From the NCBI GenBank assembly GCA_947459415.1, contig CANHDN010000003.1, positions 1 through 54,224 on the forward strand: DNA of 54,224 nt, read 5' to 3'. This DNA comes from Bacteroidota bacterium (GTDB taxonomy: Bacteria; Bacteroidota; Bacteroidia; UKL13-3). Each line of letters begins with the position of its first letter. Position 1 is the first letter of the stretch. A model generated the notes under the pieces. It saw only the letters and a program-made list of their open reading frames with translations. It ran no database searches and had not been told where the DNA came from. Made by a program: the position numbers and the translations under genes. Of the stretch, positions 1 through 54,224 are shown one piece after another.

Positions 1-1717
1 CTGGTGTTCCAAAACAATTGAATGTATCGCGAATAGATACTTCTACCGGAGAAGCTACCAACACTGAATCCCATATATTATCGTTCGGACAACCATTGGG
101 TGCCGGAGGAGCAGTGGTGGTTAATTGCAAGCGAATGCGATGCCAACCAGCTTGGGTAAATTTATGATTATTAACTGTAGCCCCATTAAATTGAGTATAT
201 GTGTTAGAATTTGGCGAATTTTCAATTAAAAATTTAGTATAGGCCGGATTAACAGGAACAACATTCGTTTGAGTATATGAAAAATCATAGAAACCACAGT
301 TTTTATTTACTTTTTGTATGGTAGCCGTTGGAACTCTTCTAACCAAAATACTAAATGAACGGGTAGTTCGAGCTGGGATAGGACAAGCCCTATCTTTTAC
401 TGTAACAACAAAATAATAAGGTAAGTTACTTGCCATTTCAGGACCAGGTGTCCAACAAAAACGCATACTATCATACTTTGGGCCAAGCATGGCTCTTTGA
501 GCCGGATTATAAGCCTTCACAAAGGTAGCACCTTTGCTCACTAGCAAAGTAGGTGCATTCCAGGTCATGTCGGTTGAATCCCAACCAGCAGTATTATCCC
601 AACCAGAAACAATAAAACACAATTGTTGACCAGCACAAATAGAGTAACCAAAATTAGGCTGCGGTGTGGTTAATGTACCATCTGTGTTAAAAGTTCTAAG
701 CACCGGAGGATTATTAGATGGACAAACTTTACTGTAAAACTGAATATCTCGCCGCGTAATACCCATTAACGTGGGAACACCTCCTACCATTTTCCATTGT
801 CGTACTTCAATAATTAGATTAGCAACAAAGTTCCCCATAGGTCTGAACCTAATATCGCCTGTTACCGCATCGATATTAATACCAATAGGTGGAACTGCAG
901 GTGGTGATTGAATAGGAGCGCCTAAATAAGGCAATGGAACATTAGGACTATAAGGCGAAACATATGGAGCCTGAGCACCCGCACTTACAAGTGATTGACC
1001 AAAAGCATAACTTAATGAATCTCCATCAGGGTCAATAGCACCTAAGTTATAGGTAAAATCTTGCCCGGCACAGGTAACGGCAACTGGGTCATTGGTAAAT
1101 GTTGGAGAAGAATTACATGGAGTAGCACAACGATTAATAACAGCCTCAGTATAAAACCCTAAAGAAGACGGATTAGCCAGGGTTGTAATTGCATTATTTC
1201 TGCAGCAGGTGCTAAATCCTACACTAACCAAACAACAACTAGCAGGTATTGATGCTAAACTAACAGTACCTTCAAAAGTGTATACTTCAATACCTGGTGT
1301 AAAGGTCCCAGGGGTACGAGAGCCACAATTATTGCAAATAGTTTTCTCTTGAGCACATAATTGCACCACATCAAAACCACTCACTGCAGTTACAACGGCT
1401 AAACTAGATGTTCCAAAAGCAACACCCGTGCAAGGACTTGGAGGTAATCCAGAACCAGATGGTACCGCCGTACCTCTTAAAGAAACGGAGAGTTGGCAAG
1501 AAGGACTTAAACTTGTTGGGCAATTCGGACACATGGGAATTCCTTGACAATCTCGGTAAATTTTAAACATTACCTGATAAACACCAGGTGTAGTTGTACA
1601 AGCATATGAAACATCAGAGCCTACCACATGATCTGCTTTTACTTGACTAGATTGCACAAGCAAAAAAAGCAATACAATTAGGCTTAGCAAATTGGCAGAA
1701 GATAAACGAAAAGGCAT
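1..1717 (-). CDS. Cysteine-rich secreted protein, N-terminal 572 codons only (3' end runs off the window); probably a large Bacteroidota surface/T9SS cargo protein
   Basis: This ORF is absent from the supplied track because it has no stop inside the window. My own reverse-strand translation from ATG 1717..1715 gives MPFRLSSANLLSLIVLLFLLVQSSQVKADHVVGSDVSYACTTTPGVYQVMFKIYRDCQGIPMCPNCPTSLSPSCQLSVSLRG... In a quick by-eye translation the frame stays open to base 2 (...VASPVEVSIRDTFNCFGTP); I checked both ends codon by codon. It has a signal peptide followed by a Cys-rich mature part. Confidence 0.75.
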   Translation of the reverse strand, partial: MPFRLSSANLLSLIVLLFLLVQSSQVKADHVVGSDVSYACTTTPGVYQVMFKIYRDCQGIPMCPNCPTSLSPSCQLSVSLRGTAVPSGSGLPPSPCTGVAFGTSSLAVVTAVSGFDVVQLCAQEKTICNNCGSRTPGTFTPGIEVYTFEGTVSLASIPASCCLVSVGFSTCCRNNAITTLANPSSLGFYTEAVINRCATPCNSSPTFTNDPVAVTCAGQDFTYNLGAIDPDGDSLSYAFGQSLVSAGAQAPYVSPYSPNVPLPYLGAPIQSPPAVPPIGINIDAVTGDIRFRPMGNFVANLIIEVRQWKMVGGVPTLMGITRRDIQFYSKVCPSNNPPVLRTFNTDGTLTTPQPNFGYSICAGQQLCFIVSGWDNTAGWDSTDMTWNAPTLLVSKGATFVKAYNPAQRAMLGPKYDSMRFCWTPGPEMASNLPYYFVVTVKDRACPIPARTTRSFSILVRRVPTATIQKVNKNCGFYDFSYTQTNVVPVNPAYTKFLIENSPNSNTYTQFNGATVNNHKFTQAGWHRIRLQLTTTAPPAPNGCPNDNIWDSVLVASPVEVSIRDTFNCFGTP

Positions 1718-1847
1718 ACGCTAAAATTAATAGGTCAAAGTTACTACGAGTATATTAAAGATTTTCTTAATATTGAATATTTAATAAATTTATTAGATAT
1801 TGTAGCTATTTTTTCATCCGATAAATTAAGAAATAAAAATGTACCAG

Positions 1848-1855
1848 TATCTTTG
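1848..1855 (+). promoter_or_regulatory. Bacteroidota -7 promoter element TAtcTTTG upstream of lysC
   Basis: TATCTTTG matches the TAnnTTTG -7 consensus of the Bacteroidota primary sigma factor. It lies 20 nt upstream of the lysC ATG (1875). Confidence 0.35.
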
Positions 1856-1874
1856 CAACTTAAGTTAGTTAAAA

Positions 1875-3131
1875 ATGAGAGTATTTAAATTTGGAGGAGC
1901 ATCGGTTAAAAATGCTGAAGCTGTAAAAAATGTAGGAAATGTTTTAAAAGTATTTGGAGGCGAAGAGGTATTGGTTGTGGTAAGTGCCATGGGGAAAACA
2001 ACTAATTCTCTTGAATTGCTTGCACAAGCCTATTTTAAAAATGACCCTTCAAAGTATACTTTGTTCAAAGAAGTGAAGAAAATTCATGATGAAATTATAA
2101 GTGGACTATTGATTACTAAGGAAAGTCAAACATATACAGACATTGAAAACTTGTTTATTGAATTAGATTGTGAATTAGAAAATGTAGCAGATTCAAATTT
2201 TGATAAGGTATATGATCAGATTGTAAGTTATGGTGAATTGTTTTCATCTAAAATATTAAGTGCTTATTTAAACGAATCTGGCATAAAAAACAGATGGATG
2301 GATGCCCAAAATTTTATTTCTACTGATAATACCTATAGAGAAGGAAAAATAGACTGGGAATACACACAATTACTAATTTCAAAAAAATTAAAGCCCATCG
2401 TAAAAAAACAAATGGTAGTAACACAAGGCTTTATAGGTAAAAATAAAGATAATTTCACTGTTACATTGGGCAGGGAAGGTTCGGATTATTCTGCAGCAAT
2501 ATTTGCATTTGGTTTAGATGCAGAGCAAGTTACGATTTGGAAGGATGTTGCTGGTGTAATGAATGCAGATCCTAAAAAACATGAAGATGCTATTAAAATT
2601 GATGCGATAAGTTACCCAAGTGCTATAGAGATGGCATATTATGGAGCCACAGTGATCCATCCAAAAACAATTCAACCATTACAAAGTAAAAAAATCCCAT
2701 TATTTGTAAAATCATTCCTTGATCCAACAGCTGATGGAACAATAGTAGGTATTGAAAAGGATGCAGAAAATTTACCACCAACCATCATTTCTAAATCAAA
2801 TCAGGCTTTAATTTCAATTAGTAGCAAAGATTTTTCATTTATTGTAGAGGATAATTTAAGTAATATTTTTACGGTATTTGCAGCATTAAAAGTTAAAATA
2901 AATCTAATGCAAAATTCTGCCATTAGCTTTATTGTATGCTTAGATAACGAAACGCATAAAATTGATAAGTTACTTAAAAATTTAGGTAATGCTTATAACC
3001 TTAGCATAAAAGAAGGACTTGAGCTCTTAACTATAAGTAATTATACCGAAAATAGTTTGAAAAAATTATTAGATGGAAAACATATTTTAATAGAACAAAA
3101 AACAGAAAAAAACATCCAGGTCGTTGTATAA
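1875..3131 (+). CDS. lysC: Aspartate kinase (monofunctional)
   Basis: The N-terminus MRVFKFGGASVKNAEAVKNV carries the aspartokinase KFGG(T/A)S motif. GREGSDYSAAIFA and VIHPKTIQP are also present, and the C-terminal part is ACT-like. Confidence 0.9.
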   Translation: MRVFKFGGASVKNAEAVKNVGNVLKVFGGEEVLVVVSAMGKTTNSLELLAQAYFKNDPSKYTLFKEVKKIHDEIISGLLITKESQTYTDIENLFIELDCELENVADSNFDKVYDQIVSYGELFSSKILSAYLNESGIKNRWMDAQNFISTDNTYREGKIDWEYTQLLISKKLKPIVKKQMVVTQGFIGKNKDNFTVTLGREGSDYSAAIFAFGLDAEQVTIWKDVAGVMNADPKKHEDAIKIDAISYPSAIEMAYYGATVIHPKTIQPLQSKKIPLFVKSFLDPTADGTIVGIEKDAENLPPTIISKSNQALISISSKDFSFIVEDNLSNIFTVFAALKVKINLMQNSAISFIVCLDNETHKIDKLLKNLGNAYNLSIKEGLELLTISNYTENSLKKLLDGKHILIEQKTEKNIQVVV

Positions 3132-3135
3132 CAAA

Positions 3136-5106
3136 TTACATCCTGGTATTAGGCAATACGATGGATATTTTAGCCCCTTCTCCCTCCTTACTCTCAATCC
3201 AGATTTTACCACCGCTGTTATCTACATATTCTTTACAAAGAAGAAGGCCCAAACCGGTTCCGCGCTCGTTTTTAGTCCCATAGGTTGAATAATGATCTGT
3301 AGCAGAAAAAACTTTACTCATCGCATCTTGACTCATGCCAATTCCACTATCAATGAACTCAATGATGGTAAATTCTGTATTAAAATGTGTCGCTTTAATT
3401 TCAATCTCACCACCCTCATTAGAATATTTAATAGCATTACTAAGCAAATTTCTAAATAATAAATTCAAATGATGCTTATCAATATATACAGCATATCGAT
3501 GAGAATGATTATATTTTAACGTTAGCTTCTTCTCTCCCAACTGAATTTTAAACAAATCCATCATTTCTTGGATAGGTTTTCGAATATCAATCAATTCTGG
3601 CTCACTTTTTACGCCATTTAACTGGCTTCTTGACCATTGAAGCAGATTTTCTAATGTTAAATTTAAAGTATCAACATTTTTACTAATATTACTTAGTGAT
3701 TTTTTTAGCTCTTCAAATGTTAAATCGTCCTCTGAAACCCAAACTAATACCGTACTTAAAGACTTAATTGGCGCCCTTAAATCATGTGCTATAATTGAAA
3801 AAACCTTATCTTTAATTTGGTTACTTTGTTTTAAATCAATAGCATATTTATTTAATTCTGAAGTTCGTTCCTCAATAATAGCTAATTGGTTTTTATTTGT
3901 GTCTTTTAATTCATTCGATAGTTGTTCCACTTTTTCAAATGAAATGTTAAACATTTTTGTAATGACCATCGCTTGTATGATCGCATATATTAAAATGCCA
4001 AGCGGCATTGCATAGAAAGTTTTAATCAAGCCTTGACTATGCAGAATATCATTTACACCTGTAAATACTACTAATAAACAAGCAATACCAACCTGCAAGC
4101 TAAATGGTCGCTTAACAAGATTAACTTTTACAACCAAATTAATGATGTAAGCTAATAAAAATATACAGTAAAGTAAATAATATGGTATGATAAAGCTGGC
4201 ATAGTAAACAGGTAAACTTAAGAAACAAAAGGCTGAAAATATTTGAATTAGCTGCAAGGAGGAAAAAACTTTTGGATTAAAATCTCTAGGAAAAAGGCAT
4301 CTTAAATACAATAAGCCAAAAACCATCACCATGGTTAAAGATATATATTCTATTTTTACAATAAGTTCCCAAGGTATACCAAGTTCAAGTTGGCGTAATA
4401 AAACCTCTCCTGTTGAACCAATCCTAAGTGCGGCAAAAAGGCACATTAAGGCAAAATATAAAGAAGTTTTATCTTCTGTTTTGGTATAATAAAATGTAAT
4501 AAAAAATGAGAATAACAAAAATAATGAGCCAATTAAAAAGGCTTCAACTGCCGTATTTCGTTTGTCTAAAGTCTCCATAGGTTCAGACAATCCAATAATT
4601 GGTGTGAACCATAATCCACCATTTCTATAATTAAAATTTGCAACTTCAATTGCAATTTCAATGGTATCCTTTTCAGCATCAAAACTTACCAAATATGGAT
4701 AAAAATCTGGTTTGGCCTTACCTGCATCAACATGATAATTACCAATTTTACGTATTAAATGACCGTTTACATATAAATTATGAGAACAGGCAACCGTATA
4801 CATTTTTAGCATTAAATGAGACGCAACAGGAATTTTGGGTAAAAATTTAAAAACATATGTACCGTATCCTGTATTGGGAAAAGCATGATCAGCCCAATTT
4901 CCTGGAACATTAATTTGTATGCTATTTGGTTTAGTTTGGTGATTAATATCCTGATAGCTTGAACCATAATAGAACTCCCAATCATGGTTGTTTAGTTGAA
5001 TGATTGAATTTTTATTAAAATCAATAATAGGTAGGCTTACAGCAGTTTTTACAACAGCTATCAATAGCAAGAAGATGAGGATAAACTTATATACTCTTGT
5101 TCCCAA
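3136..5106 (-). CDS. Sensor histidine kinase with 7TMR-DISM extracellular and 7-TM domains (orphan, TTG start)
   Basis: There is an N-terminal signal/TM segment, a periplasmic region (NHDWEFYYG...INVPGNWADH) typical of 7TMR-DISMED2, and about 7 hydrophobic helices. The H-box is FSIIAHDLRAPIKS. The HATPase_c motifs are NLLSNAIKYS, DSGIGM and GTGLGLLLCKE. Confidence 0.85.
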   Translation of the reverse strand: MGTRVYKFILIFLLLIAVVKTAVSLPIIDFNKNSIIQLNNHDWEFYYGSSYQDINHQTKPNSIQINVPGNWADHAFPNTGYGTYVFKFLPKIPVASHLMLKMYTVACSHNLYVNGHLIRKIGNYHVDAGKAKPDFYPYLVSFDAEKDTIEIAIEVANFNYRNGGLWFTPIIGLSEPMETLDKRNTAVEAFLIGSLFLLFSFFITFYYTKTEDKTSLYFALMCLFAALRIGSTGEVLLRQLELGIPWELIVKIEYISLTMVMVFGLLYLRCLFPRDFNPKVFSSLQLIQIFSAFCFLSLPVYYASFIIPYYLLYCIFLLAYIINLVVKVNLVKRPFSLQVGIACLLVVFTGVNDILHSQGLIKTFYAMPLGILIYAIIQAMVITKMFNISFEKVEQLSNELKDTNKNQLAIIEERTSELNKYAIDLKQSNQIKDKVFSIIAHDLRAPIKSLSTVLVWVSEDDLTFEELKKSLSNISKNVDTLNLTLENLLQWSRSQLNGVKSEPELIDIRKPIQEMMDLFKIQLGEKKLTLKYNHSHRYAVYIDKHHLNLLFRNLLSNAIKYSNEGGEIEIKATHFNTEFTIIEFIDSGIGMSQDAMSKVFSATDHYSTYGTKNERGTGLGLLLCKEYVDNSGGKIWIESKEGEGAKISIVLPNTRM

Positions 5107-5179
5107 AGTGGCTTTAAATTTAAAAGTGCAATTAAATCAAAATAACTAATAATTTGGGTATTTTTTATTTCTTCGTAGC

Positions 5180-5962
5180 GTGAACAAAATATTTCTTACA
5201 GACATCAAAAAAACATTAGGTAGTTTGATCCCAGTGGATTTTAATTTGATAGAAATTAATTCATATGTCTTATTTATTAAACAAGCAGAAATTTATTTAA
5301 TACTACACCCCTATTATCTAGATCAAAAACAATTAGACATAACATCTTTTGATCAGCAAAAAAAGTGTATTCATATATACCAAGATCAATGGTTTAATCA
5401 AAAAGATATAATAGTAAGTAGAATAAAAAATTTATTGGGATTAAGTCAGAAAATAGCTGCAAGATTATGTACCTTCGAGAAAATCACTAAACCTAATGCT
5501 GCAAGTTTCTTTGCAGAAAATCATCTATTAGGACCTTGTCATGTGAGTAATAATTATGGATTAGTGTATAAAGGAAATCTTGTTTTAGTTGCATCTTTCA
5601 GCAAATCTAGGGTAATGATAGATGGGCAAGTTTATTATAGATCTTATGAGTTAGTTAGATTAGCTAGTTTAAAAAATTTCATTGTAGTGGGGGGCATGCA
5701 TAAAATTTTACAAAATTTCATTAAACTTAAGAATGTAGTGCACCTAATGACTTATATAGATCTTAACTTTGGTGATGGAAAAAGCTTTGAAAAATTTGGA
5801 TTCAAAAAGATAGGATCGGCCCAGTTACAGGGATTCTATTTAAATCCGATCAAACAGGAACGAATCACAGTAAAAAACTACCAACTTATTGATACATTAA
5901 AAACAGAACTTATTCATATAGAAGAATATAGTACACAAAAAATGATTTTAGACCTCAGATGA
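5180..5962 (+). CDS. Hypothetical protein, possible GNAT-like acyltransferase fold (GTG start)
   Basis: This 260-aa ORF has a stop that overlaps the miaA start (ATGA at 5959..5962). The C-terminal half has a GNAT-like pattern: NHLLG...YGLVYKGNLVLVASF...YELVRLAS...VVGGMHKIL...YIDLNFGDGKSFEKFGF. The function is inferred only. Confidence 0.55.
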   Translation: MNKIFLTDIKKTLGSLIPVDFNLIEINSYVLFIKQAEIYLILHPYYLDQKQLDITSFDQQKKCIHIYQDQWFNQKDIIVSRIKNLLGLSQKIAARLCTFEKITKPNAASFFAENHLLGPCHVSNNYGLVYKGNLVLVASFSKSRVMIDGQVYYRSYELVRLASLKNFIVVGGMHKILQNFIKLKNVVHLMTYIDLNFGDGKSFEKFGFKKIGSAQLQGFYLNPIKQERITVKNYQLIDTLKTELIHIEEYSTQKMILDLR

Positions 5963-6879
5963 AAAATTTTGATTCAATAGTAATTTTGGGTCCAACAGCC
6001 AGTGGAAAAACTAAATTAGCTGTACAATTAGCTGGTAGATTAAATAGTGAAATTATTAGTATTGATTCGCGCATGGTTTATAAACATCTCAATATTGGTA
6101 CAGGAAAAGATTTAGGAGATTATTTTTTCAATAATATGCCTATTCCCTATCATTTAATAGATGTTTGCGAGCCAGAAGACAATTATCACATTTACCAGTT
6201 TCAGCAAGATTTTAAAATTGCCAAAAACGAACTAATTAATAAAGGTAAATTACCCATTTTATGTGGAGGAAGCGGCATGTATTTAGAGGCAGTAATCAAA
6301 GATTACACGTATACAGGAATACCTGGAAACCCCCATTTACAATGTCTACTTGAAACATTTACTTTAACAGAACTACAAGAAAAATTTGAACAATTACCAC
6401 ATCATTATTTTAAGGATACTGCAGATTTAGGTAGTAAAAAAAGAGCTATACGTGCCTTAATAATTCTGAATTATCTGATTGAAAACCCTAGTTTTTATAT
6501 CCCAGAATCAATTCCTTTATGCCCATTAATATTGGGATTAAATCCATCCATTACCGATAGAAAAAACAAAATTATTAACCGATTAAAACAACGCATAGAA
6601 ACTGGACTCATTGAGGAAGTTGACTCTTTGTTAAAAGCTGGAATTAGTGCGGAAAAATTGATCTCATTAGGCTTGGAATATAAATTTATTACCAAATATA
6701 TTACAGGCGAAATAGATAAAGAAAACATGATAGAACTCCTGCAAATCGCCATACAACAATTTGCTAAAAGACAAATGACTTATTTTAGAAAAATGGAGAA
6801 ATCTGGTTTAAAAATACATTGGCTAACAGAAGAAAATCATGCATTTGAAATATTAAAACAACATAATTTGGGGCTGTAA
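5959..6879 (+). CDS. miaA: tRNA dimethylallyltransferase
   Basis: The P-loop is ILGPTASGKTKLAVQLA. SIDSRMVYKHLNIGTGK and GGSGMYLEAV are present, matching the typical MiaA layout and length. Confidence 0.92.
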   Translation: MKNFDSIVILGPTASGKTKLAVQLAGRLNSEIISIDSRMVYKHLNIGTGKDLGDYFFNNMPIPYHLIDVCEPEDNYHIYQFQQDFKIAKNELINKGKLPILCGGSGMYLEAVIKDYTYTGIPGNPHLQCLLETFTLTELQEKFEQLPHHYFKDTADLGSKKRAIRALIILNYLIENPSFYIPESIPLCPLILGLNPSITDRKNKIINRLKQRIETGLIEEVDSLLKAGISAEKLISLGLEYKFITKYITGEIDKENMIELLQIAIQQFAKRQMTYFRKMEKSGLKIHWLTEENHAFEILKQHNLGL

Positions 6880-6920
6880 ATAGAATTAATTTTATACCTC
6901 CAATTTCTCAAAAAAAACAT

Positions 6921-6928
6921 TACTTTTG
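6921..6928 (+). promoter_or_regulatory. Bacteroidota -7 promoter element TActTTTG
   Basis: TACTTTTG lies 18 nt upstream of the ATG at 6946. Confidence 0.3.
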
Positions 6929-6945
6929 AATTAAATAATATAACT

Positions 6946-7674
6946 ATGAAAAAAATTTACTTCAGTTTAATTGCACTTTCATTAAGTTTTGCCGCTCTTG
7001 CACAATGTACTCCAGACCCAACTGTTACTAAACCTGGTATTTCTCCAGCTAAATTGCCTGATGGAATTGTTGGGGAAGCATATTCTCAGGTGGTAACATT
7101 AATAGTTCCCTTAGATTCAACCATCCTTTACCAAGGTACACCCTATAATGTGAGAATAGATTCAGCAACCGTTGTATCAATTGGTGATTTGCCAACAGGT
7201 TTTGGATATGAGGCCAATAAAGCTTCTAGAACCTGGAATGGAGGTGAAAAGGGATGTGCACGATTATTTGGAAATCCAATAGCAAGCAGTGTTGGTTTTT
7301 ATGAGGTATCAGTTAAAGTAAGAACATTTTTTAAAATTGTAGGACTTCCTAACCAATTAGATCAATTAGATTCAAGTAAAATAGATTTTAGGGTAGTTAT
7401 GGGAAATTCAATGAATGAACTAAATCATGCGCAAAGACTAATTTCTTACCCTAATCCTGTAAAAGAAGAACTCAACATAGAAATGCCTCAATATACTCAA
7501 TCTGCTCAATTTAGCATATACAACATGATGGGACAAAATATGGAAATAACTCCTAGCTTTTCTAGTTTAACTGGTGAAATAAAATTTAATACTAGCATAT
7601 TGCCTTCCGGCATGTATTTGGTTTACGGTAAAAATAATGGTAAAAATTACCAAGTAAGATTTATCAAAGATTAA
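6946..7674 (+). CDS. Secreted protein with T9SS C-terminal sorting domain
   Basis: It has a signal peptide (MKKIYFSLIALSLSFAALAQ). The C-terminal ~80 aa (LISYPNPVKEELNIEMP...GMYLVYGKNNGKNYQVRFIKD) match the T9SS type A CTD pattern. Confidence 0.75.
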   Translation: MKKIYFSLIALSLSFAALAQCTPDPTVTKPGISPAKLPDGIVGEAYSQVVTLIVPLDSTILYQGTPYNVRIDSATVVSIGDLPTGFGYEANKASRTWNGGEKGCARLFGNPIASSVGFYEVSVKVRTFFKIVGLPNQLDQLDSSKIDFRVVMGNSMNELNHAQRLISYPNPVKEELNIEMPQYTQSAQFSIYNMMGQNMEITPSFSSLTGEIKFNTSILPSGMYLVYGKNNGKNYQVRFIKD

Positions 7675-7684
7675 ATCAAATTTT

Positions 7685-7731
7685 GGTACATAGTAATTGC
7701 TAAGACCTAGTAATTACTATGTACCTTTTTT
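7685..7731 (+). terminator. Rho-independent terminator (14-bp perfect stem, T6 tail) for the 6946..7674 gene
   Basis: GGTACATAGTAATT (7685..7698) pairs with AATTACTATGTACC (7712..7725) across a 13-nt loop, followed by TTTTTT (7726..7731). Confidence 0.7.
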
Positions 7732-9545
7732 ACTCCCAGCCATAAGGAGTTTCCTATCACAATGATATCACTGAAGGCCATGGACAAGGCACCTAACATT
7801 GGATGCATAAAACCTGCTGCCGCTAAGGGAATGCAGAGAATATTATAAAAGAAAGCCCAAAATAAATTTTGCTTGATGGTTTTATACGTTTGTTTACTAA
7901 TCATGTGAGCATCCTGTAAGCTTCGTAAATCATTTCTCATTAATACCAAATTTGCAGCTTGTATGGCAATATCACTCCCTTTTACAAAAGAAATACCTAC
8001 TGATACTTTGCTCAAAGCTGGCGCATCATTCACACCATCTCCTACCATGATTATCCGTTCATGTTGCTGCCAATTATTGATTAAATCTAGTTTCTCTTGT
8101 GGTAATTGATGGGCATAAGATTGCCTAATTTGTAATTCCTCTGCCAAGGCCTTAACCTTTTTTTCATTGTCTCCACTCACAATGATACTTTCAATATGTT
8201 GACTTTTTAAATAACTTATCAATTCTTTAGCTCCGGGTTTTAAATCATCTGCCAATGTTAAACCCGCGATTATTTGTCCATTTTTACTTAATAGAAGATC
8301 AGATTCATGCTCCGGAAAACCCATCCATTTGGCTGAACCAAATTGCCATGCGTTACCTCTATTATCAATTGCGCGGATGCCCAAACCCTTCTCCTCTATT
8401 ACATTTTCAAAGGTAAAATTATTATTGCACCAAGTATCATGTTGAGCTACTAAAGCTTTAGCAATTGGGTGAGAAGACTTTTGTTCAAGAGAATAGATTG
8501 CGTTTTTAGCCTCTAAGTCAACATTTGGTTCAGACCAAAATGATTTAAAGATAAAATCACCTGTGCTTAAGGTGCCCGTTTTATCAAATACAATCTTTTT
8601 ACTTTTTGCGAAATCTTCTAATACATGTCCGCCTTTAATTAGAATTCCTCGTTTTGCTGCCTTACCTATACCAACCATAACAGCAGTTGGGGTTGCTAAT
8701 CCCATAGCACAAGGACAAGATATAACCAACACAGCTACAGCTCGCAACATGCTTTGAGCTGATCCTATCTCTAGATATAAATAAGAAAATAAAAAGGTAA
8801 CAATAGCAATTAAAACGACAGTAGGAACAAAAATAGCACTGATTTGATCACCCAATTTTTGAATAGCTGGCTTATTTGTTTGAGCTTTTTTTACCATTTC
8901 AATGATCTGAGACAATACTGTATCCTTTAAATGCGTATTTACCATCACTTGCAGATTCCCGCTAACAAGTAATGTTCCACCCGTTACTGCCTGCTCAACT
9001 TTTTTATGGACAGGCAGACTTTCCCCTGTAATTAAACTCTCGTCGCAATCGGCTTCACCACTCACCACCACTGCATCTATAGGTACAAGATCGCCAGAAT
9101 TCACCTGTAATAAATCACCTTTTTTGAGTTGGCTAACTGCTATTTCTTTCATGAGCAATTTGCCATTTTCTTCAATCATTAATTTGGCCGTTTGAACTTG
9201 TAAATTTGATAAACTTTGAATGGCATTTGTGGTTTTTTTAACTGAACGTTTTTCTAGTAAATTCCCAAACAAAACAAGCGTAATAATGCTAGCTCCCGTT
9301 TCATAAAACAAATACTTATGGACCTCATGTGAATCTTGATAATAAAATGTTCCAAAAACACTATAAAACAGGGATGAACCTGCACCCATAAAAATAAGCA
9401 CATCCATATTAGGGACTCCAGATTTCAAACTATTCACTGCTGATTTTCCAAAAAACCATAATCCCAAACCATATACTGGAATGGATAAGAATAATTGAAT
9501 AAATGGATTGTGAAGTGGTGCCCATGAAAAGAACATGTGCAGCAT
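7707..9545 (-). CDS. copA: Copper-translocating P1B-type ATPase, membrane/catalytic core lacking its N-terminal metal-binding domain (see frameshift finding)
   Basis: Motifs present are TGES, CPC (VISCPCAMGLATP), DKTGTLS and GDGVNDAPAL. The TM7 YN motif (FFYNILCIPLAAAG) and the TM8 motif MAFSD indicate the Cu(I) subtype. The frame stays open upstream of the annotated ATG, through the A10 tract. Confidence 0.9.
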   Translation of the reverse strand: MLHMFFSWAPLHNPFIQLFLSIPVYGLGLWFFGKSAVNSLKSGVPNMDVLIFMGAGSSLFYSVFGTFYYQDSHEVHKYLFYETGASIITLVLFGNLLEKRSVKKTTNAIQSLSNLQVQTAKLMIEENGKLLMKEIAVSQLKKGDLLQVNSGDLVPIDAVVVSGEADCDESLITGESLPVHKKVEQAVTGGTLLVSGNLQVMVNTHLKDTVLSQIIEMVKKAQTNKPAIQKLGDQISAIFVPTVVLIAIVTFLFSYLYLEIGSAQSMLRAVAVLVISCPCAMGLATPTAVMVGIGKAAKRGILIKGGHVLEDFAKSKKIVFDKTGTLSTGDFIFKSFWSEPNVDLEAKNAIYSLEQKSSHPIAKALVAQHDTWCNNNFTFENVIEEKGLGIRAIDNRGNAWQFGSAKWMGFPEHESDLLLSKNGQIIAGLTLADDLKPGAKELISYLKSQHIESIIVSGDNEKKVKALAEELQIRQSYAHQLPQEKLDLINNWQQHERIIMVGDGVNDAPALSKVSVGISFVKGSDIAIQAANLVLMRNDLRSLQDAHMISKQTYKTIKQNLFWAFFYNILCIPLAAAGFMHPMLGALSMAFSDIIVIGNSLWLGVKKVHSNY

Positions 9546-9595
9546 TAAAGGAATGGTGAATATTAAGCTAAAAATTAACTTAGATTCAAGACTAT

Positions 9596-9850
9596 TTAGA
9601 AGTTTTTTTTTTGAATTTGAGCAGCTACGTTTGGTATTTTTACGGTATAACCCAAATCTTCAATACTTTCTGCCAATTCATTTAACGGCTTTGCGCTTAC
9701 ATTTTCAAATCTAACCTCACCTGTTGCAAAGTTAACATCAACCAACTGCATACCTTGTTTTTCCAAACGTTTTTTTACGCCCATTGCACAATTTGCGCAT
9801 GACATGCCATCTACAAAAAGTTCTTGTAATTGCGTTTGATTTGATTCCAT
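9596..9850 (-). CDS. Heavy-metal-associated (HMA) domain protein, i.e. the detached N-terminal metal-binding domain of CopA (CopZ-like as translated)
   Basis: The GMSCANCAMGVKKRLEKQG segment carries the GMxCxxC motif in a ferredoxin-like HMA layout. The ORF ends 2 codons after an A10 run, one frame away from the ATPase ORF. Confidence 0.85.
   Translation of the reverse strand: MESNQTQLQELFVDGMSCANCAMGVKKRLEKQGMQLVDVNFATGEVRFENVSAKPLNELAESIEDLGYTVKIPNVAAQIQKKNF
9603..9612 (-). repeat. A10 homopolymer (coding strand) at the HMA/ATPase frame junction
   Basis: There are ten consecutive T on the plus strand at 9603..9612. The HMA frame and the ATPase frame differ by one nucleotide across this tract. 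Confidence 0.95.
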
Positions 9851-9854
9851 GATA

Positions 9855-9862
9855 CAAATATA
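9855..9862 (-). promoter_or_regulatory. Bacteroidota -7 promoter element TAtaTTTG upstream of the HMA ORF
   Basis: The reverse complement of CAAATATA is TATATTTG. It lies only 5 nt upstream of the ATG at 9850, which would imply a very short or absent leader. Confidence 0.3.
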
Positions 9863-9955
9863 ATCATTTAATTTGGCTTGAAATTTTTGTTTATAGTTTT
9901 TTAAAAAAAGTAAGGAGCAAAAACTAATTTGCAGCTGATTTAGTTTTTAATTTAT

Positions 9956-10717
9956 ATGAAAGAGAATAAACGCAGTCTGTTATTCATAATATTAGGTAGT
10001 TTTTTTATTGCCAATGCAATTTTAGCCGAATTTATTGGAGTAAAAATATTTTCTCTAGAGAATAGCATGGGGATCAAACAAGTAAATTGGAATATTTTTG
10101 GTTATTCTTTGTCATTCAACATGACTGTTGGAGTCATATTATGGCCAGTGGTATTTATTATGACTGATATTATAAATGAATATTACGGAAAACGTGGAGT
10201 AAAAATATTATCTTATTTGGCAGCCATCTTAATTAGTTATGCATTTTTAGTTGTTTATATTGGTATACAATTAGTACCTGCTAATTTTTGGATAAACCGT
10301 GAAACAAGCCTTGGTAACTTAAATATGCAGCTCGCTTATGAACAAATTTTTGGACAAGGTTTATGGATAATTATAGGATCATTAATTGCATTTTTAATAG
10401 GTCAAATTGCTGATGTAGCAGTATTTCATTACCTTAAAAAGAAAACTGGCGAAAATAAACTTTGGCTCAGAGCAACTGGCTCCACCCTTGTATCTCAGCT
10501 CATTGATAGTTTTGTGGTATTATTTATTGCCTTCTATATTGGTGCAGGATGGGACATTAAATTAGTGCTTGGAATTGGGTTAGTAAATTATATTTACAAA
10601 TTATTTGTTGCACTCGCATTAACTCCAATCCTATATTTTGTACATCGCATCATAGACAATTACCTCGGAAAAGAATTATCGGAGACCATGCTAAGGGATG
10701 CTCATCAGGCTAATTAA
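9956..10717 (+). CDS. yhhQ: Queuosine-precursor transporter, YhhQ/VUT (DUF165) family
   Basis: It is a multi-TM protein. The motifs MTDIINEYYGKRG, GQIADVAVFHYLKKK..LWLRATGSTLVSQLIDSFVVLFIAF and VNYIYKLFVAL parallel conserved blocks of E. coli YhhQ. Confidence 0.8.
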   Translation: MKENKRSLLFIILGSFFIANAILAEFIGVKIFSLENSMGIKQVNWNIFGYSLSFNMTVGVILWPVVFIMTDIINEYYGKRGVKILSYLAAILISYAFLVVYIGIQLVPANFWINRETSLGNLNMQLAYEQIFGQGLWIIIGSLIAFLIGQIADVAVFHYLKKKTGENKLWLRATGSTLVSQLIDSFVVLFIAFYIGAGWDIKLVLGIGLVNYIYKLFVALALTPILYFVHRIIDNYLGKELSETMLRDAHQAN

Positions 10718-10741
10718 GCATAAACAAAATATATTCAATTT

Positions 10742-11557
10742 TTATTTTAGTGCAGATTGATTGTAAAACTGAATGGCTTTTGGCATCCATTTGTTGAGGT
10801 TAGCGATTCGCGTTGATGGACTTGGATGCGTACTCAAAAACTCTGGCGCTCTGCCTCCACCTCCAGCACTCATTCTTTGCCAAAATCCTGGAGCTACTCT
10901 GGGATCATAACCCGCCAATGCCATAAAATATAAACCCAATTCATCTGCTTCAGATTCGTGCAATCTGCTAAAAGGAAGCATTGCTCCTACCTGAGTTCCA
11001 ATGCCATATGCAGTAGTAAATAGTTGTTGTGTTTGTTGGCTTTTATTAGCTAATGCTGCAGACAATGCCACGCCCCCCAATTGTTGCGCTAATCCTTGAC
11101 TCATGCGCTCATTGCCGTGCCTAGCAATGGCATGTGCAATTTCATGACCCATCACAACAGCAACTCCAGCTTCATCTTTACAAATGGGCATAATACCTGT
11201 ATAAAAAACAATTTTACCGCCTGGCATACACCAAGCATTAATTGTTTTATCTTCAACTAAATTAAACTCCCATTTAAATCCTGAAACCCTATCACCCATT
11301 TTATTATTTTGCAAATAGCTTGTGATTGTTTTGGCTAATTTATCTCCTGAACGTTTCACCATAGCCAAATCCTTCCCATTGTTTACCAGCTTATTTGATG
11401 CTAAAAATTGTCTATAACTGGTTAAACTCATGCTCATCAACTCACTTTCTGGAAGTAAACCTAATTGCCTCCTACCGGTAACTGGAACTTTGCTACAAGA
11501 GCTATACAGTATTGTTGATAATATAAATAGTATAAAAAGCTGAATTTTGTTTCTCAT
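10742..11557 (-). CDS. M48 family zinc metallopeptidase, lipoprotein
   Basis: The zinc motif is HEIAHAIARH (HExxH), with a downstream ESEADELG. The likely start is the internal ATG at 11557, giving MRNKIQLFILFILSTILYSSC (lipobox Cys); the track ORF extends to 11587. Confidence 0.85.
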   Translation of the reverse strand: MRNKIQLFILFILSTILYSSCSKVPVTGRRQLGLLPESELMSMSLTSYRQFLASNKLVNNGKDLAMVKRSGDKLAKTITSYLQNNKMGDRVSGFKWEFNLVEDKTINAWCMPGGKIVFYTGIMPICKDEAGVAVVMGHEIAHAIARHGNERMSQGLAQQLGGVALSAALANKSQQTQQLFTTAYGIGTQVGAMLPFSRLHESEADELGLYFMALAGYDPRVAPGFWQRMSAGGGGRAPEFLSTHPSPSTRIANLNKWMPKAIQFYNQSALK

Positions 11558-11609
11558 TAGTGTGATTAATTCTTTATTTCTTCCCATTGAACCCTATCAA
11601 TAAAAAGCA

Positions 11610-12047
11610 TTATTTTTTCTTGCTCAAGTATATCACTCGTTCATTTTGGTTACCACTTCCGGTATCTTTTAAACCAACCAAAACTAATTTATCTTTAGAA
11701 ATAAATTGCACTAAATAATCCATATTTTCCCAATCTATCTCATTAATAAAAAGGTTTTTATTACTAGCAGTGTATTTCCAGGTAATGCCAAAATCTGAAC
11801 CAAGCAAGTTAAGTATACCAGTTTTTAAGTCGCTATTGAATATATAAAATCCATAGTTAAATTCTGTTTCTAATCTAACTTTTAATTTAGAAGGATATAC
11901 ATCATAAACAATAACACTATCTCTGTTCCAAGTACCAACAAAATCAATGCTTGCAGAGGTGTCTGGCGCTGGTGCGTCTGTATTGTCTGGGGCACATGAG
12001 GAAAACAAGATTAAAAAAGCTATCAATAGTTTAGCAGTTACTCGCAT
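11610..12047 (-). CDS. Small lipoprotein, unknown function
   Basis: The likely start is ATG 12047, giving MRVTAKLLIAFLILFSSCAPDN (lipobox). The track ORF extends to 12083. I recognise no family motif. Confidence 0.55.
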   Translation of the reverse strand: MRVTAKLLIAFLILFSSCAPDNTDAPAPDTSASIDFVGTWNRDSVIVYDVYPSKLKVRLETEFNYGFYIFNSDLKTGILNLLGSDFGITWKYTASNKNLFINEIDWENMDYLVQFISKDKLVLVGLKDTGSGNQNERVIYLSKKK

Positions 12048-12130
12048 AATTTTAATTTTGGGTAAAAATAAGATGATAAACAATAAAATAAAATAACCAT
12101 ATACAAACCTTTTTAACTTAATATTGCCTT

Positions 12131-12622
12131 ATGCCATCTTTTGTATACATATTATTAGGTTCAAACCAAGGAAATGCGATAAAGAACCTAAAAACCGCAG
12201 CTAGTTTATTAGAGGAGAAATATGGAAATATTATTCAATACTCGTCGTTTTACCGAACTGAAGCATGGGGAAATACAAAGCAAGCAGCTTTTTTGAATCA
12301 GGTACTTTTACTACAAACAAAATTTACTCCAATGGAATGTTTAGCTATTAACCTAGCTATTGAAAGTAGCATGGGGAGAATACGCAAAGAAAAATGGGAG
12401 CCACGTGTAATTGATATTGATATTTTGTATTTTAACAATGAAATAATTGAAACTCCACAATTAACAATTCCCCACCCTCAAATCGCGAATAGAAGGTTCA
12501 CCTTAATTCCTTTGGCAGAGATTGCACCGAATCTAGTTCATCCACAATTAGGACTGAATAGTGTTGAATTATTAAAATCTTGCCCCGATAAGTTAGAAGT
12601 GGAAAAAATGATTATTAATTAA
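12131..12622 (+). CDS. folK: 2-amino-4-hydroxy-6-hydroxymethyldihydropteridine diphosphokinase (HPPK)
   Basis: VYILLGSNQGN, TEAWG, WEPRVIDIDILYF and IPHPQIANRRF are the typical HPPK blocks. Confidence 0.9.
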   Translation: MPSFVYILLGSNQGNAIKNLKTAASLLEEKYGNIIQYSSFYRTEAWGNTKQAAFLNQVLLLQTKFTPMECLAINLAIESSMGRIRKEKWEPRVIDIDILYFNNEIIETPQLTIPHPQIANRRFTLIPLAEIAPNLVHPQLGLNSVELLKSCPDKLEVEKMIIN

Positions 12623-12649
12623 TGAAGCAATTCCCTCATTTTTGTAAGA

Positions 12650-13297
12650 TTGAATACAGAAAATCCATATCAATTTATAGCTATCGAAGGAAATATTGGC
12701 GTAGGAAAATCAACCTTAGCACAATTCCTTGCGAATGACTGGAATGCACAAATTATCTTGGAAGAATTTGAGGACAATTCATTTTTGCCCAAATTTTACG
12801 AAGATGCAAGAAGATATGCATTCCCACTGGAAATGAGTTTTTTGGCGGCTAGGTTTAATCAATTAAAAACTCAACTAATAAGTCAAGATTTATTCAAACA
12901 AATCAGGGTAAGTGACTACATTTTTGCCAAATGCTTATTGTTTTCTAAAGTAAATCTAGATGAAGATGAATATGAGTTATATCATAAATTATTTCACATC
13001 ATCAATTTGCAATTACCTAAACCAGATTTATTGGTTTATTTGCATTGTCCAATTGAAAAGCTGCAATGGAATATTTCGAATCGCGGTAGAACCTATGAGC
13101 AGCAGATTTCAGATGAATACCTTCAAAATTTGCAGCAAACTTATTTTGATTATTTACAAACTCAAACGGATTTAAAAATCTTGGTTATTGATTGCACAAA
13201 AGCAGATTTTGTTAAAAACAAAATTCATTATGAGCAGATTAAGGATTTTCTTGTTAAAAACTATCCCATTGGAATAACTCAGGTATCAATCAGTTAG
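12650..13297 (+). CDS. Deoxynucleoside kinase (TTG start)
   Basis: The P-loop is IAIEGNIGVGKSTLAQ. The ERS-like block and length match the dNK/dGK family. The nearest upstream ATG is out of frame. Confidence 0.85.
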   Translation: MNTENPYQFIAIEGNIGVGKSTLAQFLANDWNAQIILEEFEDNSFLPKFYEDARRYAFPLEMSFLAARFNQLKTQLISQDLFKQIRVSDYIFAKCLLFSKVNLDEDEYELYHKLFHIINLQLPKPDLLVYLHCPIEKLQWNISNRGRTYEQQISDEYLQNLQQTYFDYLQTQTDLKILVIDCTKADFVKNKIHYEQIKDFLVKNYPIGITQVSIS

Positions 13298-13300
13298 TTT

Positions 13301-13933
13301 ATGATAGAAAAAGCCATTTTTTGCACGGCATACCTTCCTCCCATCGCATGGTTTCAACATGCCCTGCAATCCAAAAATATTGTTATTGAGGCACAAGAAA
13401 ATTTTCAAAAACAAAGCTATAGAAATAGGTGTAAAATTTTATCTGCAAATGGTGTTTTAGATTTAAGCATTCCAATAGCGCATCAAAAACACAAACAAAC
13501 GATAAATGAAGTGTTAACTCAAGAAGATGAACCTTGGAGAAAAATACATTGGCAAGCCATATGTTCTGCTTATGGCAAATCTGCTTTTTTCCTATATTAC
13601 CGAGATGCTTTTGAAAACATCTATTTTAGTAAAGATTTTAATCACTTATTCAACCTGAACCTGCAATTTATTGAATTGATTTTTAAGCTCTTAAAAGTAA
13701 ATTGTGAAATACAATTTTCCACAAAATATGAGAATCAAGTGGGTTTATCTCATGACTGCAGAAATAGTTTTCAAGCTAAAAACCCAAGTTTACAATCCGA
13801 GTTGCTTTTTGAAAAAAAGTACTTTCAAGTTTTTGCTGAAAAATTTGAATTTAAACCCAACCTTTCCATCATTGACTTACTGTTTAATGTTGGACCTCTA
13901 AGTAAAGATTATTTGATAAAGCCTGTTAATTAA
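13301..13933 (+). CDS. WbqC family protein
   Basis: YLPPIAWF...QKQSYRNRCKILSANGVLDLSIPI is the hallmark WbqC-like N-terminal block. Confidence 0.7.
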   Translation: MIEKAIFCTAYLPPIAWFQHALQSKNIVIEAQENFQKQSYRNRCKILSANGVLDLSIPIAHQKHKQTINEVLTQEDEPWRKIHWQAICSAYGKSAFFLYYRDAFENIYFSKDFNHLFNLNLQFIELIFKLLKVNCEIQFSTKYENQVGLSHDCRNSFQAKNPSLQSELLFEKKYFQVFAEKFEFKPNLSIIDLLFNVGPLSKDYLIKPVN

Positions 13934-14003
13934 AGCTTATTTAAAACTTTTAAGTAAAGCATTGGTTTTAAATAGTAGCGTATTTATTAAACGATTAAGC
14001 TGT

Positions 14004-14636
14004 ATGAAAAATCAAATCATCGAAAAGTACATGGATATGTACCTCACTCAAGGCGAAGCACCCAAAAATGTGTATGTTTTTGCAAAAGCATTAAATATTA
14101 CTGAGCAAGAATTTTACGGATTTTTTCCCAGTATAGAGGCTATTGAAGCTTCTATTTTTCAAGAGTGGTTTAAAGGAGTAAAACAGCAGGTGGAATCTTC
14201 AGAATTATTTGTTGGTTATGCTGCTCGCGAGAAATTTTTAGCCATTTACTTTGCTTGGATAGAATCTTTAAAAAATCACCGTAGTTTTGTTGTGGCTCGA
14301 TGGAAAACTCAGTCTAAACATATTTCAATTCCCAAAACTCCAGAATTTTTAAAGCCATTTAAACACGACTTTATCTCCTTTGCTCAAGAAATTCTCAATG
14401 AAGGAATGCAATCAAAAGAAATTACAGAACGTAAATTTTTAAGTGATAAATACGCCGATGCACAATGGTTAAATTTACTATTTATCACTAATTTTTGGGT
14501 GAACGACCATAGCATTAATTTTGAAAAAAGCGATGAAGCTATTGAGAAATCTGTAAATCTTGCTTTTGATTTAATGGGTCAAACCGCCTTAGATTCCATG
14601 CTAAATTTCGGGAAATTTCTATTTCAAAATAGGTAA
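14004..14636 (+). CDS. TetR/AcrR-like regulator (divergent)
   Basis: The likely start is ATG 14004 (the track gives a TTG at 13962). The N-terminal segment KNVYVFAKALNITEQEFYGFFPSIEAI resembles a TetR HTH. The C-terminus is helical. Confidence 0.5.
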   Translation: MKNQIIEKYMDMYLTQGEAPKNVYVFAKALNITEQEFYGFFPSIEAIEASIFQEWFKGVKQQVESSELFVGYAAREKFLAIYFAWIESLKNHRSFVVARWKTQSKHISIPKTPEFLKPFKHDFISFAQEILNEGMQSKEITERKFLSDKYADAQWLNLLFITNFWVNDHSINFEKSDEAIEKSVNLAFDLMGQTALDSMLNFGKFLFQNR

Positions 14637-14638
14637 TA

Positions 14639-15967
14639 ATGGAACAATCAAAAATCCCCTCTACCAAGGTAGAACGGGCAATGCGTTTTGTGAAAACAGG
14701 AGCTCAAATTGGAGGTAATTATATAAAACATTACTCCAAAAAATTGGTTGACCCAAACTTAAGCAGAGAGGAATTACATGAAGACAATGCCACAGATGTT
14801 TATAATGCACTTAGTGAGCTTAAAGGCTCAGCGCTCAAAGTAGCTCAAATGTTGAGCATGGAAAAAAACATCCTTCCTAGACAGTATACCAATAAATTTC
14901 AGATGGCTCAATACAATGCTCCACCCCTTTCTGGGCCGCTTATTGTCCAAACGTTCACTAAACATTTTGGTAAAAGTCCGCAACAATTATTCAGCACATT
15001 TAATATGAAGGCATGCAATGCGGCAAGTATTGGACAAGTGCACGAAGCCACCTTGAAAGAGAAAAAACTAGCAATAAAGATCCAATATCCAGGCGTTGCA
15101 GATAGTATCAAAAGTGATTTAAAAATAGTAAAGCCTATTGCCTTTCGTTTACTTAGCATGAACGAAAAGGAGTTAGACAAATACATTAAAGAAGTAGAAT
15201 CAAAACTATTAGAAGAAACAGATTATGAATTAGAATATCAACGATCTATAGCTATTTCTAATGCCTGTAAACACATCCCTAATTTGTATTTTACCCAATA
15301 CTATCCTGAACTCTCCAGTAAAAGGGTTTTAACCATGGATTGGATGGATGGAATGCATTTAGATGAATATCTAAAAACCAATCCAAGTTCGGAGGAACGC
15401 AATAAAATTGGGCAGGCCATGTGGGATTTTTATGATTTGCAGGTGCATGCCTTAAAGTCTGTTCACGCAGACCCACATCCAGGAAACTTTTTAATAAGAC
15501 CAAATGGAGAATTAGGAGTGATTGATTTTGGATGTGTAAAAGAAATCCCTTCTGATTTCTATCATAATTATTTTGCCTTATTAATACCAGATTTATTAGA
15601 GGAACCAGGTATTATTAGGAAAATCATGCTACAACAAGAAATTATAAATGAAAAAGACTCTTTACCAACACAAGAGAAAATAACTGATGCATTCATGCGA
15701 ATGACCAAACTTTTGGCAACACCATTTTTAGAAGACACCTTTGATTTTGGTAACAATTCATATATTGATCAAATATATGCCTTAGGAGAAGAGGTTAGTA
15801 AAATGGATGAACTAAAAAATTCCAAAGAAGGAAGAGGATCTCAGCATGCCTTGTATATAAACCGAACTTATTTTGGTTTGTATTCTATTTTAAATGTATT
15901 GCAGGCCAAAGTAAGAACTGGGGAAAGAGATTGGAGAAAACCCCTGATAGAATTTCATAGTAAATAA
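14639..15967 (+). CDS. ABC1/UbiB (AarF) atypical kinase family protein
   Basis: GSALKVAQMLS, ASIGQVHEA, LAIKIQYPGV, HADPHPGNF and IDFGCV are the canonical ABC1 kinase-like motifs. Confidence 0.85.
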   Translation: MEQSKIPSTKVERAMRFVKTGAQIGGNYIKHYSKKLVDPNLSREELHEDNATDVYNALSELKGSALKVAQMLSMEKNILPRQYTNKFQMAQYNAPPLSGPLIVQTFTKHFGKSPQQLFSTFNMKACNAASIGQVHEATLKEKKLAIKIQYPGVADSIKSDLKIVKPIAFRLLSMNEKELDKYIKEVESKLLEETDYELEYQRSIAISNACKHIPNLYFTQYYPELSSKRVLTMDWMDGMHLDEYLKTNPSSEERNKIGQAMWDFYDLQVHALKSVHADPHPGNFLIRPNGELGVIDFGCVKEIPSDFYHNYFALLIPDLLEEPGIIRKIMLQQEIINEKDSLPTQEKITDAFMRMTKLLATPFLEDTFDFGNNSYIDQIYALGEEVSKMDELKNSKEGRGSQHALYINRTYFGLYSILNVLQAKVRTGERDWRKPLIEFHSK

Positions 15968-16064
15968 TATACTGTCCTTTAAATAATTGAATAAATTATT
16001 TATGTATTGAATGGTCTAAAATAGTTAATTTCGGACAATTCAATAAAACTATAAATTATCAGGT

Positions 16065-17582
16065 ATGAAAAATACGCTATTCTATTTTCTTACATGTTCA
16101 ATGATTATTTGTTCTGCTCAAGCGCAACCTGCTTTTATAACAGATTCATTGGAAATATACATTCATCGAGAAATGGAAAGATGGCAGGTTCCGGGACTAG
16201 CTTTAGCCATCGTAAAAGATGGAAAAGTAGTTATTACTAAAGGGTATGGTATAAAGGATATCAAAAGTAAAGAGCCTGTTGATGCCTATACCCTATTTCA
16301 AATAGCATCAAACAGTAAAGCATTTACAGGCACTGCCATTGCGCATCTTCACCTTCAAAAAAAAATTAATTTAGATGAAAAAGTAAAAAAATATATGCCG
16401 CAATTTGCCTTAGAAGACACGATTGCAAGTGAATTAACTACGGTTAGAGATTTACTTTGTCATCGCATTGGTTTAGGTACCTTTCAAGGAGATTTTTTAA
16501 ATTGGGGAAGCCAATTAAGTAGGCAAGAAATTATTGCAGGACTGGCAAGAACCAAAGCAAAAAATCCATTTAGATATACCTATGGCTATTGTAATGCGGC
16601 ATATATTACTGCTGGAGAATTAATACCTATCGTATCAGGAAAAAGTTGGGATAACTTTATCAAAGAAAGTTATTTCGACCCATTGCAAATGAAGCATACC
16701 AGTACAACCTATGCTGCGATGCTTAATGATAAAAATGCTTGCACTCCGCATACCTTGGTAAAGCAAAATTTAGTTCGATTACCGCTTACTAACATAGATA
16801 ACATGGGTCCATCAGCTAGCATAAATTCCTGTGCTGCAGATATGGCCAATTGGATACTCATGCAATTAGATAGTGGTAAATTTAATGGAAAAGAAGTGGT
16901 TCCATTTTCTGTGCTAAAAGAAACAAGAAAATCTAACATGATTGTTTCTGATGCATCTTCTAAAATCTTCCCAAGCAAACACTTTGTTACCTATGGACTT
17001 GGCTGGTCTAGTTACGACTTTCATGGTAAAAGAGTCTGGGAACACAGTGGAGGTGCAAATGGCTTTGTTACTAAAACAGAATTTATTCCAGAAGTTAATT
17101 TAGGCATTCTGGTATATACGAATACCGATGCCAATTCTCTATATGACGCACTGGTAAAACAAATTATTGAAGCATATTTAAATGCTCCCTACAAAAATAT
17201 AAGTGAACGCTATTATCAAGCAAGTTTGCCCGGCAAAATTGCTGCTCAAAAAGAATTAGACAGCCTAGAAAATATATCCAATAAAAAAATAAAAACAGAT
17301 TTACCACTTACTGAATATACAGGTATTTACACCAATTCTTTGTATGGAAATATGCAAATTAAATTAGAAAATGCTGGCTTAAAAATGTACTTAAGTAATC
17401 ACCCCAATAATATAGGAATCTTGAAACACATAGGTAACAACAAATTTCTTTGCACCTACACAGATATTACTTGTGGCATTGAGGTTTTACCTTTTACTGT
17501 AGTAGATAATACTGTAAAATCTATACATGTAAAAGTAGCAGATTTCATAGATTATGAAAAGTATGAATTTTTTAAACAATAA
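16065..17582 (+). CDS. Serine hydrolase, beta-lactamase/PBP4* fold, secreted
   Basis: It has a signal peptide and the SxxK motif (ASNSKAF). The Y-x-N region is YCNAAY, and there is an HSGG block plus a C-terminal extra domain. Confidence 0.85.
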   Translation: MKNTLFYFLTCSMIICSAQAQPAFITDSLEIYIHREMERWQVPGLALAIVKDGKVVITKGYGIKDIKSKEPVDAYTLFQIASNSKAFTGTAIAHLHLQKKINLDEKVKKYMPQFALEDTIASELTTVRDLLCHRIGLGTFQGDFLNWGSQLSRQEIIAGLARTKAKNPFRYTYGYCNAAYITAGELIPIVSGKSWDNFIKESYFDPLQMKHTSTTYAAMLNDKNACTPHTLVKQNLVRLPLTNIDNMGPSASINSCAADMANWILMQLDSGKFNGKEVVPFSVLKETRKSNMIVSDASSKIFPSKHFVTYGLGWSSYDFHGKRVWEHSGGANGFVTKTEFIPEVNLGILVYTNTDANSLYDALVKQIIEAYLNAPYKNISERYYQASLPGKIAAQKELDSLENISNKKIKTDLPLTEYTGIYTNSLYGNMQIKLENAGLKMYLSNHPNNIGILKHIGNNKFLCTYTDITCGIEVLPFTVVDNTVKSIHVKVADFIDYEKYEFFKQ

Positions 17583-17610
17583 CAGATTCTAACTACCCAA
17601 AAAACTAATC

Positions 17611-18975
17611 ATGAATGATAATATAATTGAGCAAATTGACTCTCAAAAGAACTTTTTCAAGAGTCATCAAACTAAAAATATTCAATTTAGAATTGAGCAA
17701 TTAAAATCTTTAAAATCGGCAATCATTGCTAGAGAAAAATTCATAACTGATGCACTTTGGCAAGACTTGCACAAATCTTATGAAGAGGCTTATTTAACTG
17801 AGATTAGTCTAGTCATTCAAGAAATAAATTACCACATTAAAAAACTAAAAAATTGGGCTAAACCAAAACGGGTTAATACACCCATTTATCTTTGGCCCTC
17901 AAGAAGTAAATTATATCCAGAACCGCTAGGGATTGCCCTCATTATTTCTCCTTGGAACTACCCTTTTCAGCTCACAATGAGTCCGCTTATTGGGGCTATC
18001 TCAGCTGGTTGCACTGCCGTCTTAAAACCTTCCCCAGATGCACCAAAAACAAGCCAGCTTATGGCCGAACTTATCGCCGATACTTTTTCTAAAAATTATA
18101 TTTCACTGTTTGAAGGTGGAATTGAGGTAAATCAAATGTTATTAAAGCAGCGTTTTGACATTATCTTTTTTACGGGAAGTACACGTGTGGGCAAAATAGT
18201 TTCAAAAGCTGCAGCAGAATTCCTCACTCCTGTTGTGTTAGAATTAGGTGGTAAAAGCCCTTGCATTGTAGACAAGGATGCCAATATTAAACTTGCAGCC
18301 AAAAGAATTATCTGGGGTAAAACACTGAATGCAGGTCAAACATGTATAGCTCCAGATTATATTTATGTGCACAAATCTATCAAGGAGGAACTGGTCAAAG
18401 AAATTAAATCTGCCCTTATAAACATGTTTGGTTCAGACCTAAAAAACAGTGCTTATTACCCAAGAATTATTCATACAGATGCATTTAAGAGATTAAAAAA
18501 CCTGATGCAACATGGAGAAATAAGGATGGGAGGAGAAACGGAAGAATTAGAGAAATTTATTGCTCCCACTTTGTTAGATAATATAAAAACATCAGATGCA
18601 ATTATGCAGGAAGAGATTTTCGGACCACTTCTACCATTATTAACTTTTGAAGACATGAACGAACCATTATCGTACATAAACAATGGTGAAAAACCTTTAG
18701 CGCTATATTATTTTGGATCGAACCAAATGGCCGTTAATATTTTAAACAAAACATCCTCTGGAGGTGCCTGTATCAACGACACCATTATGCATGTATCTAA
18801 CCACCATTTACCCTTTGGTGGCGTAGGCCATAGCGGTCAGGGTAATTATCATGGAAAGAAAAGCTTTGACACTTTTAGTCATTTTAAATCGGTGGTTTAT
18901 ACCCCAACTTTTATAGACTTACCATTTAAATATGCACCTTTCAAATTTTTTAAATTCATTAAAAATATCATTTAA
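17611..18975 (+). CDS. Aldehyde dehydrogenase (class 3-like)
   Basis: LELGGKSP, catalytic Cys (GQTCIAPDY) and EEIFGPLLP are present. The ~454-aa length is typical of the ALDH3 type. Confidence 0.9.
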   Translation: MNDNIIEQIDSQKNFFKSHQTKNIQFRIEQLKSLKSAIIAREKFITDALWQDLHKSYEEAYLTEISLVIQEINYHIKKLKNWAKPKRVNTPIYLWPSRSKLYPEPLGIALIISPWNYPFQLTMSPLIGAISAGCTAVLKPSPDAPKTSQLMAELIADTFSKNYISLFEGGIEVNQMLLKQRFDIIFFTGSTRVGKIVSKAAAEFLTPVVLELGGKSPCIVDKDANIKLAAKRIIWGKTLNAGQTCIAPDYIYVHKSIKEELVKEIKSALINMFGSDLKNSAYYPRIIHTDAFKRLKNLMQHGEIRMGGETEELEKFIAPTLLDNIKTSDAIMQEEIFGPLLPLLTFEDMNEPLSYINNGEKPLALYYFGSNQMAVNILNKTSSGGACINDTIMHVSNHHLPFGGVGHSGQGNYHGKKSFDTFSHFKSVVYTPTFIDLPFKYAPFKFFKFIKNII

Positions 18976-19027
18976 GACTCTTTCATTTATAATTACTTCT
19001 ATTCAACACATTCATATACTCAATTCT

Positions 19028-21112
19028 ATGAAAAAAATATTGTTAATGAGTTTAATTCCTTTTTTTGCAATGGCACAAAATAACTTAAACATAGAAACCC
19101 TCTGGCAATTTGGAAGAATCAGTGAACACGGTGTTTCACCAGATGGAAAAACGGCAATCTACGCTGTTAAAAATTATGACTTAAAAGCAAATAAAGGTTC
19201 TAATGTAATTTATATTCAAGGTATTATCAATGGAAATCCCATTGCCATTTTAAGTGCCGAAAAAAATGCTTTTGGCGCCAGATTCACCCCTGATGGTAAA
19301 TTAATATCTTATTTAAGTGCTATTAGTGGTGAAGTCCAATTATATACTTGCCAACTTAATGGATCAAACCAACAACAAATTACTTTTATCAAAGGCGGAA
19401 TAAATGGATATAAATTTTCACCTACGATGAGGCACATTGCTTTGATCATGGATGTAAAACTAGACCTAGAAGTAAAAGAACAATATCCAGATTTAGACAA
19501 AACCAATGCGCGTATTATTGATGGATTATTTTATCGTCATTGGGATGCTTGGCACGATTACGCCTATAGTCATTTGTTTATTCAAAGTTTTGAAAATGGA
19601 AAACTCATCGGTAATCCAAAAGACTTAATGGAAGGTGAAAAATTTGATTGCCCTATTCCTCCGCATGGAGATGATGATGAATTTAATTGGAGTCCGGATG
19701 GAAGTAAAATTGCTTACGATTGTAAAAAATTAAATGGCACCCAAGATGCTATTTCTACCAATAGTGATATTTACGTGTTTGATTTAAATACCCAGGTTAC
19801 CAAAAATATCTCTGAATCCAATCAAGGCTATGATAAAAATCCACAATTTTCACCAGATGGTAGTAAAATTGCTTGGCTTAGTATGGAAGAGCCAGGTAAT
19901 GAAAGTGATAGAAACACCCTTGTCATGTTTGATTACAATCATCCAAAAGCTAGCACTCCTGGAGATGCTAAGATTCAATCAGCCATATACATGCTTCCTA
20001 AAATTACCCCACTAACCAATCATTTCGATTATACCGTTGAGAGTTTTACTTGGATTAACAATCAACAAATTGCCTTTACAACAGTAATCAATGCAACAAA
20101 ACAAATTGCAATATTTAACCCATTGCTTAAAAGTTTAAGTCAGGTGATTGTGCATACAGAAGGCCTTCATGATTACACAGGGATTGTTGTAATACCAGGT
20201 AAAAAACCAAGTTTGTTAGCCGCCAAAATGAGTATTAGTATGCCAAGCGAATTGTTTAAAGTGGAACTTAGTTCTAAAATGACCAGTCAATTCACCTTTG
20301 TGAATAAAACAATATTGGATCAAACCAATATGGGTAAAGTTGAGAAAAGAATGGTTAAAACTACTGATAACAAGGATATGTTGGTTTGGGTCATTTACCC
20401 ACCAAATTTTGACCCAAACAAAAAATACCCAACCCTATTGTATTGTCAAGGAGGCCCACAAAGTCCTGTATCGCAGTTTTTTAGTTATCGCTGGAACTTT
20501 CAATTGATGGCTGCAAATGGGTATATTGTAGTTGCACCCAATCGCAGAGGTTTACCTGGTTTTGGAAGCGAATGGAACAATGCCATAACGAATGACTATG
20601 GTGGACAATGCATGAAAGACTATTTAAGTGCCATAGATGACATTGCTAATGAAACATACGTAGACAAAACCAGATTAGGTGCAGTTGGTGCAAGTTTTGG
20701 CGGATATAGTGTTTATTGGTTAGCTGGAAATCACAATAAAAGATTTAAATCATTTATTTCGCATTGTGGCATGTTTAATATGGAAAGTTGGTATGGTTCT
20801 ACCGAAGAAATGTTTTTTGCTAACCATGATAATGGCGGTCCGTATTGGGATCAAAAAACATCACCAAATAACTTTGATGCCTCACCACATAAATTTGTAA
20901 AAAATTGGGATACACCTATATTAGTCATTCACAATGAAAAAGATTACAGAGTGCCATTAAATCAAGGAATGGAAGCATTTACAGCAGCCCAAATAAAAGG
21001 AATAAAAAGTAAATTTTTATACTTTCCTGATGAAAATCATTGGGTAGTAAAACCCCAAAATAGTGTGTTGTGGCAGCGTGTATTTTTTGAATGGCTAGCA
21101 GAAACTCTTTAA
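19028..21112 (+). CDS. S9 family serine peptidase (prolyl oligopeptidase/dipeptidyl peptidase-like) with N-terminal beta-propeller
   Basis: The likely start is ATG 19028, giving the signal peptide MKKILLMSLIPFFAMAQ. SPDG propeller repeats are present. The catalytic GxSxGG is GASFGGYS, with a D...H tail (EKDYRVP, ENHW). The track ORF starts at 18932, inside the ALDH gene. Confidence 0.88.
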   Translation: MKKILLMSLIPFFAMAQNNLNIETLWQFGRISEHGVSPDGKTAIYAVKNYDLKANKGSNVIYIQGIINGNPIAILSAEKNAFGARFTPDGKLISYLSAISGEVQLYTCQLNGSNQQQITFIKGGINGYKFSPTMRHIALIMDVKLDLEVKEQYPDLDKTNARIIDGLFYRHWDAWHDYAYSHLFIQSFENGKLIGNPKDLMEGEKFDCPIPPHGDDDEFNWSPDGSKIAYDCKKLNGTQDAISTNSDIYVFDLNTQVTKNISESNQGYDKNPQFSPDGSKIAWLSMEEPGNESDRNTLVMFDYNHPKASTPGDAKIQSAIYMLPKITPLTNHFDYTVESFTWINNQQIAFTTVINATKQIAIFNPLLKSLSQVIVHTEGLHDYTGIVVIPGKKPSLLAAKMSISMPSELFKVELSSKMTSQFTFVNKTILDQTNMGKVEKRMVKTTDNKDMLVWVIYPPNFDPNKKYPTLLYCQGGPQSPVSQFFSYRWNFQLMAANGYIVVAPNRRGLPGFGSEWNNAITNDYGGQCMKDYLSAIDDIANETYVDKTRLGAVGASFGGYSVYWLAGNHNKRFKSFISHCGMFNMESWYGSTEEMFFANHDNGGPYWDQKTSPNNFDASPHKFVKNWDTPILVIHNEKDYRVPLNQGMEAFTAAQIKGIKSKFLYFPDENHWVVKPQNSVLWQRVFFEWLAETL

Positions 21113-21203
21113 GATAAATCCTATTTACGAGATTGGAGTTGAGGTTTAAACTTGTTTTACTATTAGATAGCAAGTTTATTTGTTAGGATAATAAAATAAT
21201 CCT

Positions 21204-23777
21204 ATGCAAACCCCAACAACCCACTATATGGCCTATTTAGGTCTGCTTTTTTGGTGCATTTGTTCCTCCCATTTTTCTCGAGCACAAATAAATTATGAAC
21301 CATTTAACTATGGCACAATTGCAGGCAGTTTAGATACTTTAAGTACGTTTTGGAGTGCGCATAGAGCCGCAGGTAGCAATGCAGTTCGGTTTGAACCAAC
21401 TGGATTAGTGGCTCCAGTAGGTTTGCCAAATAGTAATGGAGGAAGTTTAAGATTTACAGGCGGAGCTGGCAGTAGAGAAGATATAAACAGAACATTTACA
21501 GGGCAAAACTCAGGAAATTTGTATGTATCTTTTTTACTAAACATAGACTCTTTGGCATCAGAAGACTACTTTTTTCATTTAAATACGTTTACCCATATTG
21601 CTCGGGTTTTTATCAAAAAACAAAGTAATACATTTCAAATTGCTTGTAGTAAAACCAATTCAACTGCTATTTACCAGGGTAGTTTTAACTTCAATACAAA
21701 TTATCTCATCCTAATAAAATATGCATTCACACCCAGTTCAAGCAATAACGATACGGTAAGTTTATGGGTGTTAACTGAACCAACAAGCACAGAAATGGAT
21801 GCAGGCACACCCAATAATAAAGACTTTTTGGGAACAGACCCCAATAATATTTTTTCTGTTTGTATTCGCCAAGGACTTACAGCTATGACAGGCAGAATGG
21901 ATGAATTAAGAATAGCTTCAACTTGGGAAGATGCTGTAGGTACTTGCGTTTGGAATGCGAACCAAACGTGGACAAATGGGTTTCCTACGGCCCAAACCAA
22001 TGTAAAAATCACCAGTAATTTTTTACCAGGCTCCAATTTTTCGGCATATAATTTACACCTCCAAAACCAGACAAAACTGATGCTTAATGGAAATGAATTA
22101 CACTTACATGGAAAAATAAGTGGAGATGGAAGAATTGCGGGATTCAATGGGGCCGGTATTCATGTTTATAAACCAGCTGGCACTATTTTTTTTGATAGCC
22201 TACAATGTGAATTTAAAACCATTCAATTACATGAACATGCAAGTTTCACCGTTGGATCTCCTGTCAAATTACAGGCGGGAAACAATGCAGGTACACTTAT
22301 ATTGAACAATTATTCCCATTTAAATACTGGCCACCAATTAGCTTTTCTATCTAATGAGTTTGGTTCAGCCAGATTAGCAAGTCTAGGCATTGGAGCAATA
22401 CTTACGGGTAAAATTAAAGTTGAAAAATATATTCCTGCGCGCAGGGCTTTTAGGTTTTTAAGTACCCCATTAACCACAGAAAATGGACTAGCCCATGCTT
22501 GGCAACAACACACACATGTTACAGGTAATGGGCCTGGATTTGACTCAACAGCTAGTAAAAATGCATCCATATTTACTTTAAATACACAGAATCAAAATTG
22601 GATTCCTTTTACAAATACACTTACTCAAAATTTAATTCAAGGTACTGGCTACCGTATTTTAATTCGGGGTGATAGAAATACAAATTTATATAGCAATAAT
22701 GCTTCACCTACTGCTTGTGTGCTCAGTGCAACTGGTTATCATCAAACTGGAGACAAAACGTATTCGAGTAATAGCATTCCTGCTATTAGCGACAGCATTG
22801 GAGGAATAAGTTTAATTGGTAATCCATTTCCTTCGGCCATTAATTGGAATGTGCTTACTAAAAATCAAATTTCGAGTACTTATTACACCTGGCGAGCTCA
22901 GGGAGGCAGTAATAATAAAGGTGCATATGTGAGTTATAATGCAAATGGTATGAGTAGCTCAGATGGAAATGTAAATGCTATCATATCATCGGGCGCAGCA
23001 TTTATGATTAAAACAATTGGTAGCAACCCAAGCCTTATCATTAAAGAATCAGATAAAATTGCTGCAAATGAAGGAAATTTAATATTAGGCAAAAATTCAT
23101 CAGCCAATATGCTTATCAAGTTATATGAATATGATAGTATTTTAACTGATGCTTTTTTTATATGTACACAATTAAATGCCAGCCTATTAAAAGACCCATA
23201 TGACTCCGAAAAATGGATGAACCCAGGTACCTCTTTGTATGGTGTAGATAGCATAAACAATAACTATGCTATTATGGCTATTAGCCAAAAACAAATACCT
23301 AAAAATATATCTTTAAGACTCACCAATACAGAGTTAAAATCTTACCAATTTCACATACATACAAGCAATGAATTTGAAAAAAAATGGTGGCTTGTTGACC
23401 AATTTCTTGAAAAAAAAATAGCACTAGATACCTTTACCCACTATGCGTTTCAAATTACTGAAAATAAAGCTAGCATGTTTGAAGATAGGTTTTTTTTAAC
23501 ACAAGAAAAGGGAATTGAAAACAGCATTTCAAAAACTGAAATCCCAAGCTTTAATATTTATCCAAATCCAAGCAATGGTTTTATCCAACTGAGCAGCAAC
23601 CCTAAGCAAGATATACCTATATACTATACCCTATCAAATTTACAAGGTCAAATTCTTCAAATTGGAGAATTAGAAAGCGACAAAAAAATAGATTGTAGCA
23701 GCATTGGTTCAGGCCTTTTTATCTTGAGTTTACAATCCATGAAGTATGCTTTGAATTTTAAGATAATGATTGAATAA
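21204..23777 (+). CDS. Large secreted protein with T9SS C-terminal sorting domain, unknown function
   Basis: It has a signal peptide region. The C-terminus FNIYPNPSNGFIQLSS...GLFILSLQSMKYALNFKIMIE matches the T9SS type A CTD. Confidence 0.75.
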   Translation: MQTPTTHYMAYLGLLFWCICSSHFSRAQINYEPFNYGTIAGSLDTLSTFWSAHRAAGSNAVRFEPTGLVAPVGLPNSNGGSLRFTGGAGSREDINRTFTGQNSGNLYVSFLLNIDSLASEDYFFHLNTFTHIARVFIKKQSNTFQIACSKTNSTAIYQGSFNFNTNYLILIKYAFTPSSSNNDTVSLWVLTEPTSTEMDAGTPNNKDFLGTDPNNIFSVCIRQGLTAMTGRMDELRIASTWEDAVGTCVWNANQTWTNGFPTAQTNVKITSNFLPGSNFSAYNLHLQNQTKLMLNGNELHLHGKISGDGRIAGFNGAGIHVYKPAGTIFFDSLQCEFKTIQLHEHASFTVGSPVKLQAGNNAGTLILNNYSHLNTGHQLAFLSNEFGSARLASLGIGAILTGKIKVEKYIPARRAFRFLSTPLTTENGLAHAWQQHTHVTGNGPGFDSTASKNASIFTLNTQNQNWIPFTNTLTQNLIQGTGYRILIRGDRNTNLYSNNASPTACVLSATGYHQTGDKTYSSNSIPAISDSIGGISLIGNPFPSAINWNVLTKNQISSTYYTWRAQGGSNNKGAYVSYNANGMSSSDGNVNAIISSGAAFMIKTIGSNPSLIIKESDKIAANEGNLILGKNSSANMLIKLYEYDSILTDAFFICTQLNASLLKDPYDSEKWMNPGTSLYGVDSINNNYAIMAISQKQIPKNISLRLTNTELKSYQFHIHTSNEFEKKWWLVDQFLEKKIALDTFTHYAFQITENKASMFEDRFFLTQEKGIENSISKTEIPSFNIYPNPSNGFIQLSSNPKQDIPIYYTLSNLQGQILQIGELESDKKIDCSSIGSGLFILSLQSMKYALNFKIMIE

Positions 23778-23908
23778 AAATCCTATAAACATGAAACTTA
23801 AGCCCCTAATGATGCTATTTTTAATGTTAACTTTTAATCAAAAAGGAACGCACAAATGACATTTGATGATGGTATAAATGACCAAACAAAGCAAGCATCA
23901 AGAATCAT

Positions 23909-26626
23909 TTATTTCAATAAACCCTTTAAACGTTTTTTAGCCTCCTCTTCAGCTTGCTTCTTTAATTTTGCGGATTCTTCTCTTGCCCTCATTTCGGCTT
24001 CTCTTTTAATTCTTTCAGATTCTGCTTTGGCTTTTACTTCCGCTTCTTTTCTAATTCGATCTGTCTCTGCGCGTAACTTAGCCTCTGCTTCATTCTTCAT
24101 TCTAATCCCTTCATTTTTAATTTTTTCCGCCTCAGCTTTAGCCTTGTCAATGGCTTCTTGTTTCATCCGAAGTGTTTCATCTTTAAGCTGGCCAGTTAAT
24201 GAGTTAAGTTCATTTTTAGCTAAATCAGTTAGGTTAGTATTAAGCGTTGGAGCACCAAATGTTCCTCCAATTTTCACTTGTAATGGCAGCGTCTCATTCA
24301 TTTTTATATCACTTCCTGCCTGACTGTTTATTTTAGCTAAGGCATCGCTCATTGCTTGATTAGATGCACCTAAATCTTTCCTAGGAATATCAATATTGCC
24401 AACATAATCAATCGTTTGATCTAAACCTGTAGATCCACTTAATTTCATGTTTTGTTTGCCTAATTTAATATCAAATGGTTTTGTATTTACCCTGCCTTTT
24501 TCAACTATAAATGCAATGGCTGTATTATTCATTGAGATAGACTTATATTCAGGTTTTTGAATCAAATCTGTCAGCATATTGATTGCTTTAATTTCCTTAA
24601 TCTCTGCATATGGAATAGCCAAATTACCAGCAAGATATAATACATCCAAGTTTGGCTGCATGTTCTCACGAAGCTGGGTTTGCATTTTTAAATTTGCATC
24701 AAATAAGCCAAAAACATGTTCTGCTGCAGGGGCTAACTTTTGAACGGTATTGAAAGTTTTGAATGCCTGTTGAATATCCAAATTTACAATACTAAAATCT
24801 ATGTCTACAGAAGGTTTTTTAGGATTTTTTGTTTCATAAAACCCTTTCATTTTCATGTTTGAACCCAATAATTGTAAGGCAATATTTTGAAAGTTTAATT
24901 GTTGCTCTTTAATTTCAATATTGCCGATAAAACGCTGAATCTCTAAATTGGAGTATAGCAACTTATCAATATTACTATGTAATGTAAATTCTATATTTGA
25001 TGGGATTTCTATCACTGTCATTTGAGCACTGTCTGTTTTAACATTGTTTGTATCCGTAGTTGATTCAGACATAAAAGTATTTGCATTAAACAGGGTGCTA
25101 TTAAAATTTAACCTTCCTTTGAGCGGTCCTTTTTCAAAATAATATGCCAGGTAATTACTAATCTCACCTTCCATTCTCATATCATTCCCATCTATTTTTG
25201 CATCAAACTCTTTTAAAGTTATAGATTGGGGAGATAAGCCAAAGTTTGCCATAATTAACTGAAATGGCTTTGGATAATCTGGAGATGCATATCGAATTTG
25301 CTCGCAAATTAAATTACCAGATGCTGTGAAATTATTATAATCTCCCTTTTCCAAAGCACTTAAACTACCTTTTAAATTCCAATCAGACCTAATCATTCCA
25401 CTTAAAGATGTTTTTTCTAATGGAACTAATTTTGAAATTTTATTTAAATCAATAAGTCCTTTTACCATTGCTTCCATATATGGATCAGAAACAGGTGTTT
25501 TTACAAGTAATTTAGCATCAAAAGGGTCTTTTTCAATTTCAAAATGCAATTTATTTAGTTCAATGACTGTATGATCAGGAATTCCATCAGGATTTTGAAT
25601 AACTAGATCTAATTCTGTGTTTTGAAATGGCACTGGTAAAGAAGCATATTTAAACCAACCATTCTCTATACCAATTTGTAAACCAAATGAAGGCATTTGC
25701 TTTTCATTATATACACCTTTAACATGACCTGAAAATTTTAAATTACCCTTTGCTTGTAAATCTTGAAAATCATTGGCATACAAGGCTGGAATAAGCGACA
25801 AGAAGTTTTTAAAGTCGTTTTGCTTTACAGAATAGGTAATATCTATATTCATATCTTCCTTAGGCATTGCAAACTTGCCTGCAAATGCTACATGTAAATC
25901 ATTTAAAGAAAACTCATTGTCTTTGAAAGTAAATAAAAACTGATTCAAATCAGCATCTATGCTGGCATTCGCGGAACAACGCACCTTATTTAAATAATTT
26001 ACCCCATCCATTCCAACTGTTAGAGATGTAATCTCTAAGCTATTTTTCATTTCAAATAGTTTTTCTGAAAAATCACCAGATAAAGTATAATTGAAATGTT
26101 CCAATTCACTAACTATATGACTAGCTTCGTCATTATAATAAATATACGCGTCATTAAGTTCTAATGACTTTAACTTCAAATTAAAAGCTGAACCTACGGT
26201 ATCTGAAACTGCATTAGACCTGCTAGAATCTATCTTGGTAATATCCCAATTAGCTTTCCCATCTTTTAATACCAAAGCCTTGATTCTAGGTTTGTCTAAA
26301 CTGATTTTCTTAACAATAATTTCAGCTCCATTTATCACACTCATAATGTCTAAAGAAACTGAAAAACTCTGGCTTGAAAAGAGTGTGTCACCATCAAAAT
26401 CATTAGCTCCAACCACAGAAAGGTCTTCAATTTTCAAACTCATTGAAGGAAAATCTTTTAGTAAGCTTAATGATACATCTTCATTAAAATTCACTTTGGC
26501 AAGTAGTTGCGTATTAACTTGCTGTTTGATTAATTCAACAATTTTATCTTTAAAAAAGTAGGGAATACAAACTAGCGTAAACAATATAACTAATAAAACT
26601 AAAATTGAATATTTAATTATTTTCAT
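23909..26626 (-). CDS. AsmA-family envelope protein with K/E/A-rich C-terminal helical repeat tail
   Basis: It has a single N-terminal TM (MKIIKYSILVLLVILFTLV) and a ~800-aa beta-rich body, the size and layout of AsmA/TamB-like proteins. The last ~90 aa are charged repeats. Confidence 0.7.
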   Translation of the reverse strand: MKIIKYSILVLLVILFTLVCIPYFFKDKIVELIKQQVNTQLLAKVNFNEDVSLSLLKDFPSMSLKIEDLSVVGANDFDGDTLFSSQSFSVSLDIMSVINGAEIIVKKISLDKPRIKALVLKDGKANWDITKIDSSRSNAVSDTVGSAFNLKLKSLELNDAYIYYNDEASHIVSELEHFNYTLSGDFSEKLFEMKNSLEITSLTVGMDGVNYLNKVRCSANASIDADLNQFLFTFKDNEFSLNDLHVAFAGKFAMPKEDMNIDITYSVKQNDFKNFLSLIPALYANDFQDLQAKGNLKFSGHVKGVYNEKQMPSFGLQIGIENGWFKYASLPVPFQNTELDLVIQNPDGIPDHTVIELNKLHFEIEKDPFDAKLLVKTPVSDPYMEAMVKGLIDLNKISKLVPLEKTSLSGMIRSDWNLKGSLSALEKGDYNNFTASGNLICEQIRYASPDYPKPFQLIMANFGLSPQSITLKEFDAKIDGNDMRMEGEISNYLAYYFEKGPLKGRLNFNSTLFNANTFMSESTTDTNNVKTDSAQMTVIEIPSNIEFTLHSNIDKLLYSNLEIQRFIGNIEIKEQQLNFQNIALQLLGSNMKMKGFYETKNPKKPSVDIDFSIVNLDIQQAFKTFNTVQKLAPAAEHVFGLFDANLKMQTQLRENMQPNLDVLYLAGNLAIPYAEIKEIKAINMLTDLIQKPEYKSISMNNTAIAFIVEKGRVNTKPFDIKLGKQNMKLSGSTGLDQTIDYVGNIDIPRKDLGASNQAMSDALAKINSQAGSDIKMNETLPLQVKIGGTFGAPTLNTNLTDLAKNELNSLTGQLKDETLRMKQEAIDKAKAEAEKIKNEGIRMKNEAEAKLRAETDRIRKEAEVKAKAESERIKREAEMRAREESAKLKKQAEEEAKKRLKGLLK

Positions 26627-26743
26627 CCTGCGAATTTAAGTAAGTGAAATGATTTTTAGGAATTATAAACATACTTACAACGACATAAGTTCGTAAAAAT
26701 TTCTTCTCTCCTATACAAATTATGTATCTTGCCCGAAAAAAAC

Positions 26744-27676
26744 ATGCAAAATTCCGGTGCCATCAGATTAAATAAATTTATCAGCGATAGTGGAATATGC
26801 TCTCGAAGAGAAGCAGATAAATTTATAGAAAATGGACATGTATTTATCAATGGTAAGAAAGCCAAAATTGGCGATCAAGTAAAAGTTGGAGATCAGGTAA
26901 GAGTTAATGGACATGAATTAGAGCCGCGTGCCGGAGAAGATAGCATCATTATTGCATTAAATAAGCCTACAGGCATTACCTCTACCACAGAAGCTGCAGT
27001 GCGCAATAATATTGTACAATTTGTAAATCATAGTAAGAGAATCTTCCCAATTGGCAGATTGGATAAGGACTCCCAAGGACTAATACTACTAACAAACAAT
27101 GGAGATTTAGTAAATAAAATTTTACGGGCTGGTAATAATCATGAAAAAGAATATTTAGTTACCGTAAATAAACCCCTCACTGAAGCTGTTATAAACGGCA
27201 TGATGGAAGGAGTTCCGATGCTTGGAGTTCAAACAAAGAAATGCAGAATCTTTCTAGAAAGCCCCTTTGTTTTTAGAATCATATTAATTCAAGGTTTAAA
27301 TAGGCAAATTCGTAGAATGTGTGAATATTTTGGTTACGAGGTAAACAAATTAGAACGCGTAAGAATTATGCATATCAGTCTGAAAGGTATACCATTAGGA
27401 GATTGGAGAGATTTAACAAAAGGAGAAAAAGAAGAGCTCTATTCACTCATTGAAAAATCTGATTCTCAAGCTAAAAAAAATGAATCTAAACAAAAAGGAA
27501 ATACAACAGACAAAAAGAAAATAACTAATCAGAAAAACGCTGATGATTTAAATACAGCTGGTAAAAAATCAAAAAAACAAAACAACTTTAAGCCCGCTAA
27601 AAGTATTAATAAGTCTAAAAACGTAAGAAGTTATTCCAATAAAAATAAGCCGAGCAAGTCTAGACGTTCATTTTAA
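26744..27676 (+). CDS. rluF: RsuA/RluF-family rRNA pseudouridine synthase with S4 domain and Lys-rich tail
   Basis: The S4 motif is [31 protein letters not shown]. The catalytic block is [17 protein letters not shown], followed by NRQIRRM. The likely start is ATG 26744 (the track gives a TTG at 26729). Confidence 0.85.
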
Positions 27677-27692
27677 TACATTCTGAAAATCG

Positions 27693-28640
27693 CTACTTAA
27701 TAAGAACTAAAGTAGCACCGCTTCCAAATTTTAGGTTATCAGCATCTTCAAAAGAAAATACTATTTCTGGGTGCTTACTCAAATAGGTTCTAATTTTATT
27801 CTTTAAATATGCATTTCCTACCCCATGAATGTATACCATTTCTGGAAGTCTATGCACAAATGCAGCCTCTAAAGTTTGCCTAAAAACATCCATTTGATGG
27901 GCAGTAATATCACTGGCTGAACCGTATCCATTTTCTTGCAAAGCCTCGTAATGCAAATCAATAATATGCTCAGGCTTGGCTTTTAAATTCACATGAATTT
28001 GTTGGTTTTTTTCTGAAAAATCTTTTTGCTTGAGTGCTGTTAAATTTAACTTTTCAATAGGAGCATCCATATTAAATACATATGCTTGTTTAGATAAAAA
28101 GAAACAATGCTTCCAATAATTTTGAAAAGTTTTAGCTTGAAAACTAAGTTCACTACTAATGCTTTTAGCGGCATTTACACTAATTTGCTCCAGCGGCAGT
28201 ATAACAAAATAAAAATTTGGCCAAAGCTCAAATTCAGTGAGAGAAACTTGGCCAATCTTTAGCGTATCCTCTCTAGACATTTGTAAATGCTTATTCAGAT
28301 GATATACACCCTGAATTTTATGATAAATTAAGACAATAAGCTCATCTGACAAGTTATTGTGAATATGCATATCTAATTGAGAATCTCCAATGCGTTCAAA
28401 AGCAAGAAATACCCCCAAAGGATTGGAATTATTAAGCTTAAAAGACTTTACAACAGAAGGCTCCGAGTTGTTCCCAGCTTTTTCTTCGAACTTAATTTTA
28501 ACAACTTCACTAATTAATACAGGTATTTCAAAATCACTTTCAATGGTGACACCTATTTGATTATTAGGCTTGAATGAAGTAACAATCCCCTCCATATTTT
28601 CATTCAGGAATCTTACCTTATCACCTAATTTAATTGCCAT
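27693..28640 (-). CDS. Smr-domain protein (DUF2027-like N-terminus plus C-terminal Smr nuclease domain)
   Basis: The C-terminus is IIDLHYEAL...VYIHGVGNAYLKNKIRTYLSKHPEI...GATLVLIK, matching the Smr pattern (DLHG-like start, HGxG). Its ATG overlaps the ychF stop (TAATG). Confidence 0.8.
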   Translation of the reverse strand: MAIKLGDKVRFLNENMEGIVTSFKPNNQIGVTIESDFEIPVLISEVVKIKFEEKAGNNSEPSVVKSFKLNNSNPLGVFLAFERIGDSQLDMHIHNNLSDELIVLIYHKIQGVYHLNKHLQMSREDTLKIGQVSLTEFELWPNFYFVILPLEQISVNAAKSISSELSFQAKTFQNYWKHCFFLSKQAYVFNMDAPIEKLNLTALKQKDFSEKNQQIHVNLKAKPEHIIDLHYEALQENGYGSASDITAHQMDVFRQTLEAAFVHRLPEMVYIHGVGNAYLKNKIRTYLSKHPEIVFSFEDADNLKFGSGATLVLIK

Positions 28641-29737
28641 TATACGTTAAATTTAAAATGCATCACATCACCATCTACCACAACATATTCTTTACCTTCC
28701 ATACTCAATTTACCTGCTTCTCTGCAGGCAGATTCACTCCCGTAATTCAGATAATCTTCTAGGTGAATAACTTCGGCCTTAATAAATCCTCTTTCAAAAT
28801 CAGTATGAATTACACCAGCAGCTTGCGGCGCTTTATCTCCTTTATGGATGGTCCAAGCTCTAACTTCCTGAACGCCAGCCGTAAAATATGTAATTAAATT
28901 TAAGAGACTATATGCCGCACTGATTAATTTGGCAACGCCAGATTCTTCTAAACCTAAATCATTTAAAAATGCTATACGATCTTCGTATGATTCAAGTTGT
29001 GCAATATCTGCTTCAATAGCCGCACTAATTACGATTACTTGTGCATTTTCATCTTTAACAGCATTTTTCACTTTTTCAACATGCTCGTTGCCATTAATTA
29101 CACTCGCTTCATCTACGTTACAAACGTACATAACCGGCTTTAAGGTTAACAAACATAAATCTTCAACCATGGCTAATTCATCCTCGCTTGAAAGCAAAGT
29201 ACGTGCGTTTAGGCCATTCTCTAAATGTGCTTTAAACTTATTTAGAACAAGCTCTGTTTTTAATGCTTCCTTGTCTCCCGTTTTGGCAGCACGACTTGTC
29301 TTCATCAGCTTCTTTTCAATAGAATCTATGTCTTTTAATTGAAGCTCTGTATCTATCACATCTTTATCGCGCAACGGATTTACATTGCCATCTACGTGAA
29401 TAATGTTTTCATTTTCGAAACAACGTAGCACATGAATAATGGCATCTGTTTCACGAATATTTCCTAAAAACTGATTTCCTAAACCTTCCCCTTTACTTGC
29501 ACCTTTTACCAAACCAGCAATATCTACAATTTCAATGGTTGTAGGCACCATCTTATTAGGCTTTACTAATTCAGCAATTTTATTTAACCTATTATCTGGA
29601 ACAGTAATAACCCCAACATTTGGCTCAATGGTACAAAAAGGAAAATTTGCAGCCTGGGCTTTTGCGTTGCTTAAACAGTTAAATAAGGTAGATTTACCTA
29701 CATTCGGTAATCCTACGATCCCACATTGTAATGCCAT
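28640..29737 (-). CDS. ychF: Ribosome-binding ATPase YchF
   Basis: MALQCGIVGLPNVGKSTLFN, FPFCTIEPN, DIAGLVKGAS, the TGS-like C-terminus and the final DGDVMHFKFNV give a near-canonical YchF over the whole length. Confidence 0.95.
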   Translation of the reverse strand: MALQCGIVGLPNVGKSTLFNCLSNAKAQAANFPFCTIEPNVGVITVPDNRLNKIAELVKPNKMVPTTIEIVDIAGLVKGASKGEGLGNQFLGNIRETDAIIHVLRCFENENIIHVDGNVNPLRDKDVIDTELQLKDIDSIEKKLMKTSRAAKTGDKEALKTELVLNKFKAHLENGLNARTLLSSEDELAMVEDLCLLTLKPVMYVCNVDEASVINGNEHVEKVKNAVKDENAQVIVISAAIEADIAQLESYEDRIAFLNDLGLEESGVAKLISAAYSLLNLITYFTAGVQEVRAWTIHKGDKAPQAAGVIHTDFERGFIKAEVIHLEDYLNYGSESACREAGKLSMEGKEYVVVDGDVMHFKFNV

Positions 29738-29757
29738 GTTGTTTTTTTTTAGTCGTT

Positions 29758-29785
29758 GGTCTATGGTCTATGGTCTATAGACTAT
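29758..29785. repeat. Tandem heptamer repeat GGTCTAT x3 plus a variant AGACTAT
   Basis: Direct reading gives 29758..29764, 29765..29771 and 29772..29778 identical, and 29779..29785 variant. The repeat lies between the glmM stop (29787) and the ychF start (29737). Confidence 0.9.
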
Positions 29786-29786
29786 T

Positions 29787-31202
29787 TCATGATTTAATAA
29801 ATTGTTTCATGTCTGAGATTAACTTTTCAGCCAAACTATTGGCAGTATTTTCACTCTGACTTTCTGCATAAATTCTTATAATAGGTTCCGTATTTGATCT
29901 CCTTAAATGAACCCATTCTTTATCAAATTCTATTTTTAATCCATCCACCTCATTAATTGGCTGCTTTTTGTACTTTTCTTTTACTTGTGCCAATAATCGA
30001 TCAATATCAATCTCAGGAGTAAGTTCTATTTTCTTTTTTGCAATCGTATAATCTGGGTAACTTGCCCTTAGCATAGAACAAATTTTACCATACTTAGCAA
30101 GGTGAGATAAAAACAAAGCAATTCCTACTAATGAATCACGCCCATAATGCAATTCTGGGAAAATAATTCCACCATTGCCCTCGCCGCCAATCACAGCGTG
30201 AGTATCTTTCATCATTTTAACCACATTCACTTCACCTACGGCACTGGCAGAATAAGTACCACCGTGTTTTTCAGTAATATCGCGGAGTGCGCGGGTCGAA
30301 GATAAATTTGAAACAGAATTTCTCTTGTAACCTAATCTGTTTAATTTTTCCTCACTCGTATTTTTTAAGACATAATCTGCGATAGAGACCAAGGTGTATT
30401 CTTCTCCAAACATACTTCCATCTTCACTAACTAATGCTAATCTATCCACATCAGGATCTACCACAATACCTAAATCTGCATGATTCCTTCTTACCTCGCC
30501 AGAAATTGCTGTAAGATTTTCTGGTAATGGTTCAGGATTATGAGGGAATTTACCATCAGGAGTGCAATAAATCTCAATAATATCCTCTACGCCTAAGGCT
30601 CTTAATAATTGCGGAACTGCAATTCCTCCTGTTGAATTAACTGCATCTACAACCACCTTGAATTTTTTAGCTTTAATGGCTTCAATATCTACTAAATCTA
30701 TCTCTAAAATGGCTTGAATATGTTTCTGAATATATGAATCATCTTCAGTGCATTTTCCTAATTTATCTACCTCAGCAAATTCAATTTTATTGCTATCTGC
30801 CAATGAAAGCACTTCTCTTCCTATTTCATCAGAAATAAATTCTCCCCTATTATTCAATAGTTTTAAGGCATTCCATTGTTTAGGATTATGACTTGCTGTT
30901 AAAATAATCCCGCCTTGAGCTGACTCCATTACTACAGCCATTTCTACCGTTGGAGTTGTGCTAAGTCCAAGATCAATCACATCAATTCCAAGTCCCATTA
31001 AGGTACCGCATACCAATGAATTTACCATTTCTCCGGATATTCTTGCATCTCTCCCAACCACAATTTTACAACTGCTATGATTTTGCTTCATTAAATAGCC
31101 GAATGCTGCCGTATACTTAACAATATCAAATGGAGTTAGTGCATCGCCTGCTTTACCTCCAATGGTTCCTCTAATGCCGGATATAGATTTTATTAAAGTC
31201 AA
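29787..31202 (-). CDS. glmM: Phosphoglucosamine mutase / phosphohexomutase (TTG start)
   Basis: SGIRGTIGG, the active-site block TASHNPKQWNALK, the Mg site VDPDVDR, and GGEGNGG are present. The ~470-aa length is typical of the Bacteroidota GlmM type. Confidence 0.85.
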   Translation of the reverse strand: MTLIKSISGIRGTIGGKAGDALTPFDIVKYTAAFGYLMKQNHSSCKIVVGRDARISGEMVNSLVCGTLMGLGIDVIDLGLSTTPTVEMAVVMESAQGGIILTASHNPKQWNALKLLNNRGEFISDEIGREVLSLADSNKIEFAEVDKLGKCTEDDSYIQKHIQAILEIDLVDIEAIKAKKFKVVVDAVNSTGGIAVPQLLRALGVEDIIEIYCTPDGKFPHNPEPLPENLTAISGEVRRNHADLGIVVDPDVDRLALVSEDGSMFGEEYTLVSIADYVLKNTSEEKLNRLGYKRNSVSNLSSTRALRDITEKHGGTYSASAVGEVNVVKMMKDTHAVIGGEGNGGIIFPELHYGRDSLVGIALFLSHLAKYGKICSMLRASYPDYTIAKKKIELTPEIDIDRLLAQVKEKYKKQPINEVDGLKIEFDKEWVHLRRSNTEPIIRIYAESQSENTANSLAEKLISDMKQFIKS

Positions 31203-31316
31203 TTTTATAGAAATTTAGGCTGCAAAAATAGGCCTTCGCAGCTTAATATACATTTGTACTTTAAAATTCAATTATAATAGCTTCATAATGAAGCAAATTA
31301 AATAAAAAAAAGCAAG

Positions 31317-33011
31317 CTAAAAATCGTAATTCCGTTGGTTTACATTAAGCCTTATGCCTATCGTAAAGTATGATGTTTCACTATTAAATTGATTCAAACT
31401 TGCACTTGTGGCTCTATAACCTATTTTAAAATCAACAAACATATTATGAAAGGCCATATAACTAGCCGTTATATCTCCCATTACTAATTTAGTTAATACA
31501 CCTTGCCCAATAAAATTACCATACATAGCGGAAGAATGCGTCCTATAACTCAACCTTGGGTCCTTCCCAAAATTACTTCCATTTGTATCATTGCCATATT
31601 GTGCAATAATACACTTACCCCAAATATGTATACGCTGAGTGGGTTGATATCTTATCATTACGATCCCTTCTTTAAAATTAGCTCCTAAGGGATGCGCCAT
31701 AAACTGCCTGAAATTACTAAAAGACTGCGCAGCACTATAGCTAGTGTATTGAAATGGTCGAGCAAAATTATATTCTGTTTGAAAATCTAAATTTTTAATT
31801 CCAAATACATCAATATATTTTAATCCAGTTTGAATTGCATATTTATTGTGCATCCATCCCCTATTATTCACCAGCTCTTTTAATACAAACTCAGATATTA
31901 CAATTTGTCCGTACAAGGAAAAATGACGCAAAAAATTATATTTATAATTCATGCCAATGATTGCCTTATCTGTACTATTTAAACCATTTTCAACGGATTT
32001 ATAAAATATGACTGGATTCAAATAATTAGGGTCAAAACCGCTTCTTGCATGTCCGCTATCTCTTTGAAATAAGATGGTTTCAAACAAGCCAATATTAAAA
32101 TTCTTGCTAAGATTCAGGCTCAAGTGATGTGTTGCCATATAATGCCTCGGTTGAGCGGCATATGATGCAGAAATTGGATCACGCAATTCAGCCCAAATAT
32201 TGGTATAATTCATTTTCCAAATCCGAGTATTTAATCGCATCGATAAATATTCGGGATGCATATCACCCAAAATAAAACTTCTATAACCATCCCCAATAAA
32301 ATTGCGGTAATGGCCAAATTGCAAATCCATGTATTTATTGAATGATGCTGTTACATAAGCATTAGATAAAAAATACCCTAAATAGGTATCATATCCCTTT
32401 ACAAAGTTGGCATACAATAGTGTTTTATCTTTTTCATAATAATCTCCTACCCAACTGTATGGCTTTAAAATCTCATCACTAATACTGGTGTAAAAACCGA
32501 TTCTATCACCAACATTACCTCGAATTTCTACTCCGCGATTATTGATAAGTGCATATCGTCCATTCCATTTATCTGTAGAAACTTGATAATACAATACAGG
32601 ATTAACAATTAGGTTAAAATCTGAAACAGACGCATGATATAAGGCAGCTTTTCGGCGATACAATGTTTTACTCAATCTACGTTTATTCAATCCAATTTGC
32701 CTATTACTCCATTCAAAATTGTCTGTAATTAGATAATCCATATTAAAGTAATCAACAGAACTTAATCCTACTTTACCCACCGAAAAACTGTCAATATAAT
32801 TCGCAATGGATTTTCTTCTGTAACTTTTCATAGTGCTATGAAAATGATCATTGGCTAATTCACCTGATTTTATTTCTAATCTATCTAAAATATGTTGACT
32901 AATTCCACCGGTTGGAATATAGGTATGTTGTGCATATATAGCCTGAATACAGGCAAAAAACACAATAAGAATTTTAACAAATAAGTTCATATTGAGTTGA
33001 GTTGATTTCAT
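31317..33011 (-). CDS. Outer-membrane beta-barrel protein, possibly capsule-assembly Wzi family
   Basis: It has a signal peptide (MNLFVKILIVFFACIQAIYAQ), aromatic-rich alternating beta-strand sequence and a terminal F. The HILDRLEIKSG block recalls Wzi-like proteins, from memory only. I chose the start at ATG 33011 (the track gives 33035); ATG 32990 is also possible. Confidence 0.55.
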   Translation of the reverse strand: MKSTQLNMNLFVKILIVFFACIQAIYAQHTYIPTGGISQHILDRLEIKSGELANDHFHSTMKSYRRKSIANYIDSFSVGKVGLSSVDYFNMDYLITDNFEWSNRQIGLNKRRLSKTLYRRKAALYHASVSDFNLIVNPVLYYQVSTDKWNGRYALINNRGVEIRGNVGDRIGFYTSISDEILKPYSWVGDYYEKDKTLLYANFVKGYDTYLGYFLSNAYVTASFNKYMDLQFGHYRNFIGDGYRSFILGDMHPEYLSMRLNTRIWKMNYTNIWAELRDPISASYAAQPRHYMATHHLSLNLSKNFNIGLFETILFQRDSGHARSGFDPNYLNPVIFYKSVENGLNSTDKAIIGMNYKYNFLRHFSLYGQIVISEFVLKELVNNRGWMHNKYAIQTGLKYIDVFGIKNLDFQTEYNFARPFQYTSYSAAQSFSNFRQFMAHPLGANFKEGIVMIRYQPTQRIHIWGKCIIAQYGNDTNGSNFGKDPRLSYRTHSSAMYGNFIGQGVLTKLVMGDITASYMAFHNMFVDFKIGYRATSASLNQFNSETSYFTIGIRLNVNQRNYDF

Positions 33012-33012
33012 G

Positions 33013-33957
33013 TTAAAAATCGCTGTTTTGATCACCCATTTCCTGAAAATTAATCATTGGAGGTTCTCCCAGTGCATATAATATTTTCATAATCTCTTGT
33101 TGCTTATGAGTCTTATTTAGTTTTTGATAAGCAGATGCTAGGTTCCTGAGTATACGTTTTATCATATCTAAATTTGAGCATGGAACTAAAAAATCTTTGT
33201 TAGCGGTAACATTAATTTGTTGCAAAAATTGCTCTAAATTAGTTTTCGAAAAAATAGTTCCACCATTAAAGGCATTAATATAAAACAAAATCTTTCCAGT
33301 ATTGCTTAACATATCTTCAATATCATTAAAGCGCATGGCTGTATAACTTGTTCCAATTTCCTCTAAGTAAGCCAAAACAAAGTGTTGAGGTAAATTAACC
33401 CCGTATACAGGTATATTTAATCGTTGCGCAATCAAAACATAAATGGTTGCCAACAATATTGGATTACCTTTTTTTGATTCTAATACTTGATTTATAAATG
33501 AGTTTGATGGATCATGGTAATTATCTACATTCCCCTTAAAGCCATGAATCTGATATAGGATATAGTTGATAATCCTAACCTTTTCATAAGGGCTCATTTC
33601 AAAATTCATTTCTAACCAAACATCAAGTCTCAACTTTTCAATGGCATTTATTAATAACTGCTTATTGTAATCTGGAAATCGATACTTACAAATCAGATAA
33701 ACCCCTTGTAAAAGATCTTGCTCTTTGGTTGCTTTCCAAGCTAAAAATTCTTGCAATAGTTCATTTAATTGCAATTGATGAATGATATTCTCTAGTCTTT
33801 GTTGGTGATAAATATCCTTTAACTCTCCCCATTCCTCCTCCAAAAAAGGTATTACTTGTCTTCCTAAAGACAATAACTTTTGCTCAATATGCTGAAAAAC
33901 TTCTGGATCATCGTCATCTAAAAGAGCAATCAAAGACCTTAACTCAGAATCATTCAT
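33013..33957 (-). CDS. SirB1/YchA-like transglutaminase-like plus TPR-like protein
   Basis: The GNPILLATIYVLIAQRLNIPVYGVNLPQHFVL block is typical of the SirB1 N-terminal (transglutaminase-like) family. Confidence 0.65.
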   Translation of the reverse strand: MNDSELRSLIALLDDDDPEVFQHIEQKLLSLGRQVIPFLEEEWGELKDIYHQQRLENIIHQLQLNELLQEFLAWKATKEQDLLQGVYLICKYRFPDYNKQLLINAIEKLRLDVWLEMNFEMSPYEKVRIINYILYQIHGFKGNVDNYHDPSNSFINQVLESKKGNPILLATIYVLIAQRLNIPVYGVNLPQHFVLAYLEEIGTSYTAMRFNDIEDMLSNTGKILFYINAFNGGTIFSKTNLEQFLQQINVTANKDFLVPCSNLDMIKRILRNLASAYQKLNKTHKQQEIMKILYALGEPPMINFQEMGDQNSDF

Positions 33958-33985
33958 ATTTGGCTATGCTATTTTTTTTCTAAAC

Positions 33986-36391
33986 TCAAGTTTTAGCTTT
34001 CTTAACAGCTATCTTTTTAGCCGCAGCTTTTTTGGGTGCTATCGCTTTTTTGGGAGCCACCGCTTTTTTAGGAGCTGTTGCTTTTACCGGTGCTTTTTTA
34101 CCCGAACTCTTTTCTTCTGCCTCAATTATTTCTGAAACCAATGCGAAAGTTAGCTCTTCTAACTTCTGTGTTTTAGCTAATTTATAATTCTCTTTTCCTT
34201 TAGATATGTATGGCCCCCAACGACCATTTAAAATTTTCACTTCAGGATCTTCCTCGAAAGTCTTTAAGAGTTTGTTTGCATCAGCAACTCTTTTACCTTC
34301 AATTAATTCAATGGCTCGTGTTTCATCAATAGCAAATACATCATCAGTTTTTGGAATGCTAACAAATTTACTGTTGTGAACTAAATAAGGACCAAATCTA
34401 CCAATTGCAGCCTTAATGTCCTTTCCTTCAAAATTGCCTACCAATCGAGGTAACTTGAATAATTCTAATGCATCTTCTAAAGTTATCGTTTCTGTTAATT
34501 GGCCTGCTCGTAAACTTGCATATCTAGGCTTTAGACTCTCATCATCGGTACTTTCACCTATTTGAGCAAATGGACCATATCTTCCCAACTTAACAAAAAC
34601 AGGTTTTCCACTTTCTGGATCTATACCTAAATTACGTTCAGCATTTTGCCTTTCTGCATTCTCACTTGTTGTAGTAACAGTGGCATGAAATGGACCATAA
34701 AACTTTTCAATCATTTTATTCCAAACCAACTGGCCCCTGGCTATTTTGTCGAATTCTTCTTCTACCGAGGCTGTAAAACCAAAATCCATTATTTGCTCGA
34801 AATGTTTACTTAAAAAATCTGTTACTATCATTCCAATGTCACTTGGAAAAAGTTTAGACTTTTCACTTGCAAACTTCTCTATTTTCTCTTGGCGCTGAAT
34901 GCCATTATCTTTCAAGGTAATCTGAATAAAATTACGCTCTTTTCCTTCTCTATCTTCCTTCACCACGTATCCACGTTTTTGAATAGTAGAAATTGTTGGA
35001 GCATAGGTAGACGGCCTGCCAATTCCCAGTTCTTCCAGACGTTTAACTAAACTCGCTTCTGTATATCTTGCAGCAGGCCGAGTGTATTTTTCTGTTGCTT
35101 GAATTTGAATCAAATTTAAATCTTCACCAATTTTTAATGGAGGCAACATTTTACTACCTTCATCCTCATTATCATCATCTGTACTCTCCAAATAAACTTT
35201 TAAAAACCCATCAAATTTTAACACTTCCCCTGTTGCAACAAATTGTTCAGAAACATCAGATATCGTAATAGTGGCAACTGTTTTTTCAATCTGCGCTTTA
35301 GCCATTTGTGATGCAATTGCACGTTTGTAAATCAAATCATACAAGCGCTTTTCTTGAGGTGTCCCATCAATTTCAATATTTTCAAAATAAGTAGGTCTTA
35401 TAGCCTCATGTGCTTCCTGAGCACTATCGTTTTTAGTAGTATATCGCATGGGCCTGCTATACTTTTCTCCAAAGTTTTCACTGATGTAATTTTTGGCACT
35501 TGCAATAGCCATTTCAGACAAGTTTACGCTGTCTGTTCTCATGTAAGTGATTAAACCGTGTTCATATAACTTTTGCGCGATACTCATTGTAGTGCTCACA
35601 CCATAACCCATTTTTCTACTTGCCTCCTGCTGTAAGGTAGAAGTTGTAAAAGGGGGTGCAGGTGATTTTTCACTAGGCTTTACCTCTAAATTTTTAATGG
35701 TAAACGATGCCTGATTACAACGCTCTAAAAATGCTTGTGCCTCTTTTTCAGTTTCAAACCTTTTACCTAATTCTGCCTCCATTTGCTTCCCACCTACATT
35801 AAAAAGGGCAAGCACACGAAAAGCAGAATGGTAGTTGAATGCGTTAATTTCCCTTTCTCTATCAACAATTAACCTAACTGCAACAGATTGAACCCTTCCA
35901 GCACTTAAATTAGATTTTACTTTCCTCCACAAAACTGGAGATAATTCAAAACCAACCAACCTATCTAACACGCGCCTTGCTTGTTGAGCATCTACTAAAT
36001 TCTTATCAATACCTCTCGGATTTTCAATTGCTTTCAATATGGCTGGCTTTGTAATTTCATGAAAAACAATCCTTTTAGTTTTTTTATCATCTAAATTTAG
36101 AACCTCACTTAAATGCCAGCTAATCGCTTCTCCCTCACGGTCTTCATCGGATGCTAACCAAACCATTTGTGCTTCTTTCGAGAGCTTTTTTAACTCAGCT
36201 ACTATTGCCTTTTTATCATCATTTACCTCGTAGGTAGGAGAGAAATCACCTTTTACATTGATGGCATCATCTCCCTTTGCCAGATCACGAATGTGGCCAA
36301 AACAACTTTTAACAGTATAATCGCTCCCTAAAAACTTCTCAATGGTTTTTGCCTTAGCAGGCGACTCAACAATTACAAGGTTCTTACTCAT
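33986..36391 (-). CDS. topA: DNA topoisomerase I (type IA) with Lys/Ala/Pro-rich repeat tail
   Basis: The Toprim N-terminus is LVIVESPAKAKTIEKFLG with DEDREGEAISWH. The active-site Tyr region is LITYMRTDS. There are C-terminal Topo_C repeats (RYGPF, RFGPY, RWGPY). Confidence 0.95.
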   Translation of the reverse strand: MSKNLVIVESPAKAKTIEKFLGSDYTVKSCFGHIRDLAKGDDAINVKGDFSPTYEVNDDKKAIVAELKKLSKEAQMVWLASDEDREGEAISWHLSEVLNLDDKKTKRIVFHEITKPAILKAIENPRGIDKNLVDAQQARRVLDRLVGFELSPVLWRKVKSNLSAGRVQSVAVRLIVDREREINAFNYHSAFRVLALFNVGGKQMEAELGKRFETEKEAQAFLERCNQASFTIKNLEVKPSEKSPAPPFTTSTLQQEASRKMGYGVSTTMSIAQKLYEHGLITYMRTDSVNLSEMAIASAKNYISENFGEKYSRPMRYTTKNDSAQEAHEAIRPTYFENIEIDGTPQEKRLYDLIYKRAIASQMAKAQIEKTVATITISDVSEQFVATGEVLKFDGFLKVYLESTDDDNEDEGSKMLPPLKIGEDLNLIQIQATEKYTRPAARYTEASLVKRLEELGIGRPSTYAPTISTIQKRGYVVKEDREGKERNFIQITLKDNGIQRQEKIEKFASEKSKLFPSDIGMIVTDFLSKHFEQIMDFGFTASVEEEFDKIARGQLVWNKMIEKFYGPFHATVTTTSENAERQNAERNLGIDPESGKPVFVKLGRYGPFAQIGESTDDESLKPRYASLRAGQLTETITLEDALELFKLPRLVGNFEGKDIKAAIGRFGPYLVHNSKFVSIPKTDDVFAIDETRAIELIEGKRVADANKLLKTFEEDPEVKILNGRWGPYISKGKENYKLAKTQKLEELTFALVSEIIEAEEKSSGKKAPVKATAPKKAVAPKKAIAPKKAAAKKIAVKKAKT

Positions 36392-36477
36392 CTTTACTTT
36401 TTCTCTCTTTTAAAATCGACTTTATTTTGCAATCATACATTGCAAATATTGGGCACAATATCTGAATTCAATTTCTT

Positions 36478-36512
36478 AAAAAAAACAAAAAGCCGCATAT
36501 ATGCGGCTTTTT
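36478..36512 (-). terminator. Rho-independent (bidirectional-looking) terminator downstream of the M43 protease gene
   Basis: There is a perfect palindrome AGCCGCATATATGCGGCT (36491..36508). It is flanked by an A-run on the plus strand (a T-run on the minus strand) and by TTTT, and lies 18 nt after the stop at 36530. Confidence 0.75.
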
Positions 36513-36529
36513 ACGTTTACATGGATAGT

Positions 36530-38368
36530 TTATTCTATCCAAATTTTATGTACAAACATCCCATTTTCGGTCTTTACAGACACCAAATACAACCCTGAGT
36601 ACAAGTCTTTTACATTAAACTGCAATTCTTTTGCTCCTTCACTTAAATCTCCAACAAAAATTTCTTTTATTTTTTTTCCTTGTAAATCTACAATTTCAAT
36701 CTCAAATCGTTGATTTTTTGAATTTGTAAAGCTTAAATTACTTACTCCTTGACTCGGATTTGGGAATAATGAAAAATTCATTTCACTTTTTAATTGCTCA
36801 CCTACACTCGTTGGTTCATCTACCTTAAATTCATCTATATAAATATTATTACCTCTTAAAGATTGAAGTTCAAATCTAACCCTCAGATTGGTGTAAGATT
36901 TATAGGGCGATAAATCAATGGTATACTTTTTCCATTCGCTGCTAGTTGGAATAAAGGCACTTGTAGAGGTAGGTCCGCTAGACAATTCTGCAGATAGAAT
37001 AGTTCTTGCCAATACTTCGGTTCGGCCAAAATTATCTGAAATAAAAACCCTCAATCTATCACCACTTGCTGTACTTCTTCTTGCATAAGAGGCATAAAAA
37101 CTAAGTGTTGGGTTTTTTAATTGGCTGATATCGATATTAGGAGAAGAAAATGCATTTCTCACATTGGTTCTCCATGTTTTTAGATTCATAGCTGCCATAC
37201 ATCCTGACCCAACTAAACTCACACTATTATTAATTTGCCATCCGCTATCTCCCGGACACATGTAATTTTCTTGAATCCAACCAGTACCTGCTAAACTGCT
37301 AACATCATAACCAAAATAATAAGGAGCTTTAACATTGGAAGGTGTTAAAGTTTTATATGATCCATCTGCATTAATTCCGGCAGCATTTAAATTGGTTGAA
37401 CTATAAATATTTGCTCTAAAATTAGGCATAATAGAATTAATCCTAGCTTTTTGACCTGGAGTAAACATATTCATGCAATTACCATCTGCATAGTCCATAT
37501 AATTTTTAACCAAATCTGGTAAATTGGGAACATCATTTGAACAAGAATTGCGAGAACCAGGACAACCTGTGGTAGCAGTTGAAACTGGCGGCGTATCGCA
37601 TACTTGATCCCCTTGAGATAAACAATTAGAGCTTGTACCACCAACACAACCGCCCTGAAATGGATGATATAAGCCAACCCAATGACCTGCTTCATGCGTA
37701 AAGGTTCTTCCCTGCTGAGATAAATCAACGTTTTCAATCACTCCCATTTGATCAGCTCTCATCATAACGCCATCTGTACTAGTTTGAGAGTTAATTTGAA
37801 AGGGAAATTGGGCGTAACCTAATACAATTGAACCAGGAGTACCACCAGAATTATTAATGGTGTTAACTACCCAAACATTAAAATACTTTCTTGCATCCCA
37901 ATAACTAATTGATTTTTGTGCATCTCTCGCATTATCTGTACTTAAAGTATATATTCTATTTACTCCATTTGTTGGCAAACCGTTTGGGTTAAATTGAGCC
38001 AATCTAAATTCAATTTCAATATCAGTGGCTAATGGATCCGTACTACTTCCTCCATTTGTTCCACTCATTTTCCTAAAATCTTCATTTAAAACTCTAATGG
38101 CGTCATTTAATTGCGCCTGTGAAATATTTTCTAATCCATGTTTGTGTAAAATATGGAAAACAACTGGGACATATCTTACCGTATTTTTTTTATTCTGAAT
38201 AGGCAATTTCGCTGCCATTTCACCTGCAACCTGTTGCTCTTTTATTAGCTCAGGAAACTGCTTTAAACTTTCTAAAAACATTTCATCAGTAGCACACTTA
38301 TTTACCAATTGTGCATGCGCAGAATTTGCTATGAAGTATGTTGCTGCAATCAAAAAAAATTTCTTCAT
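36530..38368 (-). CDS. M43 (pappalysin-like) zinc metalloprotease with T9SS C-terminal sorting domain
   Basis: It has a signal peptide and the zinc motif HEAGHWVGLYHPF. The middle region is Cys-rich. The C-terminus FSLFPNPSQGVSNLSF...GLYLVSVKTENGMFVHKIWIE is a T9SS CTD. Confidence 0.85.
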   Translation of the reverse strand: MKKFFLIAATYFIANSAHAQLVNKCATDEMFLESLKQFPELIKEQQVAGEMAAKLPIQNKKNTVRYVPVVFHILHKHGLENISQAQLNDAIRVLNEDFRKMSGTNGGSSTDPLATDIEIEFRLAQFNPNGLPTNGVNRIYTLSTDNARDAQKSISYWDARKYFNVWVVNTINNSGGTPGSIVLGYAQFPFQINSQTSTDGVMMRADQMGVIENVDLSQQGRTFTHEAGHWVGLYHPFQGGCVGGTSSNCLSQGDQVCDTPPVSTATTGCPGSRNSCSNDVPNLPDLVKNYMDYADGNCMNMFTPGQKARINSIMPNFRANIYSSTNLNAAGINADGSYKTLTPSNVKAPYYFGYDVSSLAGTGWIQENYMCPGDSGWQINNSVSLVGSGCMAAMNLKTWRTNVRNAFSSPNIDISQLKNPTLSFYASYARRSTASGDRLRVFISDNFGRTEVLARTILSAELSSGPTSTSAFIPTSSEWKKYTIDLSPYKSYTNLRVRFELQSLRGNNIYIDEFKVDEPTSVGEQLKSEMNFSLFPNPSQGVSNLSFTNSKNQRFEIEIVDLQGKKIKEIFVGDLSEGAKELQFNVKDLYSGLYLVSVKTENGMFVHKIWIE

Positions 38369-38409
38369 GTATAAATATTTTATCTATTTTATTCTTACAA
38401 ACAACAAAT

Positions 38410-39498
38410 CTACGAAAAAGGTTGCATTTTATAGCTAGCATTCCTTAGATAATGATCAACTATGACCAAAGCAGCCATCGCTTCAACAATTGGAACCGCG
38501 CGAGGTACAACACAAGAATCATGCCTACCTGCTATACTAAAATTTACCTGATCAAGCGATTTAGTGATGCTTTCTTGTTCATGTTTAATGGATGCAACAG
38601 GTTTAAATGCGACTCTAAAAAATATATCCTCACCATTACTAATACCACCTTGTATACCTCCGCTATTATTTGTTTTGGTTCGAACCTCAGATTCATCTAA
38701 CCTAAAAGCATCATTCAATTCACTTCCCTTTCGCACAACTGAATCAAATCCAGATCCGATATCAAAACCTTTTACAGCATTAATACTCAACATAGCTTTT
38801 CCCAAATCTGCATGAAGTTTATCAAAAACAGGCTCTCCTAATCCAACAGGAACTCCCTTTATGACACAACTTACAATTCCACCTAAACTATCTCCCTCAT
38901 CTTTTGCTTTTAAAATAGCATCTTCCATCCATTTAGCTGCTTCCGGATCCGGACAACGTACCATATTAGTTTCGGTTTGATCCAAATTTAAATTAAAGTA
39001 TGGCTGTTGAACCTGGATAGTATGTATTTGAGAAACATATGCTTGGATATAAATTCCAAGTTTATTTAAGATCATTTTAGCAAATGAGCCCGCTAAAACC
39101 CGAGCAACTGTTTCCCTTGCCGATTGCCTACCTCCTCCTCTATGATCTCTAATTCCATATTTTGCCTCATAGGTATAATCTGCATGAGATGGTCTGAAAA
39201 TATTTTTGATAACATCATAATCAGATGATTTAATGTCTGAATTTCTTACCAAAATGGCAATGGGAGTACCCAAGGTTTTACCTTCAAAAACGCCGCTTAA
39301 TATCTCAAATTCTTCAGTTTCATTGCGCGGAGAACTCACCAAACTTTGGCCAGGTTTTCTGCGCAGTAAATCTCTCTTTATCAGCTCAAAATCTACTTCA
39401 ATATTGGGCAAACAACCATCTATTACCACACCAATGGCCGAACCATGGCTTTCACCAAACGAACTAATTGTAAAAATCTTACCAAATAAATTACTCAT
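38410..39498 (-). CDS. aroC: Chorismate synthase
   Basis: FGESHG, GRHDSCVVPRAVPIVEAM, RPGHADYTY-like (RPSHADYTYEAKYG) and GGGRQSARET are canonical AroC blocks. Confidence 0.95.
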   Translation of the reverse strand: MSNLFGKIFTISSFGESHGSAIGVVIDGCLPNIEVDFELIKRDLLRRKPGQSLVSSPRNETEEFEILSGVFEGKTLGTPIAILVRNSDIKSSDYDVIKNIFRPSHADYTYEAKYGIRDHRGGGRQSARETVARVLAGSFAKMILNKLGIYIQAYVSQIHTIQVQQPYFNLNLDQTETNMVRCPDPEAAKWMEDAILKAKDEGDSLGGIVSCVIKGVPVGLGEPVFDKLHADLGKAMLSINAVKGFDIGSGFDSVVRKGSELNDAFRLDESEVRTKTNNSGGIQGGISNGEDIFFRVAFKPVASIKHEQESITKSLDQVNFSIAGRHDSCVVPRAVPIVEAMAALVIVDHYLRNASYKMQPFS

Positions 39499-40039
39499 TT
39501 ACATTTGCCTCATTTTCGGTTTCATGGCTAAGTTTCCCTTTGGCAAAATCTGCAGCAAAATCTATAAATACTTTGTAAGCTTGGGTAAAAGAAAACTTTA
39601 CATCTCCATTCCTTTCTACAATATTTCTTCTTGCTAAGGTACGAACAAAATCTCTGCGAGACTCTGCATTTTTTAACTGATTATTGGCAGAAATTATTTC
39701 GATGTAGGCACTATTTTCAAAATATGAATCTAATTTTTCCATTTCAAATTCTGCAAATTGAATTTCCTCTAAAAAGTTTTTACCATCTTTATCTAACTCA
39801 TAACTCAAAATAGCAAAAAATAGACAGATATCTCTACTTAATTGCTCCGCAGTTTCATAACTTAACAAATAAGCATAATCACTTTTTATCTCTAATTCGT
39901 ATGAAAAACTTTCTTTAAAAAACTGCTCATAAAAAGAGCCTTGTTCCTTTAAGGATACAAATTTCGGATCGCTGGCAAGTATAAACTTACCACTCATTAA
40001 ATCGTTTACAATCTCTTTATGAAATCTAGGATAATCCAT
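39491..40039 (-). CDS. Small acidic helical protein, candidate MukE/MksE/JetB-like (KITE) partner of the SMC-like ATPase
   Basis: This 182-aa ORF is overlapped by 14 nt with the upstream gene and by 8 nt with the aroC start. The segment FILASDPKFVSLKEQGSFYEQFFKESFSYELEIKSDYAYLLSY resembles, from memory, the conserved N-terminal winged-helix block of MukE-type proteins. The functional call is an inference. Confidence 0.5.
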   Translation of the reverse strand: MDYPRFHKEIVNDLMSGKFILASDPKFVSLKEQGSFYEQFFKESFSYELEIKSDYAYLLSYETAEQLSRDICLFFAILSYELDKDGKNFLEEIQFAEFEMEKLDSYFENSAYIEIISANNQLKNAESRRDFVRTLARRNIVERNGDVKFSFTQAYKVFIDFAADFAKGKLSHETENEANVNE

Positions 40040-41228
40040 ATCTATTTATTTTTAGTTTTGGTACACGTAATGTCATTTGAGTGGTATTAATTAGTTGCTT
40101 TTCTGCTATTGCATCTAATTCAATACTAATACCTTCTTCAAAAAGCAGGGCAGTTAATGCAAAAAACTTATCTGTTTCAATGCTAGTATAGTCTGTTTTT
40201 AGAGTTAATCCGCACCATTCAAAGAAACTATCTAGCGGTAATTGACTCATCAACTTATTTTTATATAAATCTTTATTAAAAACCCATTTATCGGTTAACA
40301 TCATTGGGTCTTCCAAAATAATTGTCTCATCTATGGCATATTGCTCTAAATATTCCTTAGCATTTAGGTACATATCATTGCTATACGGATAGACACGCTC
40401 AATTTTAAAGACTTTAGGTAAGGGCGATTTATGTGGAGCCTTTAAAAACTCAATCCAACCAGTTAAAATGATGGATTCTGTTCTAATGCGCTCAATTAAT
40501 GGTAATAACTCATTGGTAAGTAGCTTAGATTGTTTTAGTAAATCGTCGTTGGTCTGAACCAAAAAGTTATAGGTTTTTTCGAACTGCAATCGAATTTGTT
40601 CATCATCAAAATTTAATCGCCTTACATTTACATATTGAGAAATATCAAACAATCTGTTGGTAATAGAATCTGCATGGTTAATATCTAAGATATTATTTAA
40701 TGGTGTAATGTAATAATCAATCCAAAAACTTGCTTTACGCACCTTTTCTTGGTAGTCTAATTTTTCAACATTCGATTTTAATTCTCTGGTTTCATTCAAC
40801 AAACGAATGGTATTTTTTTCTACTGCTTCACCAAATTCCTTTATTTCATTATAGAGATCATTAATTCTCTGACTTAAAATTAACTTATCTTTAGAAATCC
40901 CATCTTTTATTTTTCTAAATAATACAGCTATTGACTGTTCATATTTTTGGATGGTTTCTGGCAACAGTGGCCTGAATTCATTCAGAATAAATTCAAATAA
41001 TTTGTAATAGGTATCTCTAAATTCAAAATCATCTCCAAGTTTTCTTACTATTTTATACTCTAATAATTGAGTAAGTACATCATCCTGCCTATCCTTAAAA
41101 ACCTCCTGCAAACGCTCTTTTCTGATGATTTGATCCTCTGTTTGTATGTCAAACAAATCCTTTAGCGTTTCAAAATGTGCCGCTAAAAAATTTAATATCG
41201 ATTTTGGTTCAGCCTTTATCATAATCAA
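40026..41228 (-). CDS. Helical 400-aa protein, candidate kleisin-like (MukF/MksF/JetA-like) partner
   Basis: It starts 9 nt after the ATPase stop. Its composition is all-helical and its size is similar to MksF. I see no nuclease or other catalytic motif by eye. The functional call rests only on context and size. Confidence 0.4.
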   Translation of the reverse strand: MIMIKAEPKSILNFLAAHFETLKDLFDIQTEDQIIRKERLQEVFKDRQDDVLTQLLEYKIVRKLGDDFEFRDTYYKLFEFILNEFRPLLPETIQKYEQSIAVLFRKIKDGISKDKLILSQRINDLYNEIKEFGEAVEKNTIRLLNETRELKSNVEKLDYQEKVRKASFWIDYYITPLNNILDINHADSITNRLFDISQYVNVRRLNFDDEQIRLQFEKTYNFLVQTNDDLLKQSKLLTNELLPLIERIRTESIILTGWIEFLKAPHKSPLPKVFKIERVYPYSNDMYLNAKEYLEQYAIDETIILEDPMMLTDKWVFNKDLYKNKLMSQLPLDSFFEWCGLTLKTDYTSIETDKFFALTALLFEEGISIELDAIAEKQLINTTQMTLRVPKLKINRYGLS

Positions 41229-41237
41229 GCCATTACA

Positions 41238-43886
41238 TTAATTAACCGCTAAATTGCGCTCACCATACATTGCATTTACCTTTTCGTTTATGTTTATTTT
41301 TCCAGCATTCGGATAAATAAAATAATACTTACCAAAACCTGCAACCGCATCTGGCGCAGCAAAAATTGGAATAAAATTATGCTCTTTACAGAACCTCACT
41401 AGTTCTGGTCTATTTTGCTTGTCTATGGTAGCCACCTCATCAATAAATAGTGCAATTCGGTTTTCATCATCAAATAATGCCAAACGGTTAATAATGGTCA
41501 TGATGATTATCAATCTAATCATTTTATCGGTTCCATCCGATTCTATTTGTTCATTAAGATCTACGCGTTTAGAACTACCTTTTCTAGTTAAGTTTAAAGT
41601 AATATCAAACAAATCATCAAAATCTATTTTTTTACCCGCATCCAAATAGTTATCCAATACTTTTAGATTCTCAGAATGATCAAACTCAAACATTAATTGG
41701 CCGCGTACCTGCTGAATTTGGCTAATTTTCTTAACCTCTTCCACCAATCTTTTATTGTCTTCCAACTCAATTGTTAATGATTCAATATCTGATATTTTCG
41801 CCTGAGATAATTTACTATTAAATTTATTGTATACAAACTCCTTAAATTCATCATAGCGCTTTAATAAAGTATAGGCAGGATTGGCAAACTGTGCAGAAAT
41901 ATTTTCTAATAATGACGAAATAGAACGCTCCTTATCTTCAATTAAAGCAATCTCTTCCTCCACGTATTTAATAAAATCTTGTTCGTCGGCAAAGGTAGAC
42001 TGCAACTTGTCTCGAAGTTTTTCAAACAACTTATCTTTTGTCTGCTTTAACTCATTTCTATCAGATAAGTTAATGTTTATTTTTTTAAATAAATTATCTA
42101 AATCATCTTGAGTTTCAAACTCCTCTACTGCTAAACCTAAAACATCAAGGCTTTGTTTATACTCCTGTATTTCGCGAATTCTGCGTTCACGTTTATCTTT
42201 ATCTACAATTAAATCTTGAACCTCTAACTGCCTCTTGGCAATATCCTTAGCTAACTTTGATTGCTCAGATTCAATTTTTTGCTTCTCAGTATTTAATACT
42301 TGTAGCTCAGCTTTTAGTTTTTCAATAACTTTTTGTATGCTCGGTACCGATTTAATTTTTTGAATTTGGAACTTAATTCTTTCAATCTCTGAATTAATCT
42401 GCTGCAATTCCTTTGCAGATTTCTCGATATTTTTGGCAACCTCAAATAAATCTTGCTGACTTTTTAACTCACGTTTGGTATAGCTTAATTCTTCCTTTAT
42501 TTCCTCAACAGACTTAAAATCTTCGAATGTAAGCTGTTTGGTTAAATCAATTTCACCATCAAAAATGGTAAGTTTTTCAGACACCTTGTGAATGGCTTTT
42601 ACAACCTGCTTACCTGGTAAACTTTTTACTTGCTCGCTTAAAATTCCATTGAGCCATTTTCGATTTTCTTTATTCCCAGAAATTTTATTAATCAATAAAT
42701 CACCGTAATTTTTTATTTGATTTTCAAATTGACTAATCTGATTGGAAAGCTGAAATATACGTTGCTCAATCATGCTGCTATTCAATTTCTGAATTTCAAC
42801 CATCGTAAGCCTAGACTCTATCTCTTTTCTTTGCTTATCATAATTCCCCAATGCCTCTGTTTGTAATTCAATTGGGTCATAAGATTGAATAGTTTTTAAT
42901 TCTTCCTCCTTTGAATTTAACAACTCAGCCTTGCTATTAATTTCAGTTTCTTTATTACCTATTTTCCTATCAAATTCAGCTTTTTTAGGTATCAAGTTTT
43001 CATTAATTTCAGTATTTATTTTTGCAATATTAAGATTTCGCTCTGCCAACTGACTTTGAAGGGTGGGTAAAGTTGTTTCATAATTCGTATTGAACCCAAA
43101 ATATAATTGATTTATAATTCTGGCTTTGGCAGCATACTGGCTTACAACTTCGCGAAAATCTTCGAACTCATTTTTAACCGATTTTAAATTGCGGATCTCA
43201 TTATTTATCTTTCTTAAATCTATGATATCTTTTTTATTCTTTTGAGAAAAATTGAGTGATTCATTTTCCCGATTATCGGCAACAATTAAAGCCTCTTTTA
43301 AGTTCTTATTGGTAATTAATTTGGTATTAATAAGGTACCTGTAAATTCTAGAAAAATTATTACTTAAACCCTCTGTTTTAACATTATCATCTAACCAAAC
43401 AACTCCATTATTTCTTCTTCCACGCTGATATACCGTATTAAACACCTCGCGTTTGTCTTTAAATGCATCTAAACTGATGCCGTCTTTAGCAAGGGCTTCC
43501 TGAACCTCATCAAACTTTAATAGCTTTTTATTGGCATCAACAAAAAAATGTTCTTTATACTCGCTATTAAATCTGAAATACTCTAGCTCAGATTCTCCAT
43601 TCCGTTTCACCAGAATACAGTAATATGATTTTTTAAAAATCTCAAATACAATATAACTCTGATTTGGATTTGGAAAATAATGATGTAAAGTCTCTTTATC
43701 GCCGCGGCGCTGCCCGCTAAAGGTCATCTTATTTCCATCTATAATAAATAAGAAATTTAGCGCATAAATGAGGGTACTTTTTCCTATATTATTGGGGCCA
43801 ACCAATTGCAAGCTATCACAATCGTTTAGCCTAATTTCAGCTTTTCCGTATACCTTAGAATTTAAAATGGTTAAAGAAGTTAACAT
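41238..43886 (-). CDS. SMC/Rad50/MukB-like ABC ATPase with long coiled coil (compact, 882 aa)
   Basis: Walker A is LVGPNNIGKSTLIYALNFLF near the N-terminus. About 600 aa of K/E/N/I/L heptad-like sequence are interrupted mid-way by a non-coiled segment (LINKISGNKENRKWLNGILSEQVKSLPGKQVVKAIHKV...). The C-terminal head has a signature-like ESDGTDKMIRLIII followed by Walker B IALFIDEVATID. Confidence 0.75.
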   Translation of the reverse strand: MLTSLTILNSKVYGKAEIRLNDCDSLQLVGPNNIGKSTLIYALNFLFIIDGNKMTFSGQRRGDKETLHHYFPNPNQSYIVFEIFKKSYYCILVKRNGESELEYFRFNSEYKEHFFVDANKKLLKFDEVQEALAKDGISLDAFKDKREVFNTVYQRGRRNNGVVWLDDNVKTEGLSNNFSRIYRYLINTKLITNKNLKEALIVADNRENESLNFSQKNKKDIIDLRKINNEIRNLKSVKNEFEDFREVVSQYAAKARIINQLYFGFNTNYETTLPTLQSQLAERNLNIAKINTEINENLIPKKAEFDRKIGNKETEINSKAELLNSKEEELKTIQSYDPIELQTEALGNYDKQRKEIESRLTMVEIQKLNSSMIEQRIFQLSNQISQFENQIKNYGDLLINKISGNKENRKWLNGILSEQVKSLPGKQVVKAIHKVSEKLTIFDGEIDLTKQLTFEDFKSVEEIKEELSYTKRELKSQQDLFEVAKNIEKSAKELQQINSEIERIKFQIQKIKSVPSIQKVIEKLKAELQVLNTEKQKIESEQSKLAKDIAKRQLEVQDLIVDKDKRERRIREIQEYKQSLDVLGLAVEEFETQDDLDNLFKKININLSDRNELKQTKDKLFEKLRDKLQSTFADEQDFIKYVEEEIALIEDKERSISSLLENISAQFANPAYTLLKRYDEFKEFVYNKFNSKLSQAKISDIESLTIELEDNKRLVEEVKKISQIQQVRGQLMFEFDHSENLKVLDNYLDAGKKIDFDDLFDITLNLTRKGSSKRVDLNEQIESDGTDKMIRLIIIMTIINRLALFDDENRIALFIDEVATIDKQNRPELVRFCKEHNFIPIFAAPDAVAGFGKYYFIYPNAGKININEKVNAMYGERNLAVN

Positions 43887-43989
43887 ACATTGCGTCGTTT
43901 TAATGAGGCAAAATACAATTACTTCCTAAAAAGAAACCCACATGAAATGCACAAATTTGTATGGTTATACAAGTTTGTAGGCTAATAGT

Positions 43990-45363
43990 CTACTTGATGA
44001 GTGTAAACAATCTATCCCAGCGAACTTTCTTAAAAATATTTTCGCCATTTTTATCCCAACTCATCCAAACAAAAAGTGCTTTTCCAACCACATTTGTTTC
44101 AGGTACAAAACCCCAAAACCTGCTATCGGCGCTATTATGACGGTTATCACCCATCATAAAATAATAATTATACTTAAATGTATAGGAAGTAATTAGGTTC
44201 GAACCCAAATAAAACTTGCCATGCTCCATTTTAAAACTTGGGTTATTTTCATAAACACGAATAACACGCTCGTATAAGCTAAATTGGATCGAATCTAATT
44301 GAACCACATCCCCTGCTTTTGGAACATATATTGGCCCATAAAAATCTACACTCCAAGGAAGAGCAGGGTTGTGCGGAAATATATATTCTTGGTATTCATT
44401 CTCTTTACTAAATAAGGTATCTACATTTATTACACCTTCTTCTTTCTCCATAAGTAATTTGTTAGAAGCCGATAGTGGAAAAGCAAAATCTAGATTACCA
44501 TGCGGCAAATTTTCTCCTTCAGAAATATCATACCTACGCAACATATTTTGGAATGTTTTTTCATTCCAGTACCCATTTTCATTAAACTTTACATAGTATT
44601 TAAACTGCATTTTAGGAGGGTTTTCTGCTGCAATATTATTTACAAAAACCTGGCCGTTTACAACCTTTATGCTATCTCCTGCTATGGCTAAACAGCGTTT
44701 AATATAGTTTTCCTTTTTATCAAATGGTCTTCCGTCTTCATATGGATAATTAAATACTACCACATCATTATTTTTAATTTCATTTAATGCAGGTAAACGC
44801 TTGTAGGGCATTTTCATAAACGATAAATAACTTGGTGTAGAATCTGTTAATGGCATCACATTATGGGCAAACGGAAAGGCTAAGGGAGTAACCGGTAAAC
44901 GTGTTCCGTAATGAAATTTACTTACAAATAAAAAATCACCCACCAATAAAGACTTTTCCATGGATGAAGTAGGAATGGTATAAGCTTCAATAAAATAAGA
45001 ACGAATCACTGTTGCAGCAAGGGTAGCAAACCATAATGCATCACTCCATTCATAAACCATGTGATGATCTGGTTTAGATTGTATGCGAACCAAATATAAA
45101 ACGTACAGTATCACATAAATAATGGGCGAGATTAAAAAAGCCAAAACACGAGTAAAATATAAGAAAATTAATGCACAGCCATAACATACATTTAGGATCG
45201 CCATACCTATATCTGATCCGGCACTGAGGTAATATGCAAATACGATACAATTAAGTAAACACCAAACTAAGGTGATCATCCATTGCTTTTTGGTAAATAC
45301 CTTTGGAGATTTATAATAGCTAAAAAATGTTTCTTTTAAGTTAAACGAAGATTGTTTTGACAT
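43990..45363 (-). CDS. lepB: Signal peptidase I (long Bacteroidota form)
   Basis: The catalytic Ser block is [20 protein letters not shown], the Lys block is [11 protein letters not shown], and [17 protein letters not shown] is present. Confidence 0.9.
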
Positions 45364-45453
45364 ATGTTTTTTATAAGTTCAACGTTTGATATCCCATTTT
45401 AATTAGACCCAATGTGCATAAAATGATAAACGGTTGAATAATTAAGTAATTGG

Positions 45454-46215
45454 CTATTTTTTAATGATTTCATCTAAATTTAAAATATCGTCCATGGTAT
45501 AAATCCCTTTTTTACCAACAATCCACTCGGCAGCCATTATAGCTCCCTTTGCGAACCCATACCTAGATTTGGCGTCATGTGTTATTTCAATGCTGTCTAT
45601 CATAGACTCATATTTAACCTTATGCAAACCAGTTACATCACCTTCCCGATAAGATTCTATCAATAGTTCATGAGGCTTAACACTTTGGGAAGGCAATTCT
45701 TTTCCGTAAATTAATCGCTCCTTAATTTGTGTTTTGGTCTTAATCTCTCCCATAATATGCTCTGCCAAAGAAAGTGCTGTTCCGCTAGGATGATCCTTTT
45801 TTTCCGTATGGTGAACTTCTTCCAGCATCACATCGTAGGAATCAAAATGTGCCATCATACTGGCTAAAACTTTATTTAATTTATAAAATAAATTTACACC
45901 AATACTAAAATTGGTGCTGTATACCATGGATTGATTTTCGGATAAGCACCTACTTTTTATTTCATCAAATTGATCATACCAACCTGTTGTACCAACCACA
46001 ATTGGAGTATTAGTTTCAAAGCACTTGTAAATATTATCTGCAGCAGCAGTTGGCATGCTAAAATCAATGGCAACATCCACGTTTTTTAGAGAAATTGGCA
46101 TAAAATCATAGGCATTTTCAAAAGTAACTTTATATACAATTTCATGCCCTTTTGCCAATGCAATTTTTTCGATGGCCATTCCCATCTTACCGTAACCTAA
46201 TAGTGCGATTTTCAT
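45454..46215 (-). CDS. dapB: 4-hydroxy-tetrahydrodipicolinate reductase
   Basis: The NAD fold is MKIALLGYGKMG. EEVHHTEKKDHPSGTAL corresponds to E.HH..K.DAPSGTA, within an overall DapB layout. Confidence 0.92.
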   Translation of the reverse strand: MKIALLGYGKMGMAIEKIALAKGHEIVYKVTFENAYDFMPISLKNVDVAIDFSMPTAAADNIYKCFETNTPIVVGTTGWYDQFDEIKSRCLSENQSMVYSTNFSIGVNLFYKLNKVLASMMAHFDSYDVMLEEVHHTEKKDHPSGTALSLAEHIMGEIKTKTQIKERLIYGKELPSQSVKPHELLIESYREGDVTGLHKVKYESMIDSIEITHDAKSRYGFAKGAIMAAEWIVGKKGIYTMDDILNLDEIIKK

Positions 46216-46319
46216 ATATTAATATCAAGTAATGAAACCAATTGAATTCCTTATTAAATGCGGGTTAAAGATACGCCTTTGAGCACAAATAAACAAAAGC
46301 AAAAAATAGAAGTATTAGG

Positions 46320-46868
46320 CTAAAATCTAATTCTAAGATTAATACCTGAATAATTTCCAGCAAGACCCATTTGGTATACTGGTTTAACCTGAAAACTTAA
46401 CTTATCTGTTACATCAAACTCACGCAAATGAGCATCTACAGCAGCATCTATTAAATTAAACGCATACAAACCAACCATACCAATTACCGAAAGATCTCGG
46501 TTTTTTCTGTAATATTCTCGCAAACCAAATAACATTTCTGTAGGCACATTGGCATATTCTGGGTTAGTAACAGCTTCTTTATTTAATCGTTGCAAATAAG
46601 CTAACCTTACATCATCATAAAATTGCTGATTTTTTATAGTAGCATAGGCTAATACTCCAAACCCAACATAAATAACAGGAACCTTCCAGTACTTTTGATT
46701 GTAAATTTGTCCGCAACCTGGCATTAAAGATAACAAAGTAGCCTTTTGGGGAATTGTAAAACCACTTTTTGTTGCAGGGAGTTTAACAATGGAACTACTA
46801 TCTTTAGTTTGAGCAAATGCGCCAGAAAAAATAACAGTTAAAAGGAATATGAGCAGATGTTTCTGCAT
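46320..46868 (-). CDS. DUF5683-like membrane protein conserved downstream of parB in Bacteroidota
   Basis: It has a signal peptide and the LSLMPGCGQIYNQKYWKVPVIYVGFG block. Its ATG overlaps the parB stop (TAATG). Confidence 0.6.
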   Translation of the reverse strand: MQKHLLIFLLTVIFSGAFAQTKDSSSIVKLPATKSGFTIPQKATLLSLMPGCGQIYNQKYWKVPVIYVGFGVLAYATIKNQQFYDDVRLAYLQRLNKEAVTNPEYANVPTEMLFGLREYYRKNRDLSVIGMVGLYAFNLIDAAVDAHLREFDVTDKLSFQVKPVYQMGLAGNYSGINLRIRF

Positions 46869-47758
46869 TACAATAAATCAATTATTCGCTTTAAATCTTG
46901 CTGAGATTTAAATGGTATACTAAGCATTCCCCTCCCACGCTCATCTGCTTTAATCTTTACTTTCACATTCAATTTACCACTTAAAGTTTTTTGAAAATCA
47001 GAAAATCCATCCGGCATATTTGCTTTCTTTTTAACAGAAGCTGCGGGTTTTATATCTTCTTCTTTTCGCTCATGAGCGGCACGAACCAAGTTTTCAACAT
47101 CTCTTACAGACAAGCCATCCTCCATCATTTTTGAAAACAAATATTGCTGTTCATCCTGATTATCGATGTTAATAATGGCGCGTGCATGACCCATACTAAT
47201 TTGACCATCACGAATTGCAACCTGAATATTATCAGGCAATTTCAATAATCGTAAATAATTATTGACAGTAGATCTATTTTTTCCAACCCGATCACCCAAT
47301 TGTTCTTGATTTAATGAGCATTCATCTAACAATCGCTTATAACTAAACGCTATTTCCATCGCATTTAATTCCTCACGTTGAATATTTTCAATTAAAGCCA
47401 TTTCAAGCATTCCTTGGTCATCAGCCAATCGGATAAATGCCGGAATAGTGGTGAGTCCTGCTAATCTGGAAGCCCTTGTTCTTCTTTCTCCGCTAATTAT
47501 TTGATAACTATCATAACCTAGTTTTCTTACAGTAATAGGCTGTATAATTCCATGAACGCGAATAGAATCTGCTAATTCATTTAATGCCACATCATCAAAC
47601 TCTTCACGAGGTTGGAATGGATTGGCTTGAACCTGACTAATTAAAATTTCACTAATAGAATGAAGGGGCTTAGATTCAGTTGCTGTAATATCAGTGCTTG
47701 CATTTTCTAATAAAGCACTTAATCCTCTTCCTAATGCATTGCGTTGTTGTTTGCTCAT
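46868..47758 (-). CDS. parB: Chromosome partitioning protein ParB/Spo0J
   Basis: NPFQPREEF, GIIQPITVR, the ISGERRTRAS box (the GERRxRA arginine patch) and an HTH (LNQEQLGDRVGKNRSTVNNYLRLLKL) are present. Confidence 0.93.
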   Translation of the reverse strand: MSKQQRNALGRGLSALLENASTDITATESKPLHSISEILISQVQANPFQPREEFDDVALNELADSIRVHGIIQPITVRKLGYDSYQIISGERRTRASRLAGLTTIPAFIRLADDQGMLEMALIENIQREELNAMEIAFSYKRLLDECSLNQEQLGDRVGKNRSTVNNYLRLLKLPDNIQVAIRDGQISMGHARAIINIDNQDEQQYLFSKMMEDGLSVRDVENLVRAAHERKEEDIKPAASVKKKANMPDGFSDFQKTLSGKLNVKVKIKADERGRGMLSIPFKSQQDLKRIIDLL

Positions 47759-47784
47759 GTCTTAATTTGTTCGCTTAAAAAATG

Positions 47785-48591
47785 TTAGTTTAAATCGTGG
47801 TTACTTTCCATCATATTGGTTTTGTTTAAACCGTTTTTATGCAAAAGTTCCTTGGCTAGGTTTAAATAATTCACCGCTCCTTTGCTTTCAGCATCGTGAG
47901 TGATAACTGCCAATCCAAAGCTCGGAGCCTCACTCAATTTGGTGTTACGCTGAATAATGGTATCAAAAACCAAATCTTGAAAATGCATTTTAACTTCTTC
48001 CACAACTTGATTACTTAATCTTAATCGCATATCATACATCGTTAGCAATAGGCCTTCAATTTGTAATTCTGTGTTTAAATTACTTTGAATGATTTTAACA
48101 GTATTCAACAACTTACCCAAACCCTCTAAAGCAAAATATTCACATTGAACAGGTATGATGACAGAATTGCTGGCTACCAAGGAATTGGTTGTAATTAATC
48201 CTAATGAAGGAGAACAATCAATAATTACAAAGTCATATAAACTCTTAACCTTATCCAACGCATACTTCATGATGCGTTCACGATTAGGGACATTAATTAA
48301 CTCAATCTCTGCACCAACCAAATCAATATTGGAAGGTAAAATATCTAAATAGGCAAAATCAGTACCCAAAATTGCATCTTTCATTGGAACCTCATTAACC
48401 AATACTTCATACAAGCCTGTACGAATGTCTTTTGGATCAAAACCAAGACCAGATGTTGTATTCGCCTGCGGATCAGCATCTATTACCAAAGTTTTAAATT
48501 CCAAAACAGCTAAGCTAGCTGCCAAATTAATGGCGGTAGTAGTTTTTCCAACCCCACCTTTTTGATTTACAATTGAAATAATTTTACCCAT
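47785..48591 (-). CDS. parA: Chromosome partitioning ATPase ParA/Soj
   Basis: The deviant Walker A is VNQKGGVGKTTTAINLAASLA, with DADPQANTTSG and IIDCSPSLG. Confidence 0.93.
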   Translation of the reverse strand: MGKIISIVNQKGGVGKTTTAINLAASLAVLEFKTLVIDADPQANTTSGLGFDPKDIRTGLYEVLVNEVPMKDAILGTDFAYLDILPSNIDLVGAEIELINVPNRERIMKYALDKVKSLYDFVIIDCSPSLGLITTNSLVASNSVIIPVQCEYFALEGLGKLLNTVKIIQSNLNTELQIEGLLLTMYDMRLRLSNQVVEEVKMHFQDLVFDTIIQRNTKLSEAPSFGLAVITHDAESKGAVNYLNLAKELLHKNGLNKTNMMESNHDLN

Positions 48592-48851
48592 ATTTTAATA
48601 GGTGAATTCCTCACCAGATTTTAATTCATTTATTAAGAAACTTGTTTAAGCAAAAGCACCAAATAATTACTTGGTTCAATGGCTTCAATTTGTCTGTGAA
48701 ACAGTATTTCTTTATTTGTGAAACAATGTTTGTTCTTCAAATAACGAATAAGATTATCTTAACTAATGCACCACGTATCAACACCCATGTGGATTACTTT
48801 AATCATTGACTAATTGATAGTTATAAATATAATTTGAAAAAATAAAAAATA

Positions 48852-50078
48852 TTAGGCATGTGCAGCCAACAACAAATCAATATCTTTTTGATAAATACTT
48901 AAGCGTTTTCCTAAATGCTGATTCGTTAAATTCCCTTTGTAGATATATACTCCATTTCTAACCTCTGGGTGCGCGAATAAGAAGGATGCCAAATTATTAG
49001 CTTCAGATATTTTCAATAACAATGGGGTTAAAATATTACTCAAAGCATAGCTAGCAGTTCTACATACATTACTGGTAATATTTGGCACGCAATAGTGCAT
49101 AACATCATGTTTTACAAAAGTTGGTGCGGCATGTGTAGTTATTTCTGAAGTTTCAAAAATTCCACCTTGATCAATGCTAATATCAATAATAACACTGCTT
49201 GGCTTCATTTGTGAAACCAACTCTTCACTCACAATAATCGGACTCCTACCTTCTTCCGCTCTTATGCATCCGATGGCAAGATCTGCAGATAATAGTGCCT
49301 TATGTAAAATTTTAGGATGAATTAAAGAGGTAAAAATAGGCTGCCCTAAATTACTTTGTAGCCGTCTCAATTTGGCTAAAGAATTATCAAATACCTTTAC
49401 AATTGCACCTTTACCAATAGCAGCTTTAGCAGCATATTCACCCACAGTGCCCGCCCCAATGATGACAATTTCTGTTGGTGGAATCCCAGAAACTCCACCT
49501 AATAACTCTCCCTTACCTCCTCCTCTAATACTTAATAAATCTGCTGCTATAGAAATTGCTGTAATGCCAGCAATTTCACTCATACTTCTAATTATTGGAA
49601 AAATACCATCTCCATCTTTTAGGTACTCAAAACCTATGGCATTAATTTTCTTTTGCATTAAGCTTCTTACGTAAGAGCTGGATTTTGAACCATGTTGTAA
49701 GGCAGAAATTAATAATTTATCTGGAGATAATAAATCTACTTCTTCCAAGGTGGGAGGCTCAACCTTTACAATTACGTCTGCCTTGTAAATTTCTTCCTGA
49801 CTATAACATATTTTAGCTCCAGCTTCGCTATACTCCCTATCACTAAACTTAGCTGCTTTTCCTGCATTGGTCTCAATCCACACCTCATTTCCATTATTTA
49901 CTATTTGCTGAACCGAAGAAGGTGTAAGTGCGATGCGGTGCTCCTGCAAGGTTATTTCTTTAGGAACACCAATATACAAGGTTTTATCAGGAGAATTTAC
50001 TTCTAATAAAGATTCTTTAGGTTGTAAACTAGCTTGTTTGGCAAGTTCGCTAAACCCAAAAGATGTATGTTCAGCCAT
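48852..50078 (-). CDS. Alanine dehydrogenase / pyridine-nucleotide transhydrogenase-alpha family oxidoreductase
   Basis: IGVPKEITLQEHRIALTP is the AlaDH/PNT N-terminal block. The NAD fold is VVIIGAGTVGEYAAKAA, and DISIDQGG is present. Confidence 0.8.
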   Translation of the reverse strand: MAEHTSFGFSELAKQASLQPKESLLEVNSPDKTLYIGVPKEITLQEHRIALTPSSVQQIVNNGNEVWIETNAGKAAKFSDREYSEAGAKICYSQEEIYKADVIVKVEPPTLEEVDLLSPDKLLISALQHGSKSSSYVRSLMQKKINAIGFEYLKDGDGIFPIIRSMSEIAGITAISIAADLLSIRGGGKGELLGGVSGIPPTEIVIIGAGTVGEYAAKAAIGKGAIVKVFDNSLAKLRRLQSNLGQPIFTSLIHPKILHKALLSADLAIGCIRAEEGRSPIIVSEELVSQMKPSSVIIDISIDQGGIFETSEITTHAAPTFVKHDVMHYCVPNITSNVCRTASYALSNILTPLLLKISEANNLASFLFAHPEVRNGVYIYKGNLTNQHLGKRLSIYQKDIDLLLAAHA

Positions 50079-50143
50079 GTTTATTTTTGTTTGAATGAAC
50101 CCAAATGTACAAAATCAATTTCAAAATTCAATTGATTAATATT

Positions 50144-50569
50144 TTACTCAAATACAAGAAATTTTCTTGCATCCGCTGTTACATCAATCTTGATCACCAT
50201 TTTTTTTTCATCCACTAAAATTTCTTCAATCATCTCAGGCCATTCAATCAGGCATATTGAGCCACTTTCAAAATATGTTTCATAGCCTATGTCATATACT
50301 TCTGAAACATGCCTAATACGATAAAAATCAAAATGAAATAAGGGTAAGTTATTGGGCAACAAATACTCATTGACCAGGGAAAAAGTAGGGCTACTCACAT
50401 GCTGATTAATTCCCAATTGCTTGCAAATTTCCTTAATTAGTGTTGTTTTACCAGCACCCATGTTCCCATAAAAACACCACAATTTATGATTACCTGCCGA
50501 ATCAATAATACATTGAGCTGCCTCATGAATATTCTGAAGCGTATATGTTTTGCTAATTTTTGCTTGCAT
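50144..50569 (-). CDS. tsaE: tRNA t6A biosynthesis ATPase TsaE
   Basis: GNMGAGKTTLIKEICKQLG, SPTFSLVNEY, HFDFYR and IEWPE are the canonical TsaE/YjeE motifs. Confidence 0.88.
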   Translation of the reverse strand: MQAKISKTYTLQNIHEAAQCIIDSAGNHKLWCFYGNMGAGKTTLIKEICKQLGINQHVSSPTFSLVNEYLLPNNLPLFHFDFYRIRHVSEVYDIGYETYFESGSICLIEWPEMIEEILVDEKKMVIKIDVTADARKFLVFE

Positions 50570-51737
50570 TTCTTCTTCGCAGTTCTTTCTGAACCAAACT
50601 TAACTCTCTTCCAGCCTGTCCTTGAACACTTGTATTTTCTTGTGCTCTTCTAAACAAGTATGGTAAAACAGCCTTAACCGGCCCATATGGCAGATACTTG
50701 GCAACACAATAACCTGCATTTGCCAGATTATAGCTTAAGTTATCACTCATCCCAAACAACTGAGAAAAAAACACACGCTGGTCATTTGGATTCAATGAGG
50801 CATTCTGCATTAATGTTATCAAATATTTACAACTTTCTTCATTGTGTGTTCCGGCGCATAATGAAACGCTATCTATATGTTCTATGCAATATGCCAAACC
50901 AGCATTATAATCTAAATCACTAGCCGCCTTATTAGGTTGAATAGGATTTTTATAATTTAAATCTTTCGCACGAAGTGCTTCTTTTTCCATATAAGCACCT
51001 CGCACTAATTTTACTCCGTAAAAATAATTATGGCGCTGCGCATGCTCAATTGAATTCTTTAAAAAAGCAAGCCTTTCTTGTCTATAAAATTGAATTGTAT
51101 TATAAATTATTGCTCTTTCCTTATTGTATTTAAGCATCATTTCAGTTGCAATTTCATCAATAGCATCCTGAATCCAACTTTCTTCAGCATCTATAAACAA
51201 TCTAACCTGGCATTTATGAGCTGTTTCACAAATCATATTGATGCGATGCTTTACTTGATTGTATTCTTTTTGCTCCTGCTCAGAGAGTGCTTCTTTTGCA
51301 TTTAATTTAGCCAACAATTCAAAACGAGCTACGCCAGTTACTTTAAAAACACTAAACGGAATAGCAGGATTTGATTCAGCCTTCAGAATTGTTTGAATTA
51401 TCTCCTGAGCAGTAGTTTCAAAAACATCTTCGTGTTCTTCCCCTTCCACTGAATAATCCAAAATAGTTCCTACATGAAAGCGATGCATCAACTGAATATT
51501 CTTCTCACAATCTTGGATATTTTCTCCACCACAAAATTGATGAAACACTGTTTTTTTAATTAGTCCCTTTATAGGCAAACCCATTGAGAAAGCTAAATCC
51601 ACCATTTTTGGCCCTGCCTGAACCAACCAATTATACCCAATTGCCTTGAATAACATATATGAATTACGCAGTTCTTTGTTAGATTTTGTTTGAAAGGCAA
51701 TTTGTGTGTTAGAAAAATCAATGCTGGTATGAATCAT
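50553..51737 (-). CDS. Proline dehydrogenase (stand-alone PRODH domain)
   Basis: LFIDAEESW, VKLVRGAY and QLFGMSDNLSYNLANAGYCVAKYLPYGPVKAVLPYLFRRAQEN are the conserved PRODH C-terminal blocks. Confidence 0.85.
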   Translation of the reverse strand: MIHTSIDFSNTQIAFQTKSNKELRNSYMLFKAIGYNWLVQAGPKMVDLAFSMGLPIKGLIKKTVFHQFCGGENIQDCEKNIQLMHRFHVGTILDYSVEGEEHEDVFETTAQEIIQTILKAESNPAIPFSVFKVTGVARFELLAKLNAKEALSEQEQKEYNQVKHRINMICETAHKCQVRLFIDAEESWIQDAIDEIATEMMLKYNKERAIIYNTIQFYRQERLAFLKNSIEHAQRHNYFYGVKLVRGAYMEKEALRAKDLNYKNPIQPNKAASDLDYNAGLAYCIEHIDSVSLCAGTHNEESCKYLITLMQNASLNPNDQRVFFSQLFGMSDNLSYNLANAGYCVAKYLPYGPVKAVLPYLFRRAQENTSVQGQAGRELSLVQKELRRRNASKN

Positions 51738-51815
51738 GTTTTGTAAATATTAAATTGCTGTTACCAATTTATAGCCCTATTTTGCAGCACAAAAGTATTA
51801 TTAAAAGCTCGTTTC

Positions 51816-52865
51816 ATGAAAGAAATAATTCAAAAAGATTTTGAAATTTACTTTGGCTCAGATGTATTAGAGAAACTCGCTGAAATACTGATAAATAAAG
51901 AATACTCTAAGGTATTTGTTTTAGTTGACAACAATACAAAAAACTATTGTTGGCCAATTTTAAGTCCGTACCTTGTAAATTTCCAACTAATTGAAATTGA
52001 ATCAGGAGAAAACCATAAAAACCTTCATAACGCAGAGAAAATTTGGACAAGGTTACAGCAATTTCAGGCAGACAAACATGCAGTTATCATCAATTTAGGT
52101 GGAGGTGTTATTAGTGATTTAGGTGGATTTGTTGCAGCAACCTATAAACGAGGGATTGATTTTATTAATATTCCAACTACCCTACTAGGCATGGTAGATG
52201 CAAGTATTGGAGGAAAACTAGGTATAGATCTCCATGCATTGAAAAATGCTGTTGGAGTGATAAAAAACCCAAAATACATTTTTATAGATCCCATATTCTT
52301 AAATACATTACCTGTAAACGAGAGACGCAATGGATTAGCAGAGGTTTGCAAACATGCATTAATTGATGATAAATCTTTATTTGAAAAATTACTCCATATT
52401 GAAGAAAAAGAAAACCTGGATGCTTTACTTTTTCAATCCATAAAAATTAAGGTTAAGATTGTAAAAAAAGATCCATTTGAAAAAGATTTAAGAAAATCAC
52501 TCAACTTTGGACACACGGTTGGCCATGCAATAGAAACCTTTTCTTTAAAAAATGATTCAAATCCTCTCAAACATGGCGAAGCAATTGCTATAGGAATGAT
52601 TTGCGAAGCATATATGAGTGCTGCTATTCAGGGTTTAACTTCTTCTGAACTTAAAAGTATTTGCAAATATTTCTTAAATCGATTTCCTAAGTATAAAGGG
52701 AAATTACCTGAAAATGAATTAATTGAATACATGAGAAATGATAAGAAAAATGAAGAGGGCTTCATTAATTTTACATTACTAAAAAAGATAGGTAAAGCCA
52801 AGATTAATTGCCATTGTCATGATGAATTAATTATAAAATCACTCGCATTTTACAAGAATTTATAA
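51816..52865 (+). CDS. aroB: 3-dehydroquinate synthase
   Basis: LGGGVISDLGGFVAATYKRGI, PTTLLGMVDASIGGK and NFGHTVGHAIE are present. Confidence 0.92.
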   Translation: MKEIIQKDFEIYFGSDVLEKLAEILINKEYSKVFVLVDNNTKNYCWPILSPYLVNFQLIEIESGENHKNLHNAEKIWTRLQQFQADKHAVIINLGGGVISDLGGFVAATYKRGIDFINIPTTLLGMVDASIGGKLGIDLHALKNAVGVIKNPKYIFIDPIFLNTLPVNERRNGLAEVCKHALIDDKSLFEKLLHIEEKENLDALLFQSIKIKVKIVKKDPFEKDLRKSLNFGHTVGHAIETFSLKNDSNPLKHGEAIAIGMICEAYMSAAIQGLTSSELKSICKYFLNRFPKYKGKLPENELIEYMRNDKKNEEGFINFTLLKKIGKAKINCHCHDELIIKSLAFYKNL

Positions 52866-52867
52866 TT

Positions 52868-54133
52868 ATGTCTAGGGTCACTAAACAAAAAGTTAATATT
52901 ACTTCTCAAAGTGAAAACTTAGTTGCTCAAATTCAATTACCCGCCTCAAAAAGTATCAGTAATAGGGCACTTATTTTAAATGAAATTTTAAAAGTAAAAT
53001 TAGGCAAAGGAATTGTGTTGCTTAATGTATCTGATGCCGATGATACACAAATCTTAATAACAGCCATAGCCCAATCAGGTGGCACAATTTATCTTGATAA
53101 TGCTGGCACTTGTATGCGTTTTTTATGTGCATATTTTGCTGCCTTACCAGGAATTAATGTTGTGTTAACTGGAAGTGAGAGATTACACGAAAGGCCCATT
53201 CATTCGCTTGTAAAAGCCCTACAAAAAATGGGAGCAGAAATAAATTATTTAAGTAAAGAAAATTGCTTACCCATATCAATAGTAGGTAAACAACTAAGTG
53301 GCGGTTTAGTAAAAGTAACAGGAAATCAATCAAGCCAATTTATCAGTGCTTTATTATTAATTGCACCTCTTTTAACAAATCCATTAGAAATTCAGGTAGA
53401 AGGAGAAATAGTCAGTAAAGAATATATTAAACTATCTCAGTTAATGCTTCAAGAGTTTGGAATACCATGTCAAATATCTGAGGATTACAGGTTAATTAAA
53501 GCTTATTCAATACATCAAGAAAATATTCCGGAAACATACAACATTGAGGCAGATTGGAGTAGCGCTGCATTCTTTTATGAAGCAGCTATTTTGGCAGAAA
53601 AAGCAGACCTTTTTTTTGAAAACTTACAATTAAATTCTATACAAGGTGATGCTATTTTAGCCAAATGGATGGAGGAATTTGGAATAAATAGTATTCAAAA
53701 GGAAAATGGTGTAGCAATTAGTAAAATAAGGAAGGGTAAGCTAAATATAAATAAAATTGATTTCACTAATCATCCAGATTTAGCTCCAGCTATTATTTGT
53801 GCAAGCGCTGGAGCCTCTATTCCTTTTTGTGCAGAAGGAATCAGTAGCTTACAAGTGAAGGAAAGCAACCGAATTATAGCATTAAAAAATGGACTTGATT
53901 TGTTACATTTTAAGGTTAAGACAACTGAAAATACCCTATGTCATGATGGATTGGCTCATGCCTTTTATCAAAATTCCTGCATAAACACAGAAAACGACCA
54001 TAGAATTACGATGGCTTTTAGCATGCTAGCGATTGCGCAATCAAATATTGTATTACTTGAAAGTGAATCTGTTAAAAAATCTTTTCCTAACTTCTGGATT
54101 GAAGCTAAGAAAATTGGCTTAACGGTAAAATAA
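52868..54133 (+). CDS. aroA: 3-phosphoshikimate 1-carboxyvinyltransferase (EPSP synthase)
   Basis: LPASKSISNRALIL, NAGTCMRFL, SSQFISALLL, ESNRI and DHRITMAF are present. Confidence 0.92.
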   Translation: MSRVTKQKVNITSQSENLVAQIQLPASKSISNRALILNEILKVKLGKGIVLLNVSDADDTQILITAIAQSGGTIYLDNAGTCMRFLCAYFAALPGINVVLTGSERLHERPIHSLVKALQKMGAEINYLSKENCLPISIVGKQLSGGLVKVTGNQSSQFISALLLIAPLLTNPLEIQVEGEIVSKEYIKLSQLMLQEFGIPCQISEDYRLIKAYSIHQENIPETYNIEADWSSAAFFYEAAILAEKADLFFENLQLNSIQGDAILAKWMEEFGINSIQKENGVAISKIRKGKLNINKIDFTNHPDLAPAIICASAGASIPFCAEGISSLQVKESNRIIALKNGLDLLHFKVKTTENTLCHDGLAHAFYQNSCINTENDHRITMAFSMLAIAQSNIVLLESESVKKSFPNFWIEAKKIGLTVK

Positions 54134-54190
54134 TCAAGCAAAAAGCCAAGATTTTAAGTAAATATTAGGCAAAAAAGAGTTCAAAAAAAA

Positions 54191-54218
54191 AGCCTCACCA
54201 CAAGTGGTAAGGCTTTTT
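54191..54218 (+). terminator. Rho-independent terminator after aroA
   Basis: AGCCTCACC (54191..54199) pairs with GGTAAGGCT (54205..54213) with one mismatch. It is followed by TTTTT and preceded by an A-run. Confidence 0.65.
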
Positions 54219-54224
54219 AAGAAC

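Follow-up and report, generated by a model that had tools for sequence, protein, structure and literature searches.

A compact MksBEF-like gene trio in Bacteroidota that looks like an anti-plasmid defence system turning into a housekeeping chromosome protein

Translation of the open reading frames of the window (the whole 54,224-nucleotide stretch of DNA analysed here) revealed three co-directional genes on the minus strand with lepB and aroC on either side, and with parA, parB, dapB and topA also among the window neighbours. All coordinates given below refer to this strand. The first gene (41238..43886) encodes an MksB-like SMC-type ATPase of 882 amino acids and is separated by a 15-nt junction (41223..41237) from the gene for an MksF/MukF/JetA-like kleisin (40026..41222), which is followed by that for MksE, a KITE protein of 182 amino acids (39491..40039). 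The first 14 nt of the MksE gene lie within the end of the kleisin-like gene, and its own end overlaps the aroC start codon by 8 nt (junction sequence ATGAGTAA), hence the MksE gene and aroC (chorismate synthase; 38410..39498; included for context only) are probably co-transcribed. A preliminary description of this DNA had reported the same tight packing, as well as a gene order unlike mukFEB and jetABCD, and the order was confirmed here as B-F-E. The 400 amino acids it gave for the second protein apply from a TTG start located two codons upstream of the ATG, from which the product is 398 amino acids long; kleisin-like homologues measure 397-401 amino acids, and the family is uniform in length (~390-423 amino acids). 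A contrast in G+C drawn from sampled lines (18-28% against ~40%) did not survive analysis of the whole module, which at 30-32% lies inside the 28-40% range found across the window and therefore carries no signal of foreign origin.

Homologues of the ATPase share 69-93% identity and are nearly all 872-901 amino acids in length. The previously noted Walker A motif GPNNIGKST (residues 30-38; 43773..43799), ABC signature-like motif SDGTDK (residues 783-788; 41523..41540) and Walker B motif LFIDE (residues 813-817; 41436..41450) were all present in the translation and invariant in 29 homologues, as was the entire stretch from E782 to K788. Walker B keeps the catalytic Glu and is directly followed by a D-loop-like ATID. 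In the AF2 model, long helices form an N-terminal coiled-coil arm (residues 215-395; 42702..43244) with pLDDT mostly of 76-92 and a dip near residue 365, its 181 residues corresponding to an arm length of ~27 nm. A C-terminal arm (residues 460-694; 41805..42509) was assigned from AF2 secondary structure, with breaks at 583-595 and 629-634 and pLDDT mostly of 80-92 up to approximately residue 680. Between the two, the long helices are broken by a small hinge-like segment of low pLDDT (residues 396-459; 42510..42701), which is rich in residues invariant in the 29 homologues (e.g. N400, K401, P424, G425, D443, G444 and D447) and contains no Cys in the window translation, and therefore no zinc hook. 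The SMC/Rad50/MukB topology proposed earlier is consistent with these two long helical arms, the hinge and the head motifs; the hinge-like break was likewise recovered, although the coiled coil, put at ~600 amino acids, amounts to arms of ~415 amino acids plus a hinge of ~64. Such compactness is not in itself new, since short coiled coils are already known in MksB (PMC4255302).

Structural searches with the ATPase model, the heads of which have pLDDT <50, returned MukB as the best four PDB matches (Foldseek, 1.9e-11 to 3.5e-10), with Rad50 next and JetC and Wadjet-II after it. At the sequence level, the Walker B stretch was the sole part to align with E. coli MukB (hhalign, E 9e-4). The window ATPase itself gave weak P-loop matches only in Pfam, and its Nonlabens orthologue (46% identity) matched DUF3584 (2.5e-16). 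Neither the ATPase nor the kleisin-like protein of the window reached the threshold of any family in Pfam, NCBIfam or PADLOC, and sequence searches of the PDB, both single-sequence and profile-based, retrieved nothing for any member of the trio.

The 182-amino-acid protein matched the Pfam family MksE (PF21980; E 3.1e-19, 70.4 bits, cut-off 27) over its full length, with residues 7-161 aligned to positions 3-161 of the 163-position model, and PF21980 was also found in orthologues from other loci; hhalign against E. coli MukE was negative. This match substantiates the resemblance of an N-terminal sequence block to MukE/MksE/JetB noted in the preliminary description. The 398-amino-acid protein matched no Pfam family and hhalign against E. 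coli MukF was negative. Its AF2 model (pLDDT 66) comprises a helical bundle, a disordered linker and a winged-helix domain at each terminus. The N-terminal domain (residues 6-68; 41019..41207; pLDDT 72-88) consists of helices at 6-15, 17-30, 35-45 and 50-55 and strands at 59-62 and 65-68, and the C-terminal domain (residues 312-394; 40041..40289; pLDDT 76-87) of helices at 317-326, 333-344 and 350-361 with four strands. Within the low-pLDDT segment (residues 245-311) lies a conserved linear motif (40341..40397) whose residues R276, Y280, N282, D283, M284, Y285, A288, E290 and Q294 are invariant across 36 homologues; this is a candidate MksE-binding segment, because its position matches the MukE-binding region of MukF. 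The top eight PDB matches to the model were all MukF or JetA, at a marginal E of ~2e-3 and with low TM-scores (Foldseek), and hhalign against the first gene of an F-E-B-G operon from Salinibacter gave an E of 1.7e-4 over 307 columns. As judged from its modelled fold, the protein is kleisin-like. Profile and structure searches for MukF-, MukE-, JetA- or JetB-like partners thus recovered MksE by Pfam and MukF/JetA by fold, and the kleisin-plus-KITE pair suggested in the preliminary description was supported.

These partners also bear on whether the ATPase might be a different coiled-coil ABC protein, either Rad50/SbcC- or RecN-like and acting in repair or a Lamassu LmuB-type sensor, lying beside two unrelated genes. 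Rad50 is among its fold matches, and weak, coiled-coil-driven matches to LmuB, SbcC, Rad50 and ASRP profiles were obtained. This identity is nonetheless highly improbable: one partner is a KITE protein of the MksE family and the other a kleisin resembling MukF and JetA, MukB ranks above Rad50 in the fold search, zinc-hook cysteines are absent from the hinge, and Walker B retains D-E, without the E-to-Q change reported as general in LmuB (PMC10586767). Genes for SbcD/Mre11 or an LmuA-type effector were absent from the window, and none was conserved in related loci.

Relatives of the trio were matched in 229 GTDB species of Bacteroidota and form hundreds of protein clusters. Relative to two related loci (L002 and L004), the dN of B, F and E was 0.09-0.12 with saturated dS, values equal to those of topA, parB and dapB and below those of aroC and lepB. 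This breadth of distribution, together with a dN of ~0.1 against saturated dS, indicates that the genes are real, and the substitution pattern points to purifying selection of housekeeping grade on all three. The B-F-E order was kept in all 69 related loci with enough sequence to hold the three genes, whereas the flanks change, the parAB-proximal position being kept in the closest relatives only. No fourth gene was conserved beside the trio among related loci, which lends no support to a novel effector gene close to it. That the trio is what remains of a four-gene defence operon in decay, with no present function, would agree with the loss of its nuclease gene (see below) and with a related locus (L090) in which the kleisin gene is split with a transposase alongside, but is hardly credible for three intact open reading frames with invariant head motifs, the above dN and dS, and intact counterparts in 69 loci spanning deep divergence. 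The housekeeping genes around the trio differ from the defence-type and transposase genes that adjoin four-gene relatives (see below); slow evolution and such a housekeeping setting also fit a long-resident defence module.

No JetD-like open reading frame or remnant was found in the window, including at the ATPase/kleisin junction, nor was any other nuclease or effector gene. The preliminary description had likewise reported no JetD; this holds for the window but not for the family, since a JetD/MksG-like Toprim gene (261-279 amino acids) sits between the ATPase and kleisin-like genes in 7 of 80 related loci, with invariant residues E143, D186, D188 and G191. In one of these (L006), a 266-amino-acid gene occupies the junction that measures 15 nt in the window. 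Nonlabens, Phaeodactylibacter, a Muiribacteriota MAG and three other contigs also carry the gene, in each case between B and F. Members of this nuclease family pass Pfam JetD_C (41 and 27 bits; cut-off 22) or DUF7281, score 2.4e-5 against PADLOC JetD1, and align with the fourth gene of the Salinibacter F-E-B-G plasmid operon (hhalign, 98% probability, E 8e-15). The loci with this gene are dispersed across the ATPase tree, all three outgroups among them, sequence divergence proceeds 2.5-4 times faster in the nuclease than in B, and a 52-amino-acid decayed remnant of its gene persists at the B/F junction of locus L019. Given the seven loci, the distant orthologues and the remnant, the nuclease has been lost repeatedly, and because a scattered minority of the family still has the gene, the earlier designation of this module as Wadjet-minus-JetD describes a literal loss. 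That designation, with its MksBEF-like reading, holds on subunit homology and folds and on the absence of the nuclease. The presence of a JetD/MksG-like gene in a minority of relatives and the repeated loss of the nuclease are what is new here.

The trio is thus very probably an MksBEF-type complex without a cis-encoded nuclease, and we regard a chromosomal present role as somewhat more probable than a defensive one. Taken together, our preferred reading is that of a domesticated mini-MksBEF which lacks a nuclease and works on the chromosome, at a probability of roughly 0.65, a figure that blends identity and role. The trio looks like an anti-plasmid defence system turning into a housekeeping chromosome protein, because the DNA-cutting subunit has been lost while some close relatives still have one. 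Direct observation covers subunit homology and fold, conservation of the operon, selection, and the nuclease gene in its present, absent and decayed states; that the subunits form a complex, that this complex extrudes loops and that it acts on the chromosome are inferences. If the trio works as MukBEF and JetABC do, the ATPase would dimerise via its hinge, with the kleisin connecting one head at its neck to the partner head at its cap, its N-terminal winged helix pairing two motors and its linker bound by MksE dimers; ATP binding and hydrolysis would then drive DNA entrapment and loop extrusion. On this reading, the family began as the four-gene operon B-G-F-E, in which G encodes a short JetD/MksG-like Toprim nuclease; that version probably acts against plasmids or other mobile DNA. 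In the lineage of the window the nuclease gene has been cleanly lost and B, F and E retained in a lepB-BFE-aroC array near parAB, where the complex most likely now works without DNA cutting in condensin-like folding and segregation of the host chromosome. A similar condensin-like role has been proposed for P. aeruginosa MksBEF.

Alternatively, the trio may still be an immune module against plasmids or other mobile DNA; it would then either silence or compact foreign DNA without cleavage, a mode proposed for Smc5/6, or depend on a nuclease gene at another place in the genome. The Toprim-carrying orthologues resemble Wadjet/MksBEFG-type systems and the four-gene relatives lie in defence-type surroundings, with AbiEii, a WYL protein alongside a DNA methylase, and SLFN/AlbA_2 as neighbours, as well as a transposase; the loss is recent in some branches (L006 compared with the window, and the L019 remnant), and the nuclease search covered the 54-kb window. 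We consider this unlikely. A copy acting in trans would be unusual, as the JetD-like gene was intra-operonic, never alone, in every locus inspected, and the trio lacks a conserved fourth gene, is kept vertically with local synteny, evolves at a topA/parB-like rate and is coupled to aroC.

The preferred chromosomal reading can be set against known systems. As in MksBEF (Petrushenko et al. 2011), an ATPase with arms shorter than those of Smc or MukB is combined with a kleisin and a KITE protein of the same MksE Pfam family, and like the nuclease-free MksBEF of P. aeruginosa, the trio has no nuclease gene and a chromosomal, non-island location. It differs in its order (B-F-E rather than F-E-B), in an ATPase and kleisin too diverged for Pfam, PADLOC and NCBIfam models, and in its vertical conservation within a Bacteroidota clade, as opposed to a sporadic distribution. 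E. coli MukBEF belongs to the same group, is nuclease-free, became a chromosomal condensin and provides the best structural matches for both ATPase and kleisin; yet MukB has 1486 amino acids and long arms, the order is mukFEB, and sequence similarity is undetectable for F and E and limited to the Walker B stretch for B. With Wadjet (JetABCD/MksBEFG, types I-III) the trio shares the SMC-kleisin-KITE core and fold matches to JetA and JetC, and some family members have a JetD_C/Toprim protein within the operon. Unlike Wadjet, the window has no JetD, and the family nuclease is shorter (260-280 amino acids against PADLOC JetD profile lengths of ~380-430 positions) and lies between ATPase and kleisin (order C-D-A-B); PADLOC Wadjet models did not recognise the trio. 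The F-E-B-G operons of Salinibacter ruber pSR76 (410/216/879/231 amino acids) and Pseudomonas sp. Leaf58 pBASL58 (441/238/942/336 amino acids), with PF21980 MksE as second gene and DUF7281/JetD_C as fourth, have ATPases that align over their full length at 21% identity, and the Salinibacter kleisin and nuclease align by hhalign with the window kleisin and the family members' nuclease; these operons are, however, plasmid-borne, in canonical order and with the nuclease kept, and the identity is only ~21%. The broadest published census of the Wadjet group filters for an ATPase of >890 amino acids and a kleisin of at least 400, hence the 882- and 398-amino-acid proteins of the window fall under its size limits.

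The three genes of the module were found on the minus strand of the window, co-directional and closely packed exactly where the preliminary description had placed them, and comprise open reading frames for an SMC-like ATPase (43886..41238, 882 aa), a kleisin-like protein (41228..40026) and a KITE protein of the MksE family (40039..39491, 182 aa). The middle product had been given as 400 aa; its open reading frame is present, though translation from the ATG at position 41222 yields 398 aa, the length found in its homologues. A gap of 15 nt separates the ATPase and kleisin-like genes, whilst the kleisin-like and MksE genes share a 14-nt overlap and the start codon of aroC and the stop of the MksE gene overlap by 8 nt (39491-39498; junction ATGAGTAA), such that this shikimate-pathway gene appears to be translationally coupled to the SMC operon. 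The aroB (51816-52865) and aroA (52868-54133) genes lie on the other strand, 12 kb from the aroC/SMC operon. Upstream of the trio are parA, parB, a DUF5683 gene, dapB and lepB, and downstream are aroC, a secreted protease gene and topA. The G+C content of the module (30-32%) falls inside the range of the window (28-40%), and composition is therefore uninformative as to its origin.

The 182-aa protein was identified as a member of Pfam family PF21980, MksE (E 3.1e-19, 70.4 bits against a cut-off of 27), with an alignment running end to end (residues 7-161 against model positions 3-161 of 163), which bears out the MksE-type resemblance initially suggested for it. Pfam, NCBIfam and PADLOC gave no family match for the 398-aa kleisin-like protein, Pfam searches with ten distant members of its family returned nothing, and a HMMER profile of the family, searched against 1.84 billion representatives, recovered 111 clusters forming a closed family of ~390-423 aa, with no bridge to MukF, MksF or JetA. 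The AF2 model of this protein (pLDDT 66) consists of an N-terminal winged helix, a helical bundle, a disordered linker and a C-terminal winged helix, and the linker carries an invariant motif (R276, Y280, N282, D283, M284 and Y285). Foldseek comparison of the model with 350,542 PDB chains gave eight best matches that were exclusively MukF or JetA, among them MukF 3euh, 9gm9, 9gm7, 3rpu and 1t98 and JetA 8q72_E and 8as8_E, at probabilities of 0.77-1.0 and marginal E values (2e-3 to 1.5e-2). By model and fold matches, the protein has the architecture of a MukF/MksF/JetA-type kleisin.

All three ATPase motifs noted beforehand, namely Walker A (GPNNIGKST, residues 30-38), the signature-like SDGTDK (783-788) and Walker B (LFIDE, 813-817), are present, without variation among 29 homologues (68-93% identity). 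In the AF2 model, residues 215-395 and 460-694 form helical arms that flank a conserved, poorly modelled segment of ~64 aa, and the previous figure of ~600 aa of coiled coil was thus an overestimate. The arms were modelled confidently and the heads with low confidence; with this limit on the heads, the protein displays the SMC-like combination of split ABC head motifs, two long helical arms and a central hinge. Its best fold match in the PDB was MukB (9gm9_A, 1.9e-11), followed by Rad50, JetC, Wadjet-II JetC and Smc5/6, and the high pLDDT of the arms together with full-length Foldseek alignments to MukB is compatible with, but not decisive for, arms that fold back antiparallel to bring the N- and C-terminal halves into one head. 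In Pfam, the window ATPase gave weak P-loop matches and no match to DUF3584 (PF12128) at E values up to 1; a full-length orthologue from Nonlabens (46% identity) matched DUF3584 at 2.5e-16 (58.9 bits, cut-off 31), and some close homologues carry precomputed PF12128 assignments. The best PADLOC score of the ATPase was to JetC3 (E 0.24), with nothing for the kleisin-like or MksE protein, and neither PADLOC nor NCBIfam returned anything usable for the trio. Alignment of the family profile with Escherichia coli MukB using hhalign was limited to 55 columns around Walker B, and the corresponding comparisons with E. coli MukF and MukE were negative (E 0.32 and 0.52). Sequence searches of the PDB with each trio protein and with family profiles gave nothing, or only coiled-coil noise.

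The MksE family match and the fold matches to MukF/JetA and MukB support the original proposal of an MksBEF-like, Wadjet-minus-JetD module, and we regard the trio as an MksBEF-type SMC-kleisin-KITE complex without a cis-encoded nuclease, with a probability of roughly 0.85-0.9. It shares with the MksBEF/Wadjet group an MksE-family KITE protein, a MukF/JetA-type kleisin architecture and an SMC-like ATPase. It differs from Wadjet, in which a JetD/MksG Toprim nuclease is encoded with the core, in that this gene is absent from the window, and the PADLOC JetA/B/C profiles do not recognise the trio. The trio also stands outside the sequence families of MukBEF sensu stricto (no matches to Pfam MukE, MukF or MukB) and lacks the SMC_N, SMC_hinge, ScpA and ScpB domains of Smc-ScpAB in Pfam and NCBIfam searches, TIGR02169 reaching only E 0.89. 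A repair-type or Lamassu-type ATPase, to which the Rad50 fold match and the weak PADLOC matches to LmuB (coiled coil only, E at least 0.05) might point, is unlikely. Rad50/SbcCD carries a zinc-hook CxxC at the apex of its coiled coil and is paired with Mre11/SbcD, whereas the hinge of the window ATPase (396-459) is cysteine-free and has no SbcD-like neighbour; Lamassu encodes an LmuA effector and its LmuB typically shows an E-to-Q change in Walker B, whereas the window operon has no effector domain and its ATPase retains D816-E817. Readings as Rad50/SbcC, RecN or Lamassu were rejected because the zinc hook and any nuclease or effector partner are lacking and Walker B is intact.

In tblastn searches of plasmids, the ATPase was matched over its full length, at 21% identity, on Salinibacter ruber pSR76 and on Pseudomonas sp. 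Leaf58 pBASL58. Both matches belong to compact operons of canonical order (pSR76, 51063-63804, products of 410/216/879/231 aa; pBASL58, 849460-862072, 441/238/942/336 aa), in which the second gene encodes a PF21980 MksE protein and the fourth a DUF7281/JetD_C protein. Every gene of the two operons is annotated as 'hypothetical', and PADLOC made no confident Wadjet assignment for either; the fourth Salinibacter gene gave the sole JetD1 score of both operons (1.5e-7), and the Salinibacter ATPase matched JetC weakly. Using hhalign, the kleisin profile aligned with the first gene of the Salinibacter operon (E 1.7e-4, 307 columns), and the profile of the Bacteroidota nuclease described below aligned with the fourth (98% probability, E 8e-15). 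In these plasmid loci, DUF7281 takes the part of a JetD-type Toprim domain. These comparisons indicate that the window module belongs to a broader class of compact MksBEF(G)-type systems, as a branch that has been rearranged and lacks the nuclease.

By definition, MksBEF is a MukBEF-like family whose coiled coils are shorter and whose distribution is wide and sporadic (PMC4255302), and the MksBEF of P. aeruginosa, which has no nuclease, contributes to chromosome organisation (PMC7485682). Since MksBEF systems without a nuclease, and MksB proteins with short arms, are already known, the module does not constitute a new category; it is a variant of its own, with a permuted operon and minimal subunits, overlooked by current profiles. 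The largest census of the Wadjet group retained only MksB proteins of >890 aa and MksF proteins of 400-1200 aa (PMC7617805), and these size filters would exclude the window family, at 882 and 398 aa. A blind spot is thereby exposed, as current defence-finder profiles miss the family and the filters of the largest census would drop it. In full-text literature searches, neither a Bacteroidota nor a 'type IV' form was found described.

A scan covering a single genome for each GTDB species found relatives in 229 species. The 80 loci retained were nearly all Bacteroidota-labelled, with a handful evidently mislabelled, and almost all derived from MAGs, the complete genome CP012155.1 being included. 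As previously remarked, the gene order is unlike that of mukFEB or jetABCD: in place of the kleisin-KITE-ATPase order of mksFEB/jetABC, ATPase-kleisin-KITE is found in the window and in all 69 related loci that contain the full trio, though the flanks vary (the next commonest neighbour cluster after the trio occurs in just 17 loci). At the ATPase-kleisin junction of the window, only 15 nt in length, neither a nuclease gene nor a tblastn remnant was detected, in agreement with the initial statement that no JetD-like reading frame is present. In seven of the 80 loci, however, a gene of 261-279 aa lies between the ATPase and kleisin genes (L006:2624-3421, L022:12659-13441, L023:12659-13441, L035:7460-8272 and L050:12656-13492, together with L014:4034-4723 and L047:7883-8536, both cut by contig ends). 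Invariant residues in the alignment of this family (C140, E143, N144, K164-Y165-G166-R167, D186-Y187-D188 and G191) form what reads as a Toprim-like E...DxD pattern. Individually, the members from the seven loci fell below threshold for Pfam JetD_C and DUF7281, and one scored against PADLOC JetD1 (2.4e-5). The family as a whole comprises 94 clusters, of which P0444 (41 bits) and P0355 (27 bits) passed JetD_C (cut-off 22) and P0427 passed DUF7281 (30 bits, cut-off 27). On this evidence the gene is a short, JetD/MksG-like Toprim gene. Known JetD profiles span ~380-430 positions, and so its product is truncated, the reduction lying in the N-terminal part.

The same ATPase-nuclease-kleisin-MksE order also occurs in Nonlabens xiamenensis (a record without a MAG label), Phaeodactylibacter sp., a Muiribacteriota MAG and three more contigs, the three named copies being 33-47% identical to the window trio in full-length alignments. 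A neighbour-joining tree of the ATPases showed the nuclease carriers to be scattered, and all three outgroups carry the nuclease; an ancestral four-gene operon with repeated nuclease loss is the simplest history. Decay of the gene is evidenced directly in L019, where a 431-bp gap between the ATPase and kleisin genes holds a 52-aa remnant (12903-13058) that is 58% identical to the Toprim C-terminus of L022. Among members of the clade, the nuclease has diverged much more rapidly than its three partners, for instance with 56% identity between L006 and L014 where the ATPases share 82%, and 63% between L035 and L047 where the ATPases share 87%. The family of the window thus documents nuclease loss in progress. 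Unrelated genes have entered the same junction in other lineages: L030 contains a 206-aa membrane protein there (11422-12042), and L073 two large, apparently secreted proteins (12700-17115; 318 and 1149 aa) that, on visual inspection, end C-terminally in what look like T9SS sorting domains. Insertions at this point seem to be tolerated, and the operon can be interrupted there. In L090, a four-gene locus beside a Transposase_mut gene, gene calling gave the kleisin (6855-7981) as two pieces of 118 and 196 aa, and this copy looks to be decaying.

The closest relatives of the window retain the same neighbourhood synteny. Relative to two of these, L002 and L004, dN of the ATPase, kleisin and MksE genes was 0.09-0.12, with dS saturated; these values equal those of topA, parB and dapB and are below those of aroC and lepB. 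That the trio is a dead remnant, as the loss of its nuclease might suggest, is unlikely. An island or foreign origin was likewise rejected, as the G+C content is ordinary, the housekeeping flanks are syntenic in the closest relatives and a scan of viral contigs yielded just two P-loop stretches of 49 residues (L086:1410-1553 and L087:1397-1540, 48% identity), which are no relatives of the module. The neighbours of four-gene loci tend to be of another kind than those in the window, namely AbiEii, a transposase, SLFN/AlbA_2 or a DNA methylase accompanied by a WYL protein. On the strength of this contrast, and of the purifying selection, aroC coupling and housekeeping setting of the trio, we lean, with some reserve, towards a chromosomal, condensin-like role in the lineage of the window. 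The main rival, which we judge clearly less likely, is that the trio still serves in defence, either without cutting DNA or by way of a nuclease encoded elsewhere in the genome. As to the mechanism of the complex, by analogy with MukBEF and JetABC, the ATPase would dimerise through its hinge, the kleisin would bridge neck and cap and pair two motors, MksE would sit on the kleisin linker, and ATP would drive DNA entrapment and loop extrusion.

It has been proposed in a review, speculatively, that MksBEF and MukBEF derived from Wadjet through loss of JetD (PMC10586767). We tentatively suggest, as a possibility that falls short of being favoured, that an entire clade of uncultured freshwater Bacteroidota took a miniature Wadjet-like machine for plasmid defence and turned it into a core SMC complex of the chromosome. 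Were this so, the ATPase-kleisin junction would mark where the nuclease gene was lost, and sister lineages would retain every intermediate, from four genes through a fast-evolving nuclease and a remnant to the clean trio. In its strongest version, the trio would serve these cells as their principal condensin, alongside Smc-ScpAB or even in its stead; a scan for Smc motifs in 1.6 Mb of related loci found only UvrA and is uninformative on Smc in these genomes. If true, this version would mean that the proposed passage from Wadjet to MukBEF had been repeated independently, and the complex would be among the smallest SMC-kleisin-KITE holocomplexes seen (882 + 398 + 182 aa).

To our knowledge, the Wadjet-to-MukBEF/MksBEF transition has so far not been caught in progress. 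Here, close lineages with and without the nuclease, one decayed remnant, a permuted operon and very small subunits occur in one family, whose signature of selection and neighbourhood both shift, from resembling a defence island in the four-gene form to resembling a housekeeping locus in the three-gene form. This series makes the question of defence to condensin testable by comparative genomics and genetics, and the small subunits would suit structural and single-molecule work.

Several other features of the window were recorded. The cumulative GC-skew minimum and a flip in gene orientation at ~51740-51815 (~52 kb), 3-4 kb past parAB (46868-48591), suggest a replication origin nearby. However, the intergenic gap there measures only 78 bp, DnaA-box-like sites in the window are at chance level (20 against 19.2 expected, none near the skew minimum) and the skew turn coincides with the gene-strand switch; a nearby oriC was not demonstrated. 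A sigma-70 promoter scan was of no diagnostic value, finding fewer sites than in shuffled sequence, sigma-70 being the wrong promoter type for Bacteroidota. The DUF5683 gene (46320-46868) lies directly downstream of parB with a 1-nt overlap, occupies the same place in L002 and L004, and encodes a fast-diverging protein (54-61% identity). Two large, probably secreted proteins are encoded at 36530-38368 and 21204-23777; the 857-aa protein carries a Por_Secre_tail (T9SS) domain, whilst the 612-aa protein has, by eye, a zinc-metalloprotease-like HEAGHWVGLYH motif and a similar C-terminal tail, and is fast-evolving, with 61-65% identity where topA has 86%.
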